In this document: positions 1-34,521 of the stretch, piece after piece
Position numbering within the stretch: the stretch's first letter is position 1
Layout of the letters: every line of letters begins with the position of its first letter
DNA from: an uncultured Bacteroidales bacterium
GTDB taxonomy: Bacteria; Bacteroidota; Bacteroidia; Bacteroidales; UBA7960
Direction of reading: 5' to 3'
DNA: 34,521 bases
Assembly (NCBI GenBank): GCA_964601515.1
Contig: CAZRNU010000018.1
Location: 1 to 34,521 of the forward strand
Notes under the pieces: model-generated
The model's database searches: none
Told to the model about the DNA's origin: nothing
The model's input: only the letters and a program-made list of their open reading frames with translations
Position numbers and translations under genes: made by a program

Positions 1-9
1 TCTCACTAT

Positions 10-105
10 CACATTGGCACATTATCACATTGGCATATTGGCACATTATCAAATTAGCACATTATCACATTATCACATTGGCATATTGGCATATTGGCAC
101 ATTGA
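10..105. repeat. Tandem octamer array CAYATTRK (CACATTGG / CATATTGG / CACATTAT / CAAATTAG), at least 12 head-to-tail copies. Probably continues beyond the 5' window edge. Ends about 60 nt upstream of bcp start.
   Basis: Direct reading: units at 10-17, 18-25, ... 98-105, all 8 nt and in phase. The six-frame ORF 14..199 (MAHYHIGILAHY...) is a translation artefact of this array. Confidence 0.85.
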
Positions 106-164
106 ACAACACCGCCATATTTTTTGTTCCATAAATAAGAATCACAAATCAAAAACATACAAAC

Positions 165-620
165 ATGACACATTTAAAAGTAGGCGACAAAGCTCCTGAA
201 TTCAAGGGGAAAGACCAAAACGGTAATGATATTAGCCTTAAGGATTTTAAAGGCAAAAAAGTTGTTATTTATTTTTATCCAAAGGACAATACTCCCGGTT
301 GTACTGCCCAGGCTTGTAATTTAAGGGATAATTATGATGTATTACTTAAGCAGGGATATGTTGTGATAGGTGTTAGTAAAGACAGCCAGAAATCTCATCA
401 GAAATTTATTGAAAAATTTGAACTTCCATTTCCTCTAATCGCAGATGAGGATAAAGTAATTTTAAATCAATTTGGTGTATGGGGTCCAAAGAAATTTATG
501 GGCAGGGTGAGTGATGGAATTCACAGAACTACGTTTGTAATTGACGAGAAGGGAATTTTCTCTGAGATAATTGAGAAAGTTGATACAAAAGAACATACAG
601 TTCAGATTCTAAAAAAATAG
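165..620 (+). CDS. bcp: Thiol peroxidase / peroxiredoxin Bcp (PrxQ family, AhpC-TSA fold)
   Basis: 151 aa. Motif FYPKDNTPGCTAQAC with peroxidatic Cys and a resolving Cys 5 residues later (CxxxxC), as in E. coli Bcp. Thioredoxin-fold length. Confidence 0.9.
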   Translation: MTHLKVGDKAPEFKGKDQNGNDISLKDFKGKKVVIYFYPKDNTPGCTAQACNLRDNYDVLLKQGYVVIGVSKDSQKSHQKFIEKFELPFPLIADEDKVILNQFGVWGPKKFMGRVSDGIHRTTFVIDEKGIFSEIIEKVDTKEHTVQILKK

Positions 621-668
621 ATTTTAAAATCAATTACTTTATCTTTGAAAAAAAATAGATGAAGTAAA

Positions 669-3569
669 ATGCGAGCCTTTTTAATCATTTTTCTTATAGC
701 GCTAATCAGTGGTAATGCAAATGCCCAAGATTGGCGCTTTTTTGATTCTTTGCGTGTCGAGAAACAAAATCATAAAGAGATAAATCAAGCCCTAGAATTT
801 GGTGAAAAAGCTATTGAATTGTATGTTGAATACTATGGCGAAAATGATACTGTTTATGCTGATTTGCTAAAAGTTATGATGGACTTGCATAAAACTGCAA
901 AGCAGTTTTCGAATGCAGAATCATACGGAATAAAAGAATTGATTGTTAGAGAAAGAGTTGAAGGAAAATTATCTGCAAATTACATTGCGGCATGCAATAA
1001 TCTTGCATTGTTATATAAGGAATTAGGCAATTATGAACTTGCAGAACCTTTATATATTGAGTTTAGAGGCCTTGTAGAGAATTTATATGGCAAAGAACAT
1101 GAAGAATATGCTGCCTCTTGCAATAACCTTGCAACTTTTTACCGAGCACTTGGAAGATTCTCGGATGCTGAGCCATTGTTGCTTGAAGCTAGGGACACTT
1201 ATGAAAAACTTTTTGGAAAGAAACACAATAATTATTTGGTAATTTCAAATAACCTGGGTGGATTGTACCGAGCAATTGGTAATTATGGTGCATCGGAGGT
1301 TTGTTATGTTGAGGTTAAGAATATTCGCGAAGAAATTTTGGGAAGAGAAAGCATTGATTATGGTGTTAGTTGCAATAACCTGGCTTTATTATATAGAACT
1401 ATGGGCAACTATAATGCTGCTGAGCCATTATATCTTGAAGCTAAAGACATTTTTGAAAAGCTATTAGGACGGGAGCACTCTTATTATCTTTCAATAATCA
1501 GCAATCTAGCTTTATTATACAGAACAACAGGAAAATATAATGAAGCAGAACCTTTGCTCATAGAAGTGAAAAATGTTTATGAAAAAATGTATGGTAATGA
1601 GCACCCTATGTATGCTCAAAGTTCCAATAATCTGGCGGTTTTTTACCGAACTGTTGGAAATTATGATACGGCAGAGCCATTATTGGTAGAGTCTAGAGAG
1701 CTTTATTCCAAAATTGTTGGCAGGGAACATCCCGATTATGCAAGGAGTTGTACTAACTTGGGGGAGGTTTTAAGATTTAAAAAACGGTATAAAGAAGCAG
1801 AAGCTTTATTAATTGAAGCAAAAGTAATTGAAGCAAAAGTTTTTGGCAAGCAACATCCTGATTATGCCCAAAGTTGTAATAATCTTGCTGTTTTATATGA
1901 TATTACAGGAAATTTTAAATTTGCTAAAGACCTGTTTACGGAAAGCATCGATATCAAAAACAGAAATATTTTTAAAAATTTTTCATTTCTATCTGAAAAA
2001 GAAAAAGAGTTATACTTCAAAACTCAATCGCCTTATTTCTCTGATTTTTATGCATTTGCATTCAGAAATATACGCAATGATAAGACTATAACTGAAATTG
2101 TTTTTAACAATGTGATAAGAACAAAAGGCTTGCTTTTACAGTCTTCTACAGCAATGCGCTCGTCAGTTTTGAAAAGTAATGATGCTGAGCTTATTGAATT
2201 ATATGAAAAATGGATTGATCTAAGAGTTGATATTTCAAAACTTTTTTCAATTGAAGTTTCAAAAAGAAAGACAGACCCGACGATTTTGGAAGAACAAGCA
2301 AATGAAATTGAAAAAGAGCTTGTAAGAAGATCTCAGGTATTTAGCAATTTTGAAAATGTTCAAAATGTTACCTGGAAGGATATAAAATCAGTATTGAAAA
2401 GGAGGGAGGCTGCAATAGAATTTCTACATTTTACTGATAAAAACGACCGGGATGTGGTTAAATATTTTGCATTAATAATTAGAAATAACAGTAAGTATCC
2501 GGAAATGGTTTATTTGTTTGATGAATCTGCACTAAATCATATTATTGAGGAGTCATCTGTTAATAGTTTACATAAAATAAACTCCGTTTATGGCATTAAT
2601 GACAACCCAAATACAAAGTTGTATGAATTAATTTGGAAACCAATGGAAGGATTCCTTAAAGGTATTGATAATGTTTTCATTTCTCCTTCCGGTTTGCTGC
2701 ATAAAATATCATTTGCTGCAATAGCAAAAAGTAATAATGTTTATTTGAGTGATGTATTTAATATTAATAGCTTATCGGGAACAATTCAACTTTTAACAGC
2801 TAACGAATATGTTTTTGATAAATCAATGGACGTAAATTTATTTGGGGGTGTAAACTATAATTTGTCGAGTGAAGATAAAACTATATGGGAATACCTTGAA
2901 GGAACTCGTAGAGAGGTTGAAGAAATTTCGGAGATTCTTTTAAATGAGAATGTTAAAGTAAACTTGTTTATTGGAGATAATGCAAGTGAAGAAAACCTGA
3001 AAAACAATGCCGGTAATGTTTTACACATAGCAACTCATGGCTTTTTTTACCCCGACCCTGATGAAGTTATTCGCAAACAATCATTAGAAGTGAAAAAGGG
3101 TGATGTTATGTTTAGAGGTACAAATGTAGGATTTGGTGTTTGGACATATATGAATAGCTCGAATCCGCTGATGCGTTCCGGACTAGCATTGGCAGGAGCA
3201 AACAGTGTATGGACAAAGCAATTTGCAGATAGCGAAAATGATGGAGTTTTAACTGCTCAGGAAGTTACAAATCTTGATTTTTCTAACACAGGATTGGTTG
3301 TTTTATCAGCATGTGAAACAGGGCTTGGAGATATAAAAGACAGTGAAGGAGTTTATGGGCTTCAGAGGGCTTTTAAGATGGCCGGAGTAAATCAAATAAT
3401 TATGAGTTTATGGCAAGTTCCGGATAAGGAAACTGAAGAATTTATGACTTTGTTTTATTCGCAGTTGATTATTAAAAATGATGTAAAAGCATCGTTTAAT
3501 TATGCACAGAAAGAGATGCGCAAGAAATATGATCCGTTTTTTTGGGCTGCATTTGTTTTGGTTGAGTAA
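669..3569 (+). CDS. Secreted TPR-repeat / CHAT-domain protein (caspase-like putative protease)
   Basis: 966 aa. N-terminal signal peptide MRAFLIIFLIALISGNANA|Q. About 10 tandem 34-42 aa TPR-like repeats (...SCNNLALLYxxxGNYxxAEPLYxEA...GxEH...), aa ~100-440. C-terminal CHAT signature dyad HIATHG (nt ~3025-3042) and VLSACETG (nt ~3301-3324). Internal 15-bp direct duplication giving IEAKVIEAKV (nt ~1810-1840). Confidence 0.85.
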   Translation: MRAFLIIFLIALISGNANAQDWRFFDSLRVEKQNHKEINQALEFGEKAIELYVEYYGENDTVYADLLKVMMDLHKTAKQFSNAESYGIKELIVRERVEGKLSANYIAACNNLALLYKELGNYELAEPLYIEFRGLVENLYGKEHEEYAASCNNLATFYRALGRFSDAEPLLLEARDTYEKLFGKKHNNYLVISNNLGGLYRAIGNYGASEVCYVEVKNIREEILGRESIDYGVSCNNLALLYRTMGNYNAAEPLYLEAKDIFEKLLGREHSYYLSIISNLALLYRTTGKYNEAEPLLIEVKNVYEKMYGNEHPMYAQSSNNLAVFYRTVGNYDTAEPLLVESRELYSKIVGREHPDYARSCTNLGEVLRFKKRYKEAEALLIEAKVIEAKVFGKQHPDYAQSCNNLAVLYDITGNFKFAKDLFTESIDIKNRNIFKNFSFLSEKEKELYFKTQSPYFSDFYAFAFRNIRNDKTITEIVFNNVIRTKGLLLQSSTAMRSSVLKSNDAELIELYEKWIDLRVDISKLFSIEVSKRKTDPTILEEQANEIEKELVRRSQVFSNFENVQNVTWKDIKSVLKRREAAIEFLHFTDKNDRDVVKYFALIIRNNSKYPEMVYLFDESALNHIIEESSVNSLHKINSVYGINDNPNTKLYELIWKPMEGFLKGIDNVFISPSGLLHKISFAAIAKSNNVYLSDVFNINSLSGTIQLLTANEYVFDKSMDVNLFGGVNYNLSSEDKTIWEYLEGTRREVEEISEILLNENVKVNLFIGDNASEENLKNNAGNVLHIATHGFFYPDPDEVIRKQSLEVKKGDVMFRGTNVGFGVWTYMNSSNPLMRSGLALAGANSVWTKQFADSENDGVLTAQEVTNLDFSNTGLVVLSACETGLGDIKDSEGVYGLQRAFKMAGVNQIIMSLWQVPDKETEEFMTLFYSQLIIKNDVKASFNYAQKEMRKKYDPFFWAAFVLVE

Positions 3570-3734
3570 TTTTTTTCTGTTTGTGAAATAAACTACTTTT
3601 GAAGAAAATATTTCATTATGAAAGTATTTGATTAAAATTTTATAATTATTATTTTTTTAATCGAAATATTATTAATTTTGAGCCGCAAAAGTAATAGACT
3701 AAACATAAAATTAAATAGACAAAAATTGTGATTT

Positions 3735-4769
3735 ATGAGTAAAGAAAAAGAAAAAGAAAAAGAAAAAGCATCGAACGTGAATGCAGAGAAGATGAAAGCA
3801 CTCCAGCTAACTATGGATAAAATAGAGAAATCGTATGGTAAAGGCTCAATTATGAAGTTAGGAGATTCAGTTGTTGAGGCAGTAGAAAGTATCTCAACAG
3901 GATCTTTGTCGCTTGATATTGCGCTAGGTACAGGTGGTTTGCCAAGAGGTAGAGTGGTTGAAATATACGGACCTGAATCTTCTGGTAAAACTACCCTGGC
4001 AATACATGCAATTGCATCTACACAAAAAGCAGGTGGAATTGCTGCGTTTATTGATGCTGAACACGCATTTGACAGTTCCTATGCAAAAGGGCTTGGTGTT
4101 GACATTGAAAATCTTTTAATAAGTCAACCCGACAACGGTGAACAAGCTTTGGAAATAACTGAAAACCTTATTCGTTCAGGTGCAATTGATATAATCGTTA
4201 TAGACTCAGTAGCTGCTCTAACTCCAAAAAGTGAGATAGAAGGTGAAATGGGTGATTCAAAAATGGGATTACAGGCAAGATTAATGTCGCAAGCTCTTAG
4301 AAAACTTACAGGTACCATAAACAAAACCGGTTGCTGCTGTATTTTTATTAATCAGCTTAGAGAGAAAATTGGTGTAATGTTTGGCAATCCTGAAACAACT
4401 ACCGGTGGTAATGCCCTGAAATTTTATGCTTCTGTAAGGCTTGATATAAGAAGAATATCGCAAATAAAAGATGGCGAACATGCTGTTGGTAGCCGTACTA
4501 GAGTAAAAGTTGTTAAAAACAAACTTGCTCCACCATTCCGTCAGGCTGAATTTGATATTATATATGGACAAGGAATTTCTAAAACAGGCGAAATAATTGA
4601 CCTTGCTGTCGACCATAACATTATCAAGAAATCAGGTTCATGGTTTAGCTACGGAGAAACAAAACTAGGACAAGGTCGTGATGCAGTGAAGCAATTATTG
4701 ACTGATAATATTGAGCTTGCTGAAGAACTGGAACTAAAAGTTAAAGAGATTCTTAAGACAACGAAGTAA
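3735..4769 (+). CDS. recA: Recombinase RecA with N-terminal (KE)n low-complexity extension
   Basis: 344 aa. Walker [10 protein letters not shown], plus conserved RecA blocks ([32 protein letters not shown]). The N-terminal [14 protein letters not shown] is encoded by (GAAAAA)5 at 3748-3777. Confidence 0.97.
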
Positions 4770-4790
4770 AAAGTCATATATCAAACAAAA

Positions 4791-4828
4791 AAGGCTGTAA
4801 TGTTTAATACATCACAGCCTTTTTTATT
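4791..4828. terminator. Rho-independent terminator hairpin shared by the convergent recA and lipoprotein gene
   Basis: AAGGCTGT (4791-4798), 14-nt loop, ACAGCCTT (4813-4820), then TTTTTATT. The reverse strand also gives a stem followed by a U-run. Confidence 0.6.
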
Positions 4829-4837
4829 ATATCTAAA

Positions 4838-4874
4838 CCTTAATCTTAATCTCAACCTCAACCTCAACCTCAAT
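4838..4874. repeat. Hexamer tandem array CCTTAAT-CTTAAT-(CTCAAC)x3-CTCAAT; its last unit contains the stop codon of the minus-strand gene 4870..5694
   Basis: Direct reading of 4838-4874. Reverse complement is (TTGAGG)n / (TTAAGA)n. Confidence 0.75.
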
Positions 4875-5694
4875 GATATTCGTATTCAGCAATAATTTTG
4901 TTTAAAACCAAATTACCCTGAGTATCATAACGCCTTTCTCTAATTATATGTGGGAAATTATCTGAATTGGCTTCTGCAGAGTATTTAATTGAGTATGTAT
5001 TCCAGTCAAATTCGGGATATGTGCTGCAAACTGCATCTAAAACAAAATTTGGATTAAGGCAAGAAATTATGCTAAACAACGATTCAGTGTAAATATTGAA
5101 ATTTCTAAAGATTCTTCTGTATGGGTTTTTTGTTTCGCAAATCTTAAAATGATAATATAAAACCACAGATCCATTATTTCTGCTAATTCTTGTGATATTA
5201 CCTCTTGAGTCGTATTGAATGCCTGTTGCAATTATAACTCCATCCTTAAGAATTGAATTTAAAGTGTTGTTATCATAAGCGAAAATATAGTTTGAAATGA
5301 GATTGCCATTGTGGAATCCTCTTATCTCCATTAGATTGTTGCCTAAAAGATTGTATTCAAATTTTTTCTCGTTCTGATCTGCTCCATTTTCAGAAAAATA
5401 AACGTGGTGACTATTGTCTTTAGGAATAATCTGATATTCATAAAGTGGCTCAGAATCAGCCGATTCTTCTTGACCGTATATTAATGCAGAACCTGTTTCT
5501 CCCCTTACGTAATATTCAAGGTAAGCTCCGGATTTAACATTCTGACCACTAAAAAGATCATATTCCCAAACTGTTAAAAATAATTTTTCCTCCGCTAAAT
5601 CTATATCATCGGGAGGATTAATGGGGTCTTTTTCACATGAAAAAGCAACAAATAATGAAATTAAAACAATTAAGGCGCTGTGAATTCTTTTCAT
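4870..5694 (-). CDS. Hypothetical lipoprotein
   Basis: 274 aa. N-terminus MKRIHSALIVLISLFVAFSCEKD is a lipoprotein signal peptide with lipobox Cys. No recognisable catalytic motif. Confidence 0.55.
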   Translation of the reverse strand: MKRIHSALIVLISLFVAFSCEKDPINPPDDIDLAEEKLFLTVWEYDLFSGQNVKSGAYLEYYVRGETGSALIYGQEESADSEPLYEYQIIPKDNSHHVYFSENGADQNEKKFEYNLLGNNLMEIRGFHNGNLISNYIFAYDNNTLNSILKDGVIIATGIQYDSRGNITRISRNNGSVVLYYHFKICETKNPYRRIFRNFNIYTESLFSIISCLNPNFVLDAVCSTYPEFDWNTYSIKYSAEANSDNFPHIIRERRYDTQGNLVLNKIIAEYEYH

Positions 5695-6021
5695 CCAGTT
5701 TACTGATTAGTGAAAAAAATATTTTTTGTGATTAAGAATTATTACTTTTAAACACAAGTTCAAATTTAATTCATTTTGTAAAAAAAACAAACAGCTTTTA
5801 ATAAATTTTTTAAACATTTTTGTGTTTTTCTGTGTATTTTACTATCAATAGGCTGATGCAAAAGTAGTAATTTCGAACTTAAAAAATATTAGTTTTTAAT
5901 TATTTTTGAGAATCCAATTTCGATTTAGACGGGTTTTTAAACATAACTAAAAGACGTTACTGTATTTTTTTTAGACAAAAAACTTATTAACAATAAACAT
6001 AATCAACTTAAATCAATAGAT

Positions 6022-8055
6022 ATGAAAAAACATTCAGGTATTTTAATGATAATCGTTATAATGCTTTTTTCTGTTGTTTGCGGAGCGCAAAGCAAAGTTA
6101 TGACCGCTGAAACTTTATGGGAGTTTGGACGAGTAAGTGATATACGTGTTTCCCCCGATGGGAAAACTATATTGTTTGGTATAACATATTTTGATGTAGA
6201 AGCAAACAAAGGCACCAGAAACCTTTATATAATGCCGGTTTCAGGCGGTACTCCCAAGCAAATCACAAATACTTCGATAAATGAATTTAACGCTTTGTGG
6301 CGACCGGATGGGAATAAAATAGGTTTCCTCAGCAGCGAAAGTGGAAGTGTGCAGCTTTGGGAAATGGATATTGATGGAAATAACAGAGAAAAAGTATCTG
6401 ATATTCCCGGTGGAATTTCAGGATTTAATTACTCTCCTGATCTGAAAAATATAGCCTTTTTTAAGAAAGTAAATGTTCTTCCGGGGGTAAAAGATCTTTA
6501 TCCTGACTTACCGAAAGCTAATGCCAGAATTTATGACGATTTAATGTTTCGTCACTGGGATCATTGGACAGACAATTCATTTAATCATGTTTTTATTGCT
6601 TCATATAGTAATGGTCAGGTAGGTGATTATTATGATTTAATGGAAGGTGAGCCATACAATGCTCCATTAAAGCCTTTTGGAGGAATTGATCAGATTATTT
6701 GGAGTCCTGACGGACAAAAGCTGCTTTATACGAGTAAAAAGCTTTTCGGTAAAGCCTACGCAGTTAGTACAAACTCTGATTTGTATTTATATGATTTAAA
6801 AACAAAATCCACTCAAAATCTATCTGAATTTAATAAGGGTTATGATAAAAATCCTGTGTTTTCGCCTGATGGAAAGTTTTTAGCATGGGAAAGCATGGAA
6901 ACTGATGGTTTTGAATCAGATAAAACCAGAATAATGATTTTAGATTTGGCAAAGGGTACATATAAAGATTACTCTAAAGAATTTGACCAAAGCTCTTCCG
7001 GCTTTGTCTGGTCTGCAAAATCAGACTTTCTTTATTTTATTAGCGGCATAAAAGCGACACATCAAATTTTTTCTTTAGAACTTAAAACAGGAAAGATAAA
7101 GCAGCTTACCCAAGGAAGGCATGATTTCACTTCAATAAATCTTGCAGGAAACAGCCTGATAGCAACTCAAATGACTATGGCTATGCCTGTTGAAATTTTT
7201 AGAGTAGATATAAAATCAGGTTCACAAACTCAGATAAGTTTTGTAAATAAAGAAATATTGGATAATTTAAAATTGGCAAAAGTTGAAGAAAGATGGGTGA
7301 AAACAACCGATAACAAAGATATGCTCGTTTGGGTAATATACCCACCTGATTTCGATCCTGCGAAAAAATATCCTACATTATTATATTGTCAGGGTGGGCC
7401 GCAAAGTGCTGTAAGTCAGTTTTTCTCATACCGATGGAACTTTCAAATGATGGCTGCCAATGATTATATAATTGTGGCTCCAAATAGGAGAGGATTGCCT
7501 TCTTTCGGTCAGGAATGGAATGATCAGATTAGTAAGGATTATGGCGGACAAAATATGAAAGATTATTTAAGTGCTATTGATGCGGTTAAAACTGAGCCAT
7601 TTGTTGATGAAAACCGACTTGGAGCAGTAGGAGCAAGTTATGGCGGTTTTTCAGTATTCTGGCTTGCCGGAAATCATGAAAAACGTTTTAAAGCTTTCAT
7701 CGCACATTGCGGAATGTTTAACCTTGAAAGCTGGTATGGATCAACGGAAGAGTTGTTTTTTGCAAACCACGACATTGGAGGTGCATATTGGGAAAATCCA
7801 CGTCCAAAAAGCTACGACTTTTCTCCTCACCGTTTTATAGGCAATTGGGATACACCTATTCTTGTTATACATGGTGAAAAAGATTTCAGAATTCCTTACA
7901 CTCAGGGAATGGAAGCCTTTAATGCAGCTCAATTACAGGGAATTCCCAGCAGATTTCTGTCATTTCCGGATGAAAACCATTGGGTACTTCAACCTCAAAA
8001 TAGTATTCTGTGGCAAAGAGAGTTTTTCAGATGGCTTGATCATTGGTTAAAATAA
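6022..8055 (+). CDS. S9 family serine peptidase (prolyl oligopeptidase / acylaminoacyl-peptidase-like) with N-terminal TolB-like beta-propeller
   Basis: 677 aa. Signal peptide. Repeated SPDG / WSPDG propeller blades in the N-terminal half. C-terminal alpha/beta hydrolase with nucleophile motif GASYGGF (GxSxGG) and DENHW histidine block. Confidence 0.85.
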   Translation: MKKHSGILMIIVIMLFSVVCGAQSKVMTAETLWEFGRVSDIRVSPDGKTILFGITYFDVEANKGTRNLYIMPVSGGTPKQITNTSINEFNALWRPDGNKIGFLSSESGSVQLWEMDIDGNNREKVSDIPGGISGFNYSPDLKNIAFFKKVNVLPGVKDLYPDLPKANARIYDDLMFRHWDHWTDNSFNHVFIASYSNGQVGDYYDLMEGEPYNAPLKPFGGIDQIIWSPDGQKLLYTSKKLFGKAYAVSTNSDLYLYDLKTKSTQNLSEFNKGYDKNPVFSPDGKFLAWESMETDGFESDKTRIMILDLAKGTYKDYSKEFDQSSSGFVWSAKSDFLYFISGIKATHQIFSLELKTGKIKQLTQGRHDFTSINLAGNSLIATQMTMAMPVEIFRVDIKSGSQTQISFVNKEILDNLKLAKVEERWVKTTDNKDMLVWVIYPPDFDPAKKYPTLLYCQGGPQSAVSQFFSYRWNFQMMAANDYIIVAPNRRGLPSFGQEWNDQISKDYGGQNMKDYLSAIDAVKTEPFVDENRLGAVGASYGGFSVFWLAGNHEKRFKAFIAHCGMFNLESWYGSTEELFFANHDIGGAYWENPRPKSYDFSPHRFIGNWDTPILVIHGEKDFRIPYTQGMEAFNAAQLQGIPSRFLSFPDENHWVLQPQNSILWQREFFRWLDHWLK

Positions 8056-8057
8056 TT

Positions 8058-8903
8058 ATGTCAGATAAACAAAAAAAAAACCGAATGCAGCTAGCATTGA
8101 CATTATTAATAATTTTGTCTTTAGCTGCATTTGTTTTTTGTAAAAGAGAAGCTAATCCGGCAAATAAAAATTCATCCATATTTATTGATGTTATTGCTGA
8201 CTCAGTCCTTAATGAAACAAAAACATTATACATTATGACTCAAAAGGAAATTCTTATTGGGAAAATAGAATCATCAAATGAGAGTCTTGCATTGATTCCT
8301 TTAAAATATGCTAGCAGAGAAGGTATTTATATGAATAAAGAAGCTTTCGAAGCTTTTCTTGAAATGTATAATGCGGCGAAGGAAGCCGGAATAAAACTTC
8401 AAATCTTATCTGGATTCAGATCTTTCAACCATCAGAAAGCAATCTGGGAAAACAAATGGCATGGTAGGCAAACACTTACAGGAAATATTAAAGCTACCGA
8501 TATTGAAGACAAATTAAAAAGAGCTAAAGAAATTCTAAAGTACAGTGCTATGCCCGGCACTTCCCGACACCATTGGGGAACTGATATCGACCTTAATAGT
8601 CTGAATAATAATTATTTTGAGAGTGGTGAAGGAAAAAAGGTTTATGATTGGTTGAATAAGAATGCCGGAATATATGGATTTTGCAGACCATATAATGCAA
8701 AAGGGAATGACCGATTAACCGGATATGAAGAAGAAAAATGGCATTGGTCATATATGCCAGTTGCAAAAAAATATTTGTCTGATTATATAGAAACTATTAT
8801 ATACGAAGATATCGAAGGATTTGCCGGCGATGAAACGGCTATAACAATTGGTGTAATTGAAAAATATGTTTCTGCAATAAATCCTGATTGTAAATCAAAT
8901 TAG
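8058..8903 (+). CDS. M15 family zinc D-Ala-D-Ala carboxypeptidase-like peptidase (VanY-like)
   Basis: Motifs SRHHWGTDID (SxHxxGxAxD) and EEKWHW (ExxH-like). N-terminal hydrophobic segment LALTLLIILSLAAFVFC. The ORF track starts at a TTG at 8043, overlapping the upstream stop. The ATG at 8058 (MSDKQKK...) is preferred. Confidence 0.75.
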   Translation: MSDKQKKNRMQLALTLLIILSLAAFVFCKREANPANKNSSIFIDVIADSVLNETKTLYIMTQKEILIGKIESSNESLALIPLKYASREGIYMNKEAFEAFLEMYNAAKEAGIKLQILSGFRSFNHQKAIWENKWHGRQTLTGNIKATDIEDKLKRAKEILKYSAMPGTSRHHWGTDIDLNSLNNNYFESGEGKKVYDWLNKNAGIYGFCRPYNAKGNDRLTGYEEEKWHWSYMPVAKKYLSDYIETIIYEDIEGFAGDETAITIGVIEKYVSAINPDCKSN

Positions 8904-8910
8904 CATTAAT

Positions 8911-10047
8911 ATGAAGACAACACTTCCCTCATATCTTAAGATAGTTGTAATTCTTATAGGAATTACTCTTGCCGTATTCATAATGATGGAAGCAAAGTCA
9001 TTATTGGTTCCTATTCTTATTTCGGGTTTGATGGCGGTTTTAATTAGTCCCTTTACCTCATGGCTGGAAAGAAATAAGTTTCCAAAATATCTTTCTGTTT
9101 TTACAAGTGTATTGGGGTTGCTTTTGCTAATTGGGATTTTGTTGTTCTTCTTTTATAATCAGATTCTAGGTTTCGCAAAAGACATTTCACTTTTAGAAAG
9201 CCGTACATCAGAATTGATAAATGAAATCAATGCTTTAATTGAAAAATACTCGGATGCTGCAATACCATTATCTATGTCGCAAATGAAAGACGTGGCTTTT
9301 GGATATATTAGTGATAATGTTTCATCACTCACTCAAGGAATTATGGCAACAGCTTCTACTCTTACTATGTTGTTTATTATTCCGATTTACATTTACCTTT
9401 TTCTCTATTACAGGCATTTTCTTATTTCTTTTTTACTTAAAGCATTTGGAGAGTCGCATAATGAAAGAGTAAACAATGCTATTCATAAAATCAGACAAGT
9501 AATCAAGAACTATGTCAAGGGTATGTTTCTGGTTATTATAATTCTTGCTGTTTTAAATACTGCAACTTTATATGCTTTTGGAATAAAACATGCATTACTT
9601 TTTGGAGTTTTTGCTGCAATGTTGAATGTTATTCCATTCTTGGGTCCGATTTTGGGTTCAGCTCTACCTATTTTTTACGCGCTTCTAACAAAAGACTCTC
9701 TTTGGTATCCAATTGGGATTTTGATTAGTTTTTATATAATACAACTTTTTGAAAGCAACTTGTTTACACCGAAAATTGTCGGGGGCAAAGTTTCAATGAA
9801 CCCATTAATGACAATTTTGGCACTGTTTATTGGCAATTTCATTTGGGGATTAGCAGGTATGATACTTTTTATCCCCGGATTGGCTATTTTAAAAGTAATA
9901 TTTGATGAAATACCAGGCATGGAACCATATGGATATCTTTTGGGAAACGTAAATGCTGAGAAGAAGGAAAATCGCCGAAAGAAGATGGAGGAGAAGATAA
10001 TGCAAGTTGGTAAAAAATTAATAAAAAAAAAGCAGCCGGTTAAATAA
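8911..10047 (+). CDS. AI-2E family transporter (PerM / UPF0118 membrane protein)
   Basis: 378 aa. About 8 predicted TM helices. Conserved C-terminal block PKIVGGKVSMNPLMTILALFIGNFIWGLAGMILFIPGLAI typical of AI-2E/YhhT-like proteins. Confidence 0.75.
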   Translation: MKTTLPSYLKIVVILIGITLAVFIMMEAKSLLVPILISGLMAVLISPFTSWLERNKFPKYLSVFTSVLGLLLLIGILLFFFYNQILGFAKDISLLESRTSELINEINALIEKYSDAAIPLSMSQMKDVAFGYISDNVSSLTQGIMATASTLTMLFIIPIYIYLFLYYRHFLISFLLKAFGESHNERVNNAIHKIRQVIKNYVKGMFLVIIILAVLNTATLYAFGIKHALLFGVFAAMLNVIPFLGPILGSALPIFYALLTKDSLWYPIGILISFYIIQLFESNLFTPKIVGGKVSMNPLMTILALFIGNFIWGLAGMILFIPGLAILKVIFDEIPGMEPYGYLLGNVNAEKKENRRKKMEEKIMQVGKKLIKKKQPVK

Positions 10048-10064
10048 CTATGGCTGCTTTTTAC
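10029..10064. terminator. Bidirectional rho-independent terminator between the AI-2E transporter (+) and flotillin (-) genes
   Basis: AAAGCAGCC (10029-10037), 14-nt loop containing the TAA stop, GGCTGCTTT (10052-10060), then TTT. The reverse strand reads as a stem followed by a 9-T run. Confidence 0.65.
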
Positions 10065-10099
10065 TTTCATTAATAGGAAAGAAATCCTAAATTTAAAGA

Positions 10100-11566
10100 T
10101 TACTTAACTGGATTTTTTCCACCTTGTTTTTCATTTGATTGCTTCTTGGATGTTTGTTGTTCTTTATCCGCTATTTGGGGTTTCTGTACATTTTGAACTT
10201 TGTCAATGCTTTTTCCTTTTAAATAATCAGGAAGTTCCAATCCTGCCATTCTGAATAATTCCTCAAATGGTGGAATAGAGCCAAGCATTCCTGACAGGAA
10301 ATTGGCAGTGGCCGGACTTTTACCATCCTTCCCCGAACCCATATTGTCCCAAACAGTTACTTTGTCAATTTTTAGATTTTTGATTGCTTCTACCTGAGTT
10401 TTGACCAATTCCGGTAGTTTATCAGCAATCATCATCATTACTGCATCTTTCGAATTACCTGTGGCAGTTGTAAGTTTTTCAAAGCCTTCAGCTTGTTTAG
10501 ATAGTATTTCAAAGGTACCATTTGCTTGAGCTTGCATTTTCATATAAATAGCATCTGCTTCACCTCTGGCTTCTCTACGCGTTTGTTCTGCAAAAGCTTC
10601 TGCGTCAATCTCCATTTTTTCTTTATTTATTTGAGATGGAACGACAATATCAGCTTTTTGTGTTGCCATTTCTCTTTCGGCACGTGCTACTTCTGCTTTC
10701 ATTTCAGCAGCATAGGCTTCTTCGAGGGCTTTTGCACTTGTAACTTTTTCGGCAGCAACAGCTTTTCTTTCAGCTTCTGCTTCATTTTCACGACGAGTGG
10801 CATTTGAATTTGCAATAGTTATTTTTGCCTGGTTTTCTCCTTCAACTGCTGTAGCATCAGCCTGAGACACCTCGATTCTTTGATCTCTTAAAGCATTTGC
10901 TTCACCGATAGAACCATCCCTGTTTTTTTCTGCAACGCTTTTCTTTGCATCATTTATAGCTTTTGCAGCGGCTTCCTTACCAAGAGCCTCAATATAACCT
11001 GATTCATCATTGATGTCGGTAACGTTTACGTTAATAAGTTTCAAGCCGATTTTTTTCAATTCAGCTTCTACGTTTGCAGACACAGCTGCTAAAAATTTAT
11101 CACGGTTATTGTTGATTTCTTCAATTTCCATAGTTGCAACGACCAAACGCAACTGTCCGAAAATAATATCTTTTGCAAGGTTGCTAACATCTTCCTGCGT
11201 TAGTCCTAGCAAGCGCTCAGCAGCATTATCCATTATGCCCGGTTCGGTTGAAATACCAACTGTAAATCTTGAAGGAACATCAACTCTGATGTTTTGCTGG
11301 CTTAAGGCATTTGTAAGATTAATTTCTATTGATAGAGGAGTAAGATTTAGGAAGGCATAATCCTGAATTACCGGCCAGATAAAGGCTGCACCACCATGAA
11401 TACATTTCGCTGATCTTGTTTCGTTAGATTTGCTTTTTCCCACTTTCCCAAATACAACCAAAACTCTGTCGGACGGACATCTTTTGTAGCGTTTTAATAG
11501 TGAAACAATGATAATGAAAATAAACACTACCAATGCAACAATTCCAAAAGTAATATACTGTGCCAT
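10100..11566 (-). CDS. Flotillin-like SPFH / band-7 protein (YqiK-like)
   Basis: 488 aa. N-terminal TM helix, SPFH domain, long Ala/Glu-rich coiled-coil (EAEAERKAVAAEK..., AEVARAEREMATQKAD). Pairs with the upstream NfeD-like gene as in yqiJ-yqiK. Confidence 0.85.
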   Translation of the reverse strand: MAQYITFGIVALVVFIFIIIVSLLKRYKRCPSDRVLVVFGKVGKSKSNETRSAKCIHGGAAFIWPVIQDYAFLNLTPLSIEINLTNALSQQNIRVDVPSRFTVGISTEPGIMDNAAERLLGLTQEDVSNLAKDIIFGQLRLVVATMEIEEINNNRDKFLAAVSANVEAELKKIGLKLINVNVTDINDESGYIEALGKEAAAKAINDAKKSVAEKNRDGSIGEANALRDQRIEVSQADATAVEGENQAKITIANSNATRRENEAEAERKAVAAEKVTSAKALEEAYAAEMKAEVARAEREMATQKADIVVPSQINKEKMEIDAEAFAEQTRREARGEADAIYMKMQAQANGTFEILSKQAEGFEKLTTATGNSKDAVMMMIADKLPELVKTQVEAIKNLKIDKVTVWDNMGSGKDGKSPATANFLSGMLGSIPPFEELFRMAGLELPDYLKGKSIDKVQNVQKPQIADKEQQTSKKQSNEKQGGKNPVK

Positions 11567-11596
11567 AATTTATGATTTAATGTTTATGAATTGTTT

Positions 11597-12193
11597 TTAT
11601 GATTTTTTTACGAGTAAGATATCTCCGTTTATAATATCGACCACTTCAACAAATGATCCGGTTGGAATTTGTTCTTCATCATCAGTCATAGCATCCATTG
11701 TGCGATATCCTTGCTGGTTTATTTGTATTTTCCCCATCCCACTTCTTTTAGGTGGAATAAAAAGATATACAGACGCTGTTTTCCCTTTAGCAGAGCTAAT
11801 ATTGAGGTTTCCGCTTTCAACGAGCTTCCCAAGAAAATAATAAATAGAAGCCATAATTAGCATCATGAGCAAGCCGGAGCTTGTAGAAATTAACAATATG
11901 GCCCAAAGTGCCAAGCCTCCGTATATGCAAGCTAATCCGACCCATCCGAATATAGTGAAAAATGCAAAGAAGTTTTTTATACTGATAAATTGAAACCCTA
12001 TTCCTGCATCTGATTCAACACTTACATCAGAGTTTCCGATTGCATCCAGCCCGTCGCCGTCGGCATCAGAACCGATTAATGTCATAATCAGCTGTATCAC
12101 AAATACCAATGAGGCAATTACAGCGATAATCCAGTAAATCATTTGTAGCGAAGATAGGTTTTCCCACCACGAATTAATGTCGAATAGTATCAT
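11597..12193 (-). CDS. NfeD-like membrane protein (YqiJ-like partner of flotillin)
   Basis: 198 aa. Several TM helices, then a C-terminal beta-rich OB-like tail GSFVEVVDIINGDILLVKKS. Sits directly upstream of the flotillin gene on the same strand. Confidence 0.65.
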   Translation of the reverse strand: MILFDINSWWENLSSLQMIYWIIAVIASLVFVIQLIMTLIGSDADGDGLDAIGNSDVSVESDAGIGFQFISIKNFFAFFTIFGWVGLACIYGGLALWAILLISTSSGLLMMLIMASIYYFLGKLVESGNLNISSAKGKTASVYLFIPPKRSGMGKIQINQQGYRTMDAMTDDEEQIPTGSFVEVVDIINGDILLVKKS

Positions 12194-12280
12194 TTTAATA
12201 AGTTTTTGCCTGTGAAATTAATTATTTTTAGAATACTGATTATGAAAATGATAAACTTTTTTGCAAAATATAATTTTGAA

Positions 12281-13045
12281 TTATAAAGTGGTTATTAATT
12301 CAAAATTGTAATTAATTTTATTCAAATACAAACCACATGCCGGCACTGAATAACCGGCCTTGGTGCGACTTTTTGCTTTTATAATATCCTCAAAATCTGA
12401 TTCCGTAATCTTACCTAAACCAACATCCATTAATGTACCGACTATTGCTCTTACCATATTTCTCAGAAATCTATCTGCAGTTATTTTAAATATCAGCAGA
12501 TTGTCTTCTTTTATCCATTCTGCAGATATTATTTTGCAATTGTTGGTTTTCGTTTGTGTGTTTGATTTTGAGAAGCTCGTAAAATCAGTATGCAAAAAAA
12601 GTATTTTTGTTGCTGATTGCATTTTCCCCAAATCGAGAGGTCTGCTATGGATCCATGCTCTGCCTTGTAGAAATGGGTCTTTCGTTGTGCTTATGTAGTA
12701 ATGATATGTACGGCTTATTGCATCAAACCTTGCGTGTGCGTCATTTTTAACGGGGAAAATATCTTGAATTGAAATGTCTTTTGGGAGAATGCTGTTTAGT
12801 TTAAAACCCAAGTTTTTCTTTTCAATCTTTTCTGCTGAAAATTTTGAATCGAAATGTGCGTAATATTCCTTGGCATGCACACCTGTATCTGTTCTACCGG
12901 CACCTGTCAATAATACATCCTCTCTTAAGATAGTTTTTAGAGCCTCTTCAATTGTTTGCTGCACAGTAATATCACCCGGCTGTATTTGCCACCCATGGTA
13001 GTTAGTCCCATCATAAGAGAGCCTTATAAAATATCTGTAGGGCAT
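12281..13045 (-). CDS. truA: tRNA pseudouridine(38-40) synthase TruA
   Basis: Catalytic motif GAGRTDTGVHA and conserved RxxYxY block (RTYHYYI). The ORF track begins at a TTG at 13078; the in-frame ATG at 13045 (MPYRYFIRLSYDG...) gives a typical TruA N-terminus. Confidence 0.9.
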   Translation of the reverse strand: MPYRYFIRLSYDGTNYHGWQIQPGDITVQQTIEEALKTILREDVLLTGAGRTDTGVHAKEYYAHFDSKFSAEKIEKKNLGFKLNSILPKDISIQDIFPVKNDAHARFDAISRTYHYYISTTKDPFLQGRAWIHSRPLDLGKMQSATKILFLHTDFTSFSKSNTQTKTNNCKIISAEWIKEDNLLIFKITADRFLRNMVRAIVGTLMDVGLGKITESDFEDIIKAKSRTKAGYSVPACGLYLNKINYNFELITTL

Positions 13046-13147
13046 ATTTTCCAATTGAACATTAAAGCAAAAATACAATTTTATATTGCATGAGTAATTG
13101 AAGATAATTCTTAATTTTACTGCTATTATTGAAATTATTATTCTGAT

Positions 13148-15235
13148 TTGAAAAGATTGTTTTTGCCTATTCGTTTAAGGCTTTATCTGCCTGTAAGTTT
13201 TATAATTACGATAATTGTAATTGTAATAACGGTGTTTTTTGTAAACAAGTCTATAAACATTATTGAATCGCAAATACTAAATAATCTTGATCTTGAAGTT
13301 CAGACAATTGAAAAAATGTTTGAGCGCGAAGCTGCATTTAAACTCGAGAAAGTTAAAACCAATCTTAAAGTTGCTTCAGCAATTTTTAGTAGTAGTGATT
13401 TTGTAATAGAGAATAAAGTATTTGATGCTGAAGTAACGAATCAGTTTAGCGGAGAATCTTATAAAACAAAACTAAAAAACTGGAAAATAGGCAATCGTAA
13501 GCTTTTTGGTGATGAAATGTTTGTTGATAGCTTGAAGAACTTGTTTGGCGGAACAATTACAATATTTCAAAGGATAGACAGTGGTTTTGTTAGAATGTCA
13601 ACCAATGTTCTGACTGCAGATAATAGTAGGGCTGTCGGCACATTTATTCCTATGAATTCTCCGGTGATAAAAGAGGTTCTTTCCGGAGAAACATACTTTG
13701 GGCGTGCTTTTGTAGTAAACGATTGGTATATTACAGCATACGAACCTATATATGTCAACAATGAAATTGTTGGAATTTTGTATGTAGGCGACAAAGAAAA
13801 AAACCTTGAAGATCTTAAAAATGTTTTGCAAAATCTAAAAATCGGGAAAAGTGGATATCCTTTTGTATTTAATAAAGATGGGTATTTATTGATACATCCT
13901 GAAAGAGCAGGTGAATTTTGGGGCGATAGTACTTTGTTCCTTCAGGTGAAAGAGATGAAAAATGGGCATTTAAAGTATAACTATCAAGGCGAAAATAAAA
14001 CTATGTCTTTCGTGTATTTTGAGCCTTTTGAAATATATATTGCTGCTGCTGTTTTCGATAAATTTGAAACGTATGAGCTAAGAAGAGATACTATTTTGGG
14101 TGCGGCTATTACTGGTGTATTAGCATTATTGCTTTTACTTGGATTTATTTACTATTTCACATCAGACCGTATTTATAAGTTTTTTACAGAACTTCAACAA
14201 TCGCAAAAGAAATTAGATACTGTTAGTCGTGCGTTGGAGGAGTCGGAGGAAAGGTTTAAAAAACTATTTGACAGCACCGGCGATGATATTTTTGTTACTG
14301 ACATAAACGAAAATATTGTTGAGGTAAATAATGCTGCTTGTGAAACTCTTGGTTATACTAAGGAAGAGCTACTAGGTATGAAAATAACTGAGATAAAGTC
14401 TGAAAAAGTTAAGGATAAAGTTTCAGAAAACAGAAGGATTATTTATGAAAAGGGAAGTTATTCTTTTGAATCGGAGCATGTTACAAAGGCCGGCGATGTT
14501 ATTCAAGTAGAGTTTCTTAGCAGAGTTGTAAGTTATGGTGATGAAAAGTTAATTCTTAGTGTTGTAAGAAATATAAGCAATAGGGTAGAGTCGGAAAGGC
14601 AAATTCTTAGTGCTATTATTCGTGGCGAAGAAAGAGAAAGAGAAAGGTTTGCCAAAGAAATGCATGATGGGTTAGGTCCATTACTTTCTACAATAAAGTT
14701 ATATGTAAATGAACTCGATTCTTTTTCAATGACCGAAACAGAAAGAAAGGATTTAATTAAACACTGTAATGAATTGCTTGACGATGCCGTAAATTCTACA
14801 AGAACAATATCAAATAATCTTATGCCAACAGTAATTCATTCTTACGGATTAATTAAGGCAGTGCAGGCATTTTGCGATAAGGTAAACAAAACAAATCTGC
14901 TAAAAATTGCATTTGAAACTGAAAATATTGAAGAGCGACTTGAAAGTGATCTTGAGTTGATATTTTTCAGAGTTATTAGCGAGCTTATTAATAATACCAT
15001 AAAACATGCTCAGGCTAAAAACATATATATAATGCTTATTAAATATGAAACCAGGCTGGTGTTGTATTTTAAAGATGACGGTGTTGGTTTTGTTGTTGAT
15101 GAAATCGTGAATTCAGAGAATAAGGGGATGGGTTTAAAAAACATAATAAGCAGGGTGAAGTCAATAAACGGAAAGTACAATTTTTATAGCACTCCCGGGT
15201 CAGGATTTACCCTTAAAATAGAGATATCAATATAA
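13148..15235 (+). CDS. Sensor histidine kinase: N-terminal TM, periplasmic Cache-like domain, second TM, PAS, HisKA_3 (NarL-type), HATPase_c
   Basis: 695 aa. TM helices at aa ~15-32 and ~305-330. PAS-like segment aa ~350-470. H-box EMHDGLGPLLS. ATPase G-boxes (KNIYIM...DDGVGF...GMGLKNI). TTG start at 13148; no in-frame ATG precedes the first TM helix. Confidence 0.85.
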   Translation: MKRLFLPIRLRLYLPVSFIITIIVIVITVFFVNKSINIIESQILNNLDLEVQTIEKMFEREAAFKLEKVKTNLKVASAIFSSSDFVIENKVFDAEVTNQFSGESYKTKLKNWKIGNRKLFGDEMFVDSLKNLFGGTITIFQRIDSGFVRMSTNVLTADNSRAVGTFIPMNSPVIKEVLSGETYFGRAFVVNDWYITAYEPIYVNNEIVGILYVGDKEKNLEDLKNVLQNLKIGKSGYPFVFNKDGYLLIHPERAGEFWGDSTLFLQVKEMKNGHLKYNYQGENKTMSFVYFEPFEIYIAAAVFDKFETYELRRDTILGAAITGVLALLLLLGFIYYFTSDRIYKFFTELQQSQKKLDTVSRALEESEERFKKLFDSTGDDIFVTDINENIVEVNNAACETLGYTKEELLGMKITEIKSEKVKDKVSENRRIIYEKGSYSFESEHVTKAGDVIQVEFLSRVVSYGDEKLILSVVRNISNRVESERQILSAIIRGEERERERFAKEMHDGLGPLLSTIKLYVNELDSFSMTETERKDLIKHCNELLDDAVNSTRTISNNLMPTVIHSYGLIKAVQAFCDKVNKTNLLKIAFETENIEERLESDLELIFFRVISELINNTIKHAQAKNIYIMLIKYETRLVLYFKDDGVGFVVDEIVNSENKGMGLKNIISRVKSINGKYNFYSTPGSGFTLKIEISI

Positions 15236-15246
15236 TTATTACATAT

Positions 15247-15897
15247 ATGAGCGGCAATAGTATTAAGGTTTTTATTGTAGATGACCATGAGATTTTTAGA
15301 AATGGGCTGAAAATGGTTTTAGGACGGCTTAAATATGTTGACCTTGCAGGTGAAGCAGAAAACGGGCAGGAGTTTGTCAATATGCTTAAGGAGGTTGTTC
15401 CTGATATTGTATTAATGGATATTGAAATGCCTGTTCTTAACGGTATAGAAGCATCAAAGACAGCACTGAAACTTCATCCCAAACTAAAAATAATTGCTCT
15501 AACAATGTTTGGTGATGATGAATATATTCAAAGCATGATGGATGTGGGGGCCAAAGGGTTTCTTATGAAAAATATTAATAAAGAAACTCTGGATAAAGCT
15601 ATTCTTACTGTTCATAATGGCGGAAATTATTACTCGGAAGAGTTGTTCGAGTTTTTTACGAAACAGTTTACAAAAGAAAAAGAATCACCTGAATCGGATT
15701 TAAACCTTACCCGCCGAGAAAAAGAAATATTACAACTTCTTTGCGAAGGTTTGAGTAACAAAGAGATTGCTGATGCTTTGTTTATAAGTGAACGCACTGT
15801 TTTAGGACATAAAACAAATCTTCTTACAAAAACCAACACCAAAAACTCATTAAGTTTGATGGCGTATGCTATTAAGAAGAAGCTGGTTGTTATTTAG
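15247..15897 (+). CDS. NarL/LuxR-family DNA-binding response regulator (REC + HTH_LuxR)
   Basis: 216 aa. VDDHEIFRNG...VLMDIEMP receiver. C-terminal LTRREKEILQLLCEGLSNKEIADALFISERTVLGHKTNLLTK LuxR-type HTH. 11 nt downstream of the kinase. Confidence 0.9.
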   Translation: MSGNSIKVFIVDDHEIFRNGLKMVLGRLKYVDLAGEAENGQEFVNMLKEVVPDIVLMDIEMPVLNGIEASKTALKLHPKLKIIALTMFGDDEYIQSMMDVGAKGFLMKNINKETLDKAILTVHNGGNYYSEELFEFFTKQFTKEKESPESDLNLTRREKEILQLLCEGLSNKEIADALFISERTVLGHKTNLLTKTNTKNSLSLMAYAIKKKLVVI

Positions 15898-15943
15898 GTT
15901 TAAGGTATAGGGTATTAGGTATAGGGTATTAGGTATTAGGTTG
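15895..15943. repeat. Heptamer tandem array (TAGGTTT AAGGTAT AGGGTAT TAGGTAT AGGGTAT TAGGTAT TAGGTTG). It fills the convergent gap between the response regulator stop (15895-97) and the hydE stop (15929-31), and overlaps the last 5 codons of hydE.
   Basis: Direct reading with period 7. Same unit family as the arrays at 18221-18255 and 33702-33757. Confidence 0.8.
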
Positions 15944-17011
15944 TCTTTCCAGGAATCTTTTAGAATCGCCCCACTCTCCATATCCTATTTCTGCACCCGC
16001 AAGTTTTATTCTACCTTCAATGCAGTTAGCACAATCTTCCGAGCTTTCATCTGTGCAAGGTTTATTCTCGTACAATTTATAATTGTCGCGGTAAATTCCT
16101 GGAGTTATGTTTGGCATTAAGATGTTTGCTCCAATGCGTATTGCTTTTTCTCTTCCAATTTTATCAATTGCCTGAAGAGCAGTGGTTGCAGCAATATTAA
16201 TGTCTTTCATCATTATTCTTAAAATTGCAACCATCTTTAGTGCTAGTCTGAAACGTTCTTCAAGTGGAATCAGGTTGTCTTTTTCTGAAAATAATGGTGT
16301 ATCGGCGTGCTCAATATATGGTCCCATGCCACACATGTCAATATCCATTTCTTTCATAAATAATAGATCATCTGCCAGATTTTCAATGGTTTGAAATGGC
16401 AACCCAATCATTACACCTGTTCCAACCTGAAATCCGATTTTCCTTAGTAATGATAAGCATTCAATCCTTTTTTCAAAACTATGGTTATTGTCGTTTGGAT
16501 GAAGTTTAGAATATAATTCTTTATTTGAAGCTTCAATACGCAACAGATATCTGTGAGCACCGGCATCATACCATTTGCGATATACTTCTTCAGTTTGTTC
16601 ACCACACGATAGTGTGATACCTAATTTGCCGTTAGATATCTCTTTTATTTGTTTTACCAGATTCTCAATTCTTGCAGTATTATTTTCACTTTGCAATTCA
16701 CCTGATTGAATAACAACAGAGCCGTAATTACTTTTTAAAGCAAAAGCAGCGGCTTCCAAAACTTCATTATCAGTTATATTATATCTTTCTACTTTCTTGT
16801 TGTCTCTTCTTATTCCACAATAATAACAGTTTTTTGAACAAATGTTAGACAGTTCTATTAAGCCTCTCAGATACACTTTATTCCCAATATAATCCTCTTT
16901 TACTTTTGATGATTTTTCGAAAATCAATTTCAAATCATCTTTTTCAGCATTAAGCAAAGTGATTAATTCATTTTTAGAGAAGCTCTCCTTATTTAAAATG
17001 TCTTTAACCAT
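15929..17011 (-). CDS. hydE: [FeFe]-hydrogenase maturase HydE (radical SAM, BioB-like)
   Basis: Radical-SAM CxxxCxxC (CSKNCYYCGIRR). Size and fold of BioB-like HydE. Sits with hydF and hydG. The ORF track start 17059 overlaps hydF by 56 nt; the ATG at 17011 (MVKDILNK...) gives an 8-nt overlap and is preferred. Confidence 0.8.
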   Translation of the reverse strand: MVKDILNKESFSKNELITLLNAEKDDLKLIFEKSSKVKEDYIGNKVYLRGLIELSNICSKNCYYCGIRRDNKKVERYNITDNEVLEAAAFALKSNYGSVVIQSGELQSENNTARIENLVKQIKEISNGKLGITLSCGEQTEEVYRKWYDAGAHRYLLRIEASNKELYSKLHPNDNNHSFEKRIECLSLLRKIGFQVGTGVMIGLPFQTIENLADDLLFMKEMDIDMCGMGPYIEHADTPLFSEKDNLIPLEERFRLALKMVAILRIMMKDINIAATTALQAIDKIGREKAIRIGANILMPNITPGIYRDNYKLYENKPCTDESSEDCANCIEGRIKLAGAEIGYGEWGDSKRFLERQPNT

Positions 17012-18215
17012 TGTTTTTTTGTTTAGTAAATGGTTGAGTAACTCTTTCAAAAATTCCATTAACCCAAGCTATAGCCATTCCATAGTTTGTAATTGGAATA
17101 TTTGCATGTTCGAATGGTTTTAGGCGAGAGATAATCTGTTTTCTTGTTACCATGCATCCGCCACATTGAATTACCATCTTGTAATTATGTATAGGTTTTT
17201 CAACAGCCGCAAGTCCTGCAACTATATCGAAGTTTAGCTTTTTTCCTGTATGATTTTCCAGCCAACGAGGAATCTTATGCCTTCCAATATCATCGCAACT
17301 TACGTGGTGAGTACAAGATTCAAGTATTAATAAGTTATCACCGTCTTCAAGCTTATCAATCATAGGTGTTCCGTTAAGAAATGCTTCGAAATCTCCTCTA
17401 AGCTTAGAAAAAACTATGCTGAAGCTTGTAAGCATTATATCGCTGGGAACAATTTTTGAAACAAAATTAAATACCTGACTGTCGGTAACAACAAGTGCTG
17501 GTTTTATGCCAAGTTTGAAAAAATCTTCCAACTCAGTTTCTTTAACCGACATACAAATACAATCATTATCAAGAACGTCTCTCCATGCCATAACCTGAGG
17601 CAAAATCATTCTTCCTTCCGGAGCTTCTGAATCAATAGGTGTAACCAGCAGTACAACATCTTTTGGCATTACAATCCCTTTAAATAATGAAGGTTTTGCA
17701 TAAGCAGTTTCCGGAATTGTTTTTTTTATTAAATCAACTAACTCATCAAAGTTGTTATGAACTTTGTTACTGAATGAGAAGGGTTTTTTACCTAGAAGGC
17801 TTAATATCTTTTCTGAAAAATCTTTTTCAAGGGGAACTATGTCTGACTTATTATGGATAATTATAAATGGTATTTCATAATAATTAAACTGATTAACAAG
17901 ACTTTCCTCGAATTCTCCATAAGTATTATCAGTGATTAGCATTATCCCAAGATCAATAACGGGAATCACTTGCAGTGTTTTCTCAATTCTAAGTTTTCCT
18001 AAATCACCAATATCGTCAATACCTGCTGTGTCAATAATTATTGCAGGACCAACTCCAAATATTTCAACTGACTTTTTAACAGGATCAGTTGTAGTTCCGG
18101 GATGGTCTGAAACAATCGCAATATTTTGCCCTGTGAGAAGATTGATAAATGAGCTTTTGCCATTGTTTCTTCTACCAAAAATTCCGATATGTGGTTTTAA
18201 ATCTTTGCCTTTCAT
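17004..18215 (-). CDS. hydF: [FeFe]-hydrogenase maturation GTPase HydF
   Basis: 403 aa. N-terminal G-domain (GRRNNGKSSFINLLTG, DTAG, NKSD). C-terminal cluster-binding CTHH...CGGC motif characteristic of HydF. Confidence 0.88.
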   Translation of the reverse strand: MKGKDLKPHIGIFGRRNNGKSSFINLLTGQNIAIVSDHPGTTTDPVKKSVEIFGVGPAIIIDTAGIDDIGDLGKLRIEKTLQVIPVIDLGIMLITDNTYGEFEESLVNQFNYYEIPFIIIHNKSDIVPLEKDFSEKILSLLGKKPFSFSNKVHNNFDELVDLIKKTIPETAYAKPSLFKGIVMPKDVVLLVTPIDSEAPEGRMILPQVMAWRDVLDNDCICMSVKETELEDFFKLGIKPALVVTDSQVFNFVSKIVPSDIMLTSFSIVFSKLRGDFEAFLNGTPMIDKLEDGDNLLILESCTHHVSCDDIGRHKIPRWLENHTGKKLNFDIVAGLAAVEKPIHNYKMVIQCGGCMVTRKQIISRLKPFEHANIPITNYGMAIAWVNGIFERVTQPFTKQKNNG

Positions 18216-18220
18216 TGAAT

Positions 18221-18255
18221 TTAGGTATTAGGTGTCAGGTATCAGGTATCAGGAT
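18221..18255. repeat. Heptamer tandem array TTAGGTA TTAGGTG TCAGGTA TCAGGTA TCAGGAT directly abutting the hydF start codon. On the coding (minus) strand it reads (CCTGATA)n...ATG.
   Basis: Direct reading with period 7. hydF ATG is the reverse complement of 18213-18215. Confidence 0.75.
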
Positions 18256-18261
18256 GTTCAT

Positions 18262-18345
18262 GCCTGAATAAGGTTGACCGTTTGTTTACTGCTTGTCATT
18301 CCGGGCGTAAGCGAGGAATCCCGTTATTCAGAGATTCTTCTTATT
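18262..18345. other. Nested inverted-repeat element in the hydG-hydF spacer. Outer stem CTGAATAA(GG)/(CC)gTTATTCAG encloses inner stem ATTCC-12 nt-GGAAT. A second TTATTCA copy follows.
   Basis: Outer arms 18264-18273 and 18321-18331. Inner arms 18298-18302 and 18315-18319. No U-run follows on either strand. Confidence 0.4.
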
Positions 18346-18360
18346 CAAAGTTGTTAGTTC

Positions 18361-19788
18361 CTAAAAATAAAGATCTCTTTTTCCGTTTTTAAGTTGTTCT
18401 ATCCTTTCTCTAAGCTTCGCTTTAACCTTTTCATCAGGCAGAGCTTCTATATTCTTTTCAATTACTTGCCATCCCTTATGCGATGTGTTTTCAGGAGCGT
18501 AATCTAAAAGGTACTCAGCCAAGGTTAGAATAGCATTTGGAGAACAAAACCTTTTTATAAAACCAGGAACAGAAAATTCCATGAAATGTTCACCTGTTCT
18601 GCCAAGTCGATAGCATGCAGTACAAAAAGAAGGTAACATATTATGGTCAAGAAGTTCCTCTATAATTTCGTTTAAGGATCTTTCATCATTAATACGAAAC
18701 TGACCTTTGTTCAAATCTTGTTCTGTGTTTTGGGTTCTGGAATAACTTCCAAGTTCAAGTTTAGTACCACCGTCAATTTGACTAACACCGTAATTTATAC
18801 ATTCATTTCTAATTTCTTTGGGTTCGCGAGCAGTTAGTATCATACCTGTATAAGGTACCGCAAGCCTTAGTATTGCAATCATTTTTGCAAAGTCGCTGTC
18901 GCTAACAATATATTTTGATCCCATTTGAAGCATTGAAGCATCTTTAATTCTTGGGAAAGAAATTGTATGAGGACCAACATTATAGCAGGCTTCAAGATGA
19001 TTAGTGTGTCTTATTAATCCTAAAACTTCATATCTCCAATCATATAGACCGAATAATGCACCAATGCCAACATCATCTAATCCGGCTTCCTGAGCTCTGT
19101 CTAGAGAAGTTAATCTATAATTGAAGTCAGCTTTTTTACCTCTTATATGATATGTTTTGTATGCTTCAGGGTGGTATGTTTCCTGAAATACCTGAAAAGT
19201 TCCAATTCCGGCTTCTTTTACTTTTCTAAATCCTTCAATTTCTAGGGGAGCAGCATTTATGTTTACTCTTCTAATCTCACCGTTGCCTTTTTTTACCGAG
19301 TATGCAAGCTTTGTGCAATGTGCAATATAGTCGGCATCGTATTGATCGTGTTCGCCAAAAACAAGGATTAAACGTTTTTGCCCGTTATCTTCAAGTGCTT
19401 CTATTTCTTGTGTAATTTCAATATCAGACAGAGTCTTTCTTACAGCATCTTTATTGCTAGCTCTGAATCCGCAATATGTACAGTTGTTTTTACATTTATT
19501 ACCAATGTATAATGGAGCAAAAAGAACGATGCGATTACCATAAATGTTTTCTTTAAGTTTACGAGCACCATCTTTTATCATTTCTACCAGGTCAGGATCA
19601 GTTGTGTTTGTTAAAACAGCAGTTTCCTGCATGCTAAGCCTGTTTTTTGATAGAGATTTTTCAATGATATCTTTAATTAATGCTCTGTCAGGTTTTGCAT
19701 TGTTAAGTATGTCATGAATCTCTTCAGGGTCAATGAAAGGCTGCATTGGCGCATCGGGAATCCTATATTGTTGAGTAATAAATTTCAT
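18361..19788 (-). CDS. hydG: [FeFe]-hydrogenase maturase HydG (radical SAM, ThiH-like tyrosine lyase)
   Basis: 475 aa. CKNNCTYCGF radical-SAM motif. C-terminal auxiliary-cluster cysteines (FCTACYRLGRTGEHF...FCSPNA). ThiH-like length. Confidence 0.88.
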   Translation of the reverse strand: MKFITQQYRIPDAPMQPFIDPEEIHDILNNAKPDRALIKDIIEKSLSKNRLSMQETAVLTNTTDPDLVEMIKDGARKLKENIYGNRIVLFAPLYIGNKCKNNCTYCGFRASNKDAVRKTLSDIEITQEIEALEDNGQKRLILVFGEHDQYDADYIAHCTKLAYSVKKGNGEIRRVNINAAPLEIEGFRKVKEAGIGTFQVFQETYHPEAYKTYHIRGKKADFNYRLTSLDRAQEAGLDDVGIGALFGLYDWRYEVLGLIRHTNHLEACYNVGPHTISFPRIKDASMLQMGSKYIVSDSDFAKMIAILRLAVPYTGMILTAREPKEIRNECINYGVSQIDGGTKLELGSYSRTQNTEQDLNKGQFRINDERSLNEIIEELLDHNMLPSFCTACYRLGRTGEHFMEFSVPGFIKRFCSPNAILTLAEYLLDYAPENTSHKGWQVIEKNIEALPDEKVKAKLRERIEQLKNGKRDLYF

Positions 19789-19816
19789 TTCAAATGTGAT
19801 TTAGCTATAAAACTGT

Positions 19817-20935
19817 TTAAGCAGGAATTTTTATTATAAACTTGCTTCCAACATCAGGAGTGCTTTCAACTCTAATGTTGCCCTTATAAAGTTCCACCAT
19901 TTTTTTTGCTATAGATAGCCCCAATCCGCTTCCGGTAATGAACTTTGTTTTGTTGTTTTTAATTCTGACAAAATCTTGGAATAACAACCCTATCTCATCT
20001 TCCGACATTCCTATTCCGGTATCTTCAATAACGATATCTATATTTCCACCATTTTTTCGCAGAGAAACAAAGACCTCACCGTTTTCTTTGTTGTATTTTA
20101 CAGCATTAGAAATCAGGTTATTAAGAATAATTTCAACCTCGTTTTTATCGGCCATCATAAACAAAGACTCATCACAATCCATTTTTAGTTTAATGTTTCT
20201 TTGAATCGCTAGAGGTTCAACTGAGTCAGCTACGGTTCTTGCTATTTCTATAATGTCAATATTTCTTAAATCGCGATTTTTCTTTCCTGATTCCATTCTT
20301 GTAAGGTCGAGCAAGTCGAGGATTAGGTTTCTCATACCTTTAATCCTTTCTATCGACCTATCAACCATTTCCATATAATCATCAAGGTTGTTTCCTAACT
20401 GCTGATCTTTCATCATTTTAAGATAGCCCTCAATTGCATTAATGGGAGATTTTAGTTCGTGAGAAAGAACTGATAGAAATTGAAAGCGAATCTGTTTTCC
20501 TTCTTCTTTCATTTTTCTTGTCATTCTCCTCAAGAATAGATTTTTTGTAATATTTTCGACAGAAGTTTTTAGCTCCTGAGGTGTAAATGGCTTTGGAACG
20601 AAATTAAATGCACCATTATTAGTTGCTTTTATTGCTAATTCAAGTGAAGCGTAGGAAGTAATCATCATAACAGAAATGTCATATTCTTTATTTTTGATAT
20701 ACTCTAAAACTTCAATGCCATCAATACCGGGAAGCTTGTTGTCAAGCAAAATAATATCAAAAGGCGTAGAATCAATCATTTCTATAGCCTTTTCACCAGT
20801 TTCTGCCTCATAGATTTCAAACGTAAAATCTTCATCCATAAAAGGATAGCCTACTGAGAAATCTCTAAGGACTCTCTCGGCTCCTGATCTGATGCCCGGT
20901 TCATCATCTACGATTAATAATTTTAAGGCGCTCAT
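19817..20935 (-). CDS. Hybrid REC-histidine kinase (N-terminal receiver, then HisKA + HATPase_c; no sensor or TM domain)
   Basis: 372 aa. Receiver LLIVDDEPGIRSG...ILLDNKLPGIDG. H-box LSHELKSPINAI. N-box ISNAVKYN. G1 EDTGIGM. G2 GSGLGLS. Confidence 0.85.
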   Translation of the reverse strand: MSALKLLIVDDEPGIRSGAERVLRDFSVGYPFMDEDFTFEIYEAETGEKAIEMIDSTPFDIILLDNKLPGIDGIEVLEYIKNKEYDISVMMITSYASLELAIKATNNGAFNFVPKPFTPQELKTSVENITKNLFLRRMTRKMKEEGKQIRFQFLSVLSHELKSPINAIEGYLKMMKDQQLGNNLDDYMEMVDRSIERIKGMRNLILDLLDLTRMESGKKNRDLRNIDIIEIARTVADSVEPLAIQRNIKLKMDCDESLFMMADKNEVEIILNNLISNAVKYNKENGEVFVSLRKNGGNIDIVIEDTGIGMSEDEIGLLFQDFVRIKNNKTKFITGSGLGLSIAKKMVELYKGNIRVESTPDVGSKFIIKIPA

Positions 20936-20938
20936 AAC

Positions 20939-21337
20939 TTATATTTTTAAAAGTTTATTTATTTCTCTATGAAGTTGATCCGGTCTTAGGCCTTTTTCAA
21001 GGTATAAGTCGGCTTTTATCCATCCTCTGTCAGTTTCATCTTCCAGGCTGAAAATCATTCCTGTTTCCGAAGTCATTGCAGAAGCAATAATTACAGGTAC
21101 TTCAGGGTAGCGGTTTTTAATTCTATGACTAAGGATAAAGCCGCTATCTTTATTTTCCATCATAAGATCAAGAATTGCAAGGTCAGGTTTGATTTTGCCA
21201 ATCATGTCTTCACCTTCCTTTTGGCCGCAAGCACTTATTACTTCAAAGCCAATGCTTTCAAGAATCTTTGTCATTTGAAAGATATAGTCTACATCGTCAT
21301 CTACCAGAAAGATTTTCTTTTTATTATTTGTTTCCAT
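20939..21337 (-). CDS. Single-domain response-regulator receiver (CheY-like); paralogue of 27636..28136
   Basis: KKIFLVDDDVDYIFQMTKILESIGFEVISA...KPDLAILDLMMEN. No output domain. The ORF track start 21400 overlaps the upstream gene; the ATG at 21337 (METNNKKKIF...) is preferred. Confidence 0.8.
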   Translation of the reverse strand: METNNKKKIFLVDDDVDYIFQMTKILESIGFEVISACGQKEGEDMIGKIKPDLAILDLMMENKDSGFILSHRIKNRYPEVPVIIASAMTSETGMIFSLEDETDRGWIKADLYLEKGLRPDQLHREINKLLKI

Positions 21338-21347
21338 AGCTATTTTT

Positions 21348-23333
21348 TTAATTAATTCTAGGTAATGTAATTTTAAATTCTGTTCCTGTTTGGCCCGCAT
21401 TTGGGTTTGAGTTTGATTTTACTGCAATTTTACCACTGTGCATTTTAATAATACCATAAACAAGTGGTAGCCCTAATCCGGTTCCTTTTCCTATTTCTTT
21501 AGTTGTGAAAAATGGAGTAAATAGTTTATCCATATTTTCTTCAGGTATTCCTGAGCCTGTATCACAGATGTTTATTTCGATATGTTTATCATCTCCATTT
21601 ACGAATATATTTATCTCCCCACCTTCAGGCATTGCTTCAATGGCATTTTTTTCAATGTTTGTAAAAACCTGAATCATTTGGTCAGGGTCAAGCATTAAGA
21701 ATGGGTCTGATATTCCTGAAATTACAGATGTTTTAATGTTTGCAGGAATAACCACAGAGTCCAAACTGTGATGTAAAAACTCCACAATATCAACCTCCTG
21801 AACTTTAATTTTATTTTTTCTTGCAAAGTTTAGCAAGCCACTAACAATACCTTTGCATCTGTGTGCTTGTTCAACAATCAAAGCAACATCTTTTCGAAGA
21901 GGGTCTTCAGTTTTTAGCTCATCGAGAATAATATTGCTGTACATGGTAATTACACCAAGTGGGTTATTTAACTCATGAGCTATTCCGGCAGAAATTTGCC
22001 CCATATTTGCTAGTTTCTCGGAATGTTTCAACGCAAGCTTTGTGTTTTTAAGCTTTTCATTTGAGTCGTTTAGATCAGCAACATATTTGTGCAATTTCTC
22101 TATTGTATAAGGCAAGCACATTTCAGATTCAGCATAGCCTTGTACTACAGATATTGCATGTTCATAGCATGTTTCATAGCCACAGGCACCACAATTTAAA
22201 TAATCAGAAGTTTTTATCTTACCCATTCTATTAAGAACTTGCTTAATTTCCTCCTGATCAGGGTCAGATATTCTCCTGTCTAGTGCTCTGAATGTTTGCG
22301 AAAGATTTAGGTCTTTGTAATTATCTATATTCTGATTCCACTTTTCTAAATCTAGATTAGCAATTTTCTCTTTAACATATTTGCTGATTTGGGATCGTTT
22401 AAAGAAATACTTGTTCTTTTCACTCATCCCCGGGCCTAAAATACAGCCTTCACAGCAAAGAAGTTCCAGATTATAGTTTGAAATTTCGCCTCTTTCAAAT
22501 TCTTTGATAGCTTCTTTAAAGTTGTGCTTTCCAGAATCTACTATAACATTTCCTTCTGCGATATTATCGCTCTTTTTTAGGTTTTGCGACAAGCCTCTTG
22601 TTACAGGGAAAATGGCACCCATTGCTGATTGCGGTCCGTCAAAATCTCCAGCTTCAACTTCGCTTGAAGTTATTTTATATTTCTCAAACAGATCGCGTAA
22701 TTCTCGGAATGTTATTGCAACATCAATTTCGTCAGATTCAGCTTTTTTTGCAAAACAAGGCCCTATAAAAACTGTTTTTACATTATTCCCGTATGTTTCT
22801 TTTATTAGTCTTGATGTTGCCACCATCGGAGAAACAATAGGAGCAATTTTATTTACAAGTTCCGGATGAAAATGTTCTATATAAAAAACTACTGCCGGAC
22901 AATCTGAAGAAATAAATGTTTGTTGTGAATTGTCTTCTAATAGTTGATTATATTTTTTTGCAACAAGATCAGCGCCGAATGCTACATCAAACACTTTATC
23001 GAATCCCAGTTTTCTTAACATTCCTGTAAGAATTCTATAGTCATTTATATCAGTAAATTCAGCTGGGAAGCTAGGTGCAAGCAGTGCATATACCGGCGCT
23101 TCTTTTGTTTGCAAGAGTGATTCTACCTCTGATTTTAAATCCAGTACAACTTTAGCATTTTGACTACAAACAGAAACACAATTACCACATCCAATACATC
23201 TTTCACTTAGTACCTCTGCCTGTCCGTTTATTATTTTTATTGCTTTAACAGGACATTCCCTCACGCAGGTAAAGCAAACCCTGCATTTATCTTTCACTGT
23301 GAATACTAATTCATTTCTTTTTGCATGTCCCAT
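21348..23333 (-). CDS. [FeFe]-hydrogenase-like (H-cluster-type) domain fused to a histidine kinase: putative sensory hydrogenase kinase (HydS-like, no PAS)
   Basis: 661 aa. aa 17-56: two 4Fe-4S ferredoxin motifs (CRVCFTCVRECP, CIGCGNCVSVC). aa ~70-300: domain alignable to adjacent HydA, with SSDCP (cf. TSCCP), GPCFAKKAE (cf. MPCTAKKFE) and LLCCEGCILGPG (cf. EVMACPGGCINGGG). An extra 4-Cys cluster, NCGACGYETC...EMC. Coiled-coil linker. H-box AGIAHELNNPL. N-box EKNAIEAMPEGG. G-boxes CDTGSGIPEE and GKGTGLGLPLV. Confidence 0.8.
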   Translation of the reverse strand: MGHAKRNELVFTVKDKCRVCFTCVRECPVKAIKIINGQAEVLSERCIGCGNCVSVCSQNAKVVLDLKSEVESLLQTKEAPVYALLAPSFPAEFTDINDYRILTGMLRKLGFDKVFDVAFGADLVAKKYNQLLEDNSQQTFISSDCPAVVFYIEHFHPELVNKIAPIVSPMVATSRLIKETYGNNVKTVFIGPCFAKKAESDEIDVAITFRELRDLFEKYKITSSEVEAGDFDGPQSAMGAIFPVTRGLSQNLKKSDNIAEGNVIVDSGKHNFKEAIKEFERGEISNYNLELLCCEGCILGPGMSEKNKYFFKRSQISKYVKEKIANLDLEKWNQNIDNYKDLNLSQTFRALDRRISDPDQEEIKQVLNRMGKIKTSDYLNCGACGYETCYEHAISVVQGYAESEMCLPYTIEKLHKYVADLNDSNEKLKNTKLALKHSEKLANMGQISAGIAHELNNPLGVITMYSNIILDELKTEDPLRKDVALIVEQAHRCKGIVSGLLNFARKNKIKVQEVDIVEFLHHSLDSVVIPANIKTSVISGISDPFLMLDPDQMIQVFTNIEKNAIEAMPEGGEINIFVNGDDKHIEINICDTGSGIPEENMDKLFTPFFTTKEIGKGTGLGLPLVYGIIKMHSGKIAVKSNSNPNAGQTGTEFKITLPRIN

Positions 23334-23358
23334 TTTAACTCAATTTAAATTCATATTA

Positions 23359-25083
23359 CTATAAAAGAACATCTCTTTTGCAATAATGTGTGTGAAGCAA
23401 TTCATGAGATTTGTGACCTAGCGGTTTGCCAAGGAAATCTTTGTAAATTTGAATGATTTCAGGGTTCTTATGTGATACCTTGATTGTTTCTTTGTCATCA
23501 ATATCATATAATGCTTTCATTCTGGCTTTTACAGCTTCCTCAGAGGCTCCAATGTGTTGTCCGCCTCCATTAATACAACCACCCGGGCAAGCCATTACTT
23601 CAATGAAATGATAGTTTTTCTTACCTTCATTAACTTGTTTCAACAGTTTTCTTGCATTAGCAAGTCCGTTTACAACGGCAACATTTACTGTTAGACCATT
23701 TATTTCAAGAGAAGCTTCTTTACAACCATCTAATCCCCTTAAAGCCTCAATTTTAAATCTCATTAATTCTTCTCCGGTAAGCATGTTATAAGCTGTTCTA
23801 ACTGCAGCTTCCATAACCCCACCTGATGCGCCGAATAGTTTTCCGGCAGAACTTCTGAATCCAAGAGGAGAGTCAGTTGTTTCAGGTGCGATATTGTTTA
23901 TATCTATGCCAAACATTCTGATAAGCTGACCTAATTCACGGGTTGTAAGCACTGCATCTACATCAGTAATTCCTTTATTGGTCATCTCTTCTCTTTGTGC
24001 TTCAAATTTCTTTGCAGTACAAGGCATGATTGAAACTGAATAAATATTTTCAGGTTTTATTCCGGCTTTTTCAGCCCAGTAAGTTTTTATTACTGCACCC
24101 ATCATTTGTTGAGGTGATTTACAGCTTGATAAATTTGGAAGCATCTCAGGATAAAACTCTTCAGCAAATTTTACCCAACCCGGACAACAACTTGTTATCA
24201 TTGGAAGTGTTCCACCTGTTTTTACTCTCTCAACTAGTTCGGCAGCTTCTTCCATAATTGTAAGGTCTGCTGTGAATGTTGTGTCGAAAACATATTTGAA
24301 TCCGATTTTACGCAATGCTGCATTCATAACGCTGTTAATATCCAATCCGGCAGGAAGCTTGAATTCTTCTGCAAGTGATACTGAAATTGATGGAGCATAC
24401 TGAACAACAACAGTTTTTTCCGGATTATTTAGCATTGCAATCAATTCAGGGAAGTGGCTTTTTTCTGATAAAGCTCCAGTAGGACAAACCATAATACATT
24501 GACCGCAGTTTACACAGCTTGATGTATTTAGTCCAATATTAAATGCTGAACCAATAACCGATTGACTACCTCTATTGATGAAGTCTATGCAGGCAACACC
24601 CATTACATCTTCACAAATACGAACACAACGTCCGCAAAGGATACATTTGTCAGGATCTCTAACAATGCTTGCACTCGACCTGTCAAGATGATTGCTGTTT
24701 TTAACTCCTTTTATTCTGCGTTCACGAACCTGTAATTCTTCTGATAAGTCTTGAAGTTCACAATTTTTGTTTCTTACGCAGTAAAGACAGTCATCCGGGT
24801 GGTTTGATAAAAGCAGCTCAACAATGGTTTTTCTTGACTCAATAACACGAGGAGAATGAGTAAGCACCTTCATGCCTTCTTCTACCGGTGTTGAGCATGC
24901 AGTAACTAATCTGTTAGTGTTAACATTTTCAACTACACACATACGGCAGGAACCTGAAGGAAAGCTACCTTTTATATGGCAAAGAGTTGGAATATGAATG
25001 CCTTGTCTTTTTAATGCATCCAGGATAGTTTCACCTTTCCTTGCTTCGATTTGTTTATTATTGACTTCTATTAAAAAACTCAT
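23359..25083 (-). CDS. hydA: [FeFe] hydrogenase catalytic subunit HydA (CpI-like M3 architecture)
   Basis: 574 aa. N-terminal plant-type 2Fe-2S (CHIKGSFPSGSCRMC...C). His-ligated 4Fe-4S (HPDDCLYCVRNKNC). Two ferredoxin-type 4Fe-4S (CILCGRCVRICE, CVNCGQCIMVCP). Canonical H-cluster motifs TSCCPGW, MPCTAKKFE, EVMACPGGCINGGGQ. Confidence 0.93.
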   Translation of the reverse strand: MSFLIEVNNKQIEARKGETILDALKRQGIHIPTLCHIKGSFPSGSCRMCVVENVNTNRLVTACSTPVEEGMKVLTHSPRVIESRKTIVELLLSNHPDDCLYCVRNKNCELQDLSEELQVRERRIKGVKNSNHLDRSSASIVRDPDKCILCGRCVRICEDVMGVACIDFINRGSQSVIGSAFNIGLNTSSCVNCGQCIMVCPTGALSEKSHFPELIAMLNNPEKTVVVQYAPSISVSLAEEFKLPAGLDINSVMNAALRKIGFKYVFDTTFTADLTIMEEAAELVERVKTGGTLPMITSCCPGWVKFAEEFYPEMLPNLSSCKSPQQMMGAVIKTYWAEKAGIKPENIYSVSIMPCTAKKFEAQREEMTNKGITDVDAVLTTRELGQLIRMFGIDINNIAPETTDSPLGFRSSAGKLFGASGGVMEAAVRTAYNMLTGEELMRFKIEALRGLDGCKEASLEINGLTVNVAVVNGLANARKLLKQVNEGKKNYHFIEVMACPGGCINGGGQHIGASEEAVKARMKALYDIDDKETIKVSHKNPEIIQIYKDFLGKPLGHKSHELLHTHYCKRDVLL

Positions 25084-25101
25084 AGCAGTATGTTTTTAAA
25101 A

Positions 25102-27054
25102 TTATACTATTTCAATTGCTTCAAATTTGCATACATCATAGCAAGCACCACATCCGATACATTTATCTTCTACAATAAAATGAGGAGCTTTTTTACTACC
25201 TATGATGGCATTAACAGGACATTTTTTTGTACATACTGTACAACCTGAGCATTTATCAACGTCTATTTTATATACTTTCAGGTTTTGGCAAACTCCTGCA
25301 GGACAATGTCTGTCGAAAACGTGAGCTTCATATTCGTTTTTAAACCATTTTAGTGTACTTAATACAGGGTTTGGAGCTGTTTGTCCTAAGCCACAAAGTG
25401 AAGTGTCCTTAATAACTTTGCTTAGCTTTTCAATTTGCATTACACCTTTAAATCTGTCAAGAGCTTCAGTTTTGTCGTTAGCATTAGGTTTTGATGTTAT
25501 ACTTTCAAGGATTTCAAGCAGTCTTTTTGTTCCTTCACGGCAAGGGATACATTTTCCACAGCTCTCGCGCTGAATAAATCCCATAAAGAATTTTGCAACA
25601 TCAACCATGCAAGTTTTGTCATCCATTACTACAAGTCCACCTGATCCCATCATTGCACCAACTTTAATTAAGGATTCGTAGTCAATTTGAATATCCAGGT
25701 TTTCTTCAGTTATGCAACCGCCTGATGGTCCACCTATTTGAACAGCTTTAAATTTGCCATTATCCATAATACCGCCGGCAATATTGAAAAGGATTTCTCT
25801 AACGGTTGTTCCCATTGGAATTTCAACAAGACCTGTAAGAGCAATTTTGCCTGATAAAGCAAATACTTTTGTTCCTTTGCTGTTTTCTGTTCCGGTTGAT
25901 GCAAACCAATCTGCCCCGTTTTCTATAATAGTAGAAACATTTGCAAAAGTTTCCACATTGTTTATTACAGTTGGTTTTCCAAATAGTCCGCTTGTAGTTG
26001 GGAATGGTGGTCTTGGGCGTGGCATACCTCTTTTACCTTCAATGCTATGCATTAACGCCGTTTCTTCACCGCAAACAAAAGCACCTGCACCTTTTTTGAT
26101 TTTTATTTCAAAATCAACTCCTGTTTCAAAAATATTTTTTCCAACGAGTCCGTATTCTTTTGCTTGTTTAATTGCTATTTCAAGTCTTTCAATTGCTAGT
26201 GGGTATTCTGCACGAATATAAATATATGCTTTAGTTGCTCCAATTGCATAAGCTCCAATTGCCATACCTTCGATTAGCTTATGAGGGTCACCTTCTATAA
26301 CAGCTCTGTCCATAAAAGCACCCGGATCGCCCTCATCTGCATTGCAAATAAGATATTTCTGATCACTTTTTTCAGAGTTTGCAAATTTCCATTTGCGACC
26401 TGTTGGGAAGCCACCGCCCCCTCTGCCTCTTAATCCGCTTTTTTCAATAATGTCGCATACTTCAAAAGCAGTATATGAATTGATGGCTTTAATATAACTT
26501 TTATATCCGCCTCTAGCAATGTATTCTCCAATGTCAACCGGGTCAATTATACCACAGTTTTTCAATACCAATCTTTTTTGTGGAGCGAAAAAAGGATGTT
26601 CGTTCAAGAATTTTGCACCTTGCCATTTTGATGCACCCGGCAATTCTATTTGCCCTAAGATTTCTGCATCCGGAAGTTCAAGATTGAAAATGCTGTTTAG
26701 AGCTTTTTCAACTTTTTCTTCTGTCATATTTTGTAAAGCAAGTCTGTTGTGCCCCGGAAGTTGAACATCGAGAATTGGCTCAACTGCACAAAGGCCTATA
26801 CATCCGGTTTCAATAACCTTAGCTGTGATGTTTTTTTCGTTCAGGTATTTTTTTACGGCTGAAAGGGTTTTGCCGGCTCCGGCACCAAGACCGCATGTTC
26901 CCGAACCTACATATATTAAAGGTTCGCTTATTTTTTCATGACGTAATATAGAAATTTGCTCAAGCAATTCTTTGTCTTTTGAATTGTTTGTAAAATCCCT
27001 CAAAACATCATTAATAAGGAAATCTTTTACGGAATTATTATTTTGTACGTTCAT
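25102..27054 (-). CDS. hydB: NuoF-like flavoprotein subunit HydB of trimeric [FeFe] hydrogenase (NAD(H)- and FMN-binding, multiple Fe-S)
   Basis: 650 aa. N-terminal thioredoxin-like 2Fe-2S region. FMN/NADH block GRGGGGFPTGRKW. 51-kDa-subunit 4Fe-4S motif ESCGKCIPCREGT. Two C-terminal ferredoxin motifs (CSGCTVCTKKCP, CIGCGACYDVC). Confidence 0.9.
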   Translation of the reverse strand: MNVQNNNSVKDFLINDVLRDFTNNSKDKELLEQISILRHEKISEPLIYVGSGTCGLGAGAGKTLSAVKKYLNEKNITAKVIETGCIGLCAVEPILDVQLPGHNRLALQNMTEEKVEKALNSIFNLELPDAEILGQIELPGASKWQGAKFLNEHPFFAPQKRLVLKNCGIIDPVDIGEYIARGGYKSYIKAINSYTAFEVCDIIEKSGLRGRGGGGFPTGRKWKFANSEKSDQKYLICNADEGDPGAFMDRAVIEGDPHKLIEGMAIGAYAIGATKAYIYIRAEYPLAIERLEIAIKQAKEYGLVGKNIFETGVDFEIKIKKGAGAFVCGEETALMHSIEGKRGMPRPRPPFPTTSGLFGKPTVINNVETFANVSTIIENGADWFASTGTENSKGTKVFALSGKIALTGLVEIPMGTTVREILFNIAGGIMDNGKFKAVQIGGPSGGCITEENLDIQIDYESLIKVGAMMGSGGLVVMDDKTCMVDVAKFFMGFIQRESCGKCIPCREGTKRLLEILESITSKPNANDKTEALDRFKGVMQIEKLSKVIKDTSLCGLGQTAPNPVLSTLKWFKNEYEAHVFDRHCPAGVCQNLKVYKIDVDKCSGCTVCTKKCPVNAIIGSKKAPHFIVEDKCIGCGACYDVCKFEAIEIV

Positions 27055-27056
27055 AA

Positions 27057-27518
27057 TTATTCTTGATTACGATAGTTATCCAAAATTTCTTTAATCGATT
27101 CGCCTGTTACTTTTGCATGGAAGTTCCCATTAATTGCTATAACAGGTGCGAGTCCGCATGCTCCGATACAAGCCACAACCTCAAGGCTGAATACACCATC
27201 CCTTGAGGTTTGACCTGATTTAACTCCAATATTTTTTTCTATTTCATCCAAAACTGTTGCTGAGCCAAGAACGTGACATGCTGTACCCCTGCATACCTGA
27301 ATATGATTCTTGCCTAGTGGGGTAAATCTAAATTGGTTGTAAAATGTTGCTACTCCAAATATTTTACTTGCCGGCATCTTTAAATACTGTCCAACCTCAA
27401 TTACTGCTTCTTTCGATAAATATCCATCATGATCTTGAATGTCTTGCAGTATTGGAATTAGGCTGTCAGCACTTCCTTCAGGATAATTTGTTAGAATTGA
27501 TTTTATGTTTGTTTCCAT
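27057..27518 (-). CDS. hydC: NuoE-like thioredoxin-fold [2Fe-2S] subunit HydC
   Basis: CRGTACHVLGS...CIGACGLAPV cysteine pattern of the 24-kDa subunit family. The ATG at 27518 (METNIKSILTNYPEG...) is preferred over the ORF track start 27617, whose 33-aa extension has no family-like sequence. Confidence 0.85.
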   Translation of the reverse strand: METNIKSILTNYPEGSADSLIPILQDIQDHDGYLSKEAVIEVGQYLKMPASKIFGVATFYNQFRFTPLGKNHIQVCRGTACHVLGSATVLDEIEKNIGVKSGQTSRDGVFSLEVVACIGACGLAPVIAINGNFHAKVTGESIKEILDNYRNQE

Positions 27519-27635
27519 AATTCTTTTTATAAAACCTTGTAAAGGATATTTGTGTCTAAAACTTCTTGATATTAATTGATGCCAGTTGAACGATGAAATA
27601 CTACTTACCACTAACAACTGTCAACTATGCAATAA

Positions 27636-28136
27636 TTACTTGATATGTTTTTCAACTTCTGCAGTAAGTTTTTCTGCCTCAACTGGTTTTCTAATGAACC
27701 CATTTACCGGGAACCAATATGTTTTTCCATCTTCACCTTTATAATCAATTCCTGCTGTTCCGTCATTGATGTTTTTTACAAGAAGAACCTGTAAATCTTT
27801 AAAGTTTGGATCTTTTCTGTATTCACGAGCCATTTCCTGAACAGCTGCTTTAGAAGTAACAAGAATGTCTATTGAAGACTGGATTAGGAAAGGAATGTTT
27901 TTTACTTCAGGGCTGTTTAGAATTGCTTGAGCTAGTTCAAAACCTTCGTAAGGAGTTGTCATCATTACGTCAAGAATTGCAAGGTTGGGTTTTTCATTGC
28001 GAAGCTTTTCAAGACCTTCGGTTTTGCTCATTGCAGAGATTACTTCATAACCGGCTTTGGTTAAAACTGCTTTTACTAATGTGATCACATCGATGTCGTC
28101 ATCTACGATTAGAATTCTTTTTTTTGTTGTTTCCAT
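27636..28136 (-). CDS. Single-domain response-regulator receiver with about 45-aa C-terminal tail; paralogue of 20939..21337
   Basis: KRILIVDDDIDVITLVKAVLTKAGYEVISA...KPNLAILDVMM. Shares the block pattern V/LDDD-x-D-x-I...G(F/Y)EVISA...KP(D/N)LAILD(L/V)MM with the other receiver. No output domain. Confidence 0.8.
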   Translation of the reverse strand: METTKKRILIVDDDIDVITLVKAVLTKAGYEVISAMSKTEGLEKLRNEKPNLAILDVMMTTPYEGFELAQAILNSPEVKNIPFLIQSSIDILVTSKAAVQEMAREYRKDPNFKDLQVLLVKNINDGTAGIDYKGEDGKTYWFPVNGFIRKPVEAEKLTAEVEKHIK

Positions 28137-28294
28137 GACTAAGTTTTTTAGAGTTATTACTGGATTTTTTGTTTTCGAAAATCTTTGTGATTTTCTTGAT
28201 GTAAAATTACTACCCCTAATAATTTTGGTTTAGAGAGCAATCTCCTGTTTTAAATAGTAAAATGCAACCGTTTTTTTTTGCCAAAAACCGATAC

Positions 28295-28319
28295 TTTTCT
28301 GCAATTTTTTTGCAGAAAA
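28295..28319. promoter_or_regulatory. Perfect 10-bp-arm palindrome TTTTCTGCAA-ttttt-TTGCAGAAAA in the divergent control region between the receiver gene (-) and hoxF (+). Candidate operator.
   Basis: Direct reading: arms 28295-28304 and 28310-28319 are exact reverse complements. Confidence 0.4.
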
Positions 28320-28455
28320 ATGCAAATGGGTATTTTTAATGGAAAATGAGACAGCGTTGTAAGTCTTGATAATTAGGGGATTCGCAGAGCGTAAGCAGTG
28401 TAATTATATTCATTCTAAATTACCAAAACCTACCCCTTATCTGCGCAAAATCATA

Positions 28456-28463
28456 TATATTTG
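28456..28463 (+). promoter_or_regulatory. Candidate Bacteroidota-type -7 box TATATTTG (TAnnTTTG) about 55 nt upstream of the hoxF start
   Basis: Motif match only. No clear -33 TTTG seen at canonical spacing. Confidence 0.3.
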
Positions 28464-28518
28464 TCGCGCATTAAAAAGTCATTTATTTTAAATCAGTTAC
28501 AGCTAATATATTTAATGT

Positions 28519-30312
28519 ATGAAAGAAAAAATCATTAGTATCATTGAGTCTTACGGCAAAACCCCGGGGCGTTTGATGGATATCTTGTTGTCTGTTCAGG
28601 CAGAATTCAGATGCGTATCGGAAGAAGCAGTAAGCCTAATCGCCTCTGAACTTGGTATTTCAGAAGCAGATGTAAATCAAACCAAAACTTTCTACCATTT
28701 TTTCACAACCAAACCGGTTGGGAAATATGCAGTTTACATGAACAACAGTGTAACATCAGTTATGATGGGCATGTACGATGCAGTAGATGAGTTTGAAAAG
28801 CTGGCCGGAATCAAGTTTGGTCAAACAACTCCTGATGGGCTAATTAGCCTTAACTATACTGCATGTATAGGAATGAGCGACCAGGAACCTGCTGCATTGA
28901 TTAACAATGTAGTTTTTACAGAACTAACTCGCGAAAAAGTTAGAAAGATTGTTTCTGATATGCGCGATGGAAAGCCTGTTGAAGCTATGTTTAATGAGTA
29001 TGGCGACGGAAACAACGGAAATCCGCTTGTTAAATCAATGGTTAAAAACAACATTCGTAAAAGAGGAAATGTAACTCTTGGAGATTATGAAGTAGGTAAA
29101 GGTTTATCAATTGCTCTATCAAAAAGTTCGCAAGAGGTTATTGATGAAGTGAAAAACTCAAACCTTCGCGGACGTGGTGGTGCCGGTTTCCCAACAGGAT
29201 TGAAATGGCAGTTTTGCTCTAAAGAATCAGGAGACAAATACGTTATGTGTAATGCTGACGAAGGCGAACCAGGAACATTCAAGGATAGAGTACTTCTAAC
29301 AGAACGTGCTAATATGGTTTTTGAAGGTATGGCAATTGGTGGCTATGCTATCGGAGCAAAAGAAGGTGTTTTATATTTAAGACATGAATATAAATATTTG
29401 AAAGCTTTTATGGAAAGCGTTCTAGCTGACCTAAGAAGCAAAAATATATTAGGCAACAACATTCTTGGAAAAGGATTCAATTTTGATATTAGAGTTCAGT
29501 TTGGAGCCGGAGCTTATGTGTGCGGTGAAGAATCTGCTCTAATTGAATCTTCTGAAGGAAAACGAGGAGAACCTCGTAATCGTCCTCCTTTCCCTGTTCA
29601 AAAAGGATACAATGCTAAACCTACAGTAATTAACAATGTTGAAACATTCTGTTCAGTTGTTAAGATAATGGAAAACGGAAGTGCATGGTATAAAGGAATG
29701 GGTACTGAAGAATCTGCAGGTACAAAATTATTAAGTATTTCAGGTGATTGCAAATTCCCGGGAGTTTATGAAATAGAGTGGGGAATGACAATCGCAGATA
29801 TGCTTCAAATGGTTGGTGCTGAAGATGTTCAGGCAGTTCAGGTTGCCGGACCTTCAGGAATTTGCTTACCTCCTGCTCAGTTTAACCGCAAGATTGCAAT
29901 TGAGGATCTTGCAACAGGTGGTTCTATGATAGTAATAGGTGCAAATCGCGACCTTATTAAAGATGTAGTATTAAACTTCATGGAATTCTTTGAAGATGAG
30001 TCTTGTGGATCTTGTGTAACATGTCGTTCATTTAATATGATTCTTAGAAAGCAGGTGAAGAAAGTTGTTGACGGAAGAGGTATTAAATCTGACCTTGACA
30101 ACATGTTGGCATGGGGTGAGATTATGAGAAAAACCAGTCGCTGCGGTTTAGGACAAACTGCTTCAAACCCTGTTTCAACAACAATCAAAAACTTCCTTGA
30201 TTTATATAATGTGAGAGTTAAAGATGCTGAGTATCAAAGTGATTTTGATATGCATAAAGCTATTGTAGAATCATGCGAAGTTGTTGGTCGTCCTGCAAAT
30301 ATTCATGAATAA
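28519..30312 (+). CDS. hoxF: NAD(H)-binding diaphorase subunit HoxF (NuoF-like) with fused, cluster-less NuoE-like N-terminal domain
   Basis: 597 aa. N-terminal ~150 aa thioredoxin-like but lacking the CxxxxC...CxxxC ligand set. FMN block GRGGAGFPTGLKW. 4Fe-4S ESCGSCVTCR. Confidence 0.85.
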   Translation: MKEKIISIIESYGKTPGRLMDILLSVQAEFRCVSEEAVSLIASELGISEADVNQTKTFYHFFTTKPVGKYAVYMNNSVTSVMMGMYDAVDEFEKLAGIKFGQTTPDGLISLNYTACIGMSDQEPAALINNVVFTELTREKVRKIVSDMRDGKPVEAMFNEYGDGNNGNPLVKSMVKNNIRKRGNVTLGDYEVGKGLSIALSKSSQEVIDEVKNSNLRGRGGAGFPTGLKWQFCSKESGDKYVMCNADEGEPGTFKDRVLLTERANMVFEGMAIGGYAIGAKEGVLYLRHEYKYLKAFMESVLADLRSKNILGNNILGKGFNFDIRVQFGAGAYVCGEESALIESSEGKRGEPRNRPPFPVQKGYNAKPTVINNVETFCSVVKIMENGSAWYKGMGTEESAGTKLLSISGDCKFPGVYEIEWGMTIADMLQMVGAEDVQAVQVAGPSGICLPPAQFNRKIAIEDLATGGSMIVIGANRDLIKDVVLNFMEFFEDESCGSCVTCRSFNMILRKQVKKVVDGRGIKSDLDNMLAWGEIMRKTSRCGLGQTASNPVSTTIKNFLDLYNVRVKDAEYQSDFDMHKAIVESCEVVGRPANIHE

Positions 30313-30346
30313 ATCATTAAAGTGTTAACAAAAAAATCAATATAAA

Positions 30347-31051
30347 ATGAGTGAAAAAGTGAAATTCACAATAGACGGCAAAGAATTCGAAGGTGCAAAA
30401 GGACAACTTCTTGTTGACGCTGCAGCTGAAAACGGAGTGTATATTCCGGTACTTTGCCATTGGAAAGATGTAATTCCCGCAGGTTCATGCAGGATATGTA
30501 CCGTTAAAGTTAACGGACGTTATGTTGCTGCCTGTACTACTCCTGTTGAAGATGCATGTGTTGTTGAAAACAATACACCGGAGCTTCAGGATATAAGAAA
30601 AGCTATAGTTGAGATGTTATTTGTTGAAGGAAACCATTTCTGCCCCGCATGTGAAAAGAGTGGAGATTGCGACCTTCAGGCACTTGGATATCGCTACCAA
30701 ATGATGGTTCCTCGCTTTCCATATGCTTTTGAAAGAAGAGAACTTGATGCTACTTCTCCAAAGATTTTTCTTGAGAAAAACCGTTGTATTTTCTGCAAAC
30801 GCTGTGTTCGTATGATTAAAAACGAAAAAGGACAAAGCTATTTTGCATTTAAAGGCAGAGGAAAACATTTAGAAATTTCTATGGATAGAAAACTTGCTGC
30901 TACAATGACTGATGCACTTGCTGAAAAAGCAATGAAAGTTTGCCCTGTAGGCGCAATTTTACGCAAGGAAGTAGGATTCTCTACTCCAATCGGAAAAAGG
31001 AAATATGATAATGTTCCAATTGGTTCCGATATTGAAAAATTACAAAAATAA
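30347..31051 (+). CDS. hoxU: Fe-S subunit HoxU (NuoG N-terminal-like: 2Fe-2S plus 4Fe-4S ferredoxin motifs)
   Basis: 234 aa. CHWKDVIPAGSCRICTV...C (2Fe-2S). HFCPACEKSGDC (4Fe-4S with His). CIFCKRCVRM. Confidence 0.8.
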   Translation: MSEKVKFTIDGKEFEGAKGQLLVDAAAENGVYIPVLCHWKDVIPAGSCRICTVKVNGRYVAACTTPVEDACVVENNTPELQDIRKAIVEMLFVEGNHFCPACEKSGDCDLQALGYRYQMMVPRFPYAFERRELDATSPKIFLEKNRCIFCKRCVRMIKNEKGQSYFAFKGRGKHLEISMDRKLAATMTDALAEKAMKVCPVGAILRKEVGFSTPIGKRKYDNVPIGSDIEKLQK

Positions 31052-31067
31052 AAAGGGAGGATAAAAA

Positions 31068-31616
31068 ATGAGTAAACCAGTAATAGCAACAGCTTCGTTA
31101 GCAGGATGTTTCGGATGTCATATGTCAATTCTTGATATTGATGATAGAATTCTGCAACTTATTGAACTTGTTGAATTTAATAAATCACCAATAGATGATA
31201 TCAAAGAATTTACTAAGCAATGTGATATAGGTATTATTGAAGGTGGTTGCTGCAACAGCGAAAACGTACATGTTCTGAAAGAATTCAGAAAACACTGCAA
31301 AATTCTTATTTCATTAGGTGAATGCGCAATTATGGGCGGACTTCCTGCAATGAGAAATGGTATTCCTGTTAAAGAGTGCCTTGAAGAAGCATATTGGGGT
31401 GGCCCAACCGTTGGTGAAAATAAAGAGAAAATTATGCCTAACGATGAAGAGCTTCCAATTATTCTTGATAAAGTTTATCCATTACATGAAATTGTAAAGA
31501 TAGATTATTATCTGCCGGGATGTCCTCCAAGGGCTGACTTAATCTGGCAAGCAGTTGTTGCGCTTGTAACAGGTGATGAGTTAAATATTCCTTATGAATT
31601 AGTTAAGTTTGATTAA
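31068..31616 (+). CDS. hoxY: [NiFe] hydrogenase small subunit HoxY (NuoB/20-kDa-like, group 3)
   Basis: 182 aa. Proximal-cluster cysteines (GCFGCHMS ... GECAIMGG ... LPGCPP). Short form typical of bidirectional or F420-type small subunits. Confidence 0.8.
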   Translation: MSKPVIATASLAGCFGCHMSILDIDDRILQLIELVEFNKSPIDDIKEFTKQCDIGIIEGGCCNSENVHVLKEFRKHCKILISLGECAIMGGLPAMRNGIPVKECLEEAYWGGPTVGENKEKIMPNDEELPIILDKVYPLHEIVKIDYYLPGCPPRADLIWQAVVALVTGDELNIPYELVKFD

Positions 31617-31631
31617 AAAAAAAGTGAAATA

Positions 31632-33083
31632 ATGGCACAGAAAGTAACAATAGAACCTGTAACCAGAGTTGAAGGACACGGAAAAGTGACCATTCACCTC
31701 GATGATAATATGAATGTTGCTCAAACACGTCTTCATATTGTTGAATTCCGCGGATTTGAACGTTTTGTACAGGGTCGACCTTATTGGGAAGCTCCGGTAT
31801 TAGTTCAACGTTTGTGCGGTATTTGCCCTGTTAGCCACCACCTTGCTGCTGCAAAAGCTCTTGACGTTATCGTTGGCGCTGGCACAGGTCACGGTCTAAC
31901 TGCAACCGGTGAAAAGATGAGAAGGTTAATGCATTACGGACAAATGTTCCAATCTCATGCATTGCACTTTTTCCACCTATCTTCACCTGACTTCTTATTA
32001 GGATATGATGCAGATCCTGCAATTCGTAACGTAATCGGCGTTGCTATTAATTTCCCGGAACTTGCGACTCAAGGTGTATTGATGCGTAAGTACGGTCAGG
32101 AAGTTATTCATTATACTGCCGGTAAAAAGATTCACGGAACAGGAGCAATCCCGGGCGGTATCAATAAGAACCTTACATTGGAAGAAAGAGATATTCTTCT
32201 TAAAGGTGCTGATCCTCTTAATGTTGATAAAATGATTGAATGGGCTGATTCAGCTGTTCAGTTTTTCAAAGATTACTACATGAAAAACCGCGAATTTGTT
32301 GATAATTTCGCATATTTCCCATCTAATCACTTAAGTCTTGTAAGAAAAGACGGTGCTCTTGACCTTTATCATGGTGTGCTTAGAGCCGTTGATGCTGATG
32401 GTAATAAAATTCTTAATGATGTTGATTATCAAGAATATTACAAGTACATCGAGGAAGAAGTTAAGAATTGGAGCTATATGAAGTTTCCATATCTAAAACA
32501 TCTAGGAAAAGAAAATGGTTGGTATCGCGTGGGTCCATTGGCTCGTTTGAATACTGCTGACTTTATTCCTACTCCTCTTGCTCAAAGAGAATTCGAAATA
32601 TACAAGGCTCACACAAATGGCAAACCAAACAATTATTGTTTACATACTCATTGGGCTAGGTTAATTGAATTACTTCACTCAGCTGAGGTTATTAAAGAAT
32701 TACTACTAGATTCTGATCTTCAAAAGAATGATTTAGTAGTTAAAGGAACTAAAGGAAATGAAGGTGTTGGCTTAATTGAAGCTCCTCGTGGTACTTTATT
32801 CCACCATTACAAAATCAATGAAGATGATCAGATTACTATGGCAAACCTTATCGTATCTACTACAAACAACAATGAACCGATGAATAAGTCTGTTAATTTT
32901 GTAGCTAAGCATATGATGAATGGTCAGAAAGAAATTACTGAACCTATGAAAAATGCTGTTGAAATTGCAATCAGAGCTTACGATCCATGTTTAAGCTGTG
33001 CAACTCACGCATTAGGCAAAATGCCATTGGATATCAAACTTTATGGTCCAAATGGTGAAAAATTAGATCATTACAGATCATAA
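31632..33083 (+). CDS. hoxH: [NiFe] hydrogenase large subunit HoxH (group 3d-like)
   Basis: 483 aa. N-terminal RVEGHG and L1 motif RLCGICPVSH. C-terminal L2 motif DPCLSCATH, followed by a ~24-aa extension (ALGKMPLD...) of the kind removed by the maturation protease. Confidence 0.92.
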   Translation: MAQKVTIEPVTRVEGHGKVTIHLDDNMNVAQTRLHIVEFRGFERFVQGRPYWEAPVLVQRLCGICPVSHHLAAAKALDVIVGAGTGHGLTATGEKMRRLMHYGQMFQSHALHFFHLSSPDFLLGYDADPAIRNVIGVAINFPELATQGVLMRKYGQEVIHYTAGKKIHGTGAIPGGINKNLTLEERDILLKGADPLNVDKMIEWADSAVQFFKDYYMKNREFVDNFAYFPSNHLSLVRKDGALDLYHGVLRAVDADGNKILNDVDYQEYYKYIEEEVKNWSYMKFPYLKHLGKENGWYRVGPLARLNTADFIPTPLAQREFEIYKAHTNGKPNNYCLHTHWARLIELLHSAEVIKELLLDSDLQKNDLVVKGTKGNEGVGLIEAPRGTLFHHYKINEDDQITMANLIVSTTNNNEPMNKSVNFVAKHMMNGQKEITEPMKNAVEIAIRAYDPCLSCATHALGKMPLDIKLYGPNGEKLDHYRS

Positions 33084-33101
33084 TTAATAAGTTTTATTAT
33101 A

Positions 33102-33140
33102 AAGAGGCTGTCTCATAATTTGAGATAGCCTCTTTTTTTA
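33102..33140. terminator. Rho-independent terminator after hoxH
   Basis: AGAGGCTGTCTCA (33103-33115), 5-nt loop, TGAGATAGCCTCT (33121-33133; one mismatch), then a 7-T run. Confidence 0.55.
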
Positions 33141-33237
33141 TTCTTTTTATTGAGTTTTCAATTGGGCTTGGATTTAATATTTAGGTAAACTTTGTTTACT
33201 TTTGCCGCGAATATTATTAAATCTTTTAAGTGATAAA

Positions 33238-33690
33238 ATGAAAAAAACTTTAATATACGGATATGGAAATCCGGGCAGACAAGATGATGGTGTAGGTGCT
33301 AGATTTGTCGAATTGATGGATTCCTGGATAATGGAAAAAAACATCACAAATGTTTTTACTGATTGTAATTATCAATTAAATATTGAGGATGCATCTCTTA
33401 TATCAGATTATGAAAGAGTTATTTTTGTTGATGCTTCAGTTGTTGAAGATGTAAAAGATTACAAATTGGAAAATATAGAGCCTAATGATGCTACTATTGA
33501 ATTTACAATGCATGCAGTTTCCACATCTTATGTTGTTGATTTATGCCGCAAAATTTATAATAAAAATCCGGAATCTCTGGTTTTGCATATAAAGGCTTAT
33601 GAGTTTGACTTTAAAGAAGAACTCACTTCACAAGCTGAAGCTAATATGCTAAAAGCATTTGAGTTTCTAAAAAGCTACCTTTTAAAATAA
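33238..33690 (+). CDS. hoxW: Hydrogenase maturation endopeptidase (HoxW / HycI family)
   Basis: MKKTLIYGYGNPGRQDDGVGARF N-terminus (GxGNxxxxDDGxG metal-binding signature), further His/Asp residues, ~150 aa. The ATG at 33238 is preferred over the upstream ORF track start 33202. Confidence 0.8.
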   Translation: MKKTLIYGYGNPGRQDDGVGARFVELMDSWIMEKNITNVFTDCNYQLNIEDASLISDYERVIFVDASVVEDVKDYKLENIEPNDATIEFTMHAVSTSYVVDLCRKIYNKNPESLVLHIKAYEFDFKEELTSQAEANMLKAFEFLKSYLLK

Positions 33691-33701
33691 TTCTTATATT
33701 T

Positions 33702-33757
33702 CCTTACACCTTATACCCCATACCCTATACCCTATACCTTATATCTAATACCTTATT
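33702..33757. repeat. Heptamer tandem array CCTTACA CCTTATA CCCCATA CCCTATA CCCTATA CCTTATA TCTAATA CCTTATT, the reverse complement of the GGTAT-type units. It sits in the convergent gap between hoxW and nikR.
   Basis: Direct reading with period 7, 8 units. Confidence 0.8.
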
Positions 33758-33765
33758 TGGTACTA

Positions 33766-34164
33766 CTAAAGGTCTGTCATTACGAGTTTGCCGTGATGTA
33801 TCCCTTTGGTTCCAATTATTCTATCGGCCAGCTCAAGTAATTTTTTTGCTTTTCCTTTAATCGCAATAGTTTCTAAGCAAAGGTCATGTTCGAGATGCAC
33901 ATGTTGTGTAGATAATATCAGATCATGGTAATCGTGCTGAACGTGCATTAACTTGTTGTTAAGCTCTCTTTTATGATGGTCATAAACAATAACAATAGCT
34001 CCTGCTACTGTTTTATTTTCATCAACTTTTTCTGAAACAAGAGTGCTTTTTATCAAATGCCTTATCGCCTGTGATCTGTTTGGGAAACTATGTTTTTTCA
34101 CCATTATGTCCAAATCACTTAGAATATCTTCTTCTAATGAAACACCAAATCTTTTTACTTGCAT
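33766..34164 (-). CDS. nikR: Nickel-responsive transcriptional regulator NikR (ribbon-helix-helix + C-terminal Ni-binding domain)
   Basis: N-terminal RHH (KRFGVSLEEDILSDLDIMVKKHSFPNRSQAIRHLI). C-terminal HVHLEHDLC block matching the HxH...C nickel ligands of E. coli NikR (H87/H89/C95 spacing). The ATG at 34164 is preferred over 34185. Confidence 0.85.
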   Translation of the reverse strand: MQVKRFGVSLEEDILSDLDIMVKKHSFPNRSQAIRHLIKSTLVSEKVDENKTVAGAIVIVYDHHKRELNNKLMHVQHDYHDLILSTQHVHLEHDLCLETIAIKGKAKKLLELADRIIGTKGIHHGKLVMTDL

Positions 34165-34299
34165 ATGAATAGTTTTGATTATCAAATAATAATCATTTAA
34201 TACATGGCTTGCATTAAATTAATTAAGTAAAATTAATATTTATTTTGGCGAAAATGAAAATAATGTATCTTTGCCACGAAAATATAAAAAGGTGGCACG

Positions 34300-34521
34300 A
34301 TGCGAGTTTTTATTCCATTATTAAAACTGCAAATATTCGTTTTGTTAATCTGCGGTTTTAATCTTTTTGGAGAAAGCCCGAGAGAAATAAATTTACCTGT
34401 TTTATTGTCACATATCGAATGTCAAGATGAAATTATTTATATGCCTGACAGTGATAGCGTGTTATTTGTTGTTAAAAAGCCATGCATTGAAAAAGAATTA
34501 GAAGAAGTAATAATAACTGAT
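34300..34521 (+). CDS. 5' fragment of a hypothetical secreted protein (runs off the window end)
   Basis: ATG at 34300, then the hydrophobic N-terminus MRVFIPLLKLQIFVLLICGFNLFG. Open to the window edge and absent from the ORF track because it is truncated. Confidence 0.35.
   Translation, partial: MRVFIPLLKLQIFVLLICGFNLFGESPREINLPVLLSHIECQDEIIYMPDSDSVLFVVKKPCIEKELEEVIITD

Follow-up and report, generated by a model that had tools for sequence, protein, structure and literature searches.

Tandem repeats of a 7-nt unit in the gaps between genes have been described in several groups of bacteria. Rehm et al. (2015; PMC4692102) reported G-rich heptameric intergenic repeats, with GGGAATC in Xanthomonas and GGGGA(C/T)T in Nostoc. 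The function of these repeats is unknown, tandemly inverted pairs of them occur, and the genes next to them are functionally unrelated. MacGregor (2015; PMC4679880) likewise described intergenic heptamers, direct repeats of TAACTGA that are found in Beggiatoaceae, Cyanobacteria and some Bacteroidetes. They often end a few nucleotides from the start codon of genes without Shine-Dalgarno sequences, take the reverse orientation after stop codons, are mixed with other heptamer repeats in Bacteroidetes and show between-strain indels in 7-nt steps; it was proposed that they act through S1 of the ribosome or an RNA-binding protein of the cold-shock type. The cyanobacterial STRRs (PMC2670836) are 7-bp tandem repeats that occur at hydrogenase gene boundaries, namely between hupS and hupL and upstream of hoxW; some are able to form hairpins, and no function is known for them. 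In Haemophilus influenzae, (ATCTTTC)n lies in the transcribed leader of hmw1A and hmw2A, where its copy number varies by slippage (PMC12721329). This repeat acts through a long hairpin, in which it pairs with a G-rich arm and which RNase III cleaves, and it has at least 11 units in nature.

Three arrays of this kind were analysed in a contig from an uncultured Bacteroidales bacterium (the window, 34,521 nucleotides). An earlier note on this DNA had reported three 7-nt tandem arrays at gene ends or starts in a hydrogenase region, and both the arrays, with the unit GGTATNN, and the gene calls proved correct. Taken together, the evidence makes it likely that all three belong, as ordinary members, to a dispersed class of heptanucleotide simple-sequence repeats in intergenic DNA and are not specific to hydrogenase genes. 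This class takes in the 'long SSRs' of Mrazek, the cyanobacterial STRRs, the G-rich heptamers of Rehm et al. and MacGregor's TAACTGA repeats.

The first array (site 1, 15894–15942) has about seven units with the G-rich form GGTATWR on the plus strand (GGTTTAA, GGTATAG, GGTATTA, GGTATAG, GGTATTA, GGTATTA, GGTTGTC) and fills the 31-nt convergent gap between a response regulator gene and hydE. The regulator, of the NarL/FixJ family (15247–15897, plus strand), has its native stop TAG (15895–15897) within the first, degenerate unit, and its C-terminus, ending in KKLVVI before the stop, is the same whether or not a relative has the array. The regulator is accompanied by a HisKA_3 kinase. On the other side, the array supplies the stop codon (15929–15931, minus strand) and the last four sense codons (QPNT) of hydE (15929–17059, minus strand; TIGR03956, 356 bits), one codon fewer than the five that the note had counted. 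The HydE tail beyond EWGDSKxF is variable in all relatives.

The second array (site 2, 18221–18255) has about five units and is G-rich on the plus strand (GGTATTA, GGTGTCA, GGTATCA, GGTATCA, GGATGTT). On the sense strand of the hyd genes, the minus strand, it reads CCTGATA, CCTGATA, CCTGACA, CCTAATA, CCTAAAT. It was said to abut the start codon of hydF (17004–18215, minus strand) directly; the array does stand beside the start, with its last full unit ending 5 nt before the ATG (18215). Upstream on the same strand is hydG (18361–19788; TIGR03955, 506 bits), whose stop is 105 nt from the array. The third array (site 3, 33702–33757) has about eight units in the reverse complement, so that its G-rich form is on the minus strand, the sense strand of nikR (33766–34185; NikR_C, 108 bits). 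It lies within a 75-nt convergent gap, with its G-rich 5' end 8 nt from the nikR stop (33766–33768) and its other end 11 nt from the stop (33688–33690) of a gene for a HoxW-like hydrogenase maturation protease (33202–33690, plus strand). The protease was identified by TIGR00072 (60.3 bits, cut-off 47.45) and gave no Pfam match at 1e-3.

Tandem Repeats Finder (TRF) returned a period of 7 with 4.4–6.9 copies at all three sites. A two-unit pattern with at most two mismatches matched the window 14 times where 2.46 matches were expected, a number reached in 0 of 100 shuffles, and 13 of the 14 matches fall inside the three arrays. All three lie in gaps, and terminal codons are the sole coding sequence that they touch. 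No Rfam family was matched anywhere in the window. No stable hairpin was found at the arrays, the folding z-scores being 0.0 to 0.4 with the arrays unpaired in the centroid structure of the sense RNA. In silico, the minimum-free-energy structure was unchanged when quadruplexes were allowed in the ViennaRNA model; the arrays contain 2, 0 and 3 runs of three or more G, and none has four G3 tracts. Scans for sigma-70 promoters, with a model unsuited to Bacteroidota, and for terminators gave nothing at the arrays.

How far the unit extends beyond this contig was assessed by a scan of 596 Gb on both strands with a 4-unit GGTATNN pattern, whose 20 specified bases give an estimate of about one match by chance. 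The matches listed comprise more than 120 loci and over 15 phyla, with two or three contigs matched in several of the genomes. GGTATNN arrays in other genomes were intergenic in 75 of 80 cases among the matches listed, with four between divergent genes, and their neighbours were unrelated in function (DegT, RF3, a methyltransferase, an oxidoreductase and others by Pfam). In the MAG of the closest relative, which is syntenic and has a HydF 84% identical, seven copies of GGTATTG/GGTATTA and 12 of TCAATAC flank a gene for a DcuC-type dicarboxylate carrier on another contig (L070). Dispersal beside unrelated genes is thus seen in relatives and in other phyla, the source genome itself being represented by one 34.5-kb contig.

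Comparison with the described systems places the arrays close to, and apart from, each of them. Like the repeats of Rehm et al. (PMC4692102), they recur in the same gaps of related species with extensive variation in length and sequence. However, the present unit has mostly GG runs, no G-quadruplex is predicted, and the four tracts of three or more G that define the quadruplex subclass are lacking; the host is an AT-rich member of the Bacteroidota (34% GC), and there are five to eight units per array rather than a preferred four. The unit also differs from TAACTGA, and just one array in the window, of three, lies near a start codon. STRRs belong to another phylum and have other units; the window arrays stand alone and form no hairpin. 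The STRR1, STRR2 and STRR3 units are CCCCAGT, TTGGTCA and CAACAGT. The association with hydrogenase genes appears to be coincidental for the STRRs and the window arrays alike. The hydF array resembles the hmw repeat as a set of heptamers in a transcribed leader with slippage-variable copies, but it is predicted to be unstructured, has five units and precedes the gene of a housekeeping maturation GTPase rather than that of a surface adhesin.

What unites the window arrays with the class are tandem 7-nt copies above chance, a location in non-coding gaps of which few are divergent, variation of the same gap in relatives, and placement on the stop side of genes. The last of these follows a strand-specific rule that was first published for heptameric repeats by Rehm et al. 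(2015; PMC4692102) and that matches the present counts. An array begins at a stop codon, or overlaps it, on the strand on which both the gene is read and the repeat is G-rich, the genes here being that of the response regulator (0 nt from site 1) and nikR (8 nt from site 3); site 2, 5 nt upstream of hydF, is G-rich on the non-coding strand. Among the matches listed, arrays that are G-rich on the sense strand lie at a median of 7 nt from the stop, 23 of 35 within 15 nt, and those that are C-rich on the sense strand lie at a median of 87–114 nt, with 4 of 36 within 15 nt. The difference is filter-dependent, with p from 4e-7 to 0.02 for 120 loci among the matches listed. The rule is also valid for solo arrays and for other units of period 6–8 in many phyla, and stop codons in the unit make no difference to it.

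Several simple causes of the rule were considered and rejected. A supply of stop codons does not account for it, since G-rich arrays keep close to the stop when they contain no stop codon (median 16 nt), and C-rich arrays stay distant even with a stop in each of the three frames (median 135 nt). Inverted partner arrays are not the sole cause of the polarity, as solo arrays are polar too. A layout of stop, array and intrinsic terminator, which was prompted by the recA gap described below, failed as a general model: a hairpin-plus-T motif followed the array in 3 of 39 G-rich cases and separated stop and array in 5 of 57 C-rich cases, with a background of 3.5%. The window arrays have no predicted quadruplex and yet abide by the rule; should this apply generally, the rule cannot be caused by quadruplex formation. 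It is conceivable, though we would regard it as doubtful, that the rule extends beyond quadruplex-forming units and points to an unrecognised constraint, or to a repeat-generating process coupled to transcription or translation, at the 3' ends of genes.

The earlier note had tied the arrays to the hydrogenase island and had stated that no copy of the unit occurs in the 15 kb to the left. The latter is true, yet two other short-period arrays are present there. A hexamer array, (TTGAGG/TTAAGA)n, occupies 4831–4873 on the minus strand in the convergent gap behind recA, outside the hydrogenase region. On that strand it starts inside the TGA stop (4870–4872) of an open reading frame at 4870–5694, and it lies 62 nt past the recA stop. 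The array behind recA obeys the placement rule of the heptamers, and with it the short-period arrays of this genome are seen to extend beyond the island. An octamer array, CACATTGG, is found at 10–104, at the contig end and upstream of an AhpC/Bcp-type gene, with about 12 copies and a 24-nt higher-order period. Within the window, a GGTATNN array is present in three of eight gaps in the island and in none of eight outside it, a difference that is not significant (Fisher p = 0.2). Nothing ties the arrays specifically to hydrogenase genes. The note itself took a scatter of this unit without association to the island as the mark of a generic intergenic repeat, and the lack of a significant link to the island agrees with this.

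The orthologous gaps of relatives reveal how such arrays change. The array in the hydF leader has 5 units in the window and 12 or 9 among relatives, and it consists of five copies of CCTAAAA in the relative at 81% identity. In relatives at 76–77% HydF identity it is absent, its place being taken by a gap of 18 nt or by an unrelated one of 90 nt. The gap between the regulator gene and hydE contains seven or eight units with different variants, inverted 9-mer repeats in L126, and no array in L127 and L129. Further arrays (ACTTTTA, ATACACT) precede hydG in two relatives. A conserved hairpin element 3' of hydG was considered as a general companion of the arrays and rejected, as it is present at the orthologous site only. 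Arrays of the window class at orthologous positions thus differ by gain or loss of units and by point mutation, unlike the outcome of insertion or excision.

Variation was also seen between assemblies of one strain. For a relative, the sole difference over 21.2 kb between two assemblies of the same strain is a 21-nt indel inside the array; three assemblies have 12, 12 and 9 units, with the NCBI and JGI assemblies both at 12, and the difference between 9 and 12 units could be an assembly collapse. The strain of the window is 100% identical over 11.5 kb in two independent samples, so that the second (L002) is uninformative on copy-number variation. When metagenomes were scanned for additional alleles of the junction at the hydF array, a single contig was returned, identical to L123.

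In the reading preferred here, that of a dispersed simple-sequence repeat class, replication slippage would make the arrays and resize them in steps of 7 nt, or of 14 or 21 nt if the repeats have a higher-order pattern. Non-coding gaps are the only places where the arrays persist, with the placement typical of the class, and several gaps of this Bacteroidota lineage happen to carry them, those of the hydrogenase region among them. At both convergent gaps the arrays are expected to be 3' untranslated sequence, which at site 1 would also provide the hydE stop codon. The sense RNA of hydF would gain a G-poor, unstructured leader up to the ATG. Such a leader would suit initiation without a Shine-Dalgarno sequence, as occurs in Bacteroidota. 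Resizing of the array would alter the length of the hydF leader and would not switch the gene on or off. In the window, three of the four convergent gaps contain an array, and the scan placed no intrinsic terminator in either of the gaps filled by heptamers; the arrays may therefore have a role at transcript 3' ends.

An alternative that holds up better than the others, though it is still improbable, is that the hydF array has been selected as a cis-acting translation leader, unstructured and G-poor, which promotes or tunes initiation independent of a Shine-Dalgarno sequence, possibly by way of the proteins proposed for the TAACTGA repeats, and whose copy number acts as a graded rheostat. Heptamer arrays poor in G stand right at the hydF ATG in the window, L123/L124 and L126; in L123 and L126, similar arrays that lack G adjoin hydG, and the arrays are predicted to be single-stranded. 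The presence of such an array at this ATG in three species, with units that differ, could reflect selection for the leader and not neutral turnover. MacGregor found most TAACTGA repeats directly upstream of start codons, also in the Bacteroidetes species Flexibacter litoralis (PMC4679880), and the heptamer repeat in the hmw 5'-UTR is a proven expression rheostat (PMC12721329). However, the hmw mechanism requires a long hairpin that is absent from the leaders of the window, L123 and L126, and the relatives at 76–77% HydF identity do without the array. A bias of strand and distance on the start side, with C-rich sense arrays nearer to the ATG, was not robust to filtering in about 60 start-adjacent arrays of other genomes (p = 0.01 to 0.76) and is not claimed.

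It is very unlikely that the arrays are contingency loci in which slippage switches hydF translation or the HydE C-terminus and thereby causes phase variation of hydrogenase maturation. The earlier note had suggested slippage-prone tracts of this sort, and slippage is supported by the differences in length and unit among relatives and by the indel between two assemblies of one strain; a unit length that is not a multiple of three and the contact with coding sequence at hydE would also suit phase variation. This second part of the suggestion finds no footing, since the hydF array is entirely outside the open reading frame. At site 1, TAA is present in the units as read in the hydE sense, and with a period of 7 nt a stop arises in every frame within 21 nt, so that slippage can change at most the last one to four residues of an already variable HydE tail. 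The window strain was identical in the two samples. The presence of class arrays next to housekeeping genes also speaks against a switch; from it Rehm et al. (PMC4692102) argued likewise against phase variation.

The proposal that a regulator of the island binds the arrays as iterated sites can scarcely be upheld. Its appeal lies in the neighbours, the NarL-family regulator with a HisKA_3 kinase beside site 1 and NikR beside site 3, with local receiver proteins as further candidates, and in the C-rich strand, where TACCTAA matches six of the seven positions of the NarL heptamer TACYYMT. That heptamer is the Escherichia coli consensus and typically occurs as 7-2-7 inverted pairs in promoter regions. 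The array units are unspaced direct repeats, and two of the three arrays are at the 3' ends of convergent genes and not at promoters. Exact matches to the E. coli consensus number 35 in the whole window and 0 in the arrays. L126 and L129 retain the regulator and kinase genes although they carry other repeats or none, and the unit is found at more than 120 unrelated loci among the matches listed.

It is just as hard to credit that a mobile or REP-like element, whether a palindromic extragenic repeat or a miniature transposable element, has been copied into these gaps: the arrays are indeed dispersed at gene ends, and 14 of 103 arrays in other genomes have a reverse-complement partner within 150 nt that makes a hairpin-capable pair, but no inverted repeat, inverted partner array, terminal inverted repeats or target-site duplications were found at the window arrays, which lack the imperfect palindrome of about 20–40 nt with a stable hairpin that marks REP/BIME sequences, their flanks share nothing apart from the repeat unit, and orthologous arrays do not vary by insertion or excision. 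The genome-wide repeat that had been considered is accordingly generic but not REP-like, as these are tandem simple-sequence repeats and not palindromes.

Seen as members of a repeat class, the arrays are a caution for annotation: labels such as hydrogenase regulatory site or phase-variation switch should be avoided, and the overlap with hydE is without functional meaning. Arrays of the GGTATNN type are very widespread, especially in Bacteroidota, Chloroflexota and Cyanobacteriota. Short-read assemblies break at such arrays, which could be useful as strain markers in metagenomes. The same strand placement in window arrays that have no quadruplex potential weakens the quadruplex explanation of the rule. 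If the wider form of the rule is true, one example of the constraint would be that G-rich but not C-rich untranslated RNA is tolerated directly after a stop codon.

The three heptamer arrays that the earlier note placed in the hydrogenase island are real. They were seen on inspection of the sequence and recovered by Tandem Repeats Finder, with a period of 7, at site 1 (15894-15941, + strand, 6.9 copies), site 2 (18223-18253, + strand, 4.4 copies) and site 3 (33708-33743/33756, reverse-complement unit, 5.1 copies). A two-unit GGTATWR pattern with at most two mismatches gave 14 matches across the window against 2.46 expected, a number reached in 0 of 100 shuffles, and 13 of the 14 fell inside these arrays. 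The unit is indeed missing from the left 15 kb, where other short-period arrays were found: a hexamer array behind recA (4831-4873) and an octamer array at the contig start (10-104). The latter (CACATTGG, ~12 copies, 24-nt higher-order period) precedes a gene for an AhpC/Bcp-type peroxiredoxin (165-620), and the contig assembly probably broke inside it.

The gene calls of the note were supported by Pfam and NCBIfam. These genes are a NarL-family response regulator (15247-15897, +) beside a Cache/PAS/HisKA_3 kinase, hydE (15929-17059, -), hydF (17004-18215, -), hydG (18361-19788, -), a hydrogenase maturation protease (33202-33690, +) and nikR (33766-34185, -). The island also contains HydABC-type and HoxFUYH-type hydrogenases and a sensory [FeFe]-hydrogenase/histidine kinase fusion (21348-23333, -) with Fer4, Fe_hyd_lg_C, FeS, HisKA and HATPase_c domains, the hydrogenase domain being of the sensory type. 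We take this fusion to resemble the putative group C H2 sensors that are linked to histidine kinases. A receiver protein and a receiver-kinase hybrid come after it, an arrangement kept in the related loci L123, L126 and L129. A strong terminator-like hairpin (33101-33135; 15 pairs, then a T run) separates hoxH from the maturation protease gene, which may therefore be transcribed apart from hoxFUYH.

The window arrays belong to a known class, the dispersed intergenic heptanucleotide simple-sequence repeats. GTDB species, each represented by a single genome (596 Gb in all), were scanned on both strands for four tandem GGTATNN units (20 specified bases), and at least 120 stretches of DNA were found, whereas about one chance match was estimated. 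The matches listed come from more than 15 phyla, many of them from Bacteroidota (Saprospiraceae, Chitinophagales, Ignavibacteria), Chloroflexota and Cyanobacteriota; GGTATTG, GGTATCA, GGTATTA, GGTATGA, GGTATAA and GGTATAG are frequent units among them, and several MAGs carry arrays on two or three contigs. On L070, another contig of the MAG that contains L123, GGTATTG/GGTATTA x7 and TCAATAC x12 arrays surround genes for a DcuC-type carrier and a large adhesin-like protein. The unit occurs widely and adjoins unrelated genes.

Placement was analysed on the 120 foreign loci listed by strand-symmetric greedy ORF calling. In those below 56% GC, 75 of 80 arrays were intergenic, and only four lay between divergent genes. 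Among the listed loci, where the G-rich form (the GGTAT strand) is sense at a gene end, the stop codon marks the start of the array (median distance 7-9 nt; 23/35 within 15 nt), whereas the C-rich complement lies a median of 87-114 nt away (4/36 within 15 nt; p between 4e-7 and 0.02, according to the filter used). In the same loci, arrays that have no inverted partner follow this rule as well, as do other units (16/25 vs 0/22 within 15 nt, p = 8e-5), and six of ten array-abutting ORFs have solid Pfam domains, of unrelated functions. Neither stop-codon content nor canonical terminators account for the rule. Across L003-L122, reverse-complement partner arrays lay 3' of the G-rich array in 14/103 and 5' in 2/103. 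These inverted pairs are strongly handed, G-rich first with the C-rich array within 150 nt (14 vs 2 in the opposite order), as in L076 (GGTATGA x4, then CATACCT x4, 3 nt apart) and in L021, L022, L035, L094 and L095. No inverted partner was found locally near the three window arrays.

The rule had already been published for Xanthomonas GGGAATC and Nostoc GGGGA(C/T)T repeats (Rehm et al. 2015, PMC4692102). Those repeats are dispersed genome-wide beside unrelated genes, have no identified function, are under-represented between divergent ORFs, can occur as tandemly inverted pairs and, in the same gaps of related species, vary extensively in length and sequence. TAACTGA heptamers in Beggiatoaceae, Cyanobacteria and Bacteroidetes mostly lie directly upstream of start codons without a Shine-Dalgarno sequence and show strain indels in 7-nt steps (MacGregor 2015, PMC4679880). 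Cyanobacterial 7-bp STRRs between hupS and hupL and upstream of hoxW (PMC2670836) provide a precedent even for the hydrogenase neighbourhood.

All window sites obey this published rule. Site 3 starts 8 nt past the nikR stop, site 2, 5 nt upstream of hydF, occupies the non-coding strand, and the hexamer array at 4831-4873 starts, on the opposite strand, inside the TGA stop of the ORF at 4870..5694. Site 1 starts at the response-regulator stop, whose TAG is its first, degenerate unit; since the regulator C-terminus (...KKLVVI, then stop) is identical among relatives with and without the array, site 1 begins exactly at the native stop codon. In the recA convergent gap (4770-4873), a strong bidirectional hairpin (AAAAAAGGCTGT...ACAGCCTTTTTT) is followed by the hexamer array; this stop, G-rich array and hairpin layout was a clear single example that did not generalise, and it was rejected as a general pattern.

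The source genome was examined through one contig, from a metagenome (ENA ERZ17914141). In a second sample (Logan SRR5581382), an 11.5-kb stretch including the hydF array is 100% identical to the window. Wherever the source of a HydF homologue is named, the label is that of a Bacteroidetes or Bacteroidales MAG, and syntenic loci were compared from relatives with HydF identities of 84% (L123, NCBI GCA_018335675.1, isolate CROMO_A_117; L124, an ENA re-assembly; L125), 81% (L126, JGI) and 76-77% (L127/L128 and L129). The arrays differ in length and unit between these relatives. Read along the hyd sense strand, the window's hydG-hydF gap ends with five units, CCTGATA CCTGATA CCTGACA CCTAATA CCTAAAT-TCA-ATG; the same unit family forms 12 units in L123 and nine in L124, L126 carries another heptamer (CCTAAAA x5) touching the hydF ATG, and no array was found in this gap of L127 (18 nt) or L129. 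The regulator/hydE gap holds seven units in the window vs eight of different variants in L123-L125, and none in L127, which has no neighbouring regulator gene, or in L129, which retains both the kinase and the regulator gene and has one further gene (DUF2141) between hydE and the regulator. In L126 it is a 204-bp gap (10245-10448) with two copies of an inverted 9-mer array pair (three CTTATATGN units opposite CATATAAGG-type units), in place of the solo heptamer array of the window; the 62-aa ORF called across it is probably spurious. Additional G-free arrays (ACTTTTA, ATACACT) stand just before hydG in L123 and L126 and are absent from the window.

L123 and L124 have no mismatch over 21.2 kb, and they differ solely by an indel of three units (21 nt) in the array next to hydF (~9934-9954). 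Either the population is truly heterogeneous, or an assembler collapsed the 21-nt higher-order repeat; a JGI assembly agrees with the 12-unit form, so the nine-unit form may be such a collapse. Replication slippage would account for the origin and resizing of the arrays.

A useful role of the hydF array as an unstructured, G-poor leader is possible. The hydG-hydF intercistronic sense RNA is no more stably folded than shuffled controls (z = 0.0 to 0.4), and the arrays are unpaired in the predicted centroid structures of the window, L123 and L126. The only stem in the centroid fold is formed by part of a 29-nt element (GTCATTCCGGGCGTAAGCGAGGAATCCCG, 18295-18323, +) just 3' of hydG (-), in the stretch from the hydG stop to the hydF array. 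It is conserved in the 84% and 81% relatives (L123 ~9885-9913; L126 ~7892-7920), where it directly touches the array; it had no Rfam match and no further copy in ~1 Mb of fetched loci, and presumably resembles the small hairpin repeats that occur in many MAGs.

Phase variation of HydE length, as proposed in the earlier note, is not supported. Site 1 covers four hydE codons rather than five, and the hydE stop itself is inside the array. HydE is conserved through EWGDSKxF, and the tail beyond varies in every relative (ERQPNT, GRTT, KKLTN and others). As the units contain TAA on the hydE sense strand, the 7-nt period places a stop in every frame within 21 nt, and slippage could alter only a few non-conserved residues. 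At the other end, the longest hydE ORF overlaps the hydF end by 56 nt (17004-17059); gene callers placed the start later in L123, L127 and L129 (8-23 nt overlap) and kept the long ORF in L124 and L126, which makes the hydE start uncertain.

A regulator binding-site array is also disfavoured. The NarL heptamer consensus is TACYYMT; no exact copy occurs in the three arrays (best 6/7), and the variation at orthologous gaps would be expected of fast-evolving simple-sequence repeats, unlike conserved operator sites. A tie to the island is not supported: among gaps of 20 nt or more, heptamer arrays occupy 3/8 in the right part of the window vs 0/8 in the left part (Fisher p = 0.2), and the unit recurs at the scanned loci elsewhere, the scatter that the note itself had named as the mark of a generic repeat.

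Among heptamer arrays, the mechanism is understood for one, (ATCTTTC)n in the H. influenzae hmw 5'-UTR, which acts through a long hairpin together with RNase III (PMC12721329); such a hairpin is absent from the window arrays. No intrinsic terminator was found in the two heptamer-filled convergent gaps, and no Rfam family matched anywhere in the window. None of the three arrays has four G3 tracts, and the ViennaRNA quadruplex model predicted no G4 in them. The arrays are without hairpin, G4, NarL-consensus or Rfam signatures, and we infer that they have no dedicated role in hydrogenase regulation. What is mildly novel is that the placement rule appears to extend to units predicted to be unable to form quadruplexes, at least in the window arrays. 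This argues against the quadruplex rationale for the rule.

What the first reader, a model, noticed from the sequence alone, without database searches (positions are those of the whole stretch)
19817..23333. Hydrogenase-domain histidine kinase plus receiver and REC-kinase hybrid wedged between hydABC and hydGFE: candidate H2/redox-sensing phosphorelay
What the sequence shows:
- The 661-aa product of 21348..23333 carries two ferredoxin 4Fe-4S motifs, then a domain that aligns motif-for-motif with the H-cluster domain of the adjacent HydA.
- The cysteines that would ligate the [4Fe-4S]H subcluster are all present: C145 in SSDCP, C193 in GPC, and C293/C297 in LCCEGC.
- An accessory 4-Cys cluster follows, then a coiled-coil linker, then a complete HisKA/HATPase_c transmitter. 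There is no PAS domain.
- Intergenic gaps of only 3-28 nt link it to a single-domain receiver (20939..21337) and a REC-HisKA-HATPase hybrid (19817..20935), and then to hydG.

Established knowledge: putative sensory [FeFe] hydrogenases (group C, HydS type) carry a PAS domain and sit next to kinases or phosphatases. H-cluster assembly requires HydE, HydF and HydG, all encoded here.

Inference: a direct H-domain to kinase fusion inside a 9-gene co-directional string (27518 down to 15929). It suggests a phosphorelay that reads H2 or ferredoxin/NADH redox state at the enzyme-cofactor level. The sensor would itself need the maturases it is co-transcribed with.
Basis: partly seen in the sequence, partly recalled or inferred. 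Interest (0 to 1): 0.85.

Follow-up and report, generated by a model that had tools for sequence, protein, structure and literature searches.

The report
Hydrogenase-domain histidine kinase in hydrogenase operon
A Bacteroidales gene fuses an iron-hydrogenase-like sensor module directly to a histidine kinase inside an electron-bifurcating hydrogenase operon; this is real and probably a hydrogen or redox sensor, but it belongs to a large, already catalogued and still untested family.

Summary
Window 21348-23333 (-) encodes a 661-aa protein with two [4Fe-4S] motifs, a compact [FeFe]-hydrogenase H-domain, a Cx2Cx4Cx16C accessory cluster, a long helix, then HisKA and HATPase_c, with no PAS. It lies between hydCBA and hydGFE, followed by a receiver and a REC-kinase hybrid.

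Two corrections: the L3 cysteines are C294/C297, not C293/C297, and a tenth co-directional gene (receiver REC0) probably heads the string.

The fusion is not rare. All 120 listed close homologues share it, as do 45 of 148 aligned sequences (the query plus 147 diverse relatives). It occurs in MAGs of at least seven phylum-level labels. HydDB already has a "histidine kinase-linked" group C1, and a 2024 paper noted HATPase_c in C1 proteins.

New here:
- The sensor-REC-REC-kinase triad is conserved next to hydABC and/or maturase genes in four phylum-level groups (next to hydABC in three).
- The spacing from the last accessory-cluster cysteine to the phospho-histidine is 47 residues in 252 proteins and otherwise mostly changes by whole heptads.
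- The Bacteroidales clade has an invariant Asp where catalytic enzymes have the proton-relay Cys.

Most likely this is an H2-responsive kinase in which accessory-cluster redox state is passed through a coiled coil. No experiment exists, and the output regulator is unknown.

The parts
21348..23333 (-). Sensor kinase (661 aa): Fer4x2, H-domain, accessory 4-Cys cluster, signalling helix, HisKA, HATPase_c
   Evidence: ORF; Pfam. Homologues of 654-669 aa cover 100% of the query, which supports the start codon. The N-terminal ~430 aa of the AF2 model match [FeFe] hydrogenases and the C-terminus matches ZraS.
23154..23297 (-). Two ferredoxin-type [4Fe-4S] motifs (aa 13-60; C17, C20, C23, C27 and C46, C49, C52, C56)
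   Evidence: Fer4 family hits. All eight Cys are conserved in every sequence that covers the position (C17-C27 in 120 of 121 rows, the other being a gap; C46-C56 in 121 of 121).
22431..23096 (-). Compact H-cluster domain (aa 80-301). Ligands C145, C193, C294, C297; K196 = CpI K358; A86-P87-S88 = CpI 230-232
   Evidence: Fe_hyd_lg_C E 1e-48. Residue map for C145, C193, K196, C294 and C297 from the HMMER alignment to CpI; A86-P87-S88 mapped through the adjacent HydA and CpI numbering from memory. Invariance. pLDDT is 85-96 over most of the domain.
22902..22904 (-). Codon of D144, at the position of the proton-relay Cys (CpI C299)
   Evidence: Aligned to residue 299 of CpI; the C299D variant 6glz is the best CpI hit. 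D is invariant in 121 Bacteroidales family members. The position is hypervariable in other relatives (A, C, P, S, T, N, H) and mostly Pro in the non-Bacteroidota kinase fusions.
22116..22193 (-). Accessory cluster motif Cx2Cx4Cx16C (C381, C384, C389, C406)
   Evidence: PF04060 hit. At least 90% conserved across 148 aligned sequences. Same motif as in M2e/M2f enzymes (PMC8163306).
21978..22115 (-). Signalling helix (aa 407-452) from C406 to the phospho-acceptor H453 (codon 21975-21977)
   Evidence: Helices 407-427 and 432-472 in the model. Heptad series L414, L421, L428, L435, A442, A449, all invariant except L421, which is at least 90% conserved. Cys-to-His spacing is 47 in 252 proteins, otherwise 33, 40, 54 or 68.
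21357..22004 (-). HisKA (aa 444-506) and HATPase_c (aa 549-659) transmitter
   Evidence: Pfam. H453, N559/N563, D591xGxG and G617xGxG are invariant. Best solved relative is ZraS, E 1e-32.
20939..21337 (-). REC1, single-domain receiver (132 aa)
   Evidence: Response_reg E 1e-14. Acidic pair, phospho-Asp and Lys present. Orthologues of 131-140 aa immediately follow the sensor in every locus that extends far enough.
19817..20935 (-). REC-HisKA-HATPase_c hybrid kinase (372 aa)
   Evidence: Pfam. Conserved after REC1 in all loci that extend far enough. Homologues in other phyla are 490-499 aa and carry an extra PAS.
23359..27518 (-). hydC (27057-27518), hydB (25102-27054) and hydA (23359-25083): NADH-dependent/bifurcating-type [FeFe] hydrogenase
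   Evidence: HydA scores 841 bits against NF040763, cutoff 765. NuoF-like and NuoE-like subunits.
15929..19788 (-). hydG (18361-19788), hydF (17004-18215) and hydE (15929-17059): H-cluster maturases
   Evidence: TIGR03955, TIGR03918 and TIGR03956, all above cutoff.
27636..28136 (-). REC0, a second single-domain receiver (166 aa) and paralogue of REC1; probable first gene of the string
   Evidence: Response_reg. 45% identity to REC1 over about 90 aa. Conserved upstream of hydC in the window-type loci.
28202..28306 (-). Conserved non-coding elements upstream of REC0: block AATTGCNNAAAAGTAYYGGTTTT (28284-28306), AAAACAGGA (28243-28251), Bacteroidetes -7-like TAATTTTA (28202-28209)
   Evidence: Alignment of upstream regions from 11 loci; sequence. 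Function not tested.
13148..15897 (+). Cache/PAS/HisKA_3 kinase (13148-15235) and REC-GerE (LuxR-type) regulator (15247-15897): the only DNA-binding two-component protein near the locus
   Evidence: Pfam. Linked to the locus in L001 and L002 (convergent), in L006 (pair upstream, at 43-45% identity), and in L069 and L070 (co-directional after hydE). In L007 and L032 only a LuxR-type regulator hit lies upstream, at 31% and 63%.

Best explanation
The 661-aa protein is a sensory [FeFe]-hydrogenase of the group C kind (HydS-like) in which the usual C-terminal PAS domain is replaced by a complete histidine-kinase transmitter. Proposed mechanism:

1. **Inferred.** HydE, HydF and HydG, encoded in the same string, install a [2Fe] subcluster on the [4Fe-4S] site ligated by C145, C193, C294 and C297.
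2. **Inferred.** H2 is split slowly at this H-cluster. The invariant D144 carboxylate stands in for the proton-relay cysteine. Electrons equilibrate over the two N-terminal clusters and the accessory Cx2Cx4Cx16C cluster.
3. **Geometry shown, function inferred.** The fourth ligand of the accessory cluster, C406, caps a continuous coiled-coil helix of fixed heptad register that carries the phospho-acceptor H453. The redox state of that cluster would therefore change helix packing and switch autokinase activity.
4. **Inferred from conserved adjacency.** Phosphoryl groups go to the adjacent single-domain receiver REC1 and/or to the receiver of the REC-kinase hybrid, which acts as a second-tier kinase or phosphatase.
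5. **Weakest step.** The network ends on a regulator outside the three-gene cassette. In this organism the candidates are the paralogous receiver REC0 and the linked REC-GerE regulator. The outcome would be to tune expression of hydCBA and hydGFE, and so of the sensor itself, to H2 partial pressure.
For: **Domain architecture and fold.**

**H-cluster residues.** All four cluster cysteines, K196 (K358 in CpI) and A86-P87-S88 are invariant in 121 family members. The cysteines and K196 are mapped on CpI.

**Resemblance to studied enzymes.** The Fer4x2, H-domain and Cx2Cx4Cx16C layout is the same as in TmHydS and TamHydS, as are the M353 to G and M497 to L replacements. Both enzymes bind an H-cluster and react with H2 (PMC8163306).

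**D144.** It is invariant in the clade. CpI C299D keeps 30-80% of H2-release activity, and its carboxylate H-bonds to the adt amine (PMC6226526).

**Gene order.** hydC-hydB-hydA-sensor-REC-REC-HK is found in every informative Bacteroidales locus (31 of 31 with hydA directly upstream), down to 52% identity. The same sensor-REC-REC-HK triad lies between hydCBA and hydG/E in a Calditrichia MAG and in a contig whose sensor sequence NCBI labels Deltaproteobacteria, and next to hydGEF in an Armatimonadota genome.

**Linker.** The C406-to-His spacing is exactly 47 residues in 252 proteins from several phyla. The other lengths in this H-box class are 33, 40, 54 and 68, all 5 mod 7, with only two off-register singletons at 48 and 49. 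Two other small kinase subgroups (a PhoR-like H-box group and the pair P0183/P0184) keep their own registers: 24, 24, 38 and 27, 34. L414, L421, L428, L435, A442 and A449 form a heptad series, invariant except L421 at 90% or more.

**Transmitter and receivers.** Kinase catalytic motifs are invariant, and the receivers have their catalytic residues.

**Transcription.** No terminator-like site on the - strand lies within 15929-28136.
Against: - No member of the kinase-fused class has been studied experimentally in the literature I could search.
- The H-domain is about 60 residues shorter than in HydA, with six deletions.
- The proton pathway beyond D144 is gone: E279 is deleted, E282 aligns to K and R286 to L.
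- Authors studying Hydrogenedentota C1 proteins could hardly find canonical H-cluster motifs and doubted H2 sensing (PMC11406978).
- In other kinase-fused clades the C299 position is mostly Pro, so a proton relay there is not general.
- Sequence cannot separate H2 sensing from sensing of ferredoxin/NADH redox poise.
- No DNA-binding output is encoded in the conserved triad.
- Co-transcription is inferred only from spacing and the absence of terminator-like sites.
- The AF2 model has low confidence in the linker (pLDDT below 50 at aa 420-454) because it was modelled as a monomer.
Confidence: 0.6

Rival explanations
1. Redox-poise sensor rather than H2 sensor. The iron-sulfur chain, with or without a [2Fe] subcluster, is reduced and oxidised by ferredoxin, by NADH via HydABC, or by another donor. 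The kinase reports the cell's electron-carrier state, not H2.
For: - Two N-terminal ferredoxin-type clusters are retained and invariant; in catalytic enzymes they talk to external partners.
- The proton pathway is lost beyond D144.
- The H-domain is compact, with six deletions.
- The same module is fused to many outputs, as a generic redox input domain would be: sigma-54 activators 15, PAS about 30, GGDEF 2, HD 1.
- Type II loci already carry a classical HydS-like gene with a SpoIIE phosphatase gene upstream, so a second sensor might read something else.
Against: - The bridging Cys (C297), K196 and the APS motif serve the [2Fe] subcluster specifically, and all are invariant.
- D144 is invariant at the residue that contacts the adt amine (PMC6226526).
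- The gene is tied to hydG/E/F across phyla.
- TmHydS and TamHydS, with similar substitutions, do hold H-clusters (PMC8163306).
Confidence: 0.22
2. Degenerate pseudo-hydrogenase scaffold. The H-domain binds at most a [4Fe-4S] cluster and serves as a dimerisation or docking domain (for example onto HydABC), or as an O2/iron-sulfur integrity sensor. The kinase is controlled mainly by the receivers.
For: - Some relatives have lost cluster cysteines (P0158) or the phospho-His (P0202 has Cys at that position), which shows that decay happens in this superfamily.
- Canonical P1-P3 signatures are not matched literally: SSDCP, GPC and ELLCCxGC in place of TSCCP, MPC and ExMACxxGC.
Against: In this family every cluster ligand and pocket residue is invariant over 59-92% identity. 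That is the opposite of decay. The kinase motifs are also intact.
Confidence: 0.08
3. The protein is an extra catalytic or electron-input subunit of the HydABC complex, and the kinase domain is incidental.
For: A metabolic role for a C1 protein next to bifurcation subunits was raised for Cloacimonadota (PMC8542988). A C3 protein was drawn as a 'BfuT' subunit in Hydrogenedentota (PMC11406978).
Against: The transmitter is complete and invariant, and two receiver-containing proteins are always downstream. The linker register is fixed relative to the phospho-His. Selection therefore acts on signalling.
Confidence: 0.05

Closest known systems
TmHydS, putative sensory [FeFe] hydrogenase of Thermotoga maritima (group C, M2f)
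   Same: Two N-terminal [4Fe-4S] motifs, an H-domain, and a C-terminal Cx2Cx4Cx16C motif. M353 is replaced by Gly. The proton-relay Cys is not retained. [quoted passage not shown]
   Different: TmHydS ends in a PAS domain and has no kinase. Here the accessory cluster is followed directly by a coiled coil, HisKA and HATPase_c. On my NJ tree the PAS-type proteins form a separate clade. M497 is Ser in TmHydS and Leu here. From memory, the C299 position is Ala in TmHydS; it is Asp here.
TamHydS, Thermoanaerobacter mathranii (group D, M2e)
   Same: No PAS domain. M497 is replaced by Leu. Same cluster layout. [quoted passage not shown]
   Different: TamHydS has no fused transmitter, and M353 is Ser rather than Gly. 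How its signal is transduced is an explicitly open question in that paper.
HydDB [FeFe] group C1, 'histidine kinase-linked (putative)'
   Same: Defined as putative H2 sensors acting through histidine kinases (PMC5037454). A Bacteroidales (Petrimonas mucosa) protein close to hnd genes was classed as C1 (PMC7768429). Hydrogenedentota C1 proteins carry a HATPase_c domain (PMC11406978).
   Different: In most published descriptions the kinase is a neighbouring gene (PMC6163223, PMC8542988). The Hydrogenedentota authors note that their best HydDB C1 match lacks the kinase domain. I could not run HydDB on this sequence, nor confirm that the Petrimonas protein is its orthologue.
Regulatory [NiFe] hydrogenase systems HoxBC-HoxJ-HoxA and HupUV-HupT-HupR (HydDB [NiFe] group 2b)
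   Same: A low-activity hydrogenase controls a histidine kinase that governs hydrogenase gene expression (group 2b description in PMC5037454; system details from my own knowledge).
   Different: Unrelated metal centre and fold. In those systems the sensor and kinase are separate proteins in a complex, with one cognate DNA-binding regulator. Here they are one polypeptide, followed by a receiver and a second kinase, with no DNA-binding regulator in the cassette.
Sigma-54 enhancer-binding proteins with Fer4, Fe_hyd_lg_C and FeS input domains (Clostridiales)
   Same: The same three-part sensor module is used as the input domain of a signalling protein (PMC6615313). It is found in 15 of 147 relatives here.
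   Different: Those are one-component transcription activators, not kinases.
Signalling-helix sensor kinases such as FixL and the engineered YF1 (4gcz), and N-terminal-REC hybrid kinases such as LvrB (8vc9)
   Same: A coiled-coil linker whose heptad register sets kinase output (my own knowledge of YF1/FixL). 4gcz and 8vc9 are among the PDB hits of the transmitter. The REC-HisKA-HATPase order of the second kinase equals that of LvrB (NF047466 appears among the sensor transmitter's weak NCBIfam hits, 104 bits against a cutoff of 500; the domain order of LvrB is from my own knowledge).
   Different: The input here is an iron-sulfur cluster ligand at the helix N-terminus, not a PAS/LOV core. Scores are far below the NCBIfam cutoffs, so neither kinase is a member of those named families.

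Membership tests
[FeFe]-hydrogenase H-domain (Pfam PF02906) | Significant match to Fe_hyd_lg_C over the whole domain | tested here: met
   E 1.1e-48, 166.5 bits against a cutoff of 22.1; profile positions 2-245 of 245. Foldseek probability 1.0 to CbA5H, DdHydAB, TmHydABC and CpI.
[FeFe]-hydrogenase H-domain (Pfam PF02906) | Four cysteines ligating [4Fe-4S]H, one of them bridging to [2Fe]H (CpI C300, C355, C499, C503) | tested here: met
   C145, C193, C294 and C297 align to these positions and are invariant in 121 family members.
[FeFe]-hydrogenase H-domain (Pfam PF02906) | Actually binds an H-cluster and reacts with H2 | not testable with these tools
   Needs expression with HydEFG or [2Fe]adt, followed by FTIR/EPR.
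Prototypical catalytic group A [FeFe] hydrogenase | Signature motifs TSCCP, MPCxxK and ExMACxxGC, and the proton pathway C299-E279-S319-E282-R286 | tested here: not met
   The motifs are SSDCP, GPCFAKK and ELLCCEGC. E279 falls in a 4-residue deletion, E282 aligns to K and R286 to L. NCBIfam group A models score far below cutoff: 102 against 406, and 96 against 765.
Putative sensory [FeFe] hydrogenases, group C (M2f, HydS type) | N-terminal 2x[4Fe-4S], H-domain, and C-terminal Cx2Cx4Cx16C motif | tested here: met
   C381, C384, C389 and C406 have exactly that spacing (motif definition from PMC8163306).
Putative sensory [FeFe] hydrogenases, group C (M2f, HydS type) | C-terminal PAS domain | tested here: not met
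   No PAS hit at E up to 0.01. The model shows no alpha/beta fold between aa 303 and 443.
Putative sensory [FeFe] hydrogenases, group C (M2f, HydS type) | Active-site Met353 and Met497 replaced, and proton-relay Cys not retained | tested here: met
   G191, L292 and D144. The Asp is unusual: the position is hypervariable in relatives.
Putative sensory [FeFe] hydrogenases, group C (M2f, HydS type) | Encoded with a group A (bifurcating) hydrogenase | tested here: met
   hydA is directly upstream in the window and in 31 of 31 informative loci.
HydDB [FeFe] group C1 (histidine kinase-linked) | Assignment by HydDB's k-NN classifier or sequence-similarity cluster | not testable with these tools
   HydDB is not available here. 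The support is indirect only: the Petrimonas C1 call (PMC7768429), whose orthology to this protein I could not verify.
HydDB [FeFe] group C1 (histidine kinase-linked) | Linked to a histidine kinase | tested here: met
   Fused to one, and followed by a second.
HisKA-type sensor histidine kinase | H-box His, N-box, and G1 and G2 boxes | tested here: met
   H453-E-L-N-N-P, N559/N563, D591xG593xG595 and G617xG619xG621, all invariant. ZraS cytoplasmic domain E 1e-32.
HisKA-type sensor histidine kinase | Autophosphorylation, and transfer to a cognate receiver | not testable with these tools
   Needs biochemistry.
Named kinases ZraS, AtoS, NtrB | NCBIfam equivalog score above the curated cutoff | tested here: not met
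   AtoS 172 against 646, ZraS 155 against 479, NtrB 86 against 240. The similarity is confined to the transmitter.
Classical His-Asp-His-Asp phosphorelay | An Hpt domain or Spo0B-like phosphotransferase between two receivers | tested here: not met
   No Hpt hit in any of the ten products of the string, REC0 to HydE.

The most novel reading that the evidence does not exclude
The sensor kinase, single receiver and REC-kinase triad is a conserved, so far undescribed, three-component H2-signalling cassette that travels with bifurcating [FeFe] hydrogenases and their maturases across bacterial phyla. In it the redox state of the accessory [4Fe-4S] cluster is converted into kinase output through a coiled coil of fixed 47-residue register. 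The Bacteroidales branch has in addition evolved a natural 'C299D' H-cluster pocket, giving a sensor that still turns over H2. It would be the first [FeFe] system in which H2 sensing can be read out directly as autophosphorylation of one polypeptide.
Probability: 0.35. Interest if true: 0.7.

Novelty: new member of a known kind. Interest (0 to 1): 0.45.

Why it matters
How putative sensory [FeFe] hydrogenases pass on their signal is an open question, stated explicitly for TamHydS in PMC8163306. No member of the class has been shown to control anything.

In a kinase-fused member, sensing and output sit on one polypeptide. 'Does H2 change the signal?' therefore becomes a simple autophosphorylation assay.

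The fixed heptad register between the accessory-cluster ligand and the phospho-histidine gives a concrete, mutable hypothesis for the coupling. The conserved triad names the first phosphotransfer partners to test.

In Bacteroidales fermenters such a system could set when the bifurcating hydrogenase is made. That bears on H2 turnover in anoxic sediments, digesters and guts.

The find itself is not new biology. The family is abundant in databases and already has a class name.

Tried and rejected
- **Rfam.** A scan of the whole window at gathering thresholds found nothing.
- **Promoter scans.** The sigma-70 promoter scan found fewer sites than shuffles and does not suit Bacteroidota. The Bacteroidetes TTTG-N-TAnnTTTG pattern was at chance level, 4 sites against 3.9 expected, with none at the operon start.
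- **Sigma-54 promoter.** By eye, I found no convincing -24/-12 promoter upstream of REC0. A TGGCA...TTGCA pair has the wrong spacing (sequence).
- **Palindrome upstream of REC0.** CTGCAA-N5-TTGCAG (28293-28321) is present in full only in the window and L003, so I did not treat it as an operator.
- **Literature access.** Greening et al. 2016 (ISME J), which first described group C, is not held. The original definition of C1 architecture therefore rests on HydDB's table and on later users of HydDB.
- **Petrimonas.** I could not verify that Petrimonas ING2E5A_0849 is the orthologue. Its gene numbers leave three genes between it and hnd, unlike the arrangement here.
- **Named cultured organisms.** The cluster-member look-up gave no named cultured organism.
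- **Pfam on all 148 relatives.** This exceeded the size limit, so I repeated it in two halves.
- **Cryptic PAS.** I rejected a hidden PAS domain on the basis of the model.
- **Chance neighbourhood.** I rejected this on the basis of synteny.

Full report
**What is there**

The 661-aa product of 21348-23333 has these Pfam hits:

| Domain | Residues | Score |
|---|---|---|
| Fer4 dicluster | 13-60 | several Fer4 models |
| Fe_hyd_lg_C | 80-301 | E 1e-48, full-length on the profile |
| PF04060 'FeS' | 379-408 | E 1.6e-8 |
| HisKA | 444-506 | E 3e-12 |
| HATPase_c | 549-659 | E 4e-23 |

There is no PAS hit. An AlphaFold2 model built on 54 family sequences gives pLDDT 85-96 for most of the H-domain. 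Residues 303-406 are only helix and loop. Helices 407-427 and 432-472 run into the DHp. Foldseek matches the N-terminal ~430 residues to [FeFe] hydrogenases (CbA5H, DdHydAB, TmHydABC, CpI) and the C-terminus to the ZraS cytoplasmic domain, all at probability 1.0.

The neighbours are:
- an NADH-dependent/bifurcating-type HydA (841 bits against NF040763, cutoff 765), with NuoF-like HydB and NuoE-like HydC upstream;
- a 132-aa receiver, a REC-HisKA-HATPase hybrid, then HydG, HydF and HydE downstream. The HydG, HydF and HydE matches are all above their equivalog cutoffs.

The gaps are 25, 10, 3 and 28 nt around the three regulatory genes. No terminator-like site on the - strand lies between 15929 and 28136.

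**Corrections to the observation**

1. A HMMER alignment to CpI maps the residues as in the table below. Its best CpI hit is, tellingly, the C299D variant 6glz.

| Sensor residue | CpI position |
|---|---|
| D144 | C299 |
| C145 | C300 |
| G191 | M353 |
| C193 | C355 |
| K196 | K358 |
| L292 | M497 |
| C294 | C499 |
| C297 | C503 |

The loop between the last two cysteines is one residue shorter than in CpI. C294 and C297 are invariant in 121 family members, whereas C293 is Ser in three. Across 148 aligned sequences the motif is C-x-G-C. The ligand pair is therefore C294/C297, not C293/C297.

2. A receiver gene, REC0 (27636-28136), lies 117 nt upstream of hydC. It is 45% identical to REC1 over about 90 residues. 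It is conserved at that place in the window-type loci. Conserved non-coding blocks, including a Bacteroidetes -7-like TAATTTTA, lie upstream of REC0 rather than of hydC. The string is therefore probably ten genes.

3. No Hpt domain exists in the string, so it is a multi-kinase network and not a classical phosphorelay.

**How common it is**

- The 120 best database hits (59-92% identity, 633-677 aa, nearly all 653-672) all have the same architecture. Those that carry names are Bacteroidota or Bacteroidales.
- A search of one-per-50%-identity representatives with the sensor module alone gave 964 proteins at E below 1e-30.
- Of the 147 nearest representatives, 43 carry HATPase_c and 41 HisKA. Fifteen carry a sigma-54 activator AAA+ domain, roughly 30 PAS, 2 GGDEF and 1 an HD domain.
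- A profile of 22 non-Bacteroidales kinase fusions recovered another 120 proteins of 664-700 aa (nearly all 664-692) with the identical architecture. Their labels include Chloroflexota, Armatimonadota, Calditrichia, Pseudomonadota, 'Deltaproteobacteria' and Planctomycetota.
- On a neighbour-joining tree of the sensor module (no support values), the classical PAS-type proteins of about 575 aa form one clade. Kinase and sigma-54 fusions fill the rest. The window protein sits in a sub-clade whose full-length members all carry the kinase.

**What the literature says**

- HydDB lists [FeFe] group C1 as 'histidine kinase-linked (putative)' (PMC5037454).
- A Petrimonas (Bacteroidales) protein close to hnd genes was called C1 (PMC7768429).
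- Hydrogenedentota C1 proteins were reported to contain HATPase_c, with doubts about their H-cluster motifs (PMC11406978).
- Other papers describe C1 genes beside separate kinase genes (PMC6163223, PMC8542988).
- The sigma-54 activator fusion of the same module is catalogued for Clostridiales (PMC6615313).
- The biochemically studied relatives are TmHydS (group C, PAS) and TamHydS (group D, no PAS). Both share the Fer4x2, H-domain and Cx2Cx4Cx16C layout. How they signal is stated to be unknown (PMC8163306).
- I found no experimental study of a kinase-fused member.

*(a) Synteny.* In 31 of 31 Bacteroidales loci with upstream sequence, hydA directly precedes the sensor. REC1 and the REC-kinase follow wherever the contig allows, down to 52% identity, and hydG follows in 18. 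The same triad, with a PAS inserted in the hybrid kinase, lies between hydCBA and hydG/E in a Calditrichia MAG and in a contig whose sensor sequence NCBI labels Deltaproteobacteria. In an Armatimonadota genome it lies next to hydGEF. The conserved unit is therefore sensor, receiver and REC-kinase.

*(b) Linker register.* The distance from the fourth accessory-cluster cysteine (C406) to the phospho-histidine is exactly 47 residues in 252 proteins. The other lengths in this H-box class are 40 (10 proteins), 54 (4), 33 (3) and 68 (1), all 5 mod 7, with two singletons off register at 48 and 49. Two other small kinase subgroups (a PhoR-like H-box group and the pair P0183/P0184) show 24, 24, 38 and 27, 34, again differing by multiples of seven. 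Taking distinct lengths only, five of seven fall in one residue class. By my hand calculation the chance of that is about 0.005. L414, L421, L428, L435, A442 and A449 form a heptad series, invariant except L421 at 90% or more. This is the signature of a rigid coiled-coil signalling helix that starts at a cluster ligand.

*(c) D144.* It is invariant in the Bacteroidales clade. The position is hypervariable elsewhere and mostly Pro in the other kinase fusions. In CpI, C299D is the one substitution that keeps substantial activity (30-80%), and its carboxylate H-bonds to the adt amine (PMC6226526). The rest of the proton pathway is absent.

*(d) Two locus types.* Window-type loci have REC0 plus, in the window, L001, L002, L006, L069 and L070, a linked Cache/PAS/HisKA_3 kinase and REC-GerE regulator, in varying orientation and co-directional after hydE in two closed genomes. 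In L007 and L032 only a LuxR-type regulator hit lies upstream. The second locus type, which includes the Rikenellaceae-labelled MAGs, has a divergent upstream gene that hits the sensor at 36-41%. In L008, the one locus I examined, that gene encodes a second, HydS-like protein, it is followed by a SpoIIE phosphatase gene, and a Rex-like gene follows the hybrid kinase.

**Most likely mechanism**

The protein is a HydS-type sensory hydrogenase whose output domain is a kinase.
1. HydEFG mature its H-cluster.
2. H2 is split slowly, and the iron-sulfur chain, including the accessory cluster, equilibrates with H2.
3. The redox state of the accessory cluster alters the coiled coil that begins at C406, and with it the autokinase activity at H453.
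4. Phosphoryl groups pass to REC1 and/or the receiver of the hybrid kinase.
5. The network ends on a regulator outside the triad that sets hyd expression.

The architecture, residue conservation, synteny and linker register are shown. Cofactor binding, the nature of the signal, the phosphotransfer routes and the output are inferred. I put 0.6 on this model.

The main rival, at about 0.22, is that the same iron-sulfur chain reports ferredoxin/NADH redox poise rather than H2. Sequence cannot separate the two. A degenerate scaffold (0.08) or a catalytic subunit (0.05) fits the invariance of the pocket and transmitter residues poorly.

**Verdict**

- The protein is a new member of a catalogued but experimentally untouched class. 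It comes from a 34.5-kb MAG contig whose closest relative, at 92%, is a 'Bacteroidetes bacterium' MAG.
- Its value is as a tractable test system for how [FeFe] sensory hydrogenases signal. The register rule and the conserved triad give specific experiments.

Noticed in passing
window 28519-33690 (+): Divergent from REC0 lies a soluble [NiFe] hydrogenase gene set. It comprises a NuoE/NuoF fusion (597 aa), a HoxU-like protein (234 aa), a small subunit (182 aa), a large subunit (483 aa) and a maturation protease (162 aa). The large subunit's best NCBIfam hit is VhuA, far below cutoff. The contig therefore carries two NAD(H)-linked hydrogenases back to back, sharing a 382-nt intergenic region. The NuoEF gene is also adjacent in L001 and L003.
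   Followed up: partly
window 13148-15897 (+): A Cache_3-Cache_2/PAS/HisKA_3 kinase and a REC-GerE regulator converge on hydE. The pair is convergent in L001 and L002, upstream in L006 (at 43-45% identity), and co-directional right after hydE in L069 and L070. In L007 and L032 only a LuxR-type regulator hit lies upstream, at 31% and 63%. The pair is linked to the hyd locus and may be its transcriptional output or a second input.
   Followed up: partly
window 28202-28321 (-): Conserved non-coding elements lie upstream of REC0: AATTGCNNAAAAGTAYYGGTTTT (28284-28306), AAAACAGGA (28243-28251) and a -7-like TAATTTTA (28202-28209). A 12-bp-stem palindrome, TTTTCTGCAA...TTGCAGAAAA (28293-28321), was scored as terminator-like on the - strand, but it is present in full only in the window and L003.
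   Followed up: partly
L008 2153-5221 (-) and 13634-15227 (+); the same upstream hit in about 15 further loci (L010, L011, L013, L014 and others, several labelled Rikenellaceae): In L008 the hydCBA-sensor-REC-REC-HK block is flanked upstream by a divergent second sensory-type protein (Fer4, Fe_hyd_lg_C, FeS; 623 aa; about 38% identical) followed by a SpoIIE phosphatase gene, and downstream by Rex-like and RibF genes. Two different hydrogenase-like sensors therefore flank one bifurcating hydrogenase. In the other loci only the divergent upstream hit to the sensor (36-41%) was seen.
   Followed up: partly
L072 1-2579 (+): The contig whose sensor sequence NCBI labels Deltaproteobacteria also has a second HydS-like gene, followed by DRTGG and small HATPase_c genes, upstream of hydCBA. 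This resembles the TamHydS neighbourhood described in PMC8163306. The kinase-fused sensor lies downstream.
   Followed up: no
relatives P0148, P0155, P0167, P0172, P0173, P0177, P0179, P0180, P0185, P0191, P0192, P0207, P0219, P0224 and others: The same Fer4, H-domain and FeS module is fused to sigma-54 activator AAA+ domains (15 of 147, 10 of them with an HTH_8 DNA-binding domain), to GGDEF (2), to an HD domain (1) and to REC-containing proteins (3). It is a promiscuous input domain. The sigma-54 form is catalogued in PMC6615313.
   Followed up: partly
relatives P0202 and P0158: P0202 keeps the 47-residue spacing but has Cys in place of the phospho-acceptor His, so it may be a pseudokinase. 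P0158 has lost several H-cluster cysteines (IASNDP, GPDIASK). Both are examples of decay within the superfamily.
   Followed up: no
window 17004-17059 (-): The longest hydE ORF overlaps hydF by 56 nt. The HydE family match starts at residue 19, and a Met at residue 17 would reduce the overlap to 8 nt, so the true hydE start is probably at 17011.
   Followed up: no
window 18216-18360 (-): A 145-nt gap between hydG and hydF is the largest inside the string. No terminator-like site was found in it. An internal promoter or RNA element was not examined beyond the negative Rfam scan.
   Followed up: no
non-Bacteroidota kinase fusions P0278-P0394: In these proteins the residue at the CpI C299 position is Pro in 99 of 117, Ser in 9 and Thr in 1, with 8 unassigned by my pattern. 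A proline facing the adt amine would preclude a side-chain proton relay. This contrasts with the invariant Asp of the Bacteroidales clade.
   Followed up: no

Follow-up and report, generated by a model that had tools for sequence, protein, structure and literature searches.

The window analysed here, a stretch of 34,521 nucleotides from an uncultured Bacteroidales bacterium, encodes two proteins with an [FeFe]-hydrogenase H-domain: a canonical HydA and, after a gap of 25 nt with hydA upstream, a protein whose H-domain departs from it at the active site. The locus therefore raises the question of whether the second H-domain belongs to a turnover enzyme or, as a first-pass annotation had proposed, to a slow H-cluster used for sensing. 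The question is of wider interest, since H2 sensing by Group C [FeFe] hydrogenases is still unproven and the two proteins studied, TmHydS and TamHydS, have no assayable enzymatic output. We conclude that the second protein, called the sensor below, is probably a Group C (HydS-type) putative H2-sensing [FeFe] hydrogenase, with its H-domain fused directly to a HisKA/HATPase kinase, and that it is part of a hydCBA operon for an NADH-dependent/bifurcating hydrogenase. The gene and its domains are as follows.

21348..23333, minus strand: sensor ORF, 661 aa, with ferredoxin-like domain, H-domain, C-terminal FeS motif and histidine kinase (ORF list and Pfam domains)
23154..23297, minus strand: N-terminal 2x[4Fe-4S] ferredoxin-like domain, aa 13-60, with C17, C20, C23, C27 and C46, C49, C52, C56 (Fer4 family Pfam matches)
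22431..23096, minus strand: H-domain Fe_hyd_lg_C, aa 80-301 (PF02906, E 1.1e-48; hhalign against the HydA family, probability 99.8%; Foldseek)
22116..22193, minus strand: C-terminal Cx2Cx4Cx16C motif (C381, C384, C389, C406), putative fourth [4Fe-4S] cluster (PF04060; translation)
21816..22004, minus strand: HisKA (DHp) domain, aa 444-506, phospho-acceptor H453 with codon 21975-21977 (Pfam; translation)
21357..21689, minus strand: HATPase_c catalytic domain, aa 549-659, with conserved N, G1, F and G2 boxes (Pfam and alignment)

The same 661-aa gene is called on public contigs, and the whole architecture recurs in 120 close homologues of 59-92% identity. In the alignment of these 120 proteins the eight Cys of the ferredoxin-like domain, the four of the C-terminal motif, the H-cluster ligand Cys, K196, the APS motif, H453 (within SAGIAHELNNPL) and the kinase boxes (N563, D591xG593xG595, FFTTK, G617xG619xG621) are all invariant. 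The Cx2Cx4Cx16C motif is the one defined for the M2e/M2f HydS proteins (PMC8163306). With HisKA and HATPase_c matches above the Pfam cut-offs, the C-terminal half has what defines a HisKA-type sensor histidine kinase, and its best solved relative in the HATPase_c region is the cytoplasmic domain of ZraS; a fused kinase of this kind fits a sensing role. No PAS domain, the signalling domain fused in the M2f type, was matched at E<=0.01 in Pfam, the HisKA and HATPase_c domains being fused at that place instead. Foldseek recovered both [FeFe] hydrogenase structures and the ZraS kinase domain, a result that confirms the overall folds only. The AF2 model has a mean pLDDT of 69.8 and is poor near L3 (296-304) and in the linker 409-465; no solved HydS-type structure was found in the PDB. 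Public annotation labels genes of this family only '4Fe-4S binding protein' or 'histidine kinase'.

The departures from HydA lie in three motifs of the H-domain, for which HydA has TSCCPGW (297-303), MPCTAKKFE (353-361) and EVMACPGGCINGGGQ (495-509), its numbering matching that of CpI.

22890..22910, minus strand: L1 SSDCPAV, aa 142-148; D144 (codon 22902-22904) is at the C299 proton-relay position and C145 corresponds to C300, a [4Fe-4S]H ligand
22737..22763, minus strand: L2 GPCFAKKAE, aa 191-199; G191 corresponds to M353, C193 to C355, K196 to K358
22422..22466, minus strand: L3 ELLCCEGCILGPGMS; L292 corresponds to M497, C293 to A498, C294 to C499, C297 to C503, with CX2C spacing

All the motif strings listed in the first-pass annotation were found at the places given there, within a range (22133-23126) that corresponds to aa 70-401 of the sensor; the Pfam H-domain match covers aa 80-301. 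Its two L3 strings needed a correction, each being offset by one residue: the motif of the sensor begins at E290, the equivalent of E495. This motif has also been given as ELLCCEGCILGPGM, and LLCCEGCILGPGMS corresponds to aa 291-304 (22422-22463). Three independent alignments concur that the listed residues are true equivalents of L1 to L3. The sensor and HydA align by BLASTP with an E value of 1e-26 and 26% identity, hhalign of the sensor family profile against the HydA family profile gives a probability of 99.8% and an E value of 1.9e-30, and a phmmer comparison of the sensor with CpI structures yields the same equivalences as BLASTP and hhalign.

The profile-profile alignment bears out the replacement of the first Cys of L1 by Asp (D144 for C299) and the loss of the L2 Met (G191 for M353). 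The claim that the cluster-anchoring cysteines are kept also holds, with C145, C193, C294 and C297 aligned to C300, C355, C499 and C503, and the CN-binding Lys (K196 for K358) and the APS motif with its CN-binding Ser (A86-P87-S88 for A230-P231-S232) are retained as well. The proposed spacing of about 100 aa against about 144 aa was confirmed: the L2 Cys and the L3 Cys of the sensor lie 101 aa apart, those of HydA 144 aa. The reported shortening of a Gly-rich loop in L3 comes down to exactly one residue lost between the ligand Cys (C-E-G-C against C-P-G-G-C, CX2C against CX3C); the GPGM that follows is as long as the GGGQ of HydA. An alternative register with C293 in the place of C499, which would keep CX3C, was rejected, Phe being found at this position in 25 of 44 kinase-flagged distant relatives and Tyr, Ala or Ser in others. 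Since in those relatives xGC is preceded by one Cys only (as in LFCEGC), the CX2C spacing is real and C294 and C297 are the ligands. Two further changes had gone unremarked, M497 to L292 and an extra Cys, C293, at the A498 position. Beyond the motifs, the group A proton pathway is absent by hhalign (E279 replaced by K127, E282 by Q130, S319 by A164, and R286 opposite a gap), while E279, E282, R286, S319, C299, M353 and M497 are invariant in the HydA family alignment. The second-sphere residues of the sensor are thus non-catalytic, with Gly for M353, Leu for M497 and no E279/E282/R286/S319 pathway.

To place these features in a wider family, three sets were compared: the 120 close homologues, 80 species-level orthologues with their loci, and 150 distant cluster representatives (34-48% identity, plus a few fragments up to 61%). 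In the 120 homologues and the 80 orthologues the motifs vary little or not at all, so that they cannot be due to chance. The 150 representatives share a pattern of Gly for M353, a residue that varies at C299, and CX2C in L3. All 80 orthologues and 140 of the 150 representatives have the Gly, and the L2-L3 spacing of the representatives is 98-123 aa (median 107) against 144 aa in HydA. A kinase domain was flagged by phmmer (E<=1e-5) in 44 of the 150, a count that may miss other kinase types and makes the split between histidine-kinase and other forms approximate; L3 has CX2C in 43 of these 44, and representatives of about 575 aa, probably of PAS type, mostly keep CX3C. The non-canonical features of L1, L2 and L3 other than the Asp are family traits and not peculiar to this gene. 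The same data bear on the idea that the sensor is a decaying HydA paralogue without a function of its own. Such an origin might be read from the 26% identity to the neighboring HydA and from a score under every NCBIfam hydrogenase cut-off (for example 182 bits against 450), but both the ORF and the kinase boxes are intact, and the motifs are invariant in the 120 close homologues and in 80 species with conserved synteny. Because of this conservation we consider decay refuted, with a negligible chance of being right.

The class assignment rests on several features found together: the H-cluster Cys and Lys, N-terminal FeS clusters, Cx2Cx4Cx16C, altered C299, M353, M497 and proton pathway, and a group A neighbor. 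These are the features of Group C (HydS-type), in which users of HydDB count histidine-kinase-fused forms (PMC11406978). HydDB defines C1 as histidine-kinase linked (PMC5037454), fused orthologues downstream of bfuA have been called C3 (PMC11406978), and the sensory role of the whole of Group C is still called putative (PMC8924675). A prototypical group A enzyme was rejected, as TSCCPxW, MPCxxKxxE and ExMxCxxGCxxG/CX3C all deviate in the sensor; its NCBIfam scores are 102.5 bits for group A (cut-off 405.95) and 182.6 for the B1 model (cut-off 450), far under every NCBIfam hydrogenase cut-off. Group D (M2e, TamHydS-type) was rejected on G191 at the M353 position, the fused kinase, and Leu248 at what is probably the E252 position, this last equivalence being inferred. 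The sensor is accordingly a member of an already described family of putative H2 sensors, and the cassette that contains it was described earlier under the name "BfuT" (PMC11406978).

The genes around the sensor form a row on the same strand.

27636..28136, minus strand: stand-alone receiver protein heading the row (Pfam); kept in about 25 of 80 related loci
27057..27617, minus strand: HydC, NuoE-like 2Fe-2S subunit; called publicly as a gene of 153 aa, with a start further in
25102..27054, minus strand: HydB, NuoF-like flavoprotein subunit
23359..25083, minus strand: canonical HydA, group A of the NADH-dependent/bifurcating type, 574 aa (Pfam; NCBIfam FeFe_hydrog_A6, 841 bits, cut-off 765)
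20939..21400, minus strand: stand-alone receiver of 153 aa directly after the sensor, likely phosphoryl acceptor (Pfam); after the sensor in 80 of 80 loci
19817..20935, minus strand: hybrid receiver-HisKA-HATPase kinase, second relay kinase (Pfam); present in 76 of 80 loci
15929..19788, minus strand: H-cluster maturases HydG (18361-19788), HydF (17004-18215) and HydE (15929-17059) (NCBIfam equivalogs above cut-offs)

The cassette hydC-hydB-hydA-sensor-REC-REC/HK is kept in 80 species and across phyla; Draconibacterium (D. orientale), Tenuifilum (T. thalassicum) and Perlabentimonas are among its cultivable carriers. hydA adjoins the sensor in 77 of 80 related loci, that is, in every locus whose upstream flank reaches far enough, and in three of the four loci that lack the hybrid kinase the contig end cuts the row. 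A second, PAS-type paralogue lies upstream of hydC in 36 of the 80; the window has the receiver gene at that spot. From 28136 to 15929 the coding strand has no terminator-like site. A promoter scan returned 33 matches against 45.6 expected by chance, for a promoter type that is not that of Bacteroidota. No DNA-binding output regulator was found in the conserved cassette.

The strict adjacency of the sensor to hydCBA, together with its four predicted FeS clusters, also suits a sensor of redox state. The H-domain would then hold a [4Fe-4S] cluster only, or an H-cluster unreactive to H2 in vivo, and the kinase would report the redox state of ferredoxin/NADH, possibly as an additional 'T' subunit docking on HydABC. 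The published name 'BfuT' implies a subunit, and the same study could barely detect H-cluster motifs in some Group C proteins (both PMC11406978). Against this, the bridging C297, K196 and the APS motif, which serve the [2Fe] subcluster only, are invariant across the 80 species, and both characterised relatives, TmHydS and TamHydS, have a normal H-cluster bound and are reactive towards H2 (PMC10055695, PMC8163306). We therefore hold a pure redox sensor to be unlikely.

The odd feature of the sensor is the Asp. In most proteins of Group C the C299 site is occupied by Ala, Pro, Ser or Thr (PMC10055695), as it is in most of the 150 representatives, and the Asp is therefore not an expected feature. 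The only published frequency data for this site list Cys, Ala, Pro, Ser 'etc.' (PMC10055695), and we found no mention of a natural Asp at this position of Group C in the literature searched. Asp is present in 68 of the 80 species-level orthologues, nearly all labelled Bacteroidota, and in 3 of the 150 distant representatives; orthologues from other phyla in the same cassette have Thr, Ser, Asn or Ala, those of the Hydrogenedentota having Thr. These alignments mark the Asp at C299 as a derived signature that hardly occurs outside genomes with a Bacteroidota label.

The first-pass annotation had counted the change from Cys to Asp among alterations of proton-transfer residues. The relay Cys is indeed replaced, but a simple loss of the relay does not describe it, since among C299 replacements in group A enzymes Asp alone leaves substantial H2 evolution. 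The Asp variants of CpI, CaI and HydA1 (C299D, C298D, C169D) retain 10-58% of H2 evolution, or 30-80% in the assays of Duan et al., their H2 oxidation drops to 0.02-4% of wild type, and in the crystal structure of C299D the Asp hydrogen-bonds the adt amine (PMC6226526, PMC9563086). By analogy, real turnover by the sensor may be possible, which is a counterpoint to sensing. Asp144 would then be a true catalytic proton relay in a working if slow hydrogenase, with electron flux and not simple H2 binding regulating the kinase, and the strong conservation of the Asp within its clade agrees with such a role. Yet E279, S319, E282 and R286, which link position 299 to the surface, are all missing, and M353 and M497 have given way to other residues, as they have in slow sensory enzymes. 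Moreover, the cassette works in other phyla without a carboxylate, as the orthologues there have Thr, Ser, Asn or Ala. A working hydrogenase is, in our judgment, quite improbable.

The proposed pattern of a slow, sensing H-cluster stands with the qualification just made about the Asp: four Cys, K196 and the APS motif kept, C299, M353 and M497 changed and the E279/E282/R286/S319 pathway absent, as published for TmHydS and TamHydS, for which the altered C299, M353 and M497 go with slow turnover and low activity (PMC10055695, PMC8163306, PMC10407848). We infer slow turnover and H2 sensing by the sensor from its sequence. No characterised histidine-kinase-fused member was found in the literature searched.

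For the Asp itself we offer a tentative idea, possible but with the odds against it: Asp144 could be a naturally evolved carboxylate partner of the adt amine in a pocket without a proton exit, a dead-end base that holds the reduced, protonated state after the splitting of one H2 and so determines at what H2 level the sensor responds and how long the signal lasts. This would be a third natural solution at the C299 site, beside the catalytic Cys and the displaced Glu of Group D. In the sensing mechanism that we propose, the H-cluster would split H2 slowly or stoichiometrically, the proton of the adt amine would pass to Asp144 with no onward pathway, and the electrons would go to the accessory clusters. 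The redox state of the C-terminal cluster, whose last ligand C406 is at the start of the helix leading into the DHp domain, would act on this helix and thereby set autophosphorylation at H453. As the AF2 model is of moderate quality and poor at L3 and the linker, this coupling of cluster to helix is proposed from sequence position. The next recipients of the phosphoryl group would be the receiver encoded beside the sensor and the receiver-kinase hybrid, and the relay would adjust the expression or activity of the hydrogenase through an output outside the conserved cassette. The family is widespread among anaerobic Bacteroidota that live in sediments, digesters and comparable environments, and there it probably serves to tune the output of H2 from the bifurcating hydrogenase.

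An H-domain and C-terminal FeS cluster that run into a histidine kinase, with the cognate receiver encoded next door, offer a simple biochemical read-out. Because the H-domain is fused directly to the kinase, this family could be the first in which H2 sensing by an [FeFe] site is read out directly in vitro, as H2-dependent autophosphorylation. The conserved natural Asp is also a ready test of the ideas derived from C299D, namely that directionality and rate are set by the pKa of the first proton acceptor.

Among known systems, BfuT, the histidine-kinase-type Group C3 protein of sub-type V bfuCBA-T, described from Hydrogenedentota, Calditrichota (Caldithrix abyssi) and some Bacteroidota (PMC11406978), has the same gene order and fused kinase and is encoded directly downstream of the catalytic subunit gene bfuA. 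Two Hydrogenedentota orthologues (L074, L080) share about 50% identity with the sensor and lie in the same cassette. Active-site residues were not analysed in that study, and its Bacteroidota genomes have the second PAS-type paralogue upstream of hydC where the window has a receiver gene.

TmHydS of Thermotoga maritima (Group C/M2f) shares with the sensor two N-terminal [4Fe-4S] motifs, the four ligand Cys, a C-terminal four-Cys motif, the replacement of C299, M353 and M497 (A131, G177 and S267 in TmHydS), the lack of the group A proton pathway and the link with a group A hydrogenase operon (PMC10055695, PMC8163306), a linkage described for HydS proteins (PMC8163306). It differs in ending in a PAS domain without a kinase, whereas the H-domain/FeS module of the sensor goes directly into HisKA-HATPase, and in having Ala for the Asp at the relay position and Ser for the Leu at M497. 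TamHydS of Thermoanaerobacter mathranii (Group D/M2e) has N-terminal FeS clusters, Cx2Cx4Cx16C, no PAS domain and Leu at M497 like the sensor, and a carboxylate beside its adt amine serves proton exchange (E252; PMC10407848). In TamHydS C299 is Ala and the carboxylate, that of E252 backed by E289, is on another strand, while that of the sensor is at the canonical C299 position; the equivalent of E252 in the sensor is probably Leu248, to judge from the Val that the paper gives for group A at this position. M353 is Ser or Thr in Group D and Gly in the sensor.

The engineered CpI C299D, CaI C298D and CrHydA1 C169D enzymes have an L1 of the same kind (xSDCP), and the structure 6GLZ is the best-scoring CpI sequence by phmmer for the first 423 residues of the sensor. 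In these laboratory constructs the Asp feeds an intact E279-S319-E282-R286 pathway that the sensor lacks, whereas the Asp of the sensor is natural and conserved. Finally, the regulatory [NiFe] system HoxBC-HoxJ (Group 2b) has an unrelated metal site and fold and a kinase that is a separate subunit, not a fusion, but its logic is that proposed for the sensor: a hydrogenase module with slow turnover governs a histidine kinase, which in turn regulates the genes for hydrogenase (PMC5037454, PMC5665086).

The site flagged by the first-pass annotation lies in a minus-strand row ordered receiver, hydC, hydB, hydA, sensor, receiver, receiver-kinase hybrid, hydG, hydF, hydE. The window spans a metagenomic contig from end to end; no terminator-like sites were found on the minus strand inside the hyd row, which also holds the maturases hydG, hydF and hydE (NCBIfam).

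HydA, sensor and receivers of the hyd row, with the Pfam domains of the sensor (all minus strand)
27636-28136, receiver heading the row
23359-25083, HydA, 574 aa, full group A architecture (Pfam), 25 nt upstream of the sensor
21348-23333, sensor ORF, 661 aa, containing the flagged site
sensor aa 13-60, 2x[4Fe-4S] ferredoxin-like domain
sensor aa 80-301, [FeFe] hydrogenase H-domain PF02906 (E 1.1e-48)
sensor aa 379-408, small 'FeS' motif PF04060
sensor aa 444-506, HisKA
sensor aa 549-659, HATPase_c
20939-21400, receiver after the sensor
19817-20935, receiver-kinase hybrid

HydA, whose residue numbering coincides by chance with that of Clostridium pasteurianum CpI, passed the NCBIfam model 'NADH-dependent [FeFe] hydrogenase, group A6' (841 bits, cut-off 765). 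The sensor fell below the cut-off of every NCBIfam hydrogenase model, which explains the vague public names of its homologues ('4Fe-4S binding protein', 'histidine kinase'). Its kinase is intact, with H453 and the N, G1, F and G2 boxes invariant in an alignment of 23 sequences (the sensor and close homologues), and its C-terminal cysteines (C381-x2-C384-x4-C389-x16-C406) match exactly Cx2Cx4Cx16C, the defining motif of HydS subclasses M2e and M2f (PMC8163306). The neighbouring receivers carry normal acceptor motifs in their sequences. The receiver after the sensor starts in public gene calls at 21400, its first ATG, giving a 53-nt overlap with the sensor 3' end (minus strand; region 21337-21400). 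Its internal Met22 (ATG at 21337) lies 8 nt (21340-21347) past the last base of the sensor stop codon. Pfam places the start of the receiver domain only at aa 30 of the long form, and the shorter form from Met22 may be the real one.

All motifs quoted in the first-pass annotation were found where it had placed them, and three independent alignments agree that those of the sensor are true L1, L2 and L3 equivalents. BLASTP aligned the sensor with HydA at 26% identity (E 1e-26), hhalign of the 23-sequence sensor alignment against a 17-sequence HydA alignment gave a probability of 99.8% (E 1.9e-30), and the top-scoring CpI entry in phmmer against PDB sequences was 6GLZ, the engineered C299D variant, whose L1 reads TSDCPGW.

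Residue equivalences, CpI/HydA to sensor
A230-P231-S232, A86-P87-S88
E279, K127
E282, Q130
R286, gap
C299, D144
C300, C145
S319, A164
M353, G191
C355, C193
K358, K196
F417, F242
M497, L292
A498, C293
C499, C294
P500, deleted
C503, C297

The hhalign pairing of D144 with C299 and of G191 with M353 bears out the proposed change of the L1 Cys to Asp and loss of the L2 Met, and the L2-to-L3 cysteine distance, put at about 100 against 144 aa, measured 101 aa in the sensor vs 144 aa in HydA. The L3 loop had been called a shortened Gly loop; it is shorter, by exactly one residue (CX3C to CX2C), and the two L3 strings compared are present but were set one residue out of register. That the protein senses redox state only and lacks a working [2Fe] site is unlikely, because K196, the bridging Cys and the APS motif are invariant.

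The sensor sequence by itself permits two L3 registers for its 'CC'. Searching 1.8 billion cluster representatives yielded 150 relatives, nearly all 34-48% identical across the first 420 residues. Since Phe, Tyr, Ala, Ser, Leu or Met is far commoner than Cys before the first L3 ligand in these representatives, and L3 has the CxGC form in 43 of the 44 with a kinase domain detected by phmmer, the L3 ligands are C294 and C297, and C293, at the A498 position, is a family-specific extra cysteine. C293 (window 22455-22457, minus strand; LLCC) directly precedes the first ligand and is kept in 69 of 80 orthologues, with Ala, Gly or Ser in the others; it may serve as a spare ligand, or as a redox-active thiol close to [4Fe-4S]H.

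The motif pattern is a trait of the family. Of the 150 representatives, 140 carry Gly at the M353 position and most carry Leu at the M497 position; L2 and L3 stand 98-123 aa apart (median 107). The C299 position is most often Ala (45), followed by Pro (24), Thr (20), Ser (18), Cys (17), Asn (8) and His (6), with other residues in the rest. This agrees with the published description of Group C, where the frequencies given are 17% Cys and about 43% Ala at position 299, and about 51% Gly at position 353 (PMC10055695).

Asp at the relay position was found in 115 of 120 close homologues and 68 of 80 species orthologues, and in only 3 of the 150 distant representatives (two fragments of the sensor family and one unrelated 574-aa protein); it is therefore a derived signature, almost confined to Bacteroidota-labelled orthologues and strongly conserved there. 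The 12 orthologues without it, the most divergent of the 80, have Ser, Thr, Asn or Ala; seven of them are labelled as belonging to other phyla, four as Bacteroidota and one only as 'uncultured bacterium'. A decaying paralogue is ruled out by the conservation data. No mention of a natural Asp at position 299 was found in the literature searched, and its conservation is mildly new.

The first-pass reading of an altered relay broadly fits the HydS literature; it was imprecise on Asp, the only replacement of the relay Cys that keeps substantial activity in group A enzymes (PMC6226526). C299D CpI and C169D HydA1 retained 30-80% of H2 release, and in a crystal structure the Asp carboxylate hydrogen-bonds the adt amine (PMC6226526); H2 oxidation of such variants fell to 0.02-4% of wild type, shifting the bias toward evolution (PMC9563086). 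As judged from the alignment, the sensor Asp cannot feed the canonical proton pathway, because E279, S319, E282 and R286 are all absent. With this pathway missing, Gly and Leu replacements present and some orthologues lacking a carboxylate, a genuinely catalytic enzyme is unlikely.

Two further residues are invariant in the 23-sequence alignment. Arg246 (R246-G247, window 22593-22598, minus strand) aligns with G421, part of the group A 'GGV' stretch beside the H-cluster, and Tyr128 (22950-22952, minus strand) belongs to the helix on which group A enzymes bear E279/E282; 74 of 80 orthologues and 106 of 150 distant representatives also have Tyr at this position. Either could be part of an alternative hydrogen-bond network.

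The ligand set, accessory cluster motifs, intact kinase, neighbouring receivers and maturases in the row are established for the sensor. We propose that H2 would be split at the H-cluster slowly or once, with Asp144 as proton acceptor, and that electrons would then pass to the accessory clusters. The redox state of the C-terminal cluster, whose fourth ligand C406 stands immediately before a helix predicted from residue 407 (structure prediction, low confidence), would be relayed to the DHp domain, setting autophosphorylation, and the signal might leave through the receiver and second kinase to an output outside the cassette.

A scan with one genome per species found relatives in at least 549 species, and the best 80 loci were fetched. 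The stand-alone receiver follows the sensor in 80 of 80, and wherever the contig reaches the order is hydC-hydB-hydA-sensor-receiver-receiver/kinase hybrid, with one exception (L074) lacking the hybrid. No DNA-binding regulator was found in the conserved cassette of the 80 loci. Bacteroidota labels predominate among the records (Bacteroidales, Lentimicrobiaceae, Draconibacterium, Lutibacter, Rikenellaceae); labels at about 50% identity include Planctomycetota, Hydrogenedentota, Fermentibacteria, Nitrospiraceae and Neomarinimicrobiota. A second, divergent sensor-type hydrogenase gene lies upstream of hydC on the opposite strand in 36 of 80 loci, among them many of the Bacteroidota cassettes (L008, L011-L013, L016 and L022-L023 among them; for example L012, 410-1915, minus strand), where the window has a stand-alone receiver. 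This paralogue (about 630 aa, 34-40% identity to the sensor) carries the Cx2Cx4Cx16C motif; its relay residue is Asn (ITANCP) and its L3 reads NLFFCxGCLLG. A kinase was not detected in it, its C-terminal part lying outside the Pfam scan. PMC11406978 mentions this duplication in three Bacteroidota genomes.

Two other systems adjoin the row. Divergent from it, four genes (28519-33083, plus strand; Pfam) look like a Hox-type NAD-linked [NiFe] hydrogenase; a separate two-component pair (13148-15897, plus strand) adjoins hydE.

Neighbouring features
within 28519-33083, plus, NuoE/NuoF fusion, 597 aa
within 28519-33083, plus, HoxU-like FeS protein, 234 aa
within 28519-33083, plus, small subunit with Oxidored_q6, 182 aa
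within 28519-33083, plus, NiFeSe_Hases large subunit, 483 aa
33202-33690, plus, 162-aa ORF after the [NiFe] genes, no Pfam match
33766-34185, minus, NikR nickel regulator, opposite strand to the [NiFe] genes
within 13148-15897, plus, Cache_3-Cache_2/PAS/HisKA_3 kinase, 695 aa
15247-15897, plus, receiver-GerE (LuxR-type) regulator, 216 aa, paired with that kinase

The receiver-GerE protein is the only DNA-binding response regulator identified among ORFs from 13148 to the window end; the scan began downstream of ten further ORFs that are 120 aa or longer. HisKA_3 kinases normally partner regulators of this type, so the pair does not imply a connection with the hydrogenase sensor.

The family, fusing H-domain and kinase, would be a convenient system for a direct test of H2 sensing. 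The sensing interpretation, putative for this protein, is broadly in line with the HydS literature. The sensor joins a Group C sensory-type [FeFe] hydrogenase to a histidine kinase within a hydCBA cassette, a kind already described: HydDB defines a subgroup 'C1 histidine kinase-linked (putative)' (PMC5037454), and the cassette arrangement is that of PMC11406978, where the sensor is named 'BfuT' and described as a Group C3 hydrogenase that senses hydrogen and bears a histidine kinase domain, encoded downstream of bfuA in 'sub-type V' clusters of Hydrogenedentota, Caldithrix and some Bacteroidota.
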